Shown here: piece by piece, positions 1 through 39,311 of the stretch | How the letters are laid out: the number at the start of each line of letters is the position of its first letter | Position numbering within the stretch: position 1 is the first letter of the stretch | Source: a virus | Length of the DNA stretch: 39,311 nucleotides | Virus genome (UHGV): UHGV-0361196 | Strand: one strand, 5' to 3' | Notes under the pieces: generated by a model | What the model saw: the letters and a program-made list of their open reading frames with translations, nothing else | The model's database searches: none | What the model was told of the DNA's origin: nothing | Position numbers and translations under genes: made by a program

Positions 1-274
1 CGAAACGTCAAAACCGCGGCTCCCGAAACTCAACGGGTGATGTTCTTTAAAAATCAGGATTTATTTCAGGCTCCGGCAATACGCATTTATGTGTTCTGTC
101 AGTCATCCGGCTGGCAGGTAATGAAAACGCAGGAACAGAAGGAGGAAAACACCGGAAAGCGTCAGATGCAGATATGAAAAAAAGCAGGTCAGGGACCTGC
201 TTAATCCACGCCGTAAGAATTGTGCGACCAATTTTGACGGCATTGTTAACCAATTTGTCATAAGGAATCCATTT

Positions 275-505
275 ATGACTGTAAGCATTGTTTCACCTTC
301 CGCAGCGGCTGTAAAGCCCCGCCGTCATCCCCGTTTCAGACGCGAAGACATCCCCGCGCCGGAACTTGACCCCGTGCTGAAAGCCTTCGGGCGACACATT
401 GCCCGGAGTTTTCGCCGGGGGCGTGGTGTACACATCCCCGCCATGAAAAACACGGCCTTCGGGCAGGTGCTCCGCACACTCGAACTGAAACGCGCTTTTA
501 ACTGA
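275..505 (+). CDS. hypothetical small basic protein (76 aa), flanking replicon
   Basis: ORF with AGGA about 10 nt upstream of the ATG; Arg-rich; no recognisable motif; weak call. Confidence 0.3.
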   Translation: MTVSIVSPSAAAVKPRRHPRFRREDIPAPELDPVLKAFGRHIARSFRRGRGVHIPAMKNTAFGQVLRTLELKRAFN

Positions 506-556
506 TGAGGTGAGCCGCCCCGCGAGGGGCGGCAACAGACGGAAGGAGAACATTTT

Positions 557-1918
557 ATGACATTAGCAGCAATCACCATGACCGCCCCGGAAGCCGCCAG
601 CCCTGTGCAGATGTACCGCGCGACCTACTCACCGGATGACAACAAACTGCGCCTGTATGCCGTGTCACGTCTTGACCCGGAGACGTATAAAAAAGTGCAT
701 GATGCCGGTTTCCGCTGGGCACCAAAACAGGCGCTGTTTGTCGCGCCAGCCTGGACACCGGGCCGGGAAGACGTGCTCCTCTCACTTGCCGGAGAGATTG
801 AGGATGAAGACAGCACGCTCGCTGAACGTCAGGAAGCACGGGCGGAGCGGTTTACCGGATACAGCGGAAAGCGGGCCAGTGAATCCGCACAGGCACTTGA
901 TGAAGTGGAAAGACTGGCCGCGATGATCCCGCCCGGTCAGCCCATTCTTGTGGGGCATCACAGCGAACGCCGCGCCCGTCGTGATGCGCAGCGTATTGAA
1001 AACGGCATGAAACGTGCCGTGATGCTCTTTGAACGTGCGGAATACTGGGAAGAACGTGCGCGGTCGGCACTGCTTCACGCGAAGTATAAAGAACGTCCGG
1101 ACGTTCGCTGGCGTCGTATCAAAAAAATCGAAGCTGATTTGCGCAAGGCTGAAAAGACCATCGCGCAGTCGCAGAAATATCTGACGATGTGGCGGGCTGA
1201 ATCGCTGGATCTGAATATGGCAAAACTCATCAGCAGTCATGACCATATCAGCGCCTGTTTCCCGCTGGATACGTATCCGCGCCCGGCAGAAAAAAGCCAG
1301 TATGAAGGAAGTCGATCGTTATGGTCGGCCCTGGATGATGACATCATCACCACGGAGCAGGCCCGCGAAATTGCGATCCGCTGTCATGAACGGCAGATTC
1401 AGCATCAACAACGCTGGGTTAACCACTATCAGAACCGCCTGATCTATGAGCGTGCCATGCTGGACGAAAGCGGCGGCGTGGTTACCCGGACACAGGATTT
1501 TGAGCCGGGCGGACAGGTTTTCAGCCGGGGCGAGTGGCTGACCATCATCCGCGTGAACAAAAGCAACGGGGCGGTGAGTTCAGTCACAACGCCGAATTAC
1601 AGTTTTCTCGGGTACAGCGGCACGATGAAAGTGACGCCCGATCGCATCACGGACTACAAAGCACCATCGGCAGAAGAGGCTGCCGTCGCCAGTCAGGCCG
1701 CGAAGCGTCCGCCGGTAGTCAACTATCCGGGGGAAGGTTTCCGGGAAATGACAAAGGCACAGTGGGCCGCCCTGCCCCGGGACTGTAAGGCCGTGCGCAG
1801 TGTGGCAGAGACAGAAGACCACGGGGCATACCGCTACCGCCGCACAATGGACAATAATTTCCGCCTGGTGAATGTGTATATCACCGACATGAAAATCACG
1901 GAAATCCCGCAGAAATAA
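557..1918 (+). CDS. hypothetical protein (453 aa), flanking replicon
   Basis: Long ORF with RBS GGAAGGAG 8 nt upstream of ATG 557; charged Arg/Glu-rich central region; no catalytic motif recognised; immediately upstream of the orphan methyltransferase. Confidence 0.7.
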   Translation: MTLAAITMTAPEAASPVQMYRATYSPDDNKLRLYAVSRLDPETYKKVHDAGFRWAPKQALFVAPAWTPGREDVLLSLAGEIEDEDSTLAERQEARAERFTGYSGKRASESAQALDEVERLAAMIPPGQPILVGHHSERRARRDAQRIENGMKRAVMLFERAEYWEERARSALLHAKYKERPDVRWRRIKKIEADLRKAEKTIAQSQKYLTMWRAESLDLNMAKLISSHDHISACFPLDTYPRPAEKSQYEGSRSLWSALDDDIITTEQAREIAIRCHERQIQHQQRWVNHYQNRLIYERAMLDESGGVVTRTQDFEPGGQVFSRGEWLTIIRVNKSNGAVSSVTTPNYSFLGYSGTMKVTPDRITDYKAPSAEEAAVASQAAKRPPVVNYPGEGFREMTKAQWAALPRDCKAVRSVAETEDHGAYRYRRTMDNNFRLVNVYITDMKITEIPQK

Positions 1919-1964
1919 GGTATATCCCCCCGGGAAATCCCCGGGGGATGACGGAGATAATGAT

Positions 1965-2528
1965 ATGCACAGTCAGTTAAAAGAACGTATCCGGCTGATG
2001 CGCGCAAGGCTGGATAACGCCGCGCCGGTTGCTGAAATCCGGGCTGAATCTCAGCTTTTTGTGACTCCTGCCCCGGTCTGTGATCGCCTGGTGATGCTGG
2101 CGGAGATCAGCAACCGTGATCACATTCTGGAACCCTCTGCCGGCACCGGGGCCATACTGCGGGCGATTCGTCATGTCGCGCCGGGGGCCATGTGTGATGC
2201 GGTGGAGATTAACAGCGGGCTGGTCCGGTATCTGCGGGATAATTTTAACGGTGTCAGGGTTCAGTGTGGCGACTTCATGGAATGGCAGCCGGTGCAGTAT
2301 TACAGCCGGGTTATCATGAATCCGCCGTTCAGCCACGGGCAGGATATCCGGCATATCCTGCGGGCCTTTTCCCTGTTGCGTCCGGGTGGCGTGCTGGTCG
2401 CCGTCTGTCTCAACGGACCACGCCAGCAGGAGAAGCTGTTACCGTTTTCTGACGTCCGCGAGGAGCTGCCGCGCGGCACGTTTGCTTATACCGATGTCCC
2501 GACGATGATTATTCGTCTGCGTGCCTGA
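1965..2528 (+). CDS. SAM-dependent DNA N6-adenine methyltransferase, orphan (no adjacent endonuclease)
   Basis: SAM-binding motif EPSAGTGA (aa 56-63) followed by catalytic NPPF (aa 119-122), the motif order of gamma-class amino-methyltransferases; RBS GGAG upstream. Confidence 0.7.
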   Translation: MHSQLKERIRLMRARLDNAAPVAEIRAESQLFVTPAPVCDRLVMLAEISNRDHILEPSAGTGAILRAIRHVAPGAMCDAVEINSGLVRYLRDNFNGVRVQCGDFMEWQPVQYYSRVIMNPPFSHGQDIRHILRAFSLLRPGGVLVAVCLNGPRQQEKLLPFSDVREELPRGTFAYTDVPTMIIRLRA

Positions 2529-2599
2529 TGACACAGGGCCGGCGGGAGGATAAATGCCTGTCTGCCCGCGCCGGGAAAAAACGCGCGCCGGTGGCGCTG

Positions 2600-2632
2600 A
2601 AAGGGGCCGCGCTCACGCGCCGCCCCTTTCAT
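2600..2632 (+). terminator. candidate intrinsic terminator downstream of methyltransferase gene
   Basis: 12-bp GC-rich stem (AAAGGGGCCGCGC / GCGCCGCCCCTTT, one mismatch) with loop TCAC, followed by TTTCATT. Confidence 0.45.
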
Positions 2633-2694
2633 TACGCGGACGTTCTGATGGGGGCTTCTGTTTCTTCATGCCTGTCATTTGTCTGTTACTTATA

Positions 2695-2870
2695 GAGAGG
2701 TAAATCATTTGATACTGCTGAAAAATCCGGGAGGAAAGTGGATCAAACGGGATTTGATGGGATAAAACAAACAGTTATGACGTAAAACAGTGTTATGCGC
2801 ACAACATGTGATTTGATACTACTGTCGCAAAGAAAGCTAAAAACGAAAAAATATTTGATACTACTGATTT
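2695..2870. repeat. left end (attL-like) with three putative transposase-binding repeats
   Basis: TTTGATAC at 2708..2715, 2812..2819 and 2854..2861 in the same orientation; L1 is about 100 bp from the adjacent L2/L3 pair, as in Mu attL; the reverse complement GTATCAAA recurs three times at the right end. Confidence 0.6.
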
Positions 2871-2895
2871 CTGCGATTTTAACGTTTTAAACAGG

Positions 2896-2932
2896 TTAAA
2901 AAACCAGCCGCGGGCTATTGGAATTAGCCCGC
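2896..2932 (-). terminator. candidate intrinsic terminator of repressor gene
   Basis: 8-bp stem GCGGGCTA / TAGCCCGC (2910..2917 / 2925..2932) with 7-nt loop; plus-strand A-run 2898..2903 gives a U-run after the hairpin on the minus strand; stem overlaps the stop codon. Confidence 0.4.
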
Positions 2933-3508
2933 CTTCGATTCTAAACTACTTGAGAGTTTATCGCTTTCAATTTCTGCCAAAATCTCTCTAACTCTTTCAT
3001 CCGATAAATGATCTAAAAGTAGAGCTGCTGCACGTTTTCGTCCTTCAAGTTGGATTAGTTCTTGATTCTCTGGTTCAAGTAACCGTGACAAGTACTTAGC
3101 TCCATTTAGCGCGAGGATTTTTGATAATCGCTCTGCCTCTGATGCTTCTAAAGCACTTAGTATAGCAAGAAGGCGCTGTAGCGTTATATCTAGGGGCAAT
3201 TGGACGTTTTCATCTATTTTAGGTGATATTGGTTCTATATCCTCCTTGCCAAAAACAAGCCAATCAATGCTCACCCCTTCTGCAAAAGCAATCTGACTAG
3301 CTACTTGTAGAGATGGTGTCGCATCTTTCTCAAAGTAGTTGTTAAGTGTTGAGAACGGTAGCCCCCACGCCTTCGCCACGGCAGTCTTGGAGCGCCCGCG
3401 CATTAGCATGGCTAGGCGCTCTTTAATGCTTTCTTTTTGAAACACAGGAAAAGAAAAATCACTTTCTTTTTCAGTGCTTCTTTCTTTTCTGTTAACCATA
3501 TGATTCAT
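2924..3508 (-). CDS. prophage repressor with XRE/lambda-cI-like HTH (Mu c functional equivalent)
   Basis: Only minus-strand gene in the prophage, divergent from ner as in Mu; HTH-like segment SKTAVAKAWGLPFSTLNNY followed by GVSIDWLVFG; start ambiguous (ATG 3508 or 3499 preferred over the GTG at 3559 that gives the 211-aa track ORF). Confidence 0.7.
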   Translation of the reverse strand: MNHMVNRKERSTEKESDFSFPVFQKESIKERLAMLMRGRSKTAVAKAWGLPFSTLNNYFEKDATPSLQVASQIAFAEGVSIDWLVFGKEDIEPISPKIDENVQLPLDITLQRLLAILSALEASEAERLSKILALNGAKYLSRLLEPENQELIQLEGRKRAAALLLDHLSDERVREILAEIESDKLSSSLESKAG

Positions 3509-3648
3509 AAAGAAATATCCTTTTGTAGATAAAAACCACCAAAGAAAGAGATAAAACACCTTTACTTTTCTTTTGTAGTGATCAAATATTTATCTGTAGA
3601 GATTATCCGGCGGTGTTATCCGCGCAGATAACTTTTAAGGATAAACGA
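3509..3648. promoter_or_regulatory. divergent early/repressor promoter-operator region
   Basis: Intergenic between divergent repressor and ner; repeated CTTTTGTAG-like motifs (about 3514..3530 and 3569..3585; variant TATCTGTAGAG about 3591..3601) and near-palindrome GTTATC-CGCGCA-GATAAC at 3615..3632; lies about 0.8-0.95 kb from the left end, where Mu has its operators and transposition enhancer. Confidence 0.5.
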
Positions 3649-3885
3649 ATGATGTCTATAAATGAAGTTGTTAAACAGGACTGGCACCCCGCGCATGTTG
3701 TCGCGGCGGTGCATGTAAAAGGTTTTACTTTACGCTCTCTGTCCATTGAAGCCGGTTTAAACCAGGATTCTTTAAAGAATGCCCTGTACCGCAAATGCCC
3801 AAAATATGAGCGCATTATTGCTGATGCTATTGGTGTTGCGCCGGAGGAGATCTGGCCCAGCCGTTACGCTCGTAAGGTGGCATAA
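3649..3885 (+). CDS. ner: Ner-like DNA-binding early regulator (Ner/Nlp family)
   Basis: C-terminal region ...ADAIGVAPEEIWPSRY resembles the Ner/Nlp family signature; RBS AGGA 9 nt upstream of ATG 3649; the track ORF from 3613 is probably a 5' over-extension. Confidence 0.8.
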   Translation: MMSINEVVKQDWHPAHVVAAVHVKGFTLRSLSIEAGLNQDSLKNALYRKCPKYERIIADAIGVAPEEIWPSRYARKVA

Positions 3886-3887
3886 AA

Positions 3888-5975
3888 ATGTTTGTATCAG
3901 TTAATGAGCTTGTAGGGTTACCAGGTATGCCGGGAACTGCGCAAGGGGTGCGGTATTCCATAAGGAAACTGGCCTCATCTGAGCATTTCAGGCGCAAACG
4001 TGCGGGTTCAAAAACCATTGAATACAGCATCGACTGCCTCCCTCCGGTTACACAACGGGCGTTACGTGAGCGACATGTAGCTCAACTGATGGCAAGCGCC
4101 CCGCGGGAGATAACTACCCAGCCTCCTGTAAAGCGTGAACGCAAACAAAATGTTGTACAGCCTGTTGAGGCATATCGCGGTTCGCCACAATTGGTAGAAG
4201 AGCGTCTGAATGCGCTTACGGAAAATCAACGTAAAGTTGCAGAAGCGCGCATTGCTCTTGTCTGTGAAGTTCTACGAATTAGCCAGGAGCCGGGATTCAG
4301 TTGTGCCAGCGCTATACGTTTTATTGTGTCGCGGTTAGCGCAGGGTAACCTGGAAGAACGCCTGGAATCTTTGGTCATTACTGCTAATGCCCGTAAAGGA
4401 AAAGAGCGAACTCTGAGCGCAATTACGCTCAAACGTTGGATAGCTGCGTTTAACAAAGCACAGAATGCCGCAGAACGACTGCTGTTACTGGCACCAGGAA
4501 AGCGCGACGAAATAAAACCGGAAGAAATTAGCTGGCTGCCTGAATTTCTGGCGCAGTATCGTCAGGCTAACGGCAGGCCTATGTCTGAAGCCTATGAGGA
4601 TTTTGTCGCTGATTGGCAGCGTCGCCATGCGGACGAACCATACATGCTGGAGGTGATGCCTTCCTATGATGTTGTCCGGTATGCCATGAAAAAACTGCCG
4701 GAAGTGGTGAAACAAAAAGGGCGCGTTACCGGCAGTGAATACCGTCAGCTTGAAGGATTCACCCGCCGCGACTGGACAGCTATGCCGGTGAATTATGTCT
4801 GGATTGGTGACGGTCACGGTATGAAGCTGAAATGTGCACATCCGATCCACGGGCGTCCATTCTCACCGGAAGTTACATTTGTGATCGACGGTGGAACCCG
4901 GTTTGTTGTTGGCTGGAGTCTTGACCTTGCCGAGAACGTGTTCGCCGTTGCCGGTGCGATACAGCACGGCATTCGCAACCACGGAAAACCGTTTCTGTAT
5001 TACTCGGATAATGGTTCTGGTGAAACGGCTGACATACTGGACAAAGAGGTCGTGGGTATTCTGCCCCGCCTGGGGATTAAACACCCTACCGGTATTGCCG
5101 GTAATCCACAGGGGCGCGGCATTATTGAACGCCTGAACCGGACACTGCCGATGCGTATAGCCAGGAGGTATCGCACCTATTTTGGCAAGGGTGCTGACCG
5201 GGAATCGTTGCGTGTACTTAACCGTGATCTGCGTTCAGCGTTTAACGCCATGCAACAGGACAAGCCTCTGAACGACCGCCAGAAAGCTGCAATGCGCGAG
5301 CTACCATCGTGGGCGGAGCTTATTGAGGCTATTCGTGAAGGCGTGGAATGGTACAACAACCGCCCGCATTCTGAGCTGCCAATGAAACCGAACGGGCGGC
5401 ATTACAGCCCGGCAGAGTTCAGAAAAAAACGCCTGGCAGAAGAAGACACCGAAATTGAGTGGCTGAGTGATCTTGAGCTGCGCGACATGTTCCGCCCGAT
5501 GGTGGAACGCCCGGTAAGACGGTGCGAAATTCAGTGGCTGAACAATATTTACTACGCGCCGGAGTTGCGTGACGAACACGGTCGCAAAGTACTTATCAGT
5601 TATGACATTCATGACGCCGAGCGAATTACGGTACGTCGCAAGGACGGCAGCTTTATCTGTGAGGCGATATGGAACGGCAATAAACGCACAGCCTTTGCTG
5701 TCAGTGCTGAATATCACAAACAACAGCAGCGTATTAAAGGAATGCGCAAACGTGCTGAGGAAAAAATTCGTGATGCTGAGGATGAAGGCATTCAGATACT
5801 GGAGCACAAACAGGCTGAACCCTGGCTGGATAATGTTTATCGCCCGGTTGGCAATACGGTAACCATCCAGCAACAGGATTATGAGGAGGATTACGACGAA
5901 GATTATGAACGCGATTTCAGGCTGGGTTTGCAGAAGCTTGTAGCCATACAGGAACAGGATGATCCGCTGGCCTGA
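3888..5975 (+). CDS. DDE transposase, MuA family (divergent from Mu A)
   Basis: 695 aa; N-terminal enhancer-binding-like domain (VNELVGLPGMPGT...KTIEY) and candidate DDE residues in IGDGHG, YYSDNGSG and GIIERLNRTL, aligned by eye to Mu A catalytic core; acidic C-terminus; RBS AAGGTGG. Confidence 0.9.
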   Translation: MFVSVNELVGLPGMPGTAQGVRYSIRKLASSEHFRRKRAGSKTIEYSIDCLPPVTQRALRERHVAQLMASAPREITTQPPVKRERKQNVVQPVEAYRGSPQLVEERLNALTENQRKVAEARIALVCEVLRISQEPGFSCASAIRFIVSRLAQGNLEERLESLVITANARKGKERTLSAITLKRWIAAFNKAQNAAERLLLLAPGKRDEIKPEEISWLPEFLAQYRQANGRPMSEAYEDFVADWQRRHADEPYMLEVMPSYDVVRYAMKKLPEVVKQKGRVTGSEYRQLEGFTRRDWTAMPVNYVWIGDGHGMKLKCAHPIHGRPFSPEVTFVIDGGTRFVVGWSLDLAENVFAVAGAIQHGIRNHGKPFLYYSDNGSGETADILDKEVVGILPRLGIKHPTGIAGNPQGRGIIERLNRTLPMRIARRYRTYFGKGADRESLRVLNRDLRSAFNAMQQDKPLNDRQKAAMRELPSWAELIEAIREGVEWYNNRPHSELPMKPNGRHYSPAEFRKKRLAEEDTEIEWLSDLELRDMFRPMVERPVRRCEIQWLNNIYYAPELRDEHGRKVLISYDIHDAERITVRRKDGSFICEAIWNGNKRTAFAVSAEYHKQQQRIKGMRKRAEEKIRDAEDEGIQILEHKQAEPWLDNVYRPVGNTVTIQQQDYEEDYDEDYERDFRLGLQKLVAIQEQDDPLA

Positions 5976-5982
5976 ATAAAAA

Positions 5983-6006
5983 AACAGTCCGCGGGAACGG
6001 ACTGTT
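5983..6006 (-). terminator. hairpin between A and B, terminator-like on the minus strand
   Basis: 9-bp stem AACAGTCCG / CGGACTGTT with 6-nt loop; a run of 7 A precedes it on the plus strand (U-run after the hairpin on the minus strand); no T-run after it on the plus strand. Confidence 0.35.
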
Positions 6007-6048
6007 AAACGAAGGAAACAAAGCTGATTTGAATAAACGGAGAATAAT

Positions 6049-6981
6049 ATGACCGATATTAATGATGTTTTCAACACGATTAACACACTTATTACTGACG
6101 GCGTAAAAACACAAAGCGCTATTGCTAAAGAAGCGGGGGTGTCGGAGGCCACTCTTTCTGAACTTCGCAAAGGCCGTTACAAAGGTGATACCGAAGGGAT
6201 GCATGACAAATTACTGATGTGGCATCAGAGCTGGCAAAAAAGTCTGGAGTTACCTGGCGCACCACAACTTGTGGAAACACAAACCCTCCGTGATTTGCGC
6301 GAGCTGTTTCAGACCGTGCGTGTTATGGGCTGTATCAGCGTTCTGGTTGGTGTGCCGGGTGTTGGTAAAACCGTTGCGGCCCGTGAATACAGTAACCGTG
6401 TATCTAATACCTGGATGGTGACCCTTTCCCCTGCACACTCAACAGTGACTGAGTGTCTGCTGGAGCTGGCAGACGCGCTGGGAATTGATAATCCGCAAAG
6501 AAATAAAGGCGCATTGACCCGCGCCATTCGCAAAAAACTGAATGGCACACGCGGTCTGGTTATTGTGGATGAAGCTGACCACCTGAGCATGGACGGGCTG
6601 GAGCAGTTACGCGCCATTCAGGATGCAACCGGCGTCGGGATGGTATTGATTGGCAACCCACACCAGTTAGCCAAAGCCACACACCGGGGAACAGATGACC
6701 TTGCACGTTTGTTCAGTCGTTTCGCCAGAACAAAGCAACTACGTAAAGCCAAAAAGGCTGACGTGGTGGCAATTGCGAAAGCCTGGGGCATTGAGGGCGA
6801 AGATGAATTATCACTCATGCAGAGCATCGCGGAAAAACCAGGTGCATTACGTGTATTAACTCATACGCTGAATCAGGCGTGGCTGGCTGCCAGCGGGAAA
6901 GGCGTTCCTCTATCCAAAGGCTACATTAAAGCAGCTTTTAAAGAGGTTTACAGCAACCCGAAATTACTGAACTGGTGGTAA
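6049..6981 (+). CDS. MuB-like AAA+ ATPase transposition target-capture protein
   Basis: 310 aa; Walker A GVPGVGKT and Walker B VIVDEADH; N-terminal HTH-like region; directly after transposase gene as in Mu; RBS GGAGA. Confidence 0.9.
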   Translation: MTDINDVFNTINTLITDGVKTQSAIAKEAGVSEATLSELRKGRYKGDTEGMHDKLLMWHQSWQKSLELPGAPQLVETQTLRDLRELFQTVRVMGCISVLVGVPGVGKTVAAREYSNRVSNTWMVTLSPAHSTVTECLLELADALGIDNPQRNKGALTRAIRKKLNGTRGLVIVDEADHLSMDGLEQLRAIQDATGVGMVLIGNPHQLAKATHRGTDDLARLFSRFARTKQLRKAKKADVVAIAKAWGIEGEDELSLMQSIAEKPGALRVLTHTLNQAWLAASGKGVPLSKGYIKAAFKEVYSNPKLLNWW

Positions 6982-6992
6982 GGGGATAAATA

Positions 6993-7220
6993 ATGATGTC
7001 ACGAAATATAAAAATGGCAACGGATGCGCAGAACTGGTTACAGGCGCGCGGGAGTCATGTAAATGAATCATATCTCGGCGTGGCGCGTCCGATTCTTGAA
7101 ATCACTTACCCACCGGTGGAACTGGTAAAAAACGCGGTCAGAATTATGGAGCATAAGTCCGGGGTGGCCCGTTCTGTATGGACGGCCCGTCTTAATGGTT
7201 GCCAGATTATCTGGAGATAA
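6993..7220 (+). CDS. hypothetical early protein (75 aa), positional equivalent of Mu kil
   Basis: First ORF after B; function not established from sequence. Confidence 0.5.
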
Positions 7221-7222
7221 CG

Positions 7223-7444
7223 ATGTGTATTAAAGCTGAAAAATATATTGAATGGGTTAAACACTGTCAGTGCCACGGGGTGCCGCTGACGACATATAAA
7301 TGCCCAGGATGCGGTGAACAGATTATGACGCAATGCTCACCCGAAAAGGAAATTCGGGATTCCCTGACATGTTGTCCGTGGTGCAGCGCAGTTTTCTTTA
7401 AGCAGGTAAAAGGCGCGAAGGTAAAAGCCAGCGCAGTTATTTAG
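7223..7444 (+). CDS. small zinc-ribbon protein (about 73 aa)
   Basis: Cys pairs CQCHG, CPGCG and CCPWC; RBS GGAGA about 10 nt upstream of ATG 7223; the track ORF from 7199 is an in-frame 5' extension. Confidence 0.5.
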   Translation: MCIKAEKYIEWVKHCQCHGVPLTTYKCPGCGEQIMTQCSPEKEIRDSLTCCPWCSAVFFKQVKGAKVKASAVI

Positions 7445-7464
7445 AATCAATAAGGAGAAGAAAA

Positions 7465-7734
7465 ATGGCAAAGGTTATCTTTGAGTTTACATGGCTGGAA
7501 AGTAGTGACAGTTGCAATGGGCGCAGAGAAGTTCTGGATGCAAAAGCATGTCTTGCAGATATCTCGCCAACGGAAAATACCGGGCCTCATGATTTACTGG
7601 CAAATATAGTCCTGACTATGGCTCCTGAAATTATTAAAAAGGCCAAAGATGAGATGCTGACCACTATGAAGAAAGTGGGTATGGAAGCTGAATGTGATTT
7701 AGTACCACGTCCGGTGAATGTGGTTAAACATTAA
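7465..7734 (+). CDS. hypothetical early protein (89 aa)
   Basis: Strong RBS AAGGAGAAG upstream of ATG; no motif recognised. Confidence 0.55.
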   Translation: MAKVIFEFTWLESSDSCNGRREVLDAKACLADISPTENTGPHDLLANIVLTMAPEIIKKAKDEMLTTMKKVGMEAECDLVPRPVNVVKH

Positions 7735-7754
7735 TTCGCAAAGGAACGCTGACA

Positions 7755-8174
7755 ATGAACGTCAAAATCCGAAATGAAATTCAGGCATTAATTCGAATTA
7801 AAATGCGTAATAACAATCCAGGAGAATTACGCGAGTTTATTTTCACCCGCAAAGTTTATGAGCATGGTGAAACTACTTATCTGATTACATTTGACCATTA
7901 CAGCATTTGTGCGCGTTATTGTGGCGAAAACATCTCTAATGCCATCACGTTTGGCGGTGCGTTTAACGAGGATTTATGGGAATACGTCATGGACCGCGAA
8001 TACATCTGCGCATCAGACCCTGAAGCCCGTGAAATGTGGCAGCGTATCTGGCGCGATTACCGGTTAATGGCAAAAGGCTGGGCGCGCTGCTGTTATTCCT
8101 CGCTTGCCCTGAAAGCGGTTCAGTTATCGCTGCGGCATATTCCGGCATCACTGCACGAGCCTCTGCTGTACTGA
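7755..8174 (+). CDS. hypothetical early protein (139 aa)
   Basis: RBS AAGGAA upstream of ATG; no motif recognised. Confidence 0.55.
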   Translation: MNVKIRNEIQALIRIKMRNNNPGELREFIFTRKVYEHGETTYLITFDHYSICARYCGENISNAITFGGAFNEDLWEYVMDREYICASDPEAREMWQRIWRDYRLMAKGWARCCYSSLALKAVQLSLRHIPASLHEPLLY

Positions 8175-8474
8175 ATGGTGACTGACATGAAGTGTAATCG
8201 TAAGCGCTGGTCACGCGAAGACCGGGAATTTATCGAAGCCAGCGTCGGGAAAATGACCATTGAAGAAATGGCGGAAAAACTGAACGTTGCCACAACCGCC
8301 CTCCGGGCACATGCCAGAAGGCACGGAATATCGTTGTGTGCATACCGGGTCAGTGAGCACGACAAATATTTGTGTCGTGAACTTTATAAAGAAGGACTGG
8401 ATATTCATGTCATTGCCCGAAAGATGGAATTAAGCAATCGAGCTGTATCCAGCATTGTATACAGCGGATATTAA
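8175..8474 (+). CDS. hypothetical early protein with HTH-like segments (99 aa)
   Basis: Two helix-turn-helix-like stretches (TIEEMAEKLNVATTALRAHARRHGI and LDIHVIARKMELSNRAVSSIV); start could instead be ATG 8187. Confidence 0.5.
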   Translation: MVTDMKCNRKRWSREDREFIEASVGKMTIEEMAEKLNVATTALRAHARRHGISLCAYRVSEHDKYLCRELYKEGLDIHVIARKMELSNRAVSSIVYSGY

Positions 8475-8493
8475 TTAACAGGAGCTTTAATTT

Positions 8494-9018
8494 ATGGCTA
8501 AACCAGCAAAACGTATCAAAAGTGCCGCAGCGGCTTATGTGCCACAAAACCGCGATGCGGTGATTACCGATATTAAACGCATCGGGGATTTACAGCGCGA
8601 AGCATCACGTCTGGAAACGGAAATGAATGATGCCATCGCGGAAATTACGGAGAAATTTGCAGCCCGGATTGCACCGATTAAAACCGATATTGAAACCCTT
8701 TCAAAAGGCGTTCAGGGATGGTGTGAAGCGAACCGCGACGAACTGACAAACGGCGGCAAAGTGAAGACGGCGAATCTTGTCACCGGTGATGTATCGTGGC
8801 GGGTCCGTCCACCCTCAGTAAGTATTCGTGGTATGGATGCAGTGATGGAAACGCTGGAGCGTCTTGGCCTGCAACGCTTTATTCGCACGAAGCAGGAAAT
8901 CAACAAGGAAGCGATTTTACTGGAACCGAAAGCGGTCGCAGGTGTTGCCGGAATTACTGTTAAATCGGGAATTGAAGATTTTTCCATTATTCCGTTTGAA
9001 CAGGAAGCCGGTATTTAA
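8494..9018 (+). CDS. gam: Gam, host-nuclease inhibitor (DNA end-binding)
   Basis: 174-aa product matches my recollection of phage Mu Gam nearly residue for residue; RBS AGGAG. Confidence 0.9.
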   Translation: MAKPAKRIKSAAAAYVPQNRDAVITDIKRIGDLQREASRLETEMNDAIAEITEKFAARIAPIKTDIETLSKGVQGWCEANRDELTNGGKVKTANLVTGDVSWRVRPPSVSIRGMDAVMETLERLGLQRFIRTKQEINKEAILLEPKAVAGVAGITVKSGIEDFSIIPFEQEAGI

Positions 9019-9115
9019 TACCACCATTAATATTTAATTAATTCACATTCGTTTAATTATGGCGCGATGCGTCAGGGGACTACTCGCGCCTTAATCAGAA
9101 CCGGAGAGAATGAAA

Positions 9116-9664
9116 ATGAAAGCATGTGCTTATTTTAAACTGAGTGACGAAGCCGCTAACGGTTATACGATTCGCTGGCTAAAAGAGGTTTCTGTTAAGC
9201 GTGGTGAGATTATTGAGTCATTACAGCAATCAGTGAAAGCAATCGGTGTGTCTTTGTCTGGTGACAAAGGGCCTGAGAGGGTTACGCATGTCTGGTTTAG
9301 CTACTTACCACCGGAAGGATGGGGGATTAAATCAAGGACACTTTTCATTGGTGATATTCAGTTATGGGGCGCAATGCCGGATATGACAATACCGGCAGGT
9401 CGTGAGTACGGGAAGCTCATCCGGGACTGTGAAAATCAGCTCGAAAAACACCCGGATTTTCAGCGCTGGCTGTGCAATGAACTTAACGTGGCTACCGACG
9501 TTGACCTGTTTGACATCAGGTCCGTGTGGAAAATGCACCACAGCCGTGACGGATTCAGCATTTTGTTTGCAGTGTACCTTCTGGCTGGCGAAGTGAAGGG
9601 ACCGGTTCCCGCCGAATGCCAGCGCATTAAACATTCTGAATTTGTGGCGCTGACGGAGGAATAA
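9116..9664 (+). CDS. hypothetical early protein (about 182 aa)
   Basis: RBS GGAGAG 9 nt upstream of ATG 9116 (track start 9110 is 2 codons upstream); no motif recognised. Confidence 0.55.
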   Translation: MKACAYFKLSDEAANGYTIRWLKEVSVKRGEIIESLQQSVKAIGVSLSGDKGPERVTHVWFSYLPPEGWGIKSRTLFIGDIQLWGAMPDMTIPAGREYGKLIRDCENQLEKHPDFQRWLCNELNVATDVDLFDIRSVWKMHHSRDGFSILFAVYLLAGEVKGPVPAECQRIKHSEFVALTEE

Positions 9665-9667
9665 CCG

Positions 9668-10207
9668 GTGATTGATGCAAAAGTTCTGAATGGTGTCAGC
9701 ACATTATTACGGGCTTACGGGCGTCTGACCTGCGGGGTTCTGGCTGAAAAAATGAAGATGCTGCCCTCGTCAATGGTTTATTTCCTGCGTGATGCGGTTG
9801 ATGCAGGTGTGCTCACCGAATGCAACGGATTTTATGACGTTCCGCGCCCGCGTCCGACGCTGCCTGTAAGACGAAACGCAACTGAGCAGCCTGCTGTTGA
9901 TGATGCGGTGTGGTGCAACTGGCGTCGCTCATTACCCTGGGTGGAAGGTAATACCATCCCCGCTCTGGCAAAAGAGTTTGCAACGGGCGTGCTGACCTGT
10001 GAATCCGTTCACATCGTTGCAGAAGTGGATAACAGGATGTGCGAACAGGGAATGCCCCGTTTTGTGATGGCTTATATCGATATCCGGCTGGGGCGGTTTA
10101 TTTGCAGTTCAAGCGCCTGGAATATCACCGACCATGTACTGCGTTATCTCATCATTGATTTTTCATCAGCACCGGGTGTGGTGCAGGAGGCTGGTTGTGA
10201 AATTTGA
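9668..10207 (+). CDS. hypothetical early protein (179 aa), possible winged-helix N-terminus
   Basis: GTG start with GGAGG upstream; N-terminal helix-rich segment. Confidence 0.5.
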   Translation: MIDAKVLNGVSTLLRAYGRLTCGVLAEKMKMLPSSMVYFLRDAVDAGVLTECNGFYDVPRPRPTLPVRRNATEQPAVDDAVWCNWRRSLPWVEGNTIPALAKEFATGVLTCESVHIVAEVDNRMCEQGMPRFVMAYIDIRLGRFICSSSAWNITDHVLRYLIIDFSSAPGVVQEAGCEI

Positions 10208-10892
10208 AGACTGGGGTATTGATAAAAGTTGTGGCCGGGACGTCCTGGTGTACAAAAACTGTAGCGTGATTGAAGGAGAAGATGCCTGGCAGGTTCTGGA
10301 TATACTTCGTTCTGCTTTATGCAGAGCTGGCTATGTTACGCCAGCGTCAGTTAATGGCGGAACTGCCACTACCTGTATCAGAAATCAACTTTATAGTTTT
10401 TATACAGCCTACAACCGATGGTTAAAGAATGGGGCAATGGAGACGGGCGATGATGTATTTACCCGGGCTGCCGGATTATGTGCCAATGCTTACGATTATT
10501 TTGAATCAATCGGAGCAGACAGCGAGGCTGCGCTAGAACAATTACATGCGGATTTTGTCGCGAGTGGGCTGGATGAATCCCTGCCATTTAATGTAGATAA
10601 CGTGCACTACCATGATGAATGCCTACATGACAGATGCCACCTGAATTCAGCACGTGTGGCATGGGTTGAAAAACACTGTATTAGTTCTGATTCAGAAATA
10701 ACGGGGAAAAAGACAGTCGGTGAAAATTCGTATTCGTGGCTGGGGAAATTTACCACGGTGAAACAGGAATGCCCGACCTGCGGTAATGAAAACCCTGAAT
10801 ATCTGAAAGAGTGCCCTCATTGTGGCGGGCAGAAATGCAACCACTGCGATATGGGCGATGACACAGCGTGCATGAATTGTGAAGGTGAGTGA
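10197..10892 (+). CDS. Cys-rich protein with C-terminal tandem zinc-ribbon motifs (about 231 aa)
   Basis: Four CxxC motifs in the last 40 aa (CPTCG, CPHCG, CNHCD, CMNCE) plus a His/Cys cluster HYHDECLHDRCH; GTG 10197 preceded by GGAGG at 7 nt is preferred over the overlapping ATG at 10134. Confidence 0.5.
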   Translation: MKFEDWGIDKSCGRDVLVYKNCSVIEGEDAWQVLDILRSALCRAGYVTPASVNGGTATTCIRNQLYSFYTAYNRWLKNGAMETGDDVFTRAAGLCANAYDYFESIGADSEAALEQLHADFVASGLDESLPFNVDNVHYHDECLHDRCHLNSARVAWVEKHCISSDSEITGKKTVGENSYSWLGKFTTVKQECPTCGNENPEYLKECPHCGGQKCNHCDMGDDTACMNCEGE

Positions 10893-10893
10893 T

Positions 10894-11202
10894 ATGAATA
10901 ATGGTGTATTTTCAAAATCAGAAGAGCTTGCCGCCCTGCTGATTGCCGGTGGTTTGCCGAAAAAAGAAGTGCATGACTTTGTGAATTTTGTATATAACCC
11001 GTCTCATGAAAAAGCTATTGATGAGGTCATGGCGTACCGGTTTGGCATTATTGCTGAGTCACTGAGTCCTCACTGGATTATTGAAAATCTCCGCACTATT
11101 GCTGATGGCAAAGATAAATCAGCAGCCGTTGCTGCATTGGATGTGTTACGGCAAATGAGTCTGAAATTTTATCCTGAATTTATTCTGAGGGCCGCAAAAT
11201 GA
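10894..11202 (+). CDS. hypothetical early protein (102 aa)
   Basis: ATG 10894 with AGGTGA upstream, directly after the stop of the upstream gene. Confidence 0.5.
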   Translation: MNNGVFSKSEELAALLIAGGLPKKEVHDFVNFVYNPSHEKAIDEVMAYRFGIIAESLSPHWIIENLRTIADGKDKSAAVAALDVLRQMSLKFYPEFILRAAK

Positions 11203-11501
11203 ACAATGAAGATAAATTTACTCCCCTTAATATTGATAACGTCATGGCTGAAAAAAGGATGCTGGAACGTGTTCGCGCTATCGTTGAATATGGTATTAAG
11301 CATGAACTCACCGCCAGAGAAGTCCGTGACATTATCAACCGCGAAATGAATCGTCTGGAAACAGTAGTGGCACTGCAAAATGAAACAGCCCGCGAGGAGT
11401 ACATCCGCCGCAGGCTGGGGTTATCAGACCAGGATATTGTTACTGACGCTCATGTGTTTGAGGCTTTTGAGATCCGTCAGCATCTGGGCCTTACGAACTG
11501 A
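11199..11501 (+). CDS. hypothetical early protein (100 aa)
   Basis: ATGA start/stop overlap with upstream gene; charged helical product. Confidence 0.5.
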   Translation: MNNEDKFTPLNIDNVMAEKRMLERVRAIVEYGIKHELTAREVRDIINREMNRLETVVALQNETAREEYIRRRLGLSDQDIVTDAHVFEAFEIRQHLGLTN

Positions 11502-11552
11502 TGTGTAAATTCAGGCGGTGTTGCAGCACCGCCTCTTTCCGGAGGTACGATC

Positions 11553-12104
11553 ATGAGCCGCACATCCCTGATTAAATTAATCCATGTCGCCCGTCGGGAG
11601 CTACAACTCGACGACGACACTTACCGCGCCTTTCTGATGCAGAAAACGGGCAAAACCAGTTGCCGCGAGCTGACGGTAACGCAACTGGAACAGGTGCTCG
11701 ATGCCATGAAAGAACGCGGCTTTAAGAAGCTGATTAAACATCCACGTCGCCGCTTTAAGGGGTATGTCACGCCCCGCGAGAAGGTGTATAAAATCTGGCA
11801 GCAGATGGCAGAAGACGGTTTTATTACCGATGGCGGTGATGTGGCGCTGGACAGATATGTTCAACGCCTGACCACGAAACGTAATGGCGGACAGGGTGTT
11901 TCCACGCTGGCGTGGTGTCATGGCGACACCCTGTTGATTGTTCTCGAAACTCTCAAGCAGTGGCATATCCGCTGTATTCGTGAAGCCTTTTCCCGTCACG
12001 GGCTTCCGTTGCCGGTCAGTCCGTCCGGGCGTGAACTGCGCGGCTATGATGCCATGACGGCGGCTTATGCCCATGCCAGAAAGACACGGAGGATGGCACA
12101 ATGA
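11553..12104 (+). CDS. gemA: GemA-like early protein (Mu gp16 family)
   Basis: 183 aa beginning MSRTSLIKLIHVARRELQLDDDTYRAF, which I recognise as the Mu GemA family; sits immediately upstream of mor as in Mu; RBS GGAGG. Confidence 0.75.
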   Translation: MSRTSLIKLIHVARRELQLDDDTYRAFLMQKTGKTSCRELTVTQLEQVLDAMKERGFKKLIKHPRRRFKGYVTPREKVYKIWQQMAEDGFITDGGDVALDRYVQRLTTKRNGGQGVSTLAWCHGDTLLIVLETLKQWHIRCIREAFSRHGLPLPVSPSGRELRGYDAMTAAYAHARKTRRMAQ

Positions 12105-12490
12105 CGGAAGATTTATTTGGTGATTTGCAGGATGACACCATCCTGGCACATCTTGACAATCCCGCAGAGGATGCGTCACGCTTTCCGGCACTGCTGGCGG
12201 AGCTGAACGATTTACTGCGCGGGGAGTTGTCCCGGCTGGGTGTTGATCCTGCCCATTCACTGGAGATTGTTGTGGCTATCTGTAAGCATCTGGGTGGCGG
12301 TCAGGTCTACATTCCACGCGGTCAGGTTCTGGACTCGCTGATTCGGGATTTGCGTATCTGGAATGATTTTAACGGTCGCAACGTCAGCGAACTGACCACC
12401 CGTTATGGTGTCACTTTCAATACGGTTTACAAGGCCATTCGCCGGATGCGACGGCTGAAATACCGCCAGTACCAGCCCTCACTTCTGTAA
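12101..12490 (+). CDS. mor: Mor, middle-operon transcription activator
   Basis: 129 aa, Mor/C family with C-terminal HTH (...NGRNVSELTTRYGVTFNTVYKAIRR); near-identical to Mu Mor as recalled; paralogous to C at 13283..13705. Confidence 0.9.
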   Translation: MTEDLFGDLQDDTILAHLDNPAEDASRFPALLAELNDLLRGELSRLGVDPAHSLEIVVAICKHLGGGQVYIPRGQVLDSLIRDLRIWNDFNGRNVSELTTRYGVTFNTVYKAIRRMRRLKYRQYQPSLL

Positions 12491-12495
12491 ACAGT

Positions 12496-12520
12496 AAAGC
12501 CGGTTAATCCGGCTTTTTTT
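12496..12520 (+). terminator. intrinsic terminator after mor
   Basis: 8-bp stem AAAGCCGG / CCGGCTTT with loop TTAAT, followed by a run of 7 T. Confidence 0.7.
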
Positions 12521-12567
12521 ACGTCCTCAATATCCTGTGATGAATAACCGTACCGGGGGAAATCATC

Positions 12568-12786
12568 ATGGGTAAAGGCTGGAATGCATCCTTTCATCTT
12601 GGCAGACGTGAGCGGCTGCGTCAGGAGGTTTTGCACCGTGTCGCCGGTGGGCCACGGCCTGCGCCCCGCGACTATACCGGTCATGATGGCACCCACGGCA
12701 GTTATTACATGAAAGGCTGGCAGTCAGTTGATATGCCGGAAATTCTTCATCATTGCCTGCTTTACAGGGAGAAACATTATGTCTGA
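12568..12786 (+). CDS. hypothetical protein (72 aa)
   Basis: ORF with GGGGGA upstream; His/Arg-rich; weak call. Confidence 0.4.
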   Translation: MGKGWNASFHLGRRERLRQEVLHRVAGGPRPAPRDYTGHDGTHGSYYMKGWQSVDMPEILHHCLLYREKHYV

Positions 12787-13141
12787 GCGTTCTGCTCGTC
12801 AGTGGCCTGATTTTTTATCGGTGGTATTACTGGCGCTGTTATTGTGGATAAGTCTGTTTTGTGGCTGGCGCGCGCTGATGTTTTGCTGTGCCTCGGTTTT
12901 CAGTGTTGCTTTATGTGTTGCCGCTGATTGTCTGGATGCGCTGATAATGAGCTGCCGGGTGCCTGAACATTTTGCCCGGTTCGTCTGGCCTCTGACCTGG
13001 CTGGGGAGTCTGTCCGGGCTGGGATTAGCCGTGATGGCAACGTCTCAACTGAAAACGGGTCCTGAGCATGTCATCTGGGCGCTGGCCGGATTGCTGACGT
13101 TCTGGCTCTCCTTTCGTTTTCGCGCTCGTCTGTTCGGGTAA
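12779..13141 (+). CDS. multi-pass membrane protein, holin candidate (about 120 aa)
   Basis: ATG 12779 preceded by GGGAGA; three to four hydrophobic segments; lies between mor and C, where Mu carries a small membrane protein. Confidence 0.5.
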   Translation: MSERSARQWPDFLSVVLLALLLWISLFCGWRALMFCCASVFSVALCVAADCLDALIMSCRVPEHFARFVWPLTWLGSLSGLGLAVMATSQLKTGPEHVIWALAGLLTFWLSFRFRARLFG

Positions 13142-13150
13142 AGGGGCACC

Positions 13151-13270
13151 ATGTACAGAAAATTCAGTGATGAATGTTTCGGGCCGTCCACGCTGATGAG
13201 TGCGATAAAAGTGATTGCCCTTGTGGTTCTGATAACCATCAGTGCCGTGGTGTATCTTTCTGTCTGTTAA
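13151..13270 (+). CDS. small single-pass membrane peptide (39 aa), not in ORF track
   Basis: ATG 13151 preceded by AAGGGG at 7 nt; translation MYRKFSDECFGPSTLMSAIKVIALVVLITISAVVYLSVC has one TM helix; fills the gap between flanking genes. Confidence 0.4.
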   Translation: MYRKFSDECFGPSTLMSAIKVIALVVLITISAVVYLSVC

Positions 13271-13282
13271 CCGGGGGAAAAT

Positions 13283-13705
13283 ATGCAGCATGATTTATTT
13301 GAACACGATCCGGCAATTCGCCAGTTAATCGGACATATTGATAACATCCCGGCCCCGGAACTGGAATCACGCTGGCCCCGTTCGGTGGTTGATCTGATTG
13401 ATGTTCTGGAAAACGAACTGAAACGCCAGAACGTCAGCAATCCCCGTGAGCTTGCCCGTAAACAGGCCGTTGCCCTGTCCTGTTTTCTGGGCGGACGGCA
13501 GTTTTACATCCCCTGCGGCGATACGATCCTGACCGCGTTACGTGACGATTTGCTTTACTGCCAGTTTAATGGTCGTAACATGGAAGAACTGCGTCGCCAG
13601 TACCGCCTGTCCCAGCCGCAGATCTACCAGATTATTGCCCGCCAGAGAAAGCTGCATACACGACGTCATCAGCCTGATCTGTTCTCACCTGAAAGCCCAA
13701 AATAA
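13283..13705 (+). CDS. C: C, late-gene transcription activator (Mor/C family)
   Basis: 140 aa, paralogous to Mor (...NGRNMEELRRQYRLSQPQIYQIIARQRK); near-identical to Mu C as recalled; RBS GGGGGA. Confidence 0.9.
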   Translation: MQHDLFEHDPAIRQLIGHIDNIPAPELESRWPRSVVDLIDVLENELKRQNVSNPRELARKQAVALSCFLGGRQFYIPCGDTILTALRDDLLYCQFNGRNMEELRRQYRLSQPQIYQIIARQRKLHTRRHQPDLFSPESPK

Positions 13706-13727
13706 CCGGCATCCTGCCGGTTATTTC
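13702..13727 (+). terminator. candidate terminator/attenuator after C
   Basis: Perfect 10-bp stem ATAACCGGCA / TGCCGGTTAT with 3-nt loop, followed by TTATTTCC. Confidence 0.45.
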
Positions 13728-13796
13728 CTGTCACCATAATCCCGCACCTGCCATCTGATTTTTTAGACTGCCATCAGCGCATTTTTTCAGGGAAGC

Positions 13797-14315
13797 ATGA
13801 TGGCGGGGATACCAAAAAAACTGAAAGCCGCACTGCTGGCGGCAACGATTGCCGGTGGCGGTGTGGGTGGTTATCAGGAAATGACCCGTCAGTCTCTGAT
13901 CCATCTGGAAAATATCGCTTATATGCCTTACCGCGATATTGCCGGTGTGCTTACGGTCTGTGTGGGACATACCGGGCCGGATATCGAAATGCGCCGTTAC
14001 AGCCATGCGGAGTGTATGGCTCTTCTCGACAGTGATTTAAAACCGGTTTATGCGGCAATCGATCGTCTTGTCAGGGTGCCGCTGACGCCATATCAGAAAA
14101 CGGCGCTGGCAACGTTTATTTTCAACACCGGTGTTACCGCATTCAGTAAATCAACGCTGCTGAAAAAACTCAATGCCGGTGATTACGCCGGAGCGCGTGA
14201 CCAGATGGCCCGCTGGGTGTTTGCCGCAGGCCATAAATGGAAAGGACTGATGAACCGTCGCGAAGTGGAAATGGCAATCTGGAATATCAGGGGGGCGGAT
14301 GACCTTCGCCAGTAA
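13797..14315 (+). CDS. lys: SAR endolysin (T4-lysozyme-like muramidase with N-terminal signal-anchor-release segment)
   Basis: N-terminal Gly/Ala-rich weakly hydrophobic segment LKAALLAATIAGGGVGG; catalytic pattern E-x8-D-x5-T in ENIAYMPYRDIAGVLT; matches Mu endolysin as recalled. Confidence 0.9.
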   Translation: MMAGIPKKLKAALLAATIAGGGVGGYQEMTRQSLIHLENIAYMPYRDIAGVLTVCVGHTGPDIEMRRYSHAECMALLDSDLKPVYAAIDRLVRVPLTPYQKTALATFIFNTGVTAFSKSTLLKKLNAGDYAGARDQMARWVFAAGHKWKGLMNRREVEMAIWNIRGADDLRQ

Positions 14316-14685
14316 AAGTTTACTTCTGGCAGCCGTGTTTGCCGCCGTTCTGTCCGGGGTGTTGTGGCACAGGCTGGACAGCACCCGCCACGATAACCAG
14401 ACGCTGCGCCGTAAATTACAGACGGAGCAACAGGCCCGCCACACTGCTGAATGGTTGTTACACAGTCAGGAACAGACGATGCAGGTATTTTCCGCTATCC
14501 GTGCCGCAAATCGTGCCGCGCGGCTGGAAGATGAGACAGAACATCATGATGCCAAACAAAAAATTACAACCGCTATTACCGGTGACAATTGCAGCACTCG
14601 TCCTGTGCCTGCCGTTGCTGCTGACAGGTTGCGGGAACTCGAAAAACGCACCCGTGCCATCGGTGGTGATCCTTCCCGAAACTGA
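14299..14685 (+). CDS. i-spanin (Rz-like)
   Basis: N-terminal TM helix SLLLAAVFAAVLSGVLW followed by charged helical periplasmic domain; overlaps the endolysin 3' end. Confidence 0.65.
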   Translation: MTFASKSLLLAAVFAAVLSGVLWHRLDSTRHDNQTLRRKLQTEQQARHTAEWLLHSQEQTMQVFSAIRAANRAARLEDETEHHDAKQKITTAITGDNCSTRPVPAVAADRLRELEKRTRAIGGDPSRN

Positions 14686-14887
14686 TGCAGAACTGACGGA
14701 AGCAACGCCCGTTCCGCCCATGCCACAGCCCCTGACGTGGGGAGCATCCCTTCTCTGGAATGCTGACCTGCTGATGGCGCTCGGGCAGTGCAACCGCGAC
14801 AAGGCATCAGTCCGGGAACAGGAGACCCGGAGGAAAGAAATTTATGAACGAAGACCAGAACCGGGCGGTGGCGCTGCTGCTCGCTGA
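14546..14887 (+). CDS. o-spanin (Rz1-like outer-membrane lipoprotein), overlapping the i-spanin in another frame
   Basis: Lipoprotein signal MMPNKKLQPLLPVTIAALVLCLPLLLTGC with lipobox LLTGC; Pro-rich mature part; begins inside the i-spanin gene and extends beyond it. Confidence 0.6.
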   Translation: MMPNKKLQPLLPVTIAALVLCLPLLLTGCGNSKNAPVPSVVILPETDAELTEATPVPPMPQPLTWGASLLWNADLLMALGQCNRDKASVREQETRRKEIYERRPEPGGGAAAR

Positions 14888-15038
14888 ACTCTGGCAGGGG
14901 AATACCCGTGATATTCCCCGTCCGGCGGCGTATGACCCGCCTGTATTGTGTGCCGGTTGCGGTCGTGAGCTGCGGCCTGATGTGCTGAGACAGCAGCCAA
15001 TGGCGAACTACTGCCACTGGTGCCGTGGAGCAGAATAA
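14844..15038 (+). CDS. small Cys-rich protein (64 aa)
   Basis: Strong RBS GGAGGAAAG; Cys pairs CAGCG and CHWC. Confidence 0.5.
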   Translation: MNEDQNRAVALLLAELWQGNTRDIPRPAAYDPPVLCAGCGRELRPDVLRQQPMANYCHWCRGAE

Positions 15039-15337
15039 TGGATTTGATTTCAGTTTTAGCGTTATGGCCTTACCTGTTGCCTGTTGTGGCCGGTGGGGCC
15101 GTCTGGGCGATGCGTCGTAGTTTTGCCAGCACCGAGCGTGTGGAGCGTCTTGAAAACCGGATGACCGAAATGGAAACCCGCTACGCCAGCATCCCTGGCA
15201 CAGAAGATGTACACGAAATGCGCCTGCGTATTGCAGAGCTGTCCGGCGATATCCGGGTGCTGTCCCAGCGGGTGCAGTCATTTTCCCATCAACTGGAGCT
15301 GCTGCTTGAAAACGCAGTAAACCGGAGTAATTCATGA
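15038..15337 (+). CDS. membrane-anchored coiled-coil protein, candidate lysis accessory (Mu gp25 releasin-like position)
   Basis: ATG 15038 after GGAGCAG; N-terminal TM helix LISVLALWPYLLPVVAGGAVWA then helical charged region; last gene of the lysis cluster. Confidence 0.5.
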   Translation: MDLISVLALWPYLLPVVAGGAVWAMRRSFASTERVERLENRMTEMETRYASIPGTEDVHEMRLRIAELSGDIRVLSQRVQSFSHQLELLLENAVNRSNS

Positions 15338-15624
15338 TTAACGATATTCTGACCGAAGACCGTCGTCTGGTCATCCTGCGTTCCCTGATGGACTGCAATA
15401 ACGAAGCCAACGAATCCATCCTTCAGGACTGTCTGGATGCATACGGACACAACGTTTCCCGCGATGTGGTTCGCGGCCAGATTGACTGGCTGGCAGAGCA
15501 GCAACTGGTCACCGTGGAAAACCTGCGCGGCTTTTATGTCGTAACGCTGACCTCCCGAGGTCAGGATGTGGCGGAAGGCCGCGCCCGCGTTGCCGGTGTC
15601 AAGCGTCCGCGTCCCCGTGCATGA
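15334..15624 (+). CDS. conserved Mu-like phage protein (96 aa), upstream of terminase genes
   Basis: ATGA overlap with upstream gene. Confidence 0.6.
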   Translation: MINDILTEDRRLVILRSLMDCNNEANESILQDCLDAYGHNVSRDVVRGQIDWLAEQQLVTVENLRGFYVVTLTSRGQDVAEGRARVAGVKRPRPRA

Positions 15625-15635
15625 CAGGAGGCGTG

Positions 15636-16211
15636 ATGGACAGGAAAACACGGGGCCGGGCTTCAAAAGTGGATTTACTGCCGGAAAACGTACGTAAAAC
15701 GCTGCATGAAATGCTGCGTGATAAGGCGATCCCACAGGCCCGCATTCTGGAAGAAATTAACGCACTGATTGAAGACGCTGGCCTGCCGGATGAGATGAAA
15801 CTCTCCCGTTCCGGTCTGAACCGTTACGCGACGAACGTCGAGCAGGTAGGCCATAACCTGCGACAGATGCGTGAAATGACGTCAGCACTGACCGCAGAAC
15901 TTGGCGACAAGCCAATGGGAGAAACCACAAAGCTGATTCTGGAAATGGCCCGCAGCCAGCTTTTTAAGGCCATGATGCGGCAAATCGAAAACCCGGAATC
16001 TGACGTGGATATTGACCTGCTGAAAAATGCCATGCTGGCGGCACAGCGTCTGGAATCCACGGCAATGTCCAGCCACCGGCGCGAGAAAGAAATCCGCCAG
16101 GCATTCGCAGAAGAAGCGGCAAACGCCGTCAGTGAAGAACTGCGCGGGCAGGATGGCATCAGCGAAGAGCTGGAGCAGCGTATCCGTGATGTGCTGCTGG
16201 GTAAGGCATGA
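15636..16211 (+). CDS. terminase small-subunit-like protein (Mu gp27 family)
   Basis: ATG 15636 preceded by AGGAGG; charged helical product directly upstream of the large terminase. Confidence 0.7.
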   Translation: MDRKTRGRASKVDLLPENVRKTLHEMLRDKAIPQARILEEINALIEDAGLPDEMKLSRSGLNRYATNVEQVGHNLRQMREMTSALTAELGDKPMGETTKLILEMARSQLFKAMMRQIENPESDVDIDLLKNAMLAAQRLESTAMSSHRREKEIRQAFAEEAANAVSEELRGQDGISEELEQRIRDVLLGKA

Positions 16212-16218
16212 GAGGGTT

Positions 16219-17874
16219 ATGAACACCAGAGAAAACAACCTTAAAGCCCTTCATGCCCCCCGAAAAATCAACCTGCGTGAGGAAGCCGAACTGCTCGGCG
16301 TGAATATCGTGACCGATATCGGGGAAGCACAGCCCCGCAATGAACCGGTTTTTCTGGGCTATCAGCGCTGCTGGTTTGAGGATGAAAGCCAGATTTGCAT
16401 CGCTGAAAAATCCCGTCGTACCGGTCTGACATGGGCCGAAGCGGGCCGCAATGTCATGACGGCAGCAAAGCCGCGCCGCCGTGGCGGTCGCAACGTCTTT
16501 TATGTGGGTTCCCGTCAGGAAATGGCGCTGGAATATATCGCCGCCTGTGCCCTGTTTGCCCGCGCCTTTAACCAACTGGCAAAGGCTGATGTCTGGGAGC
16601 AGACCTTCTGGGACAGCGACAAAAAAGAAGAAATCCTCACTTATATGATCCGTTTCCCTAACAGCGGATTTAAGGTGCAGGCGCTGTCAAGCCGTCCGTC
16701 TAACCTGCGTGGTTTGCAGGGGGACGTGGTGATTGATGAGGCGGCATTTCATGAAGCCCTGGACGAACTCCTGAAAGCGGCCTTTGCTCTCACCATGTGG
16801 GGTGCCCGCGTGCGGATCATATCGACACATAACGGCGTCGATAACCTGTTTAACCAGTACATTCAGGATGCGCGCGAGGGGCGCAAGGATTACAGCGTTC
16901 ACCGCATCACGCTGGATGATGCCATCGCTGACGGGTTGTACCGACGTATCTGTTACGTCACGAATCAGCCGTGGTCGCCGGAAGCGGAAAAAGCCTGGCG
17001 TGATGGCCTGTACCGGAATGCGCCGAATAAAGAGAGTGCCGACGAGGAATACGGCTGCATTCCTAAAAAATCCGGGGGCGCTTATCTGTCACGCGTGCTG
17101 ATTGAAGCCGCCATGACGCCAGTGCGGGATATCCCGATTCTGCGTTTTGAAGCCCCGGACGATTTTGAATCGCTGACACCACAAATGCGCCACGGCATCG
17201 TTCAGGACTGGTGTGAACAGGAGCTGCTCCCGTTGCTCGATGCGCTGTCGCCGCTCAATAAACACGTACTGGGCGAAGACTTTGCACGCCGTGGCGACCT
17301 GACGGTGTTTGTGCCGCTTGCCATCACTCCTGACTTACGCAAACGCGAATGTTTCCGCGTGGAGCTGCGTAATGTGACCTATGACCAGCAGCGACAAATC
17401 CTTTTATTCATTCTGTCCCGTTTGCCCCGTTTTACCGGCGCTGCATTTGATGCCACCGGTAACGGCGGTTATCTGGCAGAAGCCGCCCGTCTGATTTATG
17501 GCCCGGAGATGATCGACTGTGTGAATCTGACCGCATCCTGGTATCAGGAGTGGATGCCCAAACTGAAAGGCGAGTTTGAAGCGCAGAACATCACGATTGC
17601 CCGGCACCAGACCACACTTGATGACCTGCTCCACATCAAGGTGGACAAAGGTATTCCGCAGATTGATAAGGGGCGCACAAAAGACGAAGGCGGTAAAGGC
17701 CGACGACATGGCGACTTTGCCGTGGCGCTCTGTATGGCTGTCAGGGCGTCTTATATGAATGGTTTTGTTATCGACGAGGACAGCATACAGGCGCTGCCAC
17801 CACGCCACCGTGGTGATGGTGTTGATAACGATGATTTTGATGATTATCACCAGTTTGAACGAGGGGGCTGGTAA
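16219..17874 (+). CDS. terminase large subunit
   Basis: About 551 aa from ATG 16219 (GAGGG upstream); ATPase and nuclease-like acidic motifs (VVIDEAAFHE, DFAVALCMA); the track ORF from 16027 is a 5' over-extension overlapping the upstream gene. Confidence 0.9.
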   Translation: MNTRENNLKALHAPRKINLREEAELLGVNIVTDIGEAQPRNEPVFLGYQRCWFEDESQICIAEKSRRTGLTWAEAGRNVMTAAKPRRRGGRNVFYVGSRQEMALEYIAACALFARAFNQLAKADVWEQTFWDSDKKEEILTYMIRFPNSGFKVQALSSRPSNLRGLQGDVVIDEAAFHEALDELLKAAFALTMWGARVRIISTHNGVDNLFNQYIQDAREGRKDYSVHRITLDDAIADGLYRRICYVTNQPWSPEAEKAWRDGLYRNAPNKESADEEYGCIPKKSGGAYLSRVLIEAAMTPVRDIPILRFEAPDDFESLTPQMRHGIVQDWCEQELLPLLDALSPLNKHVLGEDFARRGDLTVFVPLAITPDLRKRECFRVELRNVTYDQQRQILLFILSRLPRFTGAAFDATGNGGYLAEAARLIYGPEMIDCVNLTASWYQEWMPKLKGEFEAQNITIARHQTTLDDLLHIKVDKGIPQIDKGRTKDEGGKGRRHGDFAVALCMAVRASYMNGFVIDEDSIQALPPRHRGDGVDNDDFDDYHQFERGGW

Positions 17875-19412
17875 TGGGCCGTATTCTGGATATTTCCGGG
17901 CAGCCGTTTGATTTTGACGATGAAATGCAGACCCGCAGCGATGAGCTGGCAATGGTCATGAAGCGTACGCAGGAGCATCCTTCCAGTGGTGTGACGCCGA
18001 ACCGGGCCGCGCAGATGCTGCGTGATGCCGAACGCGGTGATCTGACAGCACAGGCTGACCTGGCCTTTGATATGGAAGAAAAGGACACCCACCTTTTTTC
18101 CGAACTGAGCAAACGCCGCCTTGCCATTCAGGCGCTGGAATGGCGCATCGCTCCGGCACGTGATGCCAGCGCACAGGAGAAAAAAGACGCTGACATGCTG
18201 AATGAATATCTGCATGATGCGGCGTGGTTTGAAGATGCCCTGTTTGATGCCGGTGATGCCATTCTCAAGGGCTATTCCATGCAGGAGATTGAATGGGGCT
18301 GGCTGGGGAAAATGCGCGTGCCGGTGGCGCTGCATCATCGCGATCCGGCGCTATTCTGCGCGAACCCCGACAATCTGAACGAATTACGCCTGCGTGATGC
18401 GTCTTATCACGGGCTGGAGCTGCAACCGTTCGGCTGGTTTATGCACCGGGCCAAATCCCGCACCGGGTATGTCGGCACCAATGGCCTTGTGCGCACGCTT
18501 ATCTGGCCTTTTATTTTTAAAAACTATTCCGTGCGTGATTTTGCAGAGTTTCTGGAAATTTACGGACTCCCCATGCGCGTCGGTAAATATCCGACCGGCT
18601 CAACGAACCGCGAGAAAGCCACGCTGATGCAGGCCGTGATGGATATCGGGCGACGTGCCGGTGGCATTATTCCGATGGGGATGACGCTGGATTTTCAGAG
18701 CGCCGCAGATGGTCAGTCAGACCCTTTTATGGCGATGATTGGCTGGGCAGAAAAAGCGATTTCAAAAGCTATTCTGGGCGGCACCCTGACCACAGAGGCT
18801 GGCGATAAAGGCGCGCGGTCGCTAGGTGAAGTGCATGATGAGGTTCGCCGGGAAATCCGTAACGCGGATGTGGGCCAGCTTGCCCGCAGTATTAACCGTG
18901 ATCTGATTTATCCCCTGCTGGCACTGAACAGTGGCAGCACCATTGATATTAACCGCCTGCCGGGCATTGTATTTGATACCAGTGAAGCGGGTGATATTAC
19001 GGCACTGTCTGACGCCATTCCGAAACTGGCGGCGGGAATGCGTATTCCGGTCTCATGGATACAGGAAAAACTCCATATTCCACAGCCGGTCGGTGATGAA
19101 GCCGTGTTTACTGCTCAACCGGTCGTCATGGATAACGGTCCGCAGAAAGAAGCCGCATTATCCGCTGATGATATCCCGCAGGAGGATGATATCGACCGGA
19201 TGGGCGTTTCACCGGAAGACTGGCAGCGTTCGGTTGATCCCCTGCTGAAACCCGTCATTTTTTCTGTGCTGAAAGATGGCCCGGAAGCCGCCATGAACAA
19301 AGCCGCTTCATTATATCCGCAGATGGATGATGCAGAACTTATCGACATGCTGACCCGTGCCATTTTTGTTGCCGATATATGGGGGCGTCTGGATGCCGCA
19401 GCAGACCATTGA
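17874..19412 (+). CDS. H: portal protein (Mu gp29 family)
   Basis: 512 aa; start overlaps terminase stop (TAATG); directly after the large terminase. Confidence 0.9.
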   Translation: MGRILDISGQPFDFDDEMQTRSDELAMVMKRTQEHPSSGVTPNRAAQMLRDAERGDLTAQADLAFDMEEKDTHLFSELSKRRLAIQALEWRIAPARDASAQEKKDADMLNEYLHDAAWFEDALFDAGDAILKGYSMQEIEWGWLGKMRVPVALHHRDPALFCANPDNLNELRLRDASYHGLELQPFGWFMHRAKSRTGYVGTNGLVRTLIWPFIFKNYSVRDFAEFLEIYGLPMRVGKYPTGSTNREKATLMQAVMDIGRRAGGIIPMGMTLDFQSAADGQSDPFMAMIGWAEKAISKAILGGTLTTEAGDKGARSLGEVHDEVRREIRNADVGQLARSINRDLIYPLLALNSGSTIDINRLPGIVFDTSEAGDITALSDAIPKLAAGMRIPVSWIQEKLHIPQPVGDEAVFTAQPVVMDNGPQKEAALSADDIPQEDDIDRMGVSPEDWQRSVDPLLKPVIFSVLKDGPEAAMNKAASLYPQMDDAELIDMLTRAIFVADIWGRLDAAADH

Positions 19413-20712
19413 TCTGGCGTATGCCGCACGCCTCCCGCCAAAGGAGGCTGTCGCGTATTTCCGCGCCAAAGGCTACAACATCACCTGGAACTGGTACGAA
19501 CAACTGGCAGACGCGCACGCCCGCGCCTTTACCGTTGCCAAAGCCACCCGGATGGATGTCCTGACCACAATCCGTGAGGAAGTGGAGCGGGCTGTCAGTG
19601 AAGGCATCACCCGTGAGGAATTTACCCGCACACTGGCCCCCCGGTTGCAAAAACTCGGATGGTGGGGAAAACAAATCATCGTGGATGCAGACGGAAACGC
19701 AAAGGTAATCGAGCTGGGCAGTCCGCGTCGTCTGGCAACCATTTATAACGTCAATACCCGTACAGCGTATGGGGCAGGACGTTATGCGCAGATGATGAAT
19801 ACCGCCGATTTGTACCCGTACTGGCAGTACGTTGCCGTTATGGATGGCAGAACACGCCCGGAACATGCGCGGCTGCACAATATGGTTTTCCGGTATGATG
19901 ACATTTTCTGGCAGACGCATTACCCGCCCAATGGCTGGAACTGCCGCTGTCGCGTCCGGGCGGTGTCTGCGGCCCGCATGAAAGAACTGGGGCTACAGAT
20001 CAGTTATGGTGCGTCATTCATGAATACCCGCGAAGTGGATGCCGGTACGGATGAAAGCACCGGAGAGATTTTCCGCACATCGTCAACCACGTTTGACAAC
20101 GGTCGGGTAAAAATGACGCCGGATGTGGGCTGGTCATATAACCCCGGTTCGGCGGCATTTGGTACGGATCAGGCACTGATTCGAAAACTGGTGGAAATTC
20201 GCGACGCGCAGTTGCGTGGGCAGGTTGTTCAGACGCTGAATAACAGCCGGGAGCGTCAGCTTGCTTTTTCCCTCTGGCTTAAACGTCTGGCAGGATCACG
20301 TCAGACCGGTCATGAAATCCGGGCACTGGGTTTTATGACGGAATCGGTAGCTGAAGCCGTACATCAGCGCACCGGGAATATGCCAGCCCGTCTGCTTGTG
20401 ATGAACGGGAAAAGTCTGGCGACCACTGCTGATGTCGCCCTGAAACCGGAGGATTTACAGCATCTGCCGTCGCTGATGGCAAAACCACAGGCAGTATTGT
20501 GGGACAGGGAGAACCACCAGTTGCTGTATGTTGTGGCAACCCGTGACGGCATGGCCCGGATTGTGGTCAGAACATCACAGACAGTCGGCAGGCAGAATGA
20601 CCGTGCGGATGTGCTGGTCAGTATCAGCCGCGTATCTGCACAGTCGCTTGAAACCGCGATTGCTGACGGGATGATTGACGTACTGGAGGGACATGTGGAG
20701 GTGAATAAGTGA
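19393..20712 (+). CDS. F: head morphogenesis protein (Mu F family)
   Basis: About 439 aa from ATG 19393; follows the portal gene. Confidence 0.85.
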   Translation: MPQQTIDLAYAARLPPKEAVAYFRAKGYNITWNWYEQLADAHARAFTVAKATRMDVLTTIREEVERAVSEGITREEFTRTLAPRLQKLGWWGKQIIVDADGNAKVIELGSPRRLATIYNVNTRTAYGAGRYAQMMNTADLYPYWQYVAVMDGRTRPEHARLHNMVFRYDDIFWQTHYPPNGWNCRCRVRAVSAARMKELGLQISYGASFMNTREVDAGTDESTGEIFRTSSTTFDNGRVKMTPDVGWSYNPGSAAFGTDQALIRKLVEIRDAQLRGQVVQTLNNSRERQLAFSLWLKRLAGSRQTGHEIRALGFMTESVAEAVHQRTGNMPARLLVMNGKSLATTADVALKPEDLQHLPSLMAKPQAVLWDRENHQLLYVVATRDGMARIVVRTSQTVGRQNDRADVLVSISRVSAQSLETAIADGMIDVLEGHVEVNK

Positions 20713-21179
20713 GTCTTGATATGAACGTTGCCGTGGATGTGCGACGTATTCAGCTTGCACTGGATGAACTGGGAACCGTTACACGTGACCGCGCCATTCC
20801 CCGTGTGATGGCTGCGGCGCTGCTGTCATCCACGGAACAGGCATTTGAACGGCAGGCAGACCCGGATACAGGGAAAGGCTGGGAAGCGTGGAGCGATTCG
20901 TGGCAGGCATGGCGTCAGGATCATGGTTTTGTTCCGGGCAGTATCCTTACCCTGCATGGCGATCTGGCACGCAGCATTACCACCGATTATGGACAGGATT
21001 ATGCCCTGATTGGTTCGCCAAAAATTTATGCTGCCATTCATCAGTGGGGCGGTACACCCGATATGGCACCCCGCCCGGCAGGCGTTCCTGCGCGTCCTTA
21101 TATGGGGCTGGATAAGACCGGGGAACAGGAAATTTTTGATGCCATCAGAAAACGCGTCAGCGCCGCTCTGAGGCAATAA
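20709..21179 (+). CDS. G: virion morphogenesis protein (Mu G-like)
   Basis: 156 aa; GTGA overlap with upstream gene. Confidence 0.75.
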   Translation: MSLDMNVAVDVRRIQLALDELGTVTRDRAIPRVMAAALLSSTEQAFERQADPDTGKGWEAWSDSWQAWRQDHGFVPGSILTLHGDLARSITTDYGQDYALIGSPKIYAAIHQWGGTPDMAPRPAGVPARPYMGLDKTGEQEIFDAIRKRVSAALRQ

Positions 21180-21375
21180 ACTGAATCAGACATGAAATCA
21201 GCCGCACAGATTTTTTAAAACGCGCCACGGGATTTTTAAACCGGTATTTAACGGTGTATGAATCCCGTTTTATCTTCCTTCCACTTTCTTTCTCCAGTAC
21301 TCAAATAGCATAACCCCAGATTTTCCCGCACCTCCCGCAAACTGACTGCTCACAAACCATGATGAGCAGCAGGAC
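21180..21375. other. G-I intergenic region at the genome centre: candidate strong gyrase site and late promoter
   Basis: 196-bp non-coding gap about 18.5 kb from the left end of a 36.6-kb element, the position of the Mu central gyrase site; contains CCCGCACCT (21325..21333), also found upstream of lys. Confidence 0.35.
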
Positions 21376-22461
21376 ATGAAAAAACACGCGATTGGCATTG
21401 CCGCACTGAATGCGCTGTCCATTGACGATGACGGCTGGTGCCAGTTATTGCCTGCCGGTCATTTCAGTGCCCGTGATGGTCGTCCGTTTGATGTGACAGG
21501 CGGTCAGGGGTGGTTCATCGACGGTGAGATTGCCGGGCGTCTGATTGAAGGCGTTCGCGCGCTCAACCAGGACGTGCTGATTGATTACGAGCATAACCAG
21601 CTACGTAAGGACAAAGGATTACCCCCGGAACAACTCGTCGCGGCTGGCTGGTTTAACGCCGATGAAATGCAGTGGCGTGAAGGTGAAGGGTTATTTATCC
21701 ACCCACGCTGGACGGCGGCGGCCCAGCAGCGCATCGATGACGGCGAATTTGGTTATCTCTCTGCGGTTTTTCCGTATGACACCGCCACCGGTGCGGTGCT
21801 GCAAATCCGCCTTGCTGCGCTGACCAATGACCCCGGTGCCACCGGCATGAAAAAGCTGACCGCACTGGCGGCAGACCTTCCCGACATCCTTCAACAGGAG
21901 AACAAACCCATGAATGAAACGCTGCGCAAGCTGCTTGCGCGTCTTGGGGTGACGGTCCCCGAAAATGCAGACATCACCGATGAACAGGCCAGCGCGGCCC
22001 TGAGTGCGCTTGATGCGCTCGAAACAGATGCCGGAAAAGTGGCGTCGTTATCCGCCGAACTGGAAAAGGCACAGAAAGCCGCCGTTGACCTGACGAAATA
22101 CGTCCCGGTGGAAAGCTACAACGCCCTGCGTGATGAACTGGCACAGGCGACTGCACTAAGCGCCACAGCCAGCCTGAGCGCCGTTCTGGACAAGGCGGAA
22201 CAGGAAGGCCGCATTTTCAAAAGCGAACGTGCCTATCTGGAACAGCTTGGCGGTCAGATTGGCGTGGCGGCACTGTCGGCACAGCTTGAGAAAAAACAGC
22301 CCATCGCTGCGTTATCTGCCATGCAGACCACCACAGCGAAAATCCCGTCGCAGGAAAAAACGGCTGTGGCGGTGCTGTCTGCTGATGAACAGGCAGCAGT
22401 GAAGGCGCTCGGCATTACAGAGGCTGAGTATCTGAAAATGAAACAGGAACAAGAAAAATGA
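21376..22461 (+). CDS. I: head protease / scaffold protein (Mu I-like)
   Basis: 361 aa; N-terminal protease-like domain and C-terminal Ala/Glu/Lys-rich helical scaffold-like region. Confidence 0.85.
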   Translation: MKKHAIGIAALNALSIDDDGWCQLLPAGHFSARDGRPFDVTGGQGWFIDGEIAGRLIEGVRALNQDVLIDYEHNQLRKDKGLPPEQLVAAGWFNADEMQWREGEGLFIHPRWTAAAQQRIDDGEFGYLSAVFPYDTATGAVLQIRLAALTNDPGATGMKKLTALAADLPDILQQENKPMNETLRKLLARLGVTVPENADITDEQASAALSALDALETDAGKVASLSAELEKAQKAAVDLTKYVPVESYNALRDELAQATALSATASLSAVLDKAEQEGRIFKSERAYLEQLGGQIGVAALSAQLEKKQPIAALSAMQTTTAKIPSQEKTAVAVLSADEQAAVKALGITEAEYLKMKQEQEK

Positions 22462-23375
22462 TTGTCACCCCGGCATCCATTAAAGCCCTGATGACCTCCT
22501 GGCGTAAGGATTTTCAGGGCGGTCTTGAAGACGCCCCGTCGCAGTACAGCAAAATTGCAATGGTGGTGAACTCTTCCACCCGCAGTAATACCTATGGCTG
22601 GCTGGGTAAATTCCCGACCCTGAAAGAATGGGTGGGTAAGCGAACCATTCAGCAAATGGAAGCGCATGGCTACTCCATCGCCAATAAAACGTTTGAAGGC
22701 ACCGTGGGTATTTCCCGTGATGACTTCGAGGATGACAATCTGGGTATTTATGCGCCGATTTTTCAGGAGATGGGCCGTTCTGCGGCAGTTCAGCCGGATG
22801 AGCTGATTTTTAAACTTCTGAAAGATGGCTTTACCCAGCCCTGCTATGACGGTCAGAACTTCTTCGACAAGGAGCATCCGGTATATCCGAATGTGGATGG
22901 CACGGGCAGCGCGGTTAATACCTCCAACATCGTTGAGCAGGACAGCTTCAGCGGTCTGCCATTCTATCTGCTGGACTGCTCCCGCGCAGTCAAACCGCTG
23001 ATTTTCCAGGAGCGCCGCAAACCGGAACTGGTCGCACGTACCCGTATCGATGACGACCACGTTTTTATGGATAACGAGTTCCTGTTTGGTGCCAGCACCC
23101 GCCGTGCTGCCGGTTACGGCTTCTGGCAGATGGCTGTCGCGGTAAAAGGCGATCTGACGCTGGATAACCTCTGGAAGGGCTGGCAACTGATGCGCTCTTT
23201 TGAAGGTGATGGCGGTAAGAAACTGGGCCTGAAGCCGACGCATATCGTTGTACCGGTCGGGCTGGAAAAAGCCGCAGAGCAACTGCTTAACCGTGAACTG
23301 TTCGCGGATGGCAATACCACCGTCTCCAACGAGATGAAGGGCAAGCTGCAACTGGTTGTCGCTGACTACCTGTAA
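22458..23375 (+). CDS. T: major head (capsid) protein (Mu T-like)
   Basis: 305 aa; ATGA overlap with upstream gene; followed by a terminator. Confidence 0.9.
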   Translation: MIVTPASIKALMTSWRKDFQGGLEDAPSQYSKIAMVVNSSTRSNTYGWLGKFPTLKEWVGKRTIQQMEAHGYSIANKTFEGTVGISRDDFEDDNLGIYAPIFQEMGRSAAVQPDELIFKLLKDGFTQPCYDGQNFFDKEHPVYPNVDGTGSAVNTSNIVEQDSFSGLPFYLLDCSRAVKPLIFQERRKPELVARTRIDDDHVFMDNEFLFGASTRRAAGYGFWQMAVAVKGDLTLDNLWKGWQLMRSFEGDGGKKLGLKPTHIVVPVGLEKAAEQLLNRELFADGNTTVSNEMKGKLQLVVADYL

Positions 23376-23383
23376 CCGTCATT

Positions 23384-23407
23384 AAAAGGCGGTTCAGACC
23401 GCCTTTT
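23384..23407 (+). terminator. candidate intrinsic terminator after major head gene
   Basis: 9-bp stem AAAAGGCGG / CCGCCTTTT with loop TTCAGA; the T-run is part of the stem. Confidence 0.55.
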
Positions 23408-23441
23408 AACCTGATTTAAAGGAAAAGGAGGAGCATGTGTT

Positions 23442-23852
23442 ATGTCAGGCACTTCGCTTAATTCACAACGGCTGGACACTTCTCGCATCACTTGCACGGC
23501 GATTATTAAATGCCTTCGTCCGGTCTACCGCCGCGCCGGAATCGCCTTTACGCGTGGCGAAAACACCGTGGAAGTCACCGAAGAACAACTGGCGATCATT
23601 CGTGCCGACAGCGTGCTGTCTGTGGTATCTGCATCGTCAGCAGAAATGCTCGCTGAGGCTGGGGGGCTGGACGTTCTGGGTATGGGCGATCTGAATACCC
23701 GTATCCGTGCGACCGTTGCCGGTCTGGATAAGGCAAACCCGGAGCACTTTACCGCAGGGGGAGAACCCAAAGTGAAAGCCGTCAGTGCGGCGCTGGGGGA
23801 ACCGGTGAGCAGTGCGCAAATCAAAGCGGCGCTGGCTGAGGCGGATGCATGA
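23442..23852 (+). CDS. head-associated hypothetical protein (136 aa)
   Basis: RBS GGAGGAG upstream; Ala-rich. Confidence 0.7.
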   Translation: MSGTSLNSQRLDTSRITCTAIIKCLRPVYRRAGIAFTRGENTVEVTEEQLAIIRADSVLSVVSASSAEMLAEAGGLDVLGMGDLNTRIRATVAGLDKANPEHFTAGGEPKVKAVSAALGEPVSSAQIKAALAEADA

Positions 23853-24274
23853 ATTACGCGACGGTAAATGACCTGTGCGCCCGCTATACACGTACGCGGC
23901 TGGATATTCTCACCCGCCCTAAAACAGCGGACGGGCAGCCGGATGATGCCGTGGCAGAACAGGCACTGGCAGATGCTTCGGCCTTTATTGATGGCTATCT
24001 CGCCGCGCGCTTTGTTCTGCCGCTTACCGTCGTCCCCTCACTGCTGAAACGGCAGTGTTGCGTGGTGGCCTGGTTTTATCTGAATGAATCACAACCCACC
24101 GAGCAGATCACCGCAACTTACAGGGACACGGTGCGCTGGCTGGAACAGGTGCGCGATGGCAAAACAGATCCCGGCGTGGAAAGCAGGACGGCAGCCTCGC
24201 CGGATGGTGAAAACCTTGTGCGGGTGCAGTCTGACGCGCCGGTCTTCTCACGAAAACAGAAGGGGTTTATCTGA
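23849..24274 (+). CDS. head completion / head-tail joining protein candidate (141 aa)
   Basis: ATGA overlap with upstream gene; assigned by position between head and tail genes. Confidence 0.7.
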   Translation: MNYATVNDLCARYTRTRLDILTRPKTADGQPDDAVAEQALADASAFIDGYLAARFVLPLTVVPSLLKRQCCVVAWFYLNESQPTEQITATYRDTVRWLEQVRDGKTDPGVESRTAASPDGENLVRVQSDAPVFSRKQKGFI

Positions 24275-24822
24275 TGCTGGAAGAAACCGAAGCCGCACTG
24301 CTGGCGCGCGTTCGTGAGTTGTTTGGGGCAACCCTGCGGCAGGTGGAACCCCTTACCGGCACATGGACTAACGAGGATGTGCACCGTCTCTTTCTGGCCC
24401 CGCCATCGGTATTTCTGGCATGGATGGGCTGTGGTGAGGGGCGTACGCGTCGGGAAGTTGAAAGTCGCTGGGCATTTTTTGTCGTGGCGGAGTTGCTGAA
24501 CGGGGAACCGGTAAACCGGCCCGGTATTTATCAGATTGTGGAGCGACTGATTGCCGGTGTTAACGGTCAGACGTTTGGCCCGACCACCGGGATGAGGCTG
24601 ACGCAGGTCAGAAATCTTTGTGACGACAACCGTATCAATGCCGGTGTGGTGCTTTACGGCGTTCTGTTCAGTGGCACAACCCCGCTGCCGTCCGTAGTGG
24701 ACCTGGATTCGCTGGATGATTACGAGCGTCACTGGCAGACCTGGAAATTCCCGGACGAAACCCCGGAATTTGCCGCACATATCAATGTGAATCAGGAAAA
24801 GGATCATGATGCTGAAAATTAA
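24274..24822 (+). CDS. conserved Mu-like head-tail region protein (182 aa)
   Basis: Tightly coupled within the late operon. Confidence 0.7.
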   Translation: MLEETEAALLARVRELFGATLRQVEPLTGTWTNEDVHRLFLAPPSVFLAWMGCGEGRTRREVESRWAFFVVAELLNGEPVNRPGIYQIVERLIAGVNGQTFGPTTGMRLTQVRNLCDDNRINAGVVLYGVLFSGTTPLPSVVDLDSLDDYERHWQTWKFPDETPEFAAHINVNQEKDHDAEN

Positions 24823-25012
24823 ACCCGCAGCGGGAAAAGCCATCCGTGACCCGCTCACGATGAAATTACTGGCTCCGGAGGGAGAAGAAAAGCCCCGTAA
24901 CAGTTTCTGGATACGTCGCCTTGCAGCCGGTGATGTGGTTGAAATCGGGAGCACCGAAAACACGGCGGATGATACCGACGCTGCGCCGAAAAAACGGAGT
25001 AAATCGAAATGA
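24806..25012 (+). CDS. small conserved Mu-like protein (68 aa) upstream of sheath
   Basis: Overlaps both neighbours. Confidence 0.6.
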
Positions 25013-26496
25013 GCGATATTTCATTTAACGCGATCCCGTCAGATGTTCGCGTTCCTCTGACGTATATCGAATTTGATAACAGTAATGCCGTCAGCGGAAC
25101 ACCGGCACCCCGTCAGCGCGTGCTGATGTTCGGGCAAAGCGGAAGTAAAGCCAGTGCGGCACCAAACGTGCCTGTCCGTATCCGTTCCGGCTCACAGGCC
25201 AGTGCGGCATTTGGTCAGGGTTCCATGCTGGCACTGATGGCAGATGCATTCCTGAACGCTAACCGCGTGGCGGAGCTGTGGTGTATTCCGCAGGGAAACG
25301 GCACCGGTAATGCTGCTGTCGGTGAAATCTCACTGTCCGGAACGGCAGGCGAAAACGGCTCGCTTGTGACTTACATAGCCGGTCAGCGACTGGCGGTATC
25401 TGTCGCAGCAGGTGCAACGGGAGCGGCGCTGGCTGACCTGCTGGTTGCCCGAATCAAAGGCCAGCCTGATTTACCGGTGACGGCAGAAGTTCGCGCAGAC
25501 AGCGGGGATGATGACACCCATGCAGATGTGGTTCTGAGTGCAAAATTTACGGGTGCATTATCTGCCGTGGATGTGCGCTGGAACTATTACGCGGGTGAAA
25601 CCACCCCTTACGGGATTATCACGGCATTCAAAGCCGCCTCCGGGAAAAATGGCAACCCGGATATCAGCGCAAGTATCGCGGGAATGGGCGATCTGCAATA
25701 CAAATATATTGTGATGCCCTATACCGATGAACCGAACCTGAATCTGTTACGCACTGAATTGCAGGAACGCTGGGGACCGGTCAATCAGGCTGATGGCTTT
25801 GCCGTGACAGTGCTGTCCGGCACGTATGGGGATATTTCCACGTTTGGTGTCAGTCGTAATGACCATCTGATCTCCTGTATGGGGATTGCCGGTGCACCGG
25901 AACCGTCATACCTGTACGCCGCCACACTGTGTGCCGTTGCCAGCCAGGCGCTTTCCATCGACCCGGCGCGTCCTCTCCAGACGCTGACGTTGCCCGGAAG
26001 AATGCCGCCTGCGGTGGGGGATCGTTTCACCTGGTCAGAACGTAATGCGCTGCTGTTTGACGGCATCTCCACGTTTAACGTGAATGATGGTGGTGAAATG
26101 CAGATTGAACGCATGATCACGATGTACCGCACAAACAAGTACGGTGACAGCGATCCGTCTTATCTGAACGTGAATACCATCGCCACGCTGAGTTATCTGC
26201 GTTATTCGCTGCGAACCCGCATCACGCAGAAATTCCCGAACTACAAGCTGGCAAGTGATGGCACCCGCTTTGCCACCGGTCAGGCCGTGGTGACGCCATC
26301 CGTGATCAAGACGGAACTGCTGGCACTGTTTGAAGAATGGGAAAACGCCGGACTGGTCGAGGATTTCGACACGTTCAAAGAGGAGCTGTATGTGGCACGT
26401 AACAAGGACGACAAAGACCGTCTTGATGTGCTGTGCGGCCCGAATCTGATTAACCAGTTCCGCATTTTCGCGGCACAAGTTCAGTTCATTCTGTAA
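25009..26496 (+). CDS. L: contractile tail sheath protein
   Basis: 495 aa; immediately upstream of the tube gene. Confidence 0.9.
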
Positions 26497-26505
26497 GGAG
26501 CATTT

Positions 26506-26862
26506 ATGGCTGGAAATCAGCGTCAGGGGGTGGCGTTCATCCGTGTCAATGGCATGGAGCTTGAATCAATGGAAGGTGCCTCCTTCACGCCTTCCGGCAT
26601 CACCCGTGAAGAAGTGACCGGCTCGCGGGTTTATGGCTGGAAAGGTAAACCACGTGCCGCAAAAGTGGAATGCAAAATTCCGGGCGGTGGTCCCATCGGG
26701 CTGGATGAAATTATCGACTGGGAAAACATCACCGTCGAATTCCAGGCTGATACCGGTGAAACCTGGATGCTGGCGAATGCCTGGCAGGCGGATGAACCGA
26801 AAAACGACGGCGGCGAAATTTCGCTGGTACTGATGGCAAAACAAAGCAAACGCATTGCATAA
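26506..26862 (+). CDS. M: tail tube protein
   Basis: 118 aa; strong RBS AAGGAG. Confidence 0.85.
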   Translation: MAGNQRQGVAFIRVNGMELESMEGASFTPSGITREEVTGSRVYGWKGKPRAAKVECKIPGGGPIGLDEIIDWENITVEFQADTGETWMLANAWQADEPKNDGGEISLVLMAKQSKRIA

Positions 26863-26871
26863 GGGGAAACA

Positions 26872-27306
26872 ATGGACGAAATGAATTTAAGTCCTGAAGC
26901 ACAGGAACTGCGTGACAGTATTGTGGCGGAGCTTCAGTCCGGTGGGCTGAAACTGAAAGACGGCCTCCCGTTCGGCACCGGTGACGAGACTGAAATGCAG
27001 TATGACGTGACACTGCGTGAACTGACCGCAGGCGATCTGATTGATGCCCAGGCGGCTGCTGAAAAGCTGGTAATGAGCAAGGAAGGTCCGGTGCTGGTCA
27101 GTTCCCCGTCCCGGATGGGACTGGAAATGCTGCGCCGACAGATTGCCAGCGTGGGTTGCATCAAAGGCCCGTTATCGCTGGCGCTGATGCGCAAGCTGTC
27201 TGTTGATGACTTCCAGCGTCTGTCGCTGGCTACAGAGATGCACGACATGGCTGTGGCGGCATCGCTGACGCAAGAACGGGGGCGAGTGGCTGCGGTGCCG
27301 GAATGA
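26872..27306 (+). CDS. tail assembly chaperone-like protein
   Basis: 144 aa; acidic; positioned between tube and tape-measure genes. Confidence 0.65.
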   Translation: MDEMNLSPEAQELRDSIVAELQSGGLKLKDGLPFGTGDETEMQYDVTLRELTAGDLIDAQAAAEKLVMSKEGPVLVSSPSRMGLEMLRRQIASVGCIKGPLSLALMRKLSVDDFQRLSLATEMHDMAVAASLTQERGRVAAVPE

Positions 27307-27450
27307 TATTGAGAAAGCGGCGACAGCGATTGGCGTTATTCTGAAAAGTGGCCCGGAATGGGCCTTGTCTCTCCCGCTGTCCCGCTTTTTCCGGCACTGC
27401 CAGCAGGCGAAAACCCTCTCTCAATATCACCGTTAAATCAGGAAATATCT

Positions 27451-29709
27451 ATGACCGGGAAACGCTTAAAAGCGTCAGTCATTATTGACCTTAATGGCAA
27501 TCTTTCCCGGCGTTCCCGCCAGTATTCGAACCAGATAAACGCCCTGTCCCGTAGCGGGCAAAGTTCCCTTCGTGCCCTGCGTATGGAGGTTGTGCGCGTT
27601 TCTGGTGCCATTGACAGAATGGGTTCTCTGTCAACCCGTACATTCCGAATGCTGTCAGCCGGGGCGCTGGGTATCGCTGGCGTGGGTTACACCGCCAATA
27701 AACTGTTTATTGGTGCAGCCGCCCAGCGTGAGCAACAGATCATCGCCATGAACTCGCTGTATCACGGCGATAAGGTCAGAGCGCAGGCCATGATGGCCTG
27801 GGCAAAGCAGAACGCGAAGGACACCACGTGGGGGCTGAGTGGTGTTCTTGATGAGATCCGTTCGTCGAAAGGCTTCGGCATGACGGATGAACAGACGAAA
27901 CAGTTCATCACCATGTTGCAGGATCAGGGGGCCATGCACGGCTGGGATTTACCCACTGCACAGGGTGCCTCACTGCAACTGAAACAGATGTTTGCCCGCC
28001 AGCAAATCACAGCGGCGGATGCCAACCTGCTGACCGGTTACGGTATCAACGTTTATCAGGCGCTGGCTGATGCAACGGGAACGGACGTTAAAAAAATCCG
28101 TGATCTGGGTACAAAGGGCAAGCTGGGCATGAAATCCATTCTGACGGTATTCAGAACGCTGTCAGAACAGTCAAAAGGTGCACAGGCCAGTGCGATGAAC
28201 TCCTGGGACGGGATGTTCGCCCAGATGGAAGCCAACCTGCTTGAATTTCGCATAAAGGTGGCAAACAGCGGCCCCTTTGAAGAAATCAAGAACGAGATGC
28301 GCCGGGTGCTTAACTGGCACGACATGGCGGATAAATCCGGGGAACTTGACGCACTGGCAGAAAACATTGGTCAGAAATTTCTGACCACGTTCAGAACGGT
28401 AAAAATCGCGGCGCAGGAATTATGGCGCTGGCTGAAACCGGGCAAGGATGCGCTGGTATGGGTTGACCAGAATATTGTCAGCCTGAAAAAACTGGCTGCT
28501 GTTCTGGTGTCCGTCTGGCTTGCCAACAAAGCTCTGAGGGCAGGCTGGGCCGTGGCTAAACCCTCATGGCAGGTTGCCAGTTATCCGTTTAAAACCGGGC
28601 GTCGTATGTGGCGCCGGATGCGGAACCGCAAACGTGAGCAGGCAGGTCTGCCGATCCCGGCGCCCATGACAACTGAGGCGCTGTTGCAGGGCACCGGCAT
28701 TCAGCGTGTGTTTGTCATCAACTGGCCCCGTGGATTTGGTGGCTACGGGAGTGGCGGCGGTCGTCGCGGACGCGGCGGCGGAAGAACGCCCCCGCTGTTA
28801 CCCCGCCAGCCGCTGTTGCTGCCCGGGCCACGACCACTGCCATTACCTGCACCACGCCCTGTGCCGGCATTACCCCCACCCGGCGTTCCGGCAGCAGCAC
28901 GCCCCGCGCCACGACCTTTACCCGGTAAATCCGGTCTTCCGGGCAGGTTTGCAGGCAGCGCTGCCGCGCAGCAGGTTACGGGAGCGGCAGGAACGCTGGC
29001 GAATGCCGGGCGTACTGTCAGCAGACTGCTTTCCGGTGCCGGAAACAGGCAGACCGCGCCATCTCCGGTCGTTCCGGTAACACCGCGCCCCGCGCCCCGC
29101 CCTTTGCCCGCTAAATCCGGTCTTCCGGGCAGGCTGGCAGGCAGCGCTGCCGGGCAACGGGTTACGGGAACGGTCGGAAAACTGGCTGATGTCGGGCGTG
29201 CCGTTGGCGGGTGGTTTTCCGGTATCGGGAACAGACTCGCAGACAGCGCAATCGGTAGGGTTGTGACAAAAGGTGCCGGGGCGCTGGGCTGGATGGGGAA
29301 AGGTGCCGGTCGTGCCCTGTCACGTCTGGGTGGCCCGGTAATGGGGGCACTCCAGCTTGCCCCCGTCCTGATGGATGAGCAGGCGTCAACCCATGAAAAA
29401 GCAGGCGCAATTGGCAGTACAGCCGGTGCATGGCTCGGCGGTGCCGTTGGCAGCCTTGCCGGACCGCTGGGTACGGTTGCCGGTGCCACGTTGGGCAGTG
29501 TCGCCGGGGAGTATCTGGGCGGTTTTGTAACCGACCTGTATCAGAAATGGACGGCCCCGGATAAGGAACCGCAGGAACAAAAAGTGAATGCGGAAGCCTC
29601 GCTGCGCGTCGAACTTGGCGAGGGGTTACGTCTGACCAGTTCCCGCGTCACCGAGGACGGTATGGGGCTGAATATTTACGCGGGCGATAACTACATTACA
29701 GGCTGGTAA
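27451..29709 (+). CDS. tail tape measure protein
   Basis: About 752 aa from ATG 27451 (AGGAAA upstream); Ala/Gly-rich helical N-terminal half; Gly- and Pro-rich low-complexity stretch and internal tandem duplication; C-terminal Gly-rich region. Confidence 0.85.
28898..29269. repeat. in-frame tandem duplication of about 186 bp inside the tape-measure gene
   Basis: TAAATCCGGTCTTCCGGGCAGG occurs at 28926..28947 and 29112..29133 (period 186 bp); encodes two consecutive 62-aa units beginning RPAPRPLP[GA]KSGLPGR. Confidence 0.6.
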
Positions 29710-29713
29710 AACC

Positions 29714-31201
29714 ATGTTTGAAGATGCTTTAAATGCCGTTAATGCTGTCCGGGATAAAATCAGCGGTGGTAAGAAAACAACCGGCAAAGGCACGTTTCGT
29801 AACGTGCCGTTTCTCGTCATCGAGGAGCAAAAACAGGCTGGCGGACGTCGCCTGGTTAAACGCGAGTACCCGTTACGTGATACCGGCGGCGTCAATGACC
29901 TGGGGAAAAAGCTTCGCTCCCGTACATTCAGCGCCTGCATTCTGAACAGCAACGCAGAAACAGCCAGAGATGAAGCGGGTGCGCTGATGGATGCTCTTGA
30001 TGCTCCGGGTGGCGGTGAGCTGGTACATCCTGATTTCGGCACTGTGGACGTCATGGTGGATTCATGGGAATGCCGCACTAAAGCGGATGAACTGAATTAT
30101 TACGCGTTCACCGTTACCGTTTATCCGTCGTTGCAGGATACTGCCCCGGACTCAGAGACAGACACCAGTGCAGCCGTACCGGCACAGGCCGTTGCTGTAA
30201 CCGGTTCTCTGGGAGATACGCTGTCCTCTGTCTGGCAGACCGTAAAAGATGGCACTGCGGCGGCAACCGCCGTGATGGAAGCTGTAACCGGTGTCATCGA
30301 TGATATCAGTGATGCGGTGGACAATCTGGGGGTTACGCAGACTGTCAGCGGTCTGATGGGATCGCTTTCTGCGATGAAAGGCTCTGTGACCAGCCTGATT
30401 AACCAGCCTGCCATGCTGGCCTCCTCGCTGATGGGGGCGCTGTCCGGCGTTTCATCGTTATGCGATACCCGGACAGCATTTTCCACATGGAACCGTCTGG
30501 CGCAGCGATTCGAACGTCGCCATGCCGCCACCGCAGGCAGACAGGGGACAATCACAACCTCGTACAACAGTCCGGTTGCAGAAAAAAATATTGCCACACT
30601 GAACTACGTCATGCTGGCAGCAGCACAGACATACCGGGCGGAGGCAGCAAGCCAGGCACTGACTGCGGCACTGGATTTCAGTCGCCGGATGGATAATGCC
30701 GCCCGTGCACCTGTACTGGATGCCCCGTCCACCACAACCGGCACAGCCAGCGGGGCCAGCAGCACATCCGCTACCGTCACACAGGGACAGTTACAGTTAA
30801 CTGCCATAACCCCGGACGGCGGTTTTTCACAGGTATCCTTTTCAGACAGTGGTACAGCCACGCCCCCGGTATTTGAAAGTGTGTCCGATATCGGAAAAAC
30901 AGCCGCCATGCTGGGGGCAGCGCTGGATACCGTCATTCTGACGGCATCTGAGCAGGGTTTTTCGACAGACAGCGCTCAGCTTACGCAACTGCGCCTGCTG
31001 GTTGTTGCTGACCTGGAAAAACGCGGACTGCAACTGGCGGGCAGTGAAATGCACAGCCTGCCGGAGACGATGCCCGCAGTGGTGGCCCTGTACCGTTACA
31101 CAGGAAACAGCCGGAACTGGCAACGGCTGGCCCGCAGGAATGGCAGCAGCAACCCGTTATTTGTTCCCGGTGGTGTCAGTACTGAGGTGATTAATGAGTA
31201 A
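29714..31201 (+). CDS. N: tail/baseplate protein (Mu N-like, DNA circularisation protein family)
   Basis: 495 aa; Ala/Thr/Ser-rich C-terminal half; assigned by position after the tape measure. Confidence 0.8.
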
Positions 31202-32333
31202 TACCGTCACACTGCGAGCGGATGGCAGGCTGTTTACCGGCTGGACGTCAGTTTCTGTCACCCGCTCCATTGAATCCGTAGCCGGATATTTTGAGCTGGG
31301 GGTGAATGTGCCACCGGGTACAGATTTATCCGGGCTGGCACCGGGGAAGGCGTTCATGCTGGAAATCGGGGGGCAGATTGTCTGCACCGGTTATATCGAT
31401 TCACGGCGACGCCAGATGACCGCTGACAGTATGAAAATCACTGTCGCCGGACGTGACAAAACGGCTGACCTGATTGACTGTGCTGCCGTTTACAGTGGCG
31501 GACAGTGGAAAAACCGCACACTGGAGCAGATTGCGCGTGACCTGTGCGCCCCTTATGGCGTTACCGTTCGCTGGGAGCTTTCCGATAAGGAAAGTTCGGC
31601 AGTTTTTCCCGGCTTCACGCTGGACCATTCAGAAACCGTTTATGAGGCGCTGGTGCGTGCCTCCCGCGCACGCGGTGTACTGATGACCAGCAATGCCGCC
31701 GGAGAGCTGGTATTCAGCCGGGCTGCCAGCACAGCCACTGATGAGCTGGTTCTCGGAGAAAATCTGCTGACACTGGATTTTGAGGAAGACTTCCGCGACC
31801 GGTTCAGCGAATACACCGTCAAGGGGTATGCCCGCGCAAATGGTGCTGAGGGTGATGATATTGATGCGAAAAGTATCGTCTCCCGGAAAGGGACCGCGAC
31901 TGACAGTGATGTGACCCGTTACAGACCGATGATCATCATTGCTGACAGCAAAATTACGGCGAAGGATGCACAGGCCCGCGCCCTGCGTGAGCAACGCCGC
32001 AGACTGGCAAAATCCATCACCTTTGAGGCAGAAATTGACGGATGGACTCGCAAGGACGGGCAACTCTGGATGCCGAACCTGCTGGTCACTATTGATGCCT
32101 CGAAATATGCCATCAAAACCACGGAATTACTGGTCAGCAAAGTCACCCTGATACTGAATGACCAGGACGGGCTGAAAACCCGCGTCAGCCTTGCACCACG
32201 CGAAGGCTTTCTGGTGCCGGTTGAAAGCGACCGTAAAAACAGGAAAGGCGGCGACAGTAACGGCGGTATTGATGCGCTGGTTGAAGATTATTATCGCAGA
32301 CACCCGGAGAAAACGCCGCCATGGAAAGAGTAA
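31194..32333 (+). CDS. P: baseplate hub protein (Mu P-like)
   Basis: 379 aa; overlaps upstream gene. Confidence 0.8.
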
Positions 32334-32914
32334 ATGACTCCGCCATGAACCGCCTGCTAACGCCGCTGATGCGTCGTGTGCGCCTGATGCTTGCGCGCGC
32401 TGTTGTTAACGTGATTAACGACGGGCGAAAGGTTCAGAACCTGCAGGTCGGTCTGCTGGATGATGAGGAATCCGATGAAGTGGAGCGCCTGCAAAATTAC
32501 GGGCATTTCAGCGTTCCCCTGCCGGGCGCAGAGGCGCTGATTGCCTGTGTGGGCGCACAACGTGATCAGGGGATTGCTGTTGTGGTGGAAGACCGCCGCT
32601 ACCGCCCGACAAATCTTGAACCGGGTGATGCAGGCATTTACCACCATGAGGGGCATCGTATCAGGCTGACAAAGGACGGACGCTGCATCATTACCTGTAA
32701 AACGGTCGAGGTTTACGCTGATGAAAGTATGACCGTTGACACACCCAGAACCACGTTTACCGGCGACGTTGAGATCCAGAAAGGTCTGGGCGTTAAAGGT
32801 AAAAGCCAGTTCGACAGCAATATTACTGCCCCGGATGCCATCATCAATGGCAAATCGACGGATAAGCATATCCACCGTGGCGACAGCGGTGGAACCACGG
32901 GGCCAATGCAATGA
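32321..32914 (+). CDS. baseplate central spike / assembly protein V-like
   Basis: 197 aa; C-terminal beta-rich region; assigned by position and size. Confidence 0.7.
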   Translation: MERVNDSAMNRLLTPLMRRVRLMLARAVVNVINDGRKVQNLQVGLLDDEESDEVERLQNYGHFSVPLPGAEALIACVGAQRDQGIAVVVEDRRYRPTNLEPGDAGIYHHEGHRIRLTKDGRCIITCKTVEVYADESMTVDTPRTTFTGDVEIQKGLGVKGKSQFDSNITAPDAIINGKSTDKHIHRGDSGGTTGPMQ

Positions 32915-33348
32915 CCGATTTAGCCATTATCTGGACGAACGGACGCGGCGATATTGCACAGGATGGCATTGATATGCTGACCGACGACAGCCTGACAACC
33001 GATGTGACAATCTCCCTGTTTACAGACCGGCGCGCGCTGGATTCTGACACGCTGCCGGATGGTTCAGATGATCGCCGTGGATGGTGGGGTGACAGTTACC
33101 GCGACCGCCCCATCGGTTCGCGGTTGTGGCTGTTATCACGTGAAAAAGCCACACCGGATACGCTGGAACGCGCCAGAGGGTATGCCGAAGAGGCGCTGGA
33201 ATGGCTGAAAACAGCGGGCCGGGTAAGTGCGATTAACGTCAGAGCGGAACAGTTACATCAGGGCTGGTTATACCTCTACATTGCCCTGACATTACCGGAT
33301 GGTTCCGTTATTCCTTATGAGTTTAAAGCAGCATTTAACGGGGTTTAA
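32911..33348 (+). CDS. baseplate wedge protein (W/gp25-like)
   Basis: 145 aa; ATGA overlap with upstream gene. Confidence 0.7.
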   Translation: MTDLAIIWTNGRGDIAQDGIDMLTDDSLTTDVTISLFTDRRALDSDTLPDGSDDRRGWWGDSYRDRPIGSRLWLLSREKATPDTLERARGYAEEALEWLKTAGRVSAINVRAEQLHQGWLYLYIALTLPDGSVIPYEFKAAFNGV

Positions 33349-34431
33349 ATGGCTTATTCACCACCGACATTATCATCGCTGATTGCCCGTACAGAACAGA
33401 ATATTGAACAGCGCCTGCCGGGTAGCTGGCCTCAGGCCCGTGAAAAAACGCTGAGTGCCATTGCATATGCTCAGGCGGGCCTTGCTGCCGGTTGTCACGA
33501 GCATATTTCATGGGTTGGACGGCAGATTATCCCGTCGACAGCAGATGAAGATGAGTTGCTGGAGCACTGCCGGTTCTGGGGCGTGCGCCGCAAACAGGCG
33601 ACAGCCGCCAGCGGCCCGCTGACTGTCACCACATCGGCAGCGACCACCATTCCTGCCGGTACACGCTGGCAGCGTGCTGATGGTGTGGTTTACAGCCTGG
33701 CTGATGCCATTGTGATTGACCGTGCAGGAACGACGGAAATTACCGTTACCGCACTGGCTGCCGGTGAAGCAGGAAATACCGGTGAGAATACCCTTTTAAC
33801 GTTGATCACCCCGGTTGCCTGTGTTGTTTCCGATGCCATCACTGTAAAAGGGTTTTCCGGTGGGGCTGATATTGAGAGTGCAGCGGAGCTGCTGTCACGG
33901 CTGGAATATCGTGTCCAGTATCCTCCGTTCGGCGGTAATCAGTTTGATTATGTTCGCTGGGCGCGTGAAGTCAGCGGCGTTACCCGTGCCTGGTGTTTTC
34001 CGACATGGAAAGGCGGTGGCACAGTCGGGGTGACGTTTGTTATGGATAACCGGAGCAATATTTTTCCACAACCGGCAGACGTGGAACGCGTGGCGGATTA
34101 TATCGCCGGTCATACTGACCCGATTACCGGTCTGATTGTCGGACAGCCTGACGGTGTAAATGTCACTGTATTTGCGCCAAAGGCAAAGCCGGTAAATCCA
34201 CGGATTTATATATCACCGAAGACAGCCGAACTGAAACAGGCTATTACCCACGCCATTAATACCATGTTTTTTAATGAGGTGACGCCGGGCGGCGCACTTG
34301 CCCCCTCCCGTATTATCCGTGCGGTGGCAGGTGTTACCGGTCTGGATGATTTTGAAGTGCGTTTCCCGACAGAGATCCAGCGTTCGGAGAATACAGAACT
34401 GTTAACACCGGGGACAATTGAATGGCTGTAA
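33349..34431 (+). CDS. baseplate J-like protein
   Basis: 360 aa; assigned by size and position. Confidence 0.8.
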   Translation: MAYSPPTLSSLIARTEQNIEQRLPGSWPQAREKTLSAIAYAQAGLAAGCHEHISWVGRQIIPSTADEDELLEHCRFWGVRRKQATAASGPLTVTTSAATTIPAGTRWQRADGVVYSLADAIVIDRAGTTEITVTALAAGEAGNTGENTLLTLITPVACVVSDAITVKGFSGGADIESAAELLSRLEYRVQYPPFGGNQFDYVRWAREVSGVTRAWCFPTWKGGGTVGVTFVMDNRSNIFPQPADVERVADYIAGHTDPITGLIVGQPDGVNVTVFAPKAKPVNPRIYISPKTAELKQAITHAINTMFFNEVTPGGALAPSRIIRAVAGVTGLDDFEVRFPTEIQRSENTELLTPGTIEWL

Positions 34432-34964
34432 CACCCTATCAGACGGCCTTTCTGCAATTACTGCCGTCAGGGCTTGCCTGGAATAAAAGCCCCGACAGCA
34501 AATTATCTGCGCTGGCGCAGGCCATCAGCGACGTGATTGCCACTGCGGCGGATGATGCGCGGCAAATGCTGCGGGAGCGTTTCCCGTCCACATCCCGCTG
34601 GTATCTGGGTGAGTGGGAATCATTTCTGGGGTTGCCGGACTGTACAAGCGAAAACGGCACCCTGTCCGAACGCCAGCGGGCTGCCGCGAATAAAATGCGT
34701 ATGACCGGCAATCTGAGTCGGCGCTTTTATGAATGGCTGGCTGCGCAGTACGGTTTTACCGTCAGGCTGACGGATTCCACAGAAGGCCAGTGGGTTACGC
34801 AGGTCAATATTTACGGTATTAAAAATTATCGCAACGCAACGGTGCTGGATAATGTTCTGACGCCGTTACGTGTTTATGAATCGGGTGCGCTGGAATGTTT
34901 ACTGGAGAAATATAAACCTGCACATCAGATTTATAAATTTGTTTACCATGACGGAGATAACTAA
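34422..34964 (+). CDS. baseplate/tail protein (P2 gpI-like position)
   Basis: 180 aa; overlaps both neighbours. Confidence 0.7.
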   Translation: MAVTPYQTAFLQLLPSGLAWNKSPDSKLSALAQAISDVIATAADDARQMLRERFPSTSRWYLGEWESFLGLPDCTSENGTLSERQRAAANKMRMTGNLSRRFYEWLAAQYGFTVRLTDSTEGQWVTQVNIYGIKNYRNATVLDNVLTPLRVYESGALECLLEKYKPAHQIYKFVYHDGDN

Positions 34965-37528
34965 TGTTTTATATTGATAACGACAGCGGCGTAACCGTCA
35001 TGCCGCCCGTATCCGCCCAGCGTAGTGCTATCGTTCGCTGGTTTTCAGAAGGTGACGGGAATAATGTTATCACATGGCCCGGCATGGACTGGTTTAATAT
35101 TGTGCAGGCGGAGTTATTAAACACGCTGGAAGAAGCCGGTATTCAACCGGATAAAACAAAATTAAACCAGCTTGCACTGTCCATTAAAGCCATTATGGGC
35201 AATAACGCGCTGCTGATAAAAAATAACCTCAGCGAAATAAAAACGGCCGGGGCATCAGCACAGCGCACAGCACGTGAAAATCTGGGTATTTATGATGCCA
35301 GTGTGAGCAAAAAGGGGCTGGTTCAGCTAAGCAGTGCAACAAACAGCACCAGTGAAAAGCTGGCAGCAACGCCAAAAGCGGTCAAGGCAGCAAATGACAA
35401 CGCAAATTCACGTCTGGCGAAAAATCAGAACGGTGCAGATATCCAGGATAAATCAGCTTTTCTGGACAATGTTGGCGTTACCAGCCTGACGTTTATGAAA
35501 AACAATGGCGAAATGCCGCCTGATGCTGATCTGAATACATTTGGTCCCGTTAAGGCTTATCTGGGGATCTGGTCTAAAGCTACCTCAACTAACGCAACAC
35601 TGGAGAAAAATTTTCCGGAAGATAATGCTGTCGGTGTGCTTGAGGTTTTTGCTGCCGGCAATTTTGCAGGCACGCAACGCTTTATCACGAGAGACGGCAA
35701 TGTATACATGCGTAAACTCGCCAATAAGTGGAATGGTACTGATGGTCCATGGGGCGTATGGCGTCACACTCAATCAGCTACCCGCCCTTTGAGTACGACT
35801 ATAGACCTGAATACGCTTGGAGCCGCCGAACATCTTGGTTTATGGCGTAACAGTAGCTCGGCTATAGCTTCATATGAACGCAATTATCCAGAGGAAGGCG
35901 GCTTTGCTCAGGGGACGCTTGAGATCCTCGAAGGCGGGAATTATGGAAGAACACAACGTTATACCACTCGCCGTGGAAATATGTATGTCCGCTGCCTTGC
36001 GGCAAGCTGGGATGCATCAAATCCGCAGTGGGAACCGTGGTTAAGAGTCGGTCATCAGTCAGAGAGTCGTTATTACGACGGGGATTTGAATGATGTGACT
36101 TCACCAGGTATTTACAGCGTTACAGGTAAAGCGACCAACGGTCCAGTACTGGACGGAAACGGCGTGACTGTACTCGGCATTCTGGAAGTGTTGAGGCGGT
36201 TTGATGGTGTTAATGTATGGCAGCGTTATACAACTGCCGGAACAGGTACAACCCTTAAAGGCCGCACCTTTGAGCGCGTCTTTACCGGCAGCTCATGGAG
36301 CGAATGGCGGGAAGTCTACACCTCGTATTCACTTCCCCTGAATCTGGGTATCGGCGGTGCTGTGGCAAAGCTCACCAGCCTGGACTGGCAGACCCACGAC
36401 TTTGTGCCGGGCAGTCTGATAACCGTTCGGCTTGATAACATGACCAACATTCCCAACGGTATGGACTGGGGCGTCATTGATGGCAACCTGATAAACATCG
36501 CAGTTGGTCCGAGTGATGATTCCGGTACGGGGCGCTCAATGCATGTATGGCGCAGCACTGTAAGTAAAGCGAACTACCGCTTTTTTATGGTGCGTATTTC
36601 AGGAAATCCGGGACGCCGCACGATTACAGCAAGACGAGTACCAATCATTGACGAAGCCCAGACATGGGGCGCGAAACAGACATTCAGTGCTGGCCTTTCT
36701 GGTGAACTGTCCGGCAATGCGGCGACAGCAACAAAGCTGAAAACAGCCCGTAAAATTAATAACGTTTCGTTTGATGGAACATCAGATATTAACCTGACGC
36801 CGAAAAATATTGGTGCATTTGCTTCAGGAAAAACAGGAGACACCGTTGCGAATGATAAAGCCGTTGGATGGAACTGGAGTAGCGGAGCCTATAACGCAAC
36901 TATTGGTGGGGCATCAACGTTAATTCTTCATTTTAATATCGGGGAAGGAAGTTGTCCCGCCGCCCAGTTTCGCGTTAATTATAAGAACGGTGGTATTTTT
37001 TATCGTTCTGCTCGTGACGGTTACGGATTCGAGGCTGACTGGTCTGAGTTTTATACCACAACGCGAAAACCTACAGCGGGAGATGTCGGTGCACTGCCGT
37101 TATCTGGTGGTCAATTGAATGGTGCTCTGGGTATAGGAACATCCAGTGCTCTTGGCGGTAATTCGATTGTTTTGGGTGATAATGACACGGGCTTTAAACA
37201 AAATGGTGATGGTAATCTGGATGTTTATGCTAATAGCGTCCATGTTATGCGCTTTGTCTCCGGAAGCGTTCAAAGTAATAAAACCATAAATATTACGGGG
37301 CGTGTTAATCCCTCGGATTACGGTAACTTTGATTCCCGCTATGTGAGAGATATCAGACTTGGCACACGTGTTGTCCAGACCATGCAGAAAGGGGTGATGT
37401 ATGAGAAAGCAGGGCACGTAATTACCGGGCTTGGTATTGTCGGTGAAGTCGATGGTGATGACCCCGCAGTATTCAGACCAATACAAAAATACATCAATGG
37501 CACATGGTATAACGTTGCGCAGGTGTAA
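34964..37528 (+). CDS. tail fibre protein with three tandem knob-like modules
   Basis: 854 aa; N-terminal region typical of Mu S / P2 H-type fibres (...SSATNSTSEKLAATPKAVKAANDNA...); three tandem modules of about 85 aa at aa 188-452; C-terminal Gly-rich region. Confidence 0.85.
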   Translation: MFYIDNDSGVTVMPPVSAQRSAIVRWFSEGDGNNVITWPGMDWFNIVQAELLNTLEEAGIQPDKTKLNQLALSIKAIMGNNALLIKNNLSEIKTAGASAQRTARENLGIYDASVSKKGLVQLSSATNSTSEKLAATPKAVKAANDNANSRLAKNQNGADIQDKSAFLDNVGVTSLTFMKNNGEMPPDADLNTFGPVKAYLGIWSKATSTNATLEKNFPEDNAVGVLEVFAAGNFAGTQRFITRDGNVYMRKLANKWNGTDGPWGVWRHTQSATRPLSTTIDLNTLGAAEHLGLWRNSSSAIASYERNYPEEGGFAQGTLEILEGGNYGRTQRYTTRRGNMYVRCLAASWDASNPQWEPWLRVGHQSESRYYDGDLNDVTSPGIYSVTGKATNGPVLDGNGVTVLGILEVLRRFDGVNVWQRYTTAGTGTTLKGRTFERVFTGSSWSEWREVYTSYSLPLNLGIGGAVAKLTSLDWQTHDFVPGSLITVRLDNMTNIPNGMDWGVIDGNLINIAVGPSDDSGTGRSMHVWRSTVSKANYRFFMVRISGNPGRRTITARRVPIIDEAQTWGAKQTFSAGLSGELSGNAATATKLKTARKINNVSFDGTSDINLTPKNIGAFASGKTGDTVANDKAVGWNWSSGAYNATIGGASTLILHFNIGEGSCPAAQFRVNYKNGGIFYRSARDGYGFEADWSEFYTTTRKPTAGDVGALPLSGGQLNGALGIGTSSALGGNSIVLGDNDTGFKQNGDGNLDVYANSVHVMRFVSGSVQSNKTINITGRVNPSDYGNFDSRYVRDIRLGTRVVQTMQKGVMYEKAGHVITGLGIVGEVDGDDPAVFRPIQKYINGTWYNVAQV
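35525..36319. repeat. three tandem, diverged protein-level repeats in the tail fibre gene
   Basis: Modules beginning LNTFGPV, LNTLGAA and LNDVTSP share the pattern G-x-LE[IV]-x5-8-Q-R-[FY]-x-T-x4-8-R-x7-8-W-x-x-W. Confidence 0.5.
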
Positions 37529-37531
37529 ATT

Positions 37532-38059
37532 ATGCAGCATTTAAAAAACATTAAGTCAGGTAATCCAAAAACAAAAGAACAATATCAGCTAACAAAGAAT
37601 TTTGATGTTATCTGGTTATGGTCCGAAGACGGAAAAAACTGGTATGAGGAAGTAAGTAATTTTCAGCCAGACACAATAAAGATTGTTTACGATGAAAATA
37701 ATATTATTGTCGCCATCACCAGAGATGCTTCAACGCTCAACCCTGAAGGTTTTAGCGTTGTCGAGGTTCCTGATATTACCGCCAACCGACGTGCAGACGA
37801 CTCAGGTAAATGGATGTTTAAGGATGGTGCCGTGATTAAGCGGATTTATACGGCGGACGAACAGCAGCAACTGACAGAATTACAGAAGGCAACTTTGCTT
37901 TCCGAAGCTGAATCCGTGATTTTGCCGCTGGAACGCGCTGTCAGGCTGAATATGGCAACAGATGAGGAGCACAGCCGACTGGAGGCATGGGAACGCTACA
38001 GCGCTCTGGTCAGCCGCGTGGATACGGCAAAGCCAGAATGGCCACAAAAACCAGAGTAA
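37532..38059 (+). CDS. U: tail fibre assembly chaperone (Mu U / lambda Tfa-like)
   Basis: 175 aa directly after the fibre gene; C-terminal segment [32 protein letters not shown] typical of Tfa proteins. Confidence 0.8.
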
Positions 38060-38064
38060 AAATT

Positions 38065-38092
38065 AAGGCCCGATAGCGGGCCTTCTCTTATT
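38065..38092. terminator. hairpin terminator between convergent tail-fibre-assembly sequences
   Basis: 8-bp stem AAGGCCCG / CGGGCCTT with loop ATAG, followed by CTCTTATTC. Confidence 0.55.
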
Positions 38093-38291
38093 CTGGTTGT
38101 TCGGAAAACGTTACTGGCAGGCTGGAGGGGTCTGTATATTCGACCTTCTGCGCATAGAGCATCCACTCGGTTAATTTTTGTTTATTCTCGTCGGAAATGA
38201 TACCCAGCCGTAGCGAACGCATATAGAAAACGACGATCGAATCAATTGAATCGATCGGTAATACAGATCGATTATGCCCCAATAACCACAC
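38088..38291 (-). pseudogene. relic of an inverted second tail-fibre-assembly gene (G-segment remnant)
   Basis: Minus-strand 67-aa ORF whose last 30 aa (SDENKQKLTEWMLYAQKVEYTDPSSLPVTFSEQPE) mirror the Tfa C-terminus pattern D-E-x4-L-x2-W-x2-Y-x3-V-x3-D; convergent with the intact chaperone gene; no variable fibre part or invertase follows. Confidence 0.35.
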
Positions 38292-38320
38292 TCAACCCAT
38301 GATGTTTTTTAAGATAGTGG
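38231..38320 (+). promoter_or_regulatory. mom operon promoter region with Dam-methylation (GATC) cluster
   Basis: Three GATC sites within 35 bp (38235..38238, 38253..38256, 38266..38269), then T6 tract 38305..38310 and candidate -10 TAAGAT; matches the known Mu mom promoter architecture; RBS AAAGGAGG before com. Confidence 0.6.
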
Positions 38321-38343
38321 CGAATTGATGCAAAGGAGGTGAG

Positions 38344-38532
38344 ATGAAATCAATTCGCTGTAAAAACTGCAACAAACTGTTATTTAAGGCGGATTCCTTT
38401 GTTCACATTGAAATCAGGTGTCCGCGTTGCAAACGTCACATCATAATGCTGAATGCCTGCGAGCATCCCACGGAGAAACATTGTGGGAAAAGAGAAAAAA
38501 TCACGCATTCTGACGAAACCGTGCGTTATTGA
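38344..38532 (+). CDS. com: Com, zinc-finger translational activator of mom
   Basis: 62 aa with CxxC...CxxC (CKNCN, CPRCK); near-identical to Mu Com as recalled. Confidence 0.9.
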
Positions 38533-39190
38533 GTATGAAGGCCAGATTGTTGGCTATGGTTCAAAGGAGCTGCGCGTTGAAACCATATCCTGCTGGCTGG
38601 CCCGCACAATTATTCAGACAAAGCACTATTCCCGCCGTTTTGTGAATAACTCTTACCTCCACCTGGGAGTATTCAGCGGACGCGATCTGGTTGGCGTTCT
38701 CCAGTGGGGATATGCCCTTAACCCCAACTCAGGTCGTCGTGTCGTGCTTGAAACGGATAACCGGGGCTATATGGAGTTGAATCGCATGTGGCTACACGAC
38801 GACATGCCCCGCAACTCTGAATCACGGGCCATCAGCTACGCGCTGAAAGTTATCAGATTACTGTATCCGTCAGTGGAGTGGGTTCAGTCATTTGCTGACG
38901 AACGCTGCGGATGCGCAGGCGTTGTGTATCAGGCGTCGAATTTTGATTTTATTGGCAGCCATGAAAGCACGTTCTACGAGCTGGATGGTGAGTGGTATCA
39001 CGAGATAACGATGAACGCAATTAAGCGCGGTGGACAACGAGGCGTGTATTTACGGGCTAATAAAGAGCGTGCCGTGGTGCACAAATTTAATCAGTATCGC
39101 TACATCAGGTTCCTGAACAAGCGAGCAAGGAAGCGGCTAAATACTAAGCTATTCAGGGTTCAGCCATACCCTAAAAGCACTCCCGATTAG
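38453..39190 (+). CDS. mom: Mom, DNA modification protein (adenine modification, anti-restriction)
   Basis: ORF overlapping the 3' end of com in another frame, as in Mu; matches Mu Mom as recalled; the true start is probably downstream of 38453, near the com stop. Confidence 0.85.
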
Positions 39191-39268
39191 TATCAAATAA
39201 TTTTTCGTTGTGCCGTTTTGGGTGGTATCAAAAAAAATTCAAAACGGTATCAAATGATTTTGCGCGCT
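39186..39268. repeat. right end (attR-like) with three putative transposase-binding repeats
   Basis: GTATCAAA at 39190..39197, 39225..39232 and 39247..39254, the reverse complement of the left-end TTTGATAC motif; the outermost 14-mer AAATCATTTGATAC is shared by both ends in inverted orientation. Confidence 0.6.
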
Positions 39269-39278
39269 TTATACTGAT

Positions 39279-39311
39279 GTTGTTGTTCCTGCTACTGCTA
39301 CTGCTACTGCT
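39279..39311. repeat. short microsatellite in right flank
   Basis: (GTT)3 at 39279..39287 followed by (GCTACT)3 at 39291..39308, running to the window edge. Confidence 0.5.

Follow-up and report, generated by a model that had tools for sequence, protein, structure and literature searches.

Does the tape-measure gene of this virus carry a genuine in-frame duplication, and would the number of repeated units be expected to change the length of the tail? The gene lies in what we refer to as the window, the whole 39,311-nucleotide stretch that was analyzed (UHGV virus genome UHGV-0361196; all coordinates are those of the window). The original prediction, made from the sequence of the window, had placed two consecutive 62-residue units inside a tape-measure gene, and had proposed a recent duplication that would lengthen the tail and whose copy number could vary between isolates or be an artefact of assembly. 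Our analysis makes it probable that the locus is a genuine tandem array of a 62-residue module in the gp42 protein of a Mu-like Escherichia coli prophage, with a copy number that varies between prophages by gain and loss of units and a tail length that follows it.

A Mu-Like Tape-Measure Gene

The gene is the gp42 homologue of a Mu-like E. coli prophage, with 94–96% DNA identity to gene 42 of Mu/D108. Over residues 137–297 its long open reading frame scores 60.7 bits with the Pfam family TMP_3 (PF20155; cut-off 41), and the protein matches the Mu gp42 chain of PDB 9ki1 (“Probable tape measure protein”) at E = 0. The gene order, with sheath (25009–26496), tube (26506–26862), gp41, tape measure and gp43 (29714–31201), sets it between the gp41 chaperone and the DNA-circularization/tube-initiator protein gp43. 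As in Mu, where the -2 frameshift product of gp41 is recorded as verified in the annotation, a -2 frameshift extension of gp41 reaches into 27307–27436. The longest open reading frame starts at 27358, where it overlaps the frameshift extension of the chaperone; the true start is likely the Mu-equivalent ATG at 27451.

The C-terminal part is conserved, with dN/dS = 0.03 against Mu and a weak Gly-zipper_Omp match that falls below the cut-off (Pfam, E = 0.0027). The last eight residues (G followed by DNYITGW) are the same in the window, Mu, D108, and SfMu. The cryo-EM model of Mu gp42 covers residues 674–690 only, bound to the hub and spike (PMC11915804), and the window's last 17 residues (29656–29706) are the counterpart of this modelled segment, in which one residue differs in SfMu. 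A scan of genome contigs that took one genome from each species, queried with the 352 C-terminal residues, returned no confirmed relative.

Table 1. Features of the tape-measure locus, in window coordinates.
Feature	Position	Strand	Remarks
Tail assembly chaperone gp41	26872..27306	+	Pfam Gp41_Mu, 119 bits
Tape measure protein gene, Mu gp42 homologue, 752 aa	27451..29709	+	Pfam, Mu homology, gene order
Gly/Arg-rich tract, 19 residues	28732..28788	+	Right behind conserved QRVFVINWP motif
Pro-rich tract, 13 Pro in 29 residues	28789..28875	+	Short (P)APRP direct repeats
Unit A, 62 aa, net charge +7	28876..29061	+	Absent from Mu, D108, SfMu, and Yersinia Mu-like phages
Longest exact A/B word, 22 nt, TAAATCCGGTCTTCCGGGCAGG	28926..28947	+	Encodes KSGLPGR; second copy 29112–29133
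Diagnostic positions for source units of two-unit alleles	29002..29097	+	29002, 29053, 29073, 29091, 29097
Unit B, 62 aa, net charge +6	29062..29247	+	Counterpart of Mu's single unit, 84% DNA identity
Conserved C-terminal part: glycine-zipper-like Gly/Ala-rich region and last 17 residues	29248..29709	+	

A Tandem Array in a Low-Complexity Linker

Two head-to-tail, in-frame 186-bp units, A and B, occupy 28876–29247. Tandem Repeats Finder returned a single array (28880–29234, period 186, 1.9 copies, 80% matches, 0% indels, score 470), and a direct repeat search paired 28879–29048 with 29065–29234 at 79% identity. Together with the TMP_3 match and the homology to Mu gp42, this confirms the proposed in-frame duplication of 62-residue units inside a tape-measure gene. 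Over the full 186 nt the units share 74.7% DNA identity and 61% protein identity, without indels and with differences at 47 of 186 positions; the period is that of a coding minisatellite (186 = 62 x 3, 0% indels). At offset 186, the best self-match over 170 nt reaches 135 matching positions, compared with 69 ± 2.5 (maximum 79) in 200 shuffles of 28700–29300, a similarity far beyond chance. The span first proposed for the array, 28898–29269, was mostly right, although its RPAPRP register starts at 28900, 2 nt off, and the last ~12 residues are not repeat-like; the Gly-rich stretch followed by a Pro-rich one that it described upstream was found at the positions given in Table 1.

Each module consists of a Pro-rich lead and a Gly/Ala-rich, strongly basic body (LAGSAAxQxVTGxxGxLAxxGRxV...GNR). 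The 22-nt word TAAATCCGGTCTTCCGGGCAGG is the core of the unit's best-conserved segment, with a sliding A/B identity of 87–93% around it, and is the easiest place for unequal pairing. The array is located in a low-complexity linker that separates the N-terminal two-thirds of the protein, which are helical, from the conserved glycine-zipper/hub-binding C-terminus. Upstream of the array, a Gly-rich basic tract is kept at the equivalent position in distant Mu-like tape measures, while the Pro-rich tract is the site of a 19-residue deletion in the 671-residue allele and a 13-residue expansion in the 703-residue allele. An AlphaFold2 model of the 752-residue protein, built on a shallow 15-sequence alignment, was unusable (mean pLDDT 31, pTM 0.19), and gives at most a weak hint that residues 398–568 may be non-helical.

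Long alternative reading frames also run through the repeat, a 248-residue antisense frame (28743–29489) and a +2-frame ORF (28706–29080), which raises the question of whether this GC-rich DNA encodes or overlaps something else. We regard this as highly improbable: neither frame matches a family (the best hit is E = 0.06, 13.6 bits, against a cut-off of 27.3), a GC content of 65–70% from Pro, Gly, Ala, and Arg codons yields such frames unaided, and the tape-measure frame is the one conserved in all homologues. Both frames were rejected as GC-driven.

Divergence of the Units

The duplication had been described as recent, a claim that the substitution rates contradict. Between A and B, dS is 0.47 and dN/dS 0.53, whereas the flanks of the gene differ from Mu by a dS of 0.065–0.088, with dN/dS of 0.03–0.17. 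Given this difference, the A/B duplication long predates the split from Mu, unless unit A was imported. The variable region as a whole shows a dS of 0.16–0.40 against Mu, far above the flanks, and is for this reason a mosaic segment. A possible donor, in the form of a tape measure with a single A-type unit, was found neither among 120 close homologues and 19 IMG/VR loci nor among the closest 50%-identity representatives. The recent events are whole-unit gains and losses rather than the A/B duplication itself.

Copy Number Among Related Phages and Prophages

A comparison of gene length among related phages bears out the suggestion that copy number varies between isolates: one, two, or three units occur, in alleles of 671, 690, 703, 752, 766, 814, and 828 residues, with 690 residues in isolated phages and both this and other lengths in prophages. 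All 13 full-length phage records (Mu, D108, SfMu, Yersinia phages, and others) have a single unit, their match extending over 2166 nt compared with a query of 2352 nt, a difference of 186. In Mu, D108, SfMu, and all other isolated Mu-like phages the only unit is B, in a protein of 690 residues. Among complete E. coli genomes with a match, 41 of 43 have one unit, and the genomes S6 and 1290 have three (814 residues); this three-unit allele is also present in ~190 contigs, including ST131. Every isolated phage in the collection has a single unit.

Prophages whose flanks match those of the window exactly carry 814-, 752-, 690-, or 671-residue alleles, and a second backbone has alleles of 690, 766, and 828 residues, the last found in an IMG/VR contig. 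The window, S6 (814 residues), and two further prophages, L010 (690) and L011 (671), are 100% identical over the 1263 nt before and the 459 nt after the variable region, with 0–4 SNPs across 5.8 kb. As in a coding minisatellite, the 690-, 752-, and 814-residue alleles have the same flanks and are set apart from one another by entire units.

These data bear directly on the concern that the true gene has one unit and that mis-assembly made the second. In its favor we found nothing beyond the general trouble that assemblers have with the array, and it can be set aside as exceedingly unlikely: the longest word that A and B have exactly in common is 22 nt and they differ at a quarter of their positions (47/186), the body of A (28948–29061) is missing from single-unit genes and so could not be derived from them, and A-type units are present in two complete genomes and hundreds of contigs, with the window's own allele also in another assembly (GCA_047001845.1). 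What worry about artefacts remains points the opposite way, in that the window may under-count a three-unit array.

Origin of the Length Alleles

The alleles are related by simple deletions. A 186-bp deletion converts the 814-residue allele into that of the window (one mismatch), a second 186-bp deletion converts the window allele into the 690-residue allele (no mismatches), and a 429-bp deletion leads from the 814- to the 671-residue allele (no mismatches). The junction of the 690-residue derivative falls between 28921–28924 and 29107–29110, just upstream of the 22-nt word. Junctions of the 690- and 671-residue alleles lie in only 4–5 nt of identity, beyond the reach of k-mer collapse, which shows that real deletions occur. 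The middle unit of the three-unit allele is a hybrid with a B lead and an A body, the structure expected if two A+B alleles crossed over unequally. Rather than a fresh duplication, the window allele resembles a contracted form of the more common three-unit allele.

The genetic mechanism is thus shown by comparison of the alleles. The first duplication, of A versus B, is old; later on, entire units came and went through unequal homologous recombination or through replication slippage from unit to unit, and shorter in-frame indels formed between (P)APRP motifs in the Pro-rich tract, the outcome being the 671/690/752/814-residue series on one otherwise identical backbone and the 690/766/828-residue series on the second. 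The 690-residue sibling was considered as a pre-duplication ancestor and rejected, as it is an A-lead/B-body chimera and so derived from a multi-unit allele. Two prophages with neighboring accession numbers, L034 (752 residues) and L010 (690 residues), were likewise considered as one strain; two flank positions set them apart, which leaves no basis for a clonal argument.

Two Units or Three

The array may be real and yet under-counted, its source carrying the three-unit, 814-residue array and a short-read assembler having collapsed the loop to two units, a scenario that we take seriously while placing it somewhat below an even chance. The window array corresponds to the three-unit array of S6 shortened by exactly one period, its junction falls within a 55–56-nt exact repeat with one mismatch, and the window's flanks are identical to those of the 814-residue prophages. 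The 752-residue alleles fall into three junction classes, each in an exact block (51, 50, and 55 nt), and all come from draft or metagenome assemblies; in complete E. coli genomes the 752-residue allele is seen in 0 of 5,426 and the 814-residue allele in two. Two units are obtainable from a three-unit array if the assembler walks each graph node once. Assemblies also often break in the array, with at least ten deposited “partial” tape measures ending inside it, and in a sister lineage they clearly scramble it: three clonal isolates from one project are the same over 22.3 kb except for 20 differences, all within the array, and at least one of the three (L009) is a multi-switch mosaic relative to the 828-residue array.

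Against such a collapse, every 752-residue allele examined is a clean single-crossover product, with no scrambled mosaic, and identical 752-residue proteins recur across samples and pipelines (protein P0006 in seven contigs, one of them MEGAHIT k141, and P0005 in three), as does the window's allele in GCA_047001845.1. Collapse through 50–55-nt repeats would moreover require k ≤ 55. The 690- and 671-residue deletions, impossible by k-mer collapse, are present on the same backbone at about one sixth of the frequency, which is approximately what is expected from real recombination favoring longer identity. The true copy number in the window genome may be three; a genuine array that gains and loses units is the reading we carry forward.

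Predicted Consequences for Tail Length

The Mu tail has 30 rings with a rise of ~35 Å, or 105 nm (PMC11915804), and the 690 residues of its tape measure at 1.5 Å each come to 103.5 nm, compared with that 105 nm tube. The Mu gp42 trimer fills the lumen of the tube, which is strongly negative (PMC11915804), and tail length in TP901-1 responds linearly to deletions and insertions in the tape measure, also where the deletions lie outside its repeat region (PMC5099701). If the tape-measure trimer occupies the lumen of the tube and halts polymerization of tube and sheath, each extra unit (+9% of the protein) would add ~9 nm, or ~2.7 tube rings, and would bring 6–7 positive charges per chain toward the negatively charged lumen. 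The predicted tails would have ~32–33 rings for the window allele and 35–36 for the three-unit allele, compared with 30 in Mu. From the ruler rule and Mu's own numbers, we infer that tail length probably varies among prophages with one, two, and three units. That E. coli Mu-like prophages, ST131 included, form a tail-length series of ~30/33/36 rings set by a recombination-prone 62-residue module is a proposal we put forward only tentatively.

The duplication could alternatively be real and neutral for tail length, the region acting as a flexible, compressible linker and not as a ruler, such that copy number drifts without change to the virion or affects only the crossing of periplasm or membrane after ejection. 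The region is Pro/Gly-rich and predicted, in the low-confidence model, to be non-helical; dN/dS is ~0.5 in the units, compared with 0.03–0.17 in the flanks; distant Mu-like tape measures conserve the flanking motifs but differ widely in the length and composition of the linker; and alleles from 671 to 828 residues all persist in nature. A dN/dS of 0.53 and a variable linker fit a weakly constrained spacer that may have slack. We nonetheless consider neutrality less likely than not. Duplications and deletions in lambda gpH and T4 gp29 rescale the tails of those phages. Moreover, Mu's 690 residues at 1.5 Å per residue fit a 30-ring tube almost exactly, leaving little slack were the linker not to count, and the TP901-1 deletions outside the repeats also shortened tails proportionally (PMC5099701).

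Implications

Mu is a model phage, the near-atomic structure of its virion has been solved, and natural alleles on identical backbones, with one or two 62-residue modules as their sole difference, would allow clean tests, first of the ruler rule in a simple contractile tail, and second of whether a Pro/Gly-rich, probably non-helical segment counts toward length. If the proposal is true, either tail length or how far the ejected tape measure reaches across the envelope would be rapidly evolvable and possibly host-adapted within one phage species. The array is also a trap for short-read assembly: “partial,” 752-, and 766-residue Mu-like entries may mis-state copy number, and gene-length-based comparisons and tail-length predictions for Mu-like prophages call for caution with such entries.

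Comparison With Known Systems

The closest known system is Mu gp42 itself (690 residues; PDB 9ki1, PMC11915804), which lies in the same tail module of sheath, tube, frameshifting gp41, gp42, and gp43 and shares ~98% DNA identity (97.7%, 97.6%) with the window gene outside the variable region. Common to both proteins are the hydrophobic segment, the QRVFVINWP motif, the Gly/Arg- and Pro-rich tracts, unit B, the glycine-zipper, and the hub-binding C-terminus; unlike Mu, the window has an extra 62-residue unit A before the Mu-type unit.

In-frame tandem units whose number differs between related phages are likewise found in the 11-residue repeats of siphophage tape measures (Belcaid et al. 2011, PMC3271669; TP901-1, Mahony et al. 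2016, PMC5099701), which evolve by duplication and loss and whose removal or addition rescales the tail (PMC3271669, PMC5099701). Those units have 11 or 18 residues, are helical, and carry periodic aromatic residues, whereas the window unit has 62 residues, is Pro/Gly/Arg-rich, occurs in one to three copies, and belongs to the C-terminal linker of a contractile-tail phage. Its aromatic residues are one Phe in A and a Trp-Phe in B; inspection showed no 11-residue periodicity, and Tandem Repeats Finder detected no shorter coding period across the gene except a trivial 7-nt run; the array (62-residue unit, two copies) therefore falls outside the 11-residue, aromatic-periodic repeat class.

In laboratory constructs of lambda gpH and T4 gp29, tail length is proportional to tape-measure length. 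Engineered TP901-1 tape measures also give proportional tails, at ~1.5 Å per residue (PMC5099701), and the same consequence is predicted here. The engineered lambda, T4, and TP901-1 variants are laboratory constructs with measured tails, whereas the variants of the window gene are natural alleles known from sequence. Bacterial coding minisatellites (VNTR) are similarly arranged head-to-tail in units that are a multiple of three, with whole-unit alleles on identical flanks, and as at VNTR loci the junctions fall in the best-conserved part of the unit; unlike classical hypervariable VNTR loci, the array has very few copies, and its units are strongly diverged (75–91%). Taken together, copy-number variation of tape-measure units is already known in other phages, and the array described here is a further example of it.

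Gene content of the window

The window belongs to a Mu-like (Muvirus) prophage and is its late region, with baseplate and fibre genes after gp43. The long open reading frame upstream of gp43 encodes the tape measure protein (TMP): it matches Pfam TMP_3 with a score above threshold, its gene shares 94-96% DNA identity with gene 42 of Mu and D108, and its product aligns with the gp42 chain in 9ki1, a cryo-EM entry for Mu (E = 0). Mu's annotated start places the initiation codon at ATG 27451, giving a product of 752 aa. The longest reading frame opens 93 nt upstream of this codon (27358-27450), and these first 31 codons overlap the stretch by which a -2 frameshift extends the gp41 chaperone (annotated in Mu as Mu_56); a TMP called automatically from this ORF would be 31 aa too long.

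Features of the prophage late region and of the repeat array
Feature	Position	Remark
Sheath	25009-26496	
Tube	26506-26862	
Chaperone gp41	26872-27306	
Long ORF (TMP)	27358-29709	
Gly/Arg tract	28732-28788	upstream of array
Pro-rich tract	28789-28875	upstream of array
Unit A	28876-29061	in frame
Unit B	29062-29247	in frame
gp43	29714-31201	
Tail-fibre gene	34964-37528	854 aa
Caudo_TAP chaperone	37532-38059	after tail-fibre gene
com/mom	38344-39190	

Unlike Mu, which has an invertible G segment with gin, the window carries one fibre set; between 34964 and 39190 neither a second fibre gene set nor an intact invertase ORF is present. At ~38214 similarity to Mu-like phages restarts and covers the last part of their invertase gene, suggesting that a remnant of gin lies here. 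Megablast against the phage collection matched nothing in positions 1-1500, which may be host flank or a diverged early/regulatory region. The window closes with a perfect repeat of the hexamer CTGCTA (3.8 copies, 39289-39311). It lies ~15-40 nt past ~39273, the point at which the right end of Mu-like phages ceases to match, and is therefore presumably flanking host or variable-end sequence.

A two-unit array in the TMP gene

Tandem Repeats Finder detects a single large array at 28880-29234 (period 186, 1.9 copies, 80% matches, no indels). The two 62-aa units share 74.7% DNA and 61% protein identity across the full period, and their self-match (135/170) is never approached by shuffles of the region (69 +/- 2.5). 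Each unit contains 8-9 Pro and 10-11 Gly residues and is net positively charged (+6 to +7). These analyses bear out the original prediction of tandem, in-frame 186-bp units preceded by Gly-rich and Pro-rich stretches; the span it assigned to the array holds, apart from a register shifted by 2 nt and a final dozen residues that are not repeat-like.

Variation in unit number had also been anticipated, and one, two and three units do occur among related phages and prophages. In all isolated Mu-like phages of the phage collection (Mu, D108, SfMu, Mu_3F6, PhiR68_1 and five Yersinia phages) the aligned span is 2166 nt vs 2352 nt in the window, a gap of exactly 186 nt, and protein alignment shows that they have a counterpart of unit B only, so that unit A is the extra one. 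Among complete E. coli genomes, 43 have a match: 41 show the single-unit length, and strains S6 and 1290 encode an 814-aa TMP with three units. Cluster look-ups indicate that the 814-aa form is common (~190 contigs, O25b:H4-ST131 among them) and the 752-aa form rarer (~18 contigs). Forms of 752, 766 and 671 aa are also present in the large protein database, as are 828-aa and 703-aa forms in IMG/VR.

Origin of the alleles

The TMP genes of the window, S6 and loci L010 (690 aa) and L011 (671 aa) are 100% identical over 1263 nt before and 459 nt after the variable region, and their flanks differ by 0-4 SNPs across 5.8 kb. Alleles on this shared backbone are connected through exact in-frame deletions: loss of one 186-bp period converts the 814-aa allele to that of the window (1 mismatch) and the latter to the 690-aa allele (0 mismatches), while a 429-bp deletion from an upstream PAPRP motif to the PAPRP of the last unit converts the 814-aa to the 671-aa allele (0 mismatches). 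The middle unit of the three-unit array, with a B-type lead and an A-type body, is the expected hybrid product of unequal crossover between two A+B alleles. The recent changes are gains and losses of entire units; the allele in the window looks like the commoner three-unit allele after a contraction.

Within the Pro-rich tract, L011 (Logan ERR11442117) has a 19-aa deletion between two PAPRP motifs, and L013 (IMGVR_UViG_2531839192_000004) reaches 703 aa through a 13-aa expansion. As these in-frame variants are confined to this tract, short proline-motif repeats are a second source from which TMP length changes, in finer steps.

Contrary to what had been proposed, the duplication itself is not recent. 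Units A and B differ by dS = 0.47 (dN/dS = 0.53), far above the dS of 0.065-0.088 (dN/dS 0.03-0.17) between the rest of the gene and Mu, indicating that the original duplication is old or that unit A was imported. Divergence from Mu is several times higher in the variable region (28714-29247; dS 0.16 ahead of the repeat and 0.40 within unit B) than in the flanks. This points to mosaic recombination, and because of this divergence the segment made up of linker and repeat resembles a cassette exchanged by recombination.

Reliability of the unit count

The assembly artefact that had been feared, in which the true gene has a single copy, is excluded: the longest exact word shared by A and B is 22 nt, and the body of A is not derivable from a single-unit gene. 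Under-counting of a three-unit array as two is an alternative that we rate somewhat below an even chance. Adjacent units of the three-unit array share exact blocks of 51, 50, 37 and 55 nt, and an assembler visiting each graph node once is expected to output exactly two units. All seven two-unit alleles with DNA equal the three-unit array minus one period, switch within one of three exact blocks (the 55-nt block in the window), and stem from draft or metagenome assemblies; two-unit alleles are absent from the complete genomes, and at least 10 deposited 'partial' TMPs stop within the array. Moreover, three isolates from one project (L009, L039 and L040) differ only in the array. L009, at least, is a multi-switch mosaic of the 828-aa array, and this pattern is the signature of assembler mis-phasing. 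However, the 752-aa alleles are clean single crossovers seen repeatedly in different samples and pipelines, one instance being a MEGAHIT k141 contig, and the exact window sequence occurs in a second assembly. The same backbone also carries the 690- and 671-aa alleles, whose junctions lie in just 4-5 nt of identity; no k-mer collapse yields such junctions, so real deletions do happen at the array.

The 22.3-kb prophage segments of L039 (GCA_009684335.1; array at 11468-11840) and L040 (GCA_009682365.1) have 20 differences, all in the TMP array, and L009 (GCA_009682275.1) differs from L039 over 8.3 kb at only four positions, again all in the array. The database contains 14 distinct 766-aa protein mosaics, most from contigs nearly equal in length. 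These differences and mosaics most likely reflect assembler mis-phasing or collapse of an 828-aa array, not biology.

Predicted effect on tail length

Distant Mu-like TMPs, down to ~30% identity, keep the gp42 layout: a helical N-terminal part (~340 aa), a hydrophobic segment, a basic patch, a QxVFVTNWP motif, a Gly-rich basic tract, a linker very variable in length and composition, a Gly/Ala-rich region, a glycine-zipper-like segment and a C-terminal strand region. The array is located in the variable linker. In the cryo-EM structure of Mu, a gp42 trimer fills the lumen of a tube of 30 rings (rise ~35 A) with a strongly negative inner surface, and gp42 is modelled at residues 674-690 only, bound to hub and spike (PMC11915804). 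Since 30 rings x 35 A gives 105 nm and 690 aa x 1.5 A gives 103.5 nm, the whole of gp42, linker included, appears to count toward length. At 1.5 A per residue, 62 aa correspond to 9.3 nm or ~2.7 rings, which predicts ~32-33 rings with two units and 35-36 with three. TP901-1 mutants follow the same linear rule, including deletions outside the repeat region (PMC5099701). The linker may instead be slack, leaving tail length unchanged by unit number; the weak constraint on the repeat region (dN/dS 0.5) is consistent with this, but we consider it the less likely reading. The AlphaFold model was unusable (pLDDT 31).

Comparison with known TMP repeats

In-frame TMP repeats of variable number, their duplication and loss, and their tie to tail length are established (PMC3271669, PMC5099701, PMC13585406), and the array is a further case that would not surprise a specialist. 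The natural allelic series is useful for testing the ruler in Mu, and the locus is a warning on assemblies covering it. In contrast to TMP repeats of the 11-residue, aromatic-periodic helical type, the units here are 62 aa long and Pro/Gly/Arg-rich and occur in 1-3 copies only; the model phage concerned has a contractile tail, and its TMP carries them in the C-terminal linker.

Follow-up and report, generated by a model that had tools for sequence, protein, structure and literature searches.

Knob domains have been described in the R1 and R2 pyocin tail fibres of P. aeruginosa (6CL5, 6CL6, 6CU2; PMC6116203). These fibres carry two knobs, Knob1 and Knob2, and end in a lectin-like foot. R-pyocin fibres are most diverse in Knob2, and two-site binding, orientation of the fibre and triggering of the baseplate have been proposed for them (Buth et al. 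2018, PMC6116203). Sialic acid is bound by a knob-like prism in K1F; saccharide binding by the pyocin knobs has been proposed only (PMC6116203). In Pseudomonas phage fibres, similarity of Knob2 tracks host range (PMC12625404). Knob-like domains are also present in phi11 gp45 (5EFV), phage K gp144 (5M9F), phi812 RBP (9EUF), AS12 gp42 (6EU4) and T4 gp34 (5NXH), which are mostly without useful sequence similarity to the fibre presented here and belong to other types of protein (tailspikes, baseplate RBPs). Two P2-like phages are also relevant. The GpH fibre of the plague-diagnostic phage L-413C is a mosaic with P2 H ends and a foreign middle, and it binds Y. pestis cells (PMC7460101). In phage P88, the residues behind a change of host range are close to the C-terminus (aa 716-746) and not in a middle region (PMC5285337). 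Finally, phage Mu, with its S/S' fibres (5YVQ, 8JU3), has an invertible G segment.

The fibre presented here is neither a standard Mu S/S' system nor a full P2 gpH. It is found in the UHGV virus genome UHGV-0361196, in a stretch of 39,311 nucleotides that was analysed whole and that we call the window. A Mu-like prophage fills most of the window, with head and tail genes that are ~97% identical to those of Mu and D108. The genes gp47, gp48, fibre, assembly protein, com and mom follow one another as in Mu, and the fibre gene takes the same genomic position as Mu S, between gp47/gp48 on one side and com and mom on the other. The gene itself (34964..37528, + strand) is an ORF of 854 aa, and the short ORFs that overlap it in other frames or on the other strand were set aside as contained in a well-supported coding region. 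The original prediction placed three tandem knob-like domains at positions 35525-36319, which do correspond to residues 188-452 of this ORF, and it rightly called the fibre longer than that of Mu (854 aa compared with 504 aa for Mu S).

The N-terminal end of the fibre is that of Mu. Residues 1-173 match the PDB entries of Mu S (5yvq and 8ju3), and the Mu Sc-type N-terminal domain (aa 1 to ~110; 34964..35293, + strand) shares 99% identity with Mu S in aa 1-105. This domain presumably attaches the fibre to the baseplate. It sits at the same locus as in Mu, where gp47, gp48, com and mom are ~97-98% identical to their Mu counterparts. The Mu-derived part ends at a crossover zone (35294..35348, + strand), at the start of a conserved Phage_fiber_2 repeat that is present in both fibre lineages (PF03406, aa 113-154). 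In a three-way DNA alignment, the window is Mu-like up to nt ~330 of the fibre gene and like the P2-like Yersinia phage vB_YpM_50 from nt ~385 on. The two matches overlap at positions 35324-35442, inside the Phage_fiber_2 repeat; positions 33000-35442 are 97.4% identical to Mu DNA, and positions 35324-38043, which cover the fibre from aa ~120 and the assembly gene, are 94.2% identical to vB_YpM_50. Fibre nt 360-2565 are 95% identical to Peduovirus fibre genes, and the relatives at 94% DNA identity from residue ~120 on, assembly gene included, are fibres of P2-like Yersinia/E. coli phages. At the level of sequence, these alignments establish the fibre as a Mu S N-terminus joined within the Phage_fiber_2 repeat to a P2-like distal part.

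Downstream of the fibre gene there is a tail-fibre assembly (chaperone) gene of 175 aa (37532..38059, + strand; PF02413, E 3e-33). It falls within the same 94.2% block in common with vB_YpM_50 and was co-transferred with the distal fibre. The locus includes a distal part homologous to gpH and a cognate assembly protein homologous to gpG (PF02413), both in this block of 94.2% DNA identity. The P2-type N-terminal baseplate-binding domain, of ~167 aa, has given way to the Mu S N-terminus of 110 aa. The fibre aligns to vB_YpM_50 H from H residue 168 on, and a Pfam scan of the fibre finds no PF12571, the P2-type N-terminal domain, though homologues carry it. From residue ~120 onward, the architecture is identical to that of the Peduovirus fibres of L-413C (GpH, 913 aa) and vB_YpM_50 (911 aa), with a fibre repeat, three knobs, a domain that we name D4, a shaft, an S'-like domain and a tip. 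Identity to L-413C gpH depends on the segment: only 47-66% for the knobs, 67% for D4, and 96-99% for residues 561-854. By these identities, the distal cassette belongs to the L-413C-type P2-like gpH group. A host range different from that of Mu, also part of the original prediction, is plausible; beyond residue ~120 an L-413C-type P2-like fibre and its chaperone replace the Mu sequence.

Residues 188-455 contain three tandem units of 83-93 aa. Unit 1 (R1, aa 188-280; 35525..35803, + strand) is identified by segment alignments and unit profiles, and in the structure model presented below it has a pLDDT of ~80 and a five-strand pattern. Unit 2 (R2, aa 281-372; 35804..36079, + strand) aligns to R1 over ~80 residues with ~41% identity. 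The BLOSUM62 local score is 180, compared with a mean of 26 and a SD of 5 for 500 shuffles (z = 30.8). On this score, units 1 and 2 are clearly homologues. For unit 3 (R3, aa 373-455; 36080..36328, + strand), pairwise alignment with R1 or R2 is not significant (z 1.6-2.2). An HMM seeded with R1 and R2 only, and extended by homologous units of other fibres, finds R3 with an i-E of 1.9e-4, obtained before the inclusion of any R3 from the present protein. Two separate HMMs, one of R1/R2 type and one of R3 type, detect each other with E-values of 6e-9 and 3e-4. The kinship of unit 3 with units 1 and 2 appears through profiles only. The three diverged repeats of the original prediction are then borne out, R2 directly against R1 and R3 by way of the profiles, and the Gly/Trp/Arg pattern that it described agrees with the motif common to the units, DLN..(G)..Y/W ... 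(NYP) ... G.LEV ... QR(Y/F)TT ... R ... W..W.

Self-BLASTP of the fibre returned the identity match alone. There is no DNA-level direct repeat joining the units, which indicates that the duplication is old. Unit 3 is the most diverged and the most variable of the three, with the highest entropy among homologues. Within unit 3, the entropy is 0.79 at non-strand positions and 0.44 at strand positions (p = 0.004).

A repeated fold is visible in the structure prediction. The AlphaFold2 model of residues 170-620, made from 27 sequences, has a pLDDT of ~80 over R1-R3; it is a model of the monomer, and trimeric packing is assumed. The secondary structure follows one plan in all three units, with a short turn of helix at DLN and five strands after it, in keeping with a loop-joined antiparallel sheet of 5-6 strands and ~80-90 aa per unit. 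In a Foldseek search against the PDB, the top matches are phi11 gp45, 80alpha RBP, phi812 RBP, the R1 pyocin fibre 6CL5 (E 1e-5) and the P68 fibre. A profile of 73 diverse units, compared with PDB sequences, finds Knob2 of the R2 pyocin (6cl6_A, E 2.9e-12) and of the R1 pyocin (6cl5_A, E 3.3e-11), as well as 6ct8/6cu2 (E 2.1e-10), with a second and weaker match to pyocin Knob1. The P68 fibre and the phi812 RBP are also matched by this profile. The R1/R2-type and R3-type profiles taken separately match pyocin Knob2 as well, with E-values of 2.6e-10 and 3e-6. Solved knob domains are matched by sequence and, independently, by fold, and both kinds of match agree with the knob-like character originally predicted for the repeats.

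These results bear on whether the repeats could be a compositional or chance similarity with no common fold. A pairwise z of ~2 for unit 3, and the lack of a Pfam or NCBIfam model for the region, are what such a similarity would give. The z of 30.8 between units 1 and 2, profile links of E 6e-9, one order of secondary structure elements in all three units, and the independent sequence and fold matches to solved knobs are not, and we give chance almost no probability of being the explanation. The z of units 1 and 2, the cross-profile matches and the matches to solved knob domains are together enough to refute it.

Three things place the units in the knob family: the unit profile, the Foldseek matches and the name in RefSeq. 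Scanned against Pfam and NCBIfam with cut-offs as loose as E 10 or E 1, neither the repeat region nor any single unit gives a match. E. coli 1290 and S6 carry a corresponding locus whose RefSeq protein (WP_419668749.1, PGAP), different from the present fibre at 2 residues, is named "pyocin knob domain-containing protein", as are many homologues. That name has to come from a source beyond Pfam/NCBIfam, because neither gives a match on the knob region. The source is presumably a CDD 'pyocin_knob' model. Compared with the R1/R2 pyocins, the present fibre has three related knobs and a probable fourth instead of two, only ~21% identity to the pyocin knobs, and a host in the Enterobacteriaceae. An array of three is not unusual. 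Amongst 140 representatives (clusters at 50% identity, with at least one unit), 43 proteins have one unit, 52 have two and 31 have three, and higher counts of 4, 5 and 6 units are found in 10, 1 and 3 proteins. In Mu S, we find no knob array by sequence, and the best local alignment past the common N-terminus is 28% identical.

The units are followed by D4 (aa 456-560; 36329..36643, + strand), predicted to be a beta domain of six strands. We find no sequence similarity between D4 and units 1-3, and D4 is probably a fourth knob-like domain unrelated to them in sequence. Of all segments, it is the one that homologues conserve best, at 91-97% identity in proteins of full coverage except for two distant representatives (60-72%). 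The next segment is a fibrous shaft (aa 561-614; 36644..36805, + strand) with matches to many PHROG tail-fibre families and 98% identity to L-413C gpH. The low confidence of the model over this segment is as expected of an intertwined trimeric segment. A domain like Mu S'/T4 gp37_C (aa 615-711; 36806..37096, + strand) matches PF12604 and residues 321-417 of PDB 8ju3 (170 bits). It resembles a domain of Mu S', and its DNA is 81% identical to that of S', which is on the opposite strand of Mu. In the distal part (aa 712-854; 37097..37528, + strand), a gp37-type trimerisation region precedes a C-terminal tip of P2 gpH/Mu S type, in place of the lectin-like foot of the pyocins. This part has weak matches to PF20744 and PF06820, matches 6f45 (a phage long tail fibre tip) and the C-terminus of Mu S, and is 96-98% identical to L-413C GpH. 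The tip is presumed to be the primary receptor-binding end. We then read residues 188-455 as a tandem array of three pyocin-knob domains, placed midway along a hybrid fibre and next to a probable fourth knob-like domain that is unrelated in sequence, and we give this reading a probability of roughly 0.8.

The present phage lacks the fibre switching of Mu. At position 38214, the 3' end of U' jumps directly to the end of gin. The ~1.98 kb of Mu that are absent (Mu 33658-35638; L003 7665-9644) include most of U', S'v, the right gix site/G boundary, and all of gin but its last 36 nt. What is left of U', the second assembly gene (38088..38214, - strand), reaches up to this deletion junction and is annotated by PGAP as a partial pseudogene in the near-identical locus. 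From 38214 to 39174, covering the last 36 nt of gin followed by com and mom, identity to Mu is 97.9%. The left gix sequence (gixL), which lies inside S, has been replaced, and no gix-type inverted repeats or recent tandem duplications are found in 34900-38500. The locus has no gix-flanked invertible part with S'/U' and Gin. With S', gin and the gix sites lost, there is one fixed fibre only.

A partly deleted G-inversion module, reduced to a pseudogene of U' and the last 36 nt of gin, is also what one could see if the fibre were an unused relic of a decaying prophage, its domain content having no present function. The same arrangement is found in just 2 of 5426 complete E. coli genomes, which would agree with a relic. 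Yet the 854-aa ORF and the chaperone are intact, no disruption appears in the ORF list among the ~97% Mu-identical structural genes, and near-identical distal parts are functional in plaque-forming P2-like phages. Moreover, E. coli 1290 and S6 carry the fibre locus with 99.9% identity at an insertion site other than the one here, so the element has transposed carrying the present fibre. We consider a relic quite improbable.

The distal fibre and its chaperone were gained by recombination from an L-413C-type P2-like phage. For a fibre in use, we propose the following mechanism. The fibre would be a homotrimer, with folding aided by the co-transferred chaperone, and its first ~110 residues, from Mu S, would dock it onto the Mu baseplate. 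In each knob, sheets would pack round the three-fold axis with the loops pointing outward, and the loop-biased variation of unit 3 is indirectly consistent with a trimeric packing that exposes the loops. The C-terminal tip of P2/Mu type would make the primary contact with the LPS core, and the variable loops of the knobs may make a second and weaker contact with glycans higher up the fibre. This second contact could tune host specificity and fix the orientation of the fibre for baseplate triggering, as proposed for Knob2 of the R-pyocins. The knobs would be a secondary site for binding surface glycans.

The exchange of knobs independently of the tip fits such a secondary role. We compared only proteins that cover all domains. 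Amongst fibres that differ in their knobs and have a distal part 98-100% identical, the identities (%) to R1/R2/R3 of the present fibre are 95/98/100, 78/82/99, 82/72/57 and 98/98/72. In other fibres we see the converse, with the same knobs joined to unrelated distal parts. This mosaicism of the knobs could come from neutral recombination rather than selection.

The knobs could instead be purely architectural, serving to nucleate folding, to clamp the trimer together or to act as spacers for fibre length or stiffness, with host range determined by the C-terminal tip alone. Their unusual multi-core structure probably aids folding of the trimer (Buth et al., PMC6116203), and the range of 1 to 6 knobs in related fibres is reminiscent of length modules. 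The high conservation of D4 whatever its neighbours is as expected of a structural module. The P88 determinants near the C-terminus (PMC5285337) are a further argument that the tip alone may set specificity. Against an architectural role, units 1-3 are far more variable than D4 and the shaft, the variation of unit 3 is concentrated in non-strand segments that are presumably loops, and sets of knobs are shuffled among fibres with identical tips. The diversity of Knob2 in the R-pyocins (PMC6116203) and its correlation with host range in Pseudomonas phages (PMC12625404) also speak for binding. We see a purely architectural role as a real possibility, if somewhat doubtful, and favour the secondary glycan contact. 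A further proposal, which we think unlikely, is that the knobs form a second module of specificity, exchanged on its own, that gives a combinatorial host range to the enterobacterial fibres of P2-, Mu-, P1- and T-even type that share it. The knob cassette would read the O-antigen/outer core and the tip cassette the inner core, and D4 and the Phage_fiber_2 repeat would be fixed recombination joints. If this were true, the present Mu derivative would have swapped G inversion, with its two alternative tips, for one fibre with two binding sites.

Knob domains, fibre mosaicism at conserved repeats and co-transfer of the chaperone are all established already, and the protein is already labelled in RefSeq. 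In the literature examined we found no description of a graft from Mu to a P2-like fibre with loss of gin, which is a modest variation. The finding raises no new biological question. It provides an annotation, that of a pyocin-knob array within a P2-like fibre cassette on a Mu baseplate adaptor, and a concrete example of a fibre swap in which a short conserved repeat joins the sequences of unrelated myophages, together with the loss of Mu switching. The mosaic, in which knobs, D4 and tip are exchanged independently and D4 is conserved, suggests natural break points for engineering the host range of Mu-, P2- and pyocin-based particles.

None of the PLSDB plasmids has the same fibre locus. Positions 1-2690 of the window are DNA typical of conjugative plasmids, from which this copy of the prophage resides in a plasmid. 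Comparison to the ydcO insertion of E. coli 1290 puts the ends of the prophage at window positions 2691 and 39271, and only 4 of the 5 bases of the target-site duplication match at both of the insertions compared.

The phage is restricted to one fibre, encoded by a gene of 854 aa at 34964-37528 in which a Mu S N-terminus is joined to the distal part of a P2-like gpH. We place the recombination crossover between the two at 35294-35348, the start of the Phage_fiber_2 repeat that is common to both; the P2-like donor block then extends past the fibre gene and through the assembly gene, the tail-fibre chaperone gene directly 3' of it, to about 38043. The fibre gene also has the left gix sequence replaced. 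Most of the G segment, the invertible fibre switch of Mu, is deleted in the window at 38088-38343, with a deletion junction at 38214 where a U' pseudogene remnant adjoins the last 36 nt of the invertase gene gin. Compared with Mu, what is missing is S'v, the right G boundary and all of gin except those 36 nt. Within the fibre gene, positions 36814-37093 (fibre aa ~618-710) have 81% DNA identity to Mu S'. In Mu, S' is the G(-) fibre and is encoded on the opposite strand. One domain of the fixed fibre is therefore related to Mu's alternative fibre, not to S.

The highest conservation in the fibre is found in D4 (36329-36643, fibre aa 456-560), the domain directly after the third of the pyocin-type knob units. 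Most homologues carrying D4 are 91-97% identical in it, regardless of the adjacent domains, and D4 may be a fixed joint linking exchangeable cassettes. Its predicted structure, modelled with low confidence, suggests a fourth knob-like domain that is unrelated in sequence to the three units.

E. coli 1290, a genome with a 99.9% identical fibre locus, carries an independent insertion in ydcO, and comparing the two insertions places the prophage ends in the window at 2691 and 39271. The termini read 5'-TATAGAGAGG...GCGCGCTTTA-3' and form a 25-nt imperfect inverted pair, with AAATCATTTGATAC common to both; the ends of Mu are TG...CA. The expected 5-bp duplication does not come out cleanly, because the flanks match at only 4 bases per insertion (TACT in the window, GTGA in strain 1290). 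Host flanks occupy 1-2690 and 39272-39311. The left one, with genes for a DUF3560 protein and a methyltransferase, is 98.6-99% identical to DNA almost confined to E. coli plasmids (6862 plasmid places versus 69 chromosomal). Judged by this plasmid-type flank, the Mu-like prophage appears to have integrated into a plasmid; the same insertion is absent from all PLSDB plasmids and complete E. coli genomes.

The early region (2696-6988), which includes the repressor side, transposase A (695 aa) and B, has no match to Mu or D108, and similarity to both starts only at about 6988. It matches instead the Mu-like Yersinia phages vB_YpM_5 and vB_YpM_6, so the prophage is mosaic at its left end too.

Follow-up and report, generated by a model that had tools for sequence, protein, structure and literature searches.

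Probable scar of a lost G-segment inversion system in a natural Mu-type prophage with a chimeric Mu-P2 tail fibre

Phage Mu alternates two tail fibres by inversion of its G segment, and a Fis-dependent enhancer lies inside the invertase gene gin. Non-defective laboratory deletion and gin mutants of Mu with a frozen G segment, described in the literature of the 1970s and 1980s, stay viable without gin and the G/beta boundary and make one fixed fibre type, and the viability of gin-less Mu has long been known. These mutants keep Mu S or S', whereas the phage described here occurs naturally, at five chromosomal sites, and has had its fibre tip replaced. The mosaicism of the fibre genes of Mu, P1 and P2 is also well known. 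Every close relative so far described, namely Mu, D108, SfMu and the Yersinia phages vB_YpM_3/5/6/23, keeps the G segment and gin (PMC4406740, PMC10434027). The present locus shares with these phages the backbone, the order S, U, terminator, (U'), ..., com, mom and the control region. The G segment system is full in all of them, whereas the locus lacks gixL, gixR, S'v and most of gin and U' and has a variable S part of P2 type. The other close system is the H-G module of P2-family phages, in which the distal fibre is 96-99% identical to the one found here and of which some variants have the same layout of fibre, chaperone, hairpin and U' stub. Unlike in P2-family phages, the P2 module of the present locus is grafted on a Mu S N-terminus and a Mu baseplate, and its stub is fused to gin/mom sequence, where P2-like stubs are followed by P2-type tail genes.

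The window, by which is meant the whole stretch of DNA analysed (39,311 nucleotides, UHGV virus genome UHGV-0361196), contains one element with the following extent.

2691-39271, plus strand: complete Mu-type prophage of 36,581 bp, both ends inside the window

The termini of the prophage read 5'-TATAGAGAGG...GCGCGCTTTA-3' and are flanked by a 4-bp duplication, TACT (2687-2690 and 39272-39275). Alignment of the window to the prophages of Escherichia coli strains 1290 and S6 was confined to 2691-39271/2, with differing flanks, and the gene set of the prophage is complete in the RefSeq annotation of both strains. Mu-type late genes in Mu order, the Mor and C activators and com-mom at the right end are all present, as in Muvirus, the Mu-type transposable myophages. 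Nucleotide identity to Mu is 97.7% from about position 6988 on and 97.7% over about 76% of 2691-27600, and the late genes are approximately 97-98% identical to those of Mu. The transposition module (2687-2740, 3888-6981 and 39230-39275) is not that of Mu: the left end, A and B correspond to those of Yersinia phages vB_YpM_5/6, amino acid identity is only 22% between transposase A and MuA and 44% between the B protein and MuB, and a domain search found Mu-transpos_C, HTH_Tnp_Mu_1 and Phage-MuB_C in A/B. The prophage ends in TA...TA where Mu has TG...CA, AAATCATTTGATAC is repeated 11-24 nt inward from both ends, and target duplications in this lineage are of 4 bp (TACT, GTGA, TTAA) as compared with 5 bp in Mu. 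Two of these three duplications were verified against empty sites (strains 1290 and S6), and no account of transposable phages making 4-bp duplications came out of a literature search. The host flanks of the window (1-2690 and 39276-39311) resemble another mobile element rather than core chromosome, with ORFs of 453 aa (557-1918) and 187 aa (1965-2528, methyltransferase-like by eye) on the left and a short tandem repeat of CTGCTA type on the right.

The features of the right end of the prophage that concern the fibre and the com-mom operon are the following.

34964-37528, plus strand: single tail-fibre gene, 854 aa, a chimera of Mu S and P2-family gpH
35323-35442, plus strand: putative left crossover zone, 120 bp common to Mu S and P2-family H
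37532-38059, plus strand: intact tail-fibre assembly chaperone (U / P2 gpG type, 175 aa)
38065-38084, no strand assigned: bidirectional intrinsic terminator hairpin between U and the U' relic
38088-38213, minus strand: U' relic, last 41 codons and stop; a pseudogene without start and N-terminal 136 codons
38213-38215, no strand assigned: deletion/fusion junction; U' homology stops and gin homology starts at base 38214
38214-38249, plus strand: gin relic, last 11 codons (RTHIENDDRIN) and stop; tblastn match to Mu Gin 183-194 of 194, 91.7%
38235-38269, no strand assigned: three mom operator Dam (GATC) sites, starting at 38235, 38253 and 38266
38250-38343, plus strand: mom/com regulatory region, kept intact, with operator, C-activator site, T6 spacer, -10 element TAAGAT and com ribosome-binding site
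38344-38532, plus strand: com, 62-aa zinc-ribbon translational activator of mom (Pfam Zn_ribbon_Com; Mu annotation)
38453-39190, plus strand: mom, DNA modification enzyme (Pfam Mom, E=2.2e-74)

Positions 38060-38343 sit between the intact chaperone gene and com/mom and contain a 126-base stub of U' joined to the final 36 bases of gin. The first 28 positions (38060-38087) are 100% identical to Mu. The hairpin at 38065-38084 was found by a terminator scan as an 8-bp stem with 6 G-C pairs and a T-run on both strands, and its RNA folds have energies of -25.4 and -24.5 kcal/mol (z = -6.1 and -6.9). The U' relic is 92.9% identical to Mu U' positions 137-178 (tblastn, E=1.8e-20), matches positions 89-131 of 131 of the Pfam Caudo_TAP profile (E=1.6e-9) and, as DNA, is 94.2% identical to Mu 33503-33657 (E=5e-61). 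By these sequence measures the match to U' is far beyond chance. In two RefSeq genomes with identical sequence, PGAP marks exactly these 126 nt as a pseudogene ('missing N-terminus'). An earlier, sequence-only reading of this region had taken the minus-strand fragment for a relic of an inverted fibre-chaperone gene, an idea that would fall if the fragment had no homology to fibre-assembly proteins; the tblastn, Pfam and DNA matches identify it as a true 3' relic of that gene. The same reading called the upstream chaperone gene intact, in agreement with the Caudo_TAP match of 37532-38059 (E=3.4e-33) and its 90.3% amino acid identity to Mu U.

The relic lies within a longer minus-strand frame, 38088-38291, which is open for 67 codons from a GTG start, and it could be asked whether this frame still works as a small gene, for a mini-chaperone or a regulator, read leftward from the mom promoter region. 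Only the C-terminal 41 residues and the stop are chaperone-derived, corresponding to the same last third of the Caudo_TAP profile, and PGAP treats the sequence as a pseudogene. The first 25 codons (38214-38291) are not fibre-assembly sequence; they run antisense through the gin tail and into the mom operator, regulatory DNA that is conserved with Mu. The GTG has no clear ribosome-binding site, and an upstream ATG is followed immediately by a stop. A functional gene here is accordingly considered very improbable.

Homology to U' and homology to gin meet at a single point. The blastn block ends fall at 38214 from both sides, and three-way alignments with Mu, SE11 and JCKP02, the latter two being gin-positive E. 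coli prophages, show one shared C at the junction, a 1-bp microhomology. Because the parents share this one base only, the junction is classed as illegitimate, neither site-specific nor homologous. Deletion mediated by Gin was considered separately and rejected: both endpoints are away from gix sites, and the junction bears no resemblance to gix. The stretch under 38214-38249 is annotated as invertase in Mu, D108, SfMu and others; the remnant itself is not expressible as an invertase, and both the U' and the gin stubs appear to be debris with no function of their own. Short-read assemblers can be misled by the inverted repeats that border invertible segments, and a collapse across the inverted U/U' repeat might in principle have produced the join as an assembly artefact. 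The join connects non-repeated sequences, U' codon 137 and gin codon 183, and the identical 284 bp recur in several independent assemblies of varied source and insertion site as well as in two complete chromosomes of RefSeq, which leaves an artefact with a negligible probability.

Relative to Mu, the missing sequence can be stated to the base. Positions 37493-38214 align with Mu 32937-33657 and positions 38214-39174 with Mu 35638-36598 (97.9% identical), and from these two flanking alignments it follows that Mu 33658-35637 (AF083977), 1980 bp, is absent. With it went U' codons 1-136, S'v (Mu 34067-35024), gixR (35025) and about 94% of gin, counted from the start of the gene at Mu 35092; the 5' 546 nt are gone and 36 nt remain. 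The Fis-dependent enhancer was lost too. According to literature cited in PMC3378877, the Fis-bound recombinational enhancer is in the 5' part of the invertase gene, and the 5' 546 nt of gin in which it is located are deleted in the window. Alignment to the Mu G segment and gin, one of the checks proposed with the sequence-only reading, thus mapped relic, junction and gin tail exactly, and placed the missing Mu sequence just where that reading had supposed the loss to be, between the relic and the com promoter, except that the relic first abuts the 36 nt of gin.

The remaining parts of an invertible tail-fibre segment of the Gin/Din type, the kind to which Mu G, P1 C and e14 P belong, were searched for across the window: an adjoining serine invertase gene, two inverted crossover sites of 26 bp (gix/hix type, one of them within the fibre gene), and a second fibre C-terminal exon with its own full chaperone gene in inverted orientation. 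In a tblastn search of the 39.3-kb window with Mu Gin, only 38214-38249 was matched, with nothing else below E=2.7; no invertase open reading frame is present, as had been claimed from the letters alone, although the 3' remnant of gin had then gone unnoticed. The gix/hix consensus had no match with up to 3 mismatches anywhere in the window, and scores against gixL, hixL and the consensus reached 16-17 of 26 at best, no higher than the means of shuffled sequence (16.7-17.6), so that the search for residual gix-like sites that had been suggested returned nothing above background. No second fibre end was found on the minus strand, all fibre-like tblastn matches being on the plus strand and inside the single fibre gene, and a second full chaperone gene in inverted orientation is absent from the window, where 41 U' codons are all that is found of one. 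The possibility of an invertase just outside the window, which had been raised as a potential refutation, is answered by the prophage ends at 2691 and 39271, which lie inside it; in the complete genomes 1290 and S6 no invertase was found near the element, and its flanks there are host genes.

Din-family invertases cross-complement, and inversion might therefore persist through a host-encoded Pin-type enzyme acting on diverged sites. Pin-type genes are carried by many E. coli strains (for example PMC12529663). Given that no gix/hix-like site exceeds the shuffled level and that there is neither an inverted fibre end nor a full chaperone gene to switch to, persistent inversion is regarded as extremely unlikely.

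The left side of the former G segment has also changed. Homology to Mu extends over 34901-35442 at 92.6% and ends at a point corresponding to Mu 31936, and homology to P2-like elements begins at 35323, so the two overlap in the 120-bp block 35323-35442, which by its sequence is the obvious candidate for a crossover zone. Codons 1-160 of the fibre correspond to the constant part of Mu S, and the distal 695 of 854 codons to P2-family H. Base-level alignment showed that Mu-type S homology stops 30 bp before gixL and that the position of gixL is diverged. The P2-like prophage of KC-Dl-1 matches 35443-37531 at 96.2-99.4% identity, phages vB_YpM_50/22 match 35323-38043 at 93-94%, and the fibre has Pfam matches to Phage_fiber_2 and gp37_C. 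The loss of gixL and the P2-type origin of most of the fibre were not remarked in the sequence-only reading. That reading had correctly found no alternative fibre end and had proposed loss by deletion; deletion is supported at junction 38214, but a single simple deletion within a Mu G segment is not required, because gixL and the variable part of S were replaced by a P2-family segment. As a separate observation, a stretch of the fibre gene within the P2-type part (36814-37093, 93 residues, on the expressed strand) resembles the fibre of Mu G(-), with 85% amino acid and 81% DNA identity to Mu S' residues 154-246.

Taken together, positions 38060-38343 are very probably the scar of the lost G-segment inversion system of a Mu-type phage. 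U' has been cut to its last 126 nt and joined non-homologously to the last 36 nt of gin, and with this join the 5' three-quarters of U', S'v, gixR and all catalytic sequence of Gin are gone. At the other end, the distal part of a P2-family fibre gene has taken the place of gixL and the variable part of S, with the crossover in the shared 120-bp block. The late operon would now make one fibre, which docks to the baseplate by its Mu N-terminus, has a shaft and tip of P2 type and is folded with the help of the chaperone encoded next to it, and the late transcript would end at the retained bidirectional terminator. As there is no invertase, no site and no second fibre end, host range should be fixed, with a single adsorption specificity; the 'locked host range' of this phage is deduced from gene content.

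Two histories could have led to this arrangement. In the first, an internal 1980-bp deletion in a resident G segment would have been accompanied by a separate homologous swap of the variable part of the fibre. In the second, a P2-like prophage with its own U' stub would have donated distal H, G and the stub in one step. The 120 bp common to S and H would have fixed the left end of the exchange, and the right end would have been closed where the stub was joined illegitimately to the 3' end of gin. This import would replace Mu 31937-35637 at once and would give the same locked fibre by a different route. It draws on the existence of suitable donors: MS20654, PhiR44_2 and several more elements carry H, G and a truncated convergent chaperone pseudogene, and their homology passes 38214 by 15-16 bp, their stubs being that much longer than the stub in the window. 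The chance that an independent deletion in the 534-bp U' would end so near was roughly estimated at 6%. Against the P2-like elements with which the fibre segment shares 96-99% identity, the chaperone gene and stub reach only 85-92%, which suggests a different, older history for the part from U to the stub, and the closest fibre donors, for example KC-Dl-1, have no stub at all. The chaperone gene taken singly is 87-92% identical to P2-like copies, again below the fibre part. The chaperone gene and stub together are equally close or slightly closer to Mu-like copies than to P2-like ones, and the stub is 94.5% identical to that of SE11 as compared with 91-92% for P2-like copies; segment by segment, the identities to Mu, SE11, JCKP02, vB_YpM_5 and two P2-like elements agree within a few nucleotides. 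No DNA relative of the chaperone gene and relic above 91.4% was found outside this lineage, a value too low to point to a donor or to decide between the two histories. On balance the deletion with a separate swap is the likelier of the two, and one-step import is held to be possible but rather unlikely.

In MS20654 (L002, 7766-7908) and PhiR44_2 (L003) the convergent U' stub lies directly 3' of the chaperone gene, and the tail genes gpU, tape measure, tube and sheath form an inverted block on the other strand. The arrangement suggests an invertible fibre segment in the past of these P2-like elements too, either their own or one with which they recombined. A literature search for U' remnants in P2-like phages found nothing useful.

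On the right of the junction, the control region of mom is preserved. Positions 38214-38350 differ from Mu 35638-35774 at two bases (38217 and 38247), and 38275-38350 are identical. The start of mom transcription was placed at about 38322 based upon the TAAGAT -10 element (38310-38315); PMC4461284 contains coordinates neither for the OxyR footprint nor for the mom start. Relative to this inferred start, the GATC sites lie at about -87, -69 and -56, and the Mu literature cited in PMC3378877 assigns such Dam sites a role in the mom operator. Fis footprints at mom extend from -107 to -84 and from -133 to -115 (PMC3378877), and the junction is estimated to lie at about -108. With the start so placed, the three Dam sites and the Fis footprint from -107 to -84 are retained and the upstream footprint from -133 to -115 is removed. 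The Dam/OxyR/C-controlled promoter region of mom is intact in sequence, and since it is untouched from about -107 on, regulation of com/mom should be near normal.

The exact 284-bp segment adjoins five different right-hand flanks.

Flank 1: the window, shared with L010 and L011
Flank 2: strain 1290 (L004, CP184007), ydcO split by the element
Flank 3: strain S6 (L005, CP107134), element between ydcV and patD
Flank 4: assembly L008, suf operon adjoining
Flank 5: Logan contig L009, cytochrome bd gene adjoining

The insertions in 1290 and S6 have clean target duplications, each established against the empty site in the other genome. The presence of the same scar at five insertion sites indicates that it predates at least five integration events and that the gin-less phage stayed mobile after the loss; the phage would still have been able to transpose or lysogenise. 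The insertions in 1290 and S6 are about 10 kb apart and in opposite orientation in an otherwise identical ydc region; chance, a preference for targets in this region or local hopping in a common ancestor could account for this. Compared with the prophages of 1290 and S6, to which it is otherwise 99.8% identical, the prophage in the window is mosaic in its early semi-essential region (9099-13152), parts of which are only 93-97.6% identical or unaligned, and the lineage has therefore recombined since the scar was formed.

The scar is rare. It was found in 2 of 5426 complete E. coli genomes, and in the same set these two gin-less copies were the only ones to cover at least 80% of 34422-39190; no intermediates with a P2-type fibre and an intact U'-S'-gin were found there. 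The exact junction had no match among IMG/VR viral contigs, GTDB species representatives or JGI metagenome contigs. Among the matches listed, 27 other E. coli prophages have a com-mom region of Mu type (identity of at least 96.8%), and all of them carry a recombinase gene where the window has the scar; gin is retained in every other Mu-type relative examined. RM11911 (L017) and RIVM_C019217 (L018) resemble the window in that fibre and chaperone are followed by com-mom (6991-7831) with no recombinase. In this class com-mom is 88-89% identical and the match starts at com, the baseplate and fibre genes are different, and no gin or U' stubs were noted, unlike in the window; because of these differences the class offers no evidence of secondary loss. 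This second, more distant class of E. coli Mu-like prophages, found in about 48 genomes, also has truncated fibre pseudogenes and no invertase adjoining com, so the absence of gin is not unusual among Mu-like elements generally. What is specific to the window is a visible scar in a true Mu-type genome.

Insofar as the stub recurs in different phages, it might have been retained for a purpose. About 130-140 bp of U' and the bidirectional hairpin are kept in two independent lineages, the P2-like prophages and the Mu-type phage of the window, and this block is unusually conserved, at 92-95%, across Mu, P1, P7, D6 and P2-like phages. A role as a terminator/insulator unit or as a recombination handle for fibre swaps is conceivable, at a low probability. 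As an insulator, the unit would stop the strong late fibre transcript from entering the toxic com-mom operon about 240 bp away. On this unlikely reading, the gin-less lineage would show by a natural example that Mu can do without its host-range switch when it has a broad-range fibre of P2 type.

The preferred reading, a scar of the lost inversion system, invokes no new mechanism and describes an ordinary case of module loss and exchange. It adds a further clear example of the traffic in fibre modules between Mu-type and P2-type phages, and the fixed-fibre Mu-type phage is a natural, previously undescribed example of its kind. It also gives a view at base resolution of the natural loss of a bet-hedging device, the invertible host-range segment of Mu. 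A phage without the switch that keeps spreading may serve as a natural comparator for the value of G inversion outside the laboratory.

Follow-up and report, generated by a model that had tools for sequence, protein, structure and literature searches.

A Mu-type mom operator-promoter with three clustered GATC sites in a gin-less Mu-family prophage

The segment directly upstream of com in the viral genome UHGV-0361196 (39,311 nucleotides, hereafter the window) is, by its sequence, the known Mu mom control region, with its Dam, OxyR and C elements. Positions 38215-38345, i.e. -107 to +24 relative to the mom transcription start, are identical to Mu 35639-35769 at 129 of 131 positions, and the three GATC sites, the C-box, the -35, the T6 run, the -10 and the com start are all unchanged. 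Over the same region, identity is 96.9% with D108 and 95-97% with SfMu and several Mu-like phages of Yersinia. The Mu record places a C-dependent late promoter at 35693-35759, with com and mom after it. Both genes are intact in the window, where they overlap as an operon downstream of the mom promoter, Pmom. The com gene (38344..38532, plus strand) encodes the zinc-finger protein that activates translation of mom (61/62 residues shared with Mu Com); mom (38483..39190, plus strand) encodes the enzyme that modifies adenine in DNA (239/241 residues shared with Mu Mom). For mom we adopted the GTG start of the Mu annotation (Mu CDS 35907-36602, offset 2576), the open frame running from the ATG at 38453. 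The gene for the late transcriptional activator C, needed in trans for Pmom, is present at 13283..13705 (plus strand; 139/140 identical to Mu C). A preliminary description, made from the sequence, had proposed that the Mu-type arrangement, with Dam and OxyR acting together with C, precedes com-mom; the alignment with the Mu mom regulatory region and the presence of C in the window support this proposal. The analysis establishes directly the sequence identity, the presence of every phage component in cis and in trans, the match to the OxyR consensus and the conserved GATC geometry. We consider it very probable that the segment serves a Mu-family transposable prophage as its mom operator-promoter and that it works as in Mu.

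The three Dam sites span 35 bp: GATC1 at 38235-38238 (-87 to -84), within CGATCG; GATC2 at 38253-38256 (-69 to -66); and GATC3 at 38266-38269 (-56 to -53), 13 bp past GATC2. GATC1 and GATC2 lie in the near-palindrome CGATCGAATCAATTGAATCGATCG (38234-38257), in which 22 of 24 positions are self-complementary. The corresponding stretch is self-complementary at 20/24 positions in Mu and 18/24 in D108. The window differs from Mu by only two substitutions, at 38217 and 38248; the latter turns the gin stop codon from TAA into TGA and raises the palindrome from 20/24 to 22/24. A second near-palindrome, AATCGATCGGTA-A-TACAGATCGATT (38249-38273), which the preliminary description did not mention, overlaps the first one, shares GATC2 with it and holds GATC3. 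The GATC sites they contain are upstream of the C-box. Thus the cluster of three Dam sites within 35 bp, partly covered by a near-palindrome, is as had been described.

Clustering alone is nevertheless weak evidence. GATC is strongly depleted over the whole window: dinucleotide-preserving shuffles give 140 +/- 12 sites, and 76 are observed. For 76 randomly placed sites, the probability that any three fall within 35 bp somewhere in the window is about 0.12; with the 140 sites expected from the shuffles it reaches 0.53. Since this statistic is not decisive, we relied on homology and conservation: the case rests on the position directly upstream of com, on the 129/131 identity with Mu and on conservation across lineages. 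Another tight triplet of GATC sites occurs at 2082, 2105 and 2118 (2082-2121, 40-bp span). It was rejected as a related element: it belongs to a plasmid methyltransferase gene and thus lies beyond the limits of the prophage.

Pmom (momP1) occupies 38285..38315 on the plus strand. It is composed of a -35 ACCACA (38285-38290, -37 to -32), a 19-bp spacer ending in a run of six T (38305-38310), and a -10 TAAGAT (38310-38315, -12 to -7) which the T run abuts. The T6-containing promoter reported downstream of the GATC cluster is therefore found where it was expected. The mom transcription start is the G at 38322, and a GGAGG at 38335 precedes the com ATG at 38344. A putative C-binding dyad, TTAT-N6-ATAA (38272..38285, -50 to -37), is identical to that of Mu; its assignment as the C site follows the Hattman-lab footprints. 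The region thus combines poor -35 and -10 hexamers, a 19-bp spacer carrying T6 and an overlapping C dyad, i.e. the features of a weak promoter. Scanning 37900-38500 with a sigma-70 consensus returned no promoter-like site, as an activator-dependent promoter is expected to escape such a consensus. The start was reconstructed from published coordinates: those of a 78-bp mom fragment spanning -58 to +20 and of a primer annealing downstream of +56 (PMC3378877), together with the sequence of the tin7 oligonucleotide (PMC4461284). On this scale the tin7 change (T to G) maps to 38308, i.e. -14. A divergent leftward promoter, momP2, has been described, at which RNA polymerase resides in the absence of C (PMC3378877). 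Its probable -10 is CATAAT on the minus strand (38271..38276, read from 38276 to 38271), because the "P2 disrupted" oligonucleotide turns CGATTATG into CGGTTGCG (PMC4461284).

We searched the entire window for matches to the 37-bp OxyR tetramer consensus, made of two ATAGnTnnnAnCTAT half sites; the half-site consensus is that quoted in PMC2909390. Two overlapping registers, 38223-38259 and 38232-38268, match at 13 of 20 positions each, and two more registers matching at 12/20 overlap this pair. A score of 13/20 is reached at only 4 of 39,275 window positions, two of which are those on the GATC cluster, and these are the two best matches inside the prophage. Together they delimit a putative OxyR operator at 38223..38268 (-99 to -54). 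This operator aligns with the regulatory region of agn43 (flu) of E. coli K-12 over 41 invariant columns with one 1-nt gap, and the GATC spacing is 18+13 bp in the window against 19+13 bp in agn43. Both systems have three GATC inside the OxyR site at comparable spacing, a likeness that covers the arrangement of the sites. In agn43 methylation blocks OxyR, which serves as repressor (PMC2909390). In contrast to agn43, mom also needs a phage activator. The mom operator is upstream of its promoter (-99 to -54). The gtr operons of Salmonella contain GATC pairs 13 bp apart within single OxyR half sites, and methylation abolishes the binding of OxyR (PMC2909390). These 13-bp pairs inside half sites are common to gtr (P22), opvAB and mom. 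However, gtr and opvAB have four GATC and alternative OxyR sites, and there OxyR acts in both activation and repression, with heritable ON/OFF states, whereas mom has three GATC and OxyR is solely a repressor.

In Mu, Dam and OxyR govern Pmom, and the dependence on C is due to the poor hexamers, the suboptimal spacer and the T stretch (PMC3378877, PMC4461284); C unwinds the promoter and recruits polymerase (PMC4461284). From this published work we infer the Dam/OxyR/C dependence of the prophage and the binding events that go with it. Host OxyR would bind the -99 to -54 operator when the GATC sites are unmethylated (partly if they are hemimethylated) and repress Pmom; methylation of the three sites by host Dam would prevent this binding. 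Even then Pmom would presumably stay silent, because its poor -35 and -10 are kept out of phase by the 19-bp T6 spacer, and RNA polymerase would sit at the divergent momP2 instead. Phage C would then bind TTAT-N6-ATAA, unwind the spacer and bring polymerase to momP1, after which Com would allow translation of the toxic Mom enzyme.

The D108 and Mu operators share with the window the three GATC at -87, -69 and -56, the C dyad, the -35, the T6 spacer, the -10, com and mom. Upstream of -108 the window differs: it has a remnant of U', and gin, the G(-) half and the Fis site at -123 are gone. By blastn, 37493-38214 corresponds to Mu 32937-33657 and 38214-39174 to Mu 35638-36598. The 1,980 bp missing relative to Mu (33658-35637) comprise most of U', the variable part of S', the right gix site and gin except its last 10 codons. 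Blastn and alignments against Mu place the junction at 38214..38215 (-108/-107); the best OxyR-consensus match (38223-38268) and its first ATAG element follow 8 bp downstream. To the right of the junction, the 3' end of gin (38217..38249, plus strand) retains the last 10 codons and a stop (THIENDDRIN*; Mu gin CDS end 35673 equals window 38249) and holds GATC1. To the left of it, the 3' remnant of U' (38088..38214, minus strand, 42 codons) is a tail-fibre assembly pseudogene of the G(-) orientation that shares about 94% identity with Mu 33503-33657; its RefSeq annotation is that of a pseudogene, a partial tail fiber assembly protein.

This junction accounts for the minus-strand ORF at 38088-38291 (67 aa). 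Only its residues 26-67 match Pfam Caudo_TAP (profile positions 89-131), and they are its sole homologous part; of a tail-fibre assembly protein, no more than the C-terminal third is left. Residues 1-25 come from reading the 3' end of gin and the mom operator in the antisense direction. As judged from the sequence, the ORF is therefore a chimera, the deletion having joined the U' C-terminus to antisense operator sequence. The GATC cluster covers codons 8-19. The overlap of the cluster with the N-terminal part of this "relic ORF" had been taken to argue that the ORF is non-coding there: the overlap is real, and the antisense origin of residues 1-25 speaks for the same conclusion. Expression from momP2 of the 67-aa ORF, or of an internal 44-aa ORF with an ATG at 38222, was considered and rejected as a gene; neither minus-strand ORF has a Shine-Dalgarno sequence. 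Further left, a bidirectional intrinsic terminator is predicted at 38065..38084 (both strands), as a hairpin after the tail-fibre assembly gene U; at the homologous position, the D108 annotation has a rho-independent terminator on each strand. This predicted terminator insulates com-mom from read-through of the late tail operon. A Gin quasi-site origin of the deletion was dropped: the right endpoint resembles gix at about 11/24 positions by eye and the left endpoint is not at gix.

The comparison with other cassettes is based on a search for Mom that returned 43 viral contigs and 3 genome contigs, the viral set carrying the comparison. The Mom homologue of Magnetospira (L008) was left out: its contig begins inside com and has no upstream region. 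In the 26 distinct com-mom upstream regions, GATC occurs at 42.3 per kb in a 60-nt operator window against 1.77 per kb elsewhere in the loci, a 24-fold enrichment. The spacing is 18+13 in 13 of them, 18 alone in 12 and 31+13 in one. GATC1 is thus kept 18 bp from GATC2 in 25/26 and the 13-bp spacing in 14/26, the latter also being present in agn43. Two loci, L006 (from an isolate of the Enterobacteriaceae, with a Mom 83% identical) and L049, retain the 18+13 spacing while the sequence between and around the sites is unalignable with that of Mu; in both the gene upstream of the cassette is a tail-fibre assembly gene, without an invertase. When eight diverged cassettes were aligned, GATC2 was invariant and an ATAA core was present at the C-box position in 7/8. 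For Mu-type operators 0/12 GATC columns vary against 14/111 of the others (Fisher p = 0.22), a test that is under-powered because there is too little variation in this class.

A second class of com-mom cassettes (L030-L046, IMG/VR) encodes a Mom 92-97% identical and a Com with a different N-terminus (MD...). Its members have only two GATC, 18 bp apart in the palindrome ACGATCGATAnCATCATATCGATCGT, about 205-185 nt upstream of the Mom match, and TATAG precedes this palindrome at the same distance as in Mu. The two-GATC, 18-bp pattern is found in 12 distinct operators, including that of a separate Scandinavium locus (L007).

Three independent gin deletions were observed, of the window/L023, L018 and L027 types (window 38214/38215; L018 2017-2264; L027 2239-2262). 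Their right endpoints all fall at Mu 35613-35640, in the last 60 nt of gin, at most about 30 bp ahead of the first OxyR element. This convergence is compatible with selection for keeping the operator (n = 3). The P1-like Salmonella phage SJ46 (L005 2486-2660) carries, directly after the invertase gene pin, a relic of the mom operator-promoter that is 85% identical. This copy is decayed: com is cut after about 8 codons, mom is absent, and all three GATC are mutated, to GCTC, GGTC and GATT. At 15% divergence the chance of losing all three is about 0.1, and this is a single lineage; the loss of GATC alongside that of mom is suggestive rather than significant. An E. coli plasmid (NZ_CP159120.1) contains a P1-like plasmid prophage, also with an 85%-identical operator-promoter and about 8 com codons and without mom.

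Could the GATC trio be an inert passenger, leftover from the gin 3' end and the intergenic spacer and clustered by chance? GATC1 does fall within the last gin codons, and a triplet this tight somewhere in the window has a probability of about 0.12. But the 18+13 spacing is kept in L006 and L049, which have neither an upstream invertase gene nor an alignable spacer, GATC is enriched 24-fold across the 26 operators, the three gin deletions all spare the cluster and the sites are gone where mom is gone (SJ46). We therefore regard this explanation as extremely unlikely. It is also very unlikely that the cluster is mainly read by a factor other than OxyR, either SeqA acting on hemimethylated pairs after replicative transposition or methylation acting directly on polymerase at momP2. 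GATC1 and GATC3 are 31 bp apart, i.e. about three helical turns, a spacing that SeqA can use, and Correnti and colleagues reportedly found in 2002 that the related agn43 switch is altered in a seqA mutant. The genetic and binding studies published so far nevertheless assign the effect to OxyR, and the match of the cluster to the OxyR consensus is better than almost anywhere in the window and aligns with the OxyR site of agn43.

The other question raised by the deletion is whether the operator is present with its regulation altered. The DNA upstream of -108 is that of U', and mom might be leakier or less Dam-dependent than in Mu. The Mu Fis site centred at -123 (protection from -133 to -115; PMC3378877) is removed by the junction, possibly together with distal OxyR or bending contacts, and only 8 bp of Mu-homologous DNA are left upstream of the first ATAG element. 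Among the Fis sites mapped in that study, -123 is lost in the window while -98, -49, -38 and +3 are retained. The full upstream context of Mu (to about -136, with the Fis site at -123 and the gin 3' end) is thus incomplete, Mu homology beginning at -107. We did not treat this context as defining, because the -123 site is dispensable for Fis repression in vitro: removal of the -123 and -98 sites together left this repression intact (PMC3378877). Moreover, both best OxyR-consensus registers are fully within the retained DNA, and the arrangement is tolerated, as the gin-less phage occupies three insertion sites, its junction being identical in strains 1290 and S6 and slightly diverged in L023. 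An altered regulation therefore appears unlikely, and working as in Mu remains our preferred reading, even if, with the -123 Fis site lost, the quantitative behaviour may differ from that of Mu.

The Mu mom switch is a textbook case in which DNA methylation gates a toxic gene, so its occurrence in a relative of Mu brings no new principle. The gin deletion and the GATC geometry across lineages are modest additions to this known system. Locally, the assignment anchors the annotation of the right end of the prophage: operator, momP1/momP2, com, mom, and a U' pseudogene that replaces the 67-aa ORF. It also indicates that a Mu derivative without gin, and hence with a fixed host range, keeps everything from -107 downstream, the whole putative OxyR operator included, and has integrated at three or more sites. 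The comparative set constitutes a ready natural mutagenesis series for OxyR/Dam operators, with the 18+13 spacing, the two-GATC class and the decayed SJ46 copy.

A broader reading, possible though somewhat doubtful in our eyes, is that com-mom and its Dam/OxyR operator may form a portable anti-restriction cassette, complete in itself, with selection acting on its left edge. It is based on the three gin deletions, which stop short of the operator, and on the persistence of two GATC sites 18 bp apart, in most cases followed by a third after another 13 bp, across different upstream genes and in otherwise unalignable cassettes. If this were true, Dam/OxyR gating would be, besides C, an obligatory safety catch for the toxicity of Mom across enterobacterial phages, and the two-GATC variant (class B, 12 distinct operators) would be its natural minimal form.

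Outside the mom region the phage is a mosaic of Mu late genes and a different transposition and immunity module. By blastn, 6988-39174 aligns with Mu in several pieces, mostly 93-98% identical; gaps interrupt the early region, and the tail-fibre segment has been replaced. The first 6987 bases gave no nucleotide match to Mu. The left arm of the prophage (2691-6987) and its right end (39175-39271) have no nucleotide similarity to Mu, both ends differing from those of Mu. In contrast to Mu and D108, the repressor and the transposase, like the ends, are thus not those of Mu. The left arm encodes a repressor (2924-3559, minus strand), a ner-like gene (3613-3885), a Mu-type transposase of 695 aa (3888-5975) and a B-like ATPase (6049-6981). 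The termini of the prophage are the inverted repeats TAtAGaGaGgtAAATCATTTGATAC, and three ATTTGATAC motifs are present at each end (2707, 2811 and 2853 on the plus strand; 39189, 39224 and 39246 on the minus strand).

Two other departures from Mu concern the tail genes. The homology with Mu S ends at 35442 (Mu 31936), some 30 bp short of the left boundary of the G segment; the tail fibre (854 aa, 34964-37528) has C-terminal domains of the gp37_C type and is followed by a U-like chaperone (37532-38059). With U', S', the right gix site and gin deleted, host range is therefore fixed in one orientation. In addition, two blastn segments, 11499-29047 (Mu 8178-25727) and 29065-35442 (Mu 25560-31936), overlap by about 168 bp in Mu coordinates, which suggests a duplication or insertion of about 185 bp in the tape-measure gene (29047-29065 region).

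The flanks of the prophage, 1-2690 and 39272-39311, belong to the leading region of an IncF-type conjugative plasmid and encode a DUF3560 protein (557-1918) and a class I SAM methyltransferase (1965-2528). The uninterrupted insertion site is found in pAPEC-O2-R (TGTCTGTTACTGATG), and TACT is duplicated at both ends of the prophage; the prophage in the window is therefore plasmid-borne. The plasmid-prophage junction was found in no complete E. coli genome of the collection. The gin-less junction itself is present, identical, in 2 of the 5,426 complete E. coli genomes, those of strain 1290 (in ydcO) and strain S6 (next to ydcV); the IMG/VR contig L023 carries a copy that has diverged slightly. 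With the IncF plasmid of the window, this makes three insertion sites, and the gin-less configuration has therefore been mobilised more than once.
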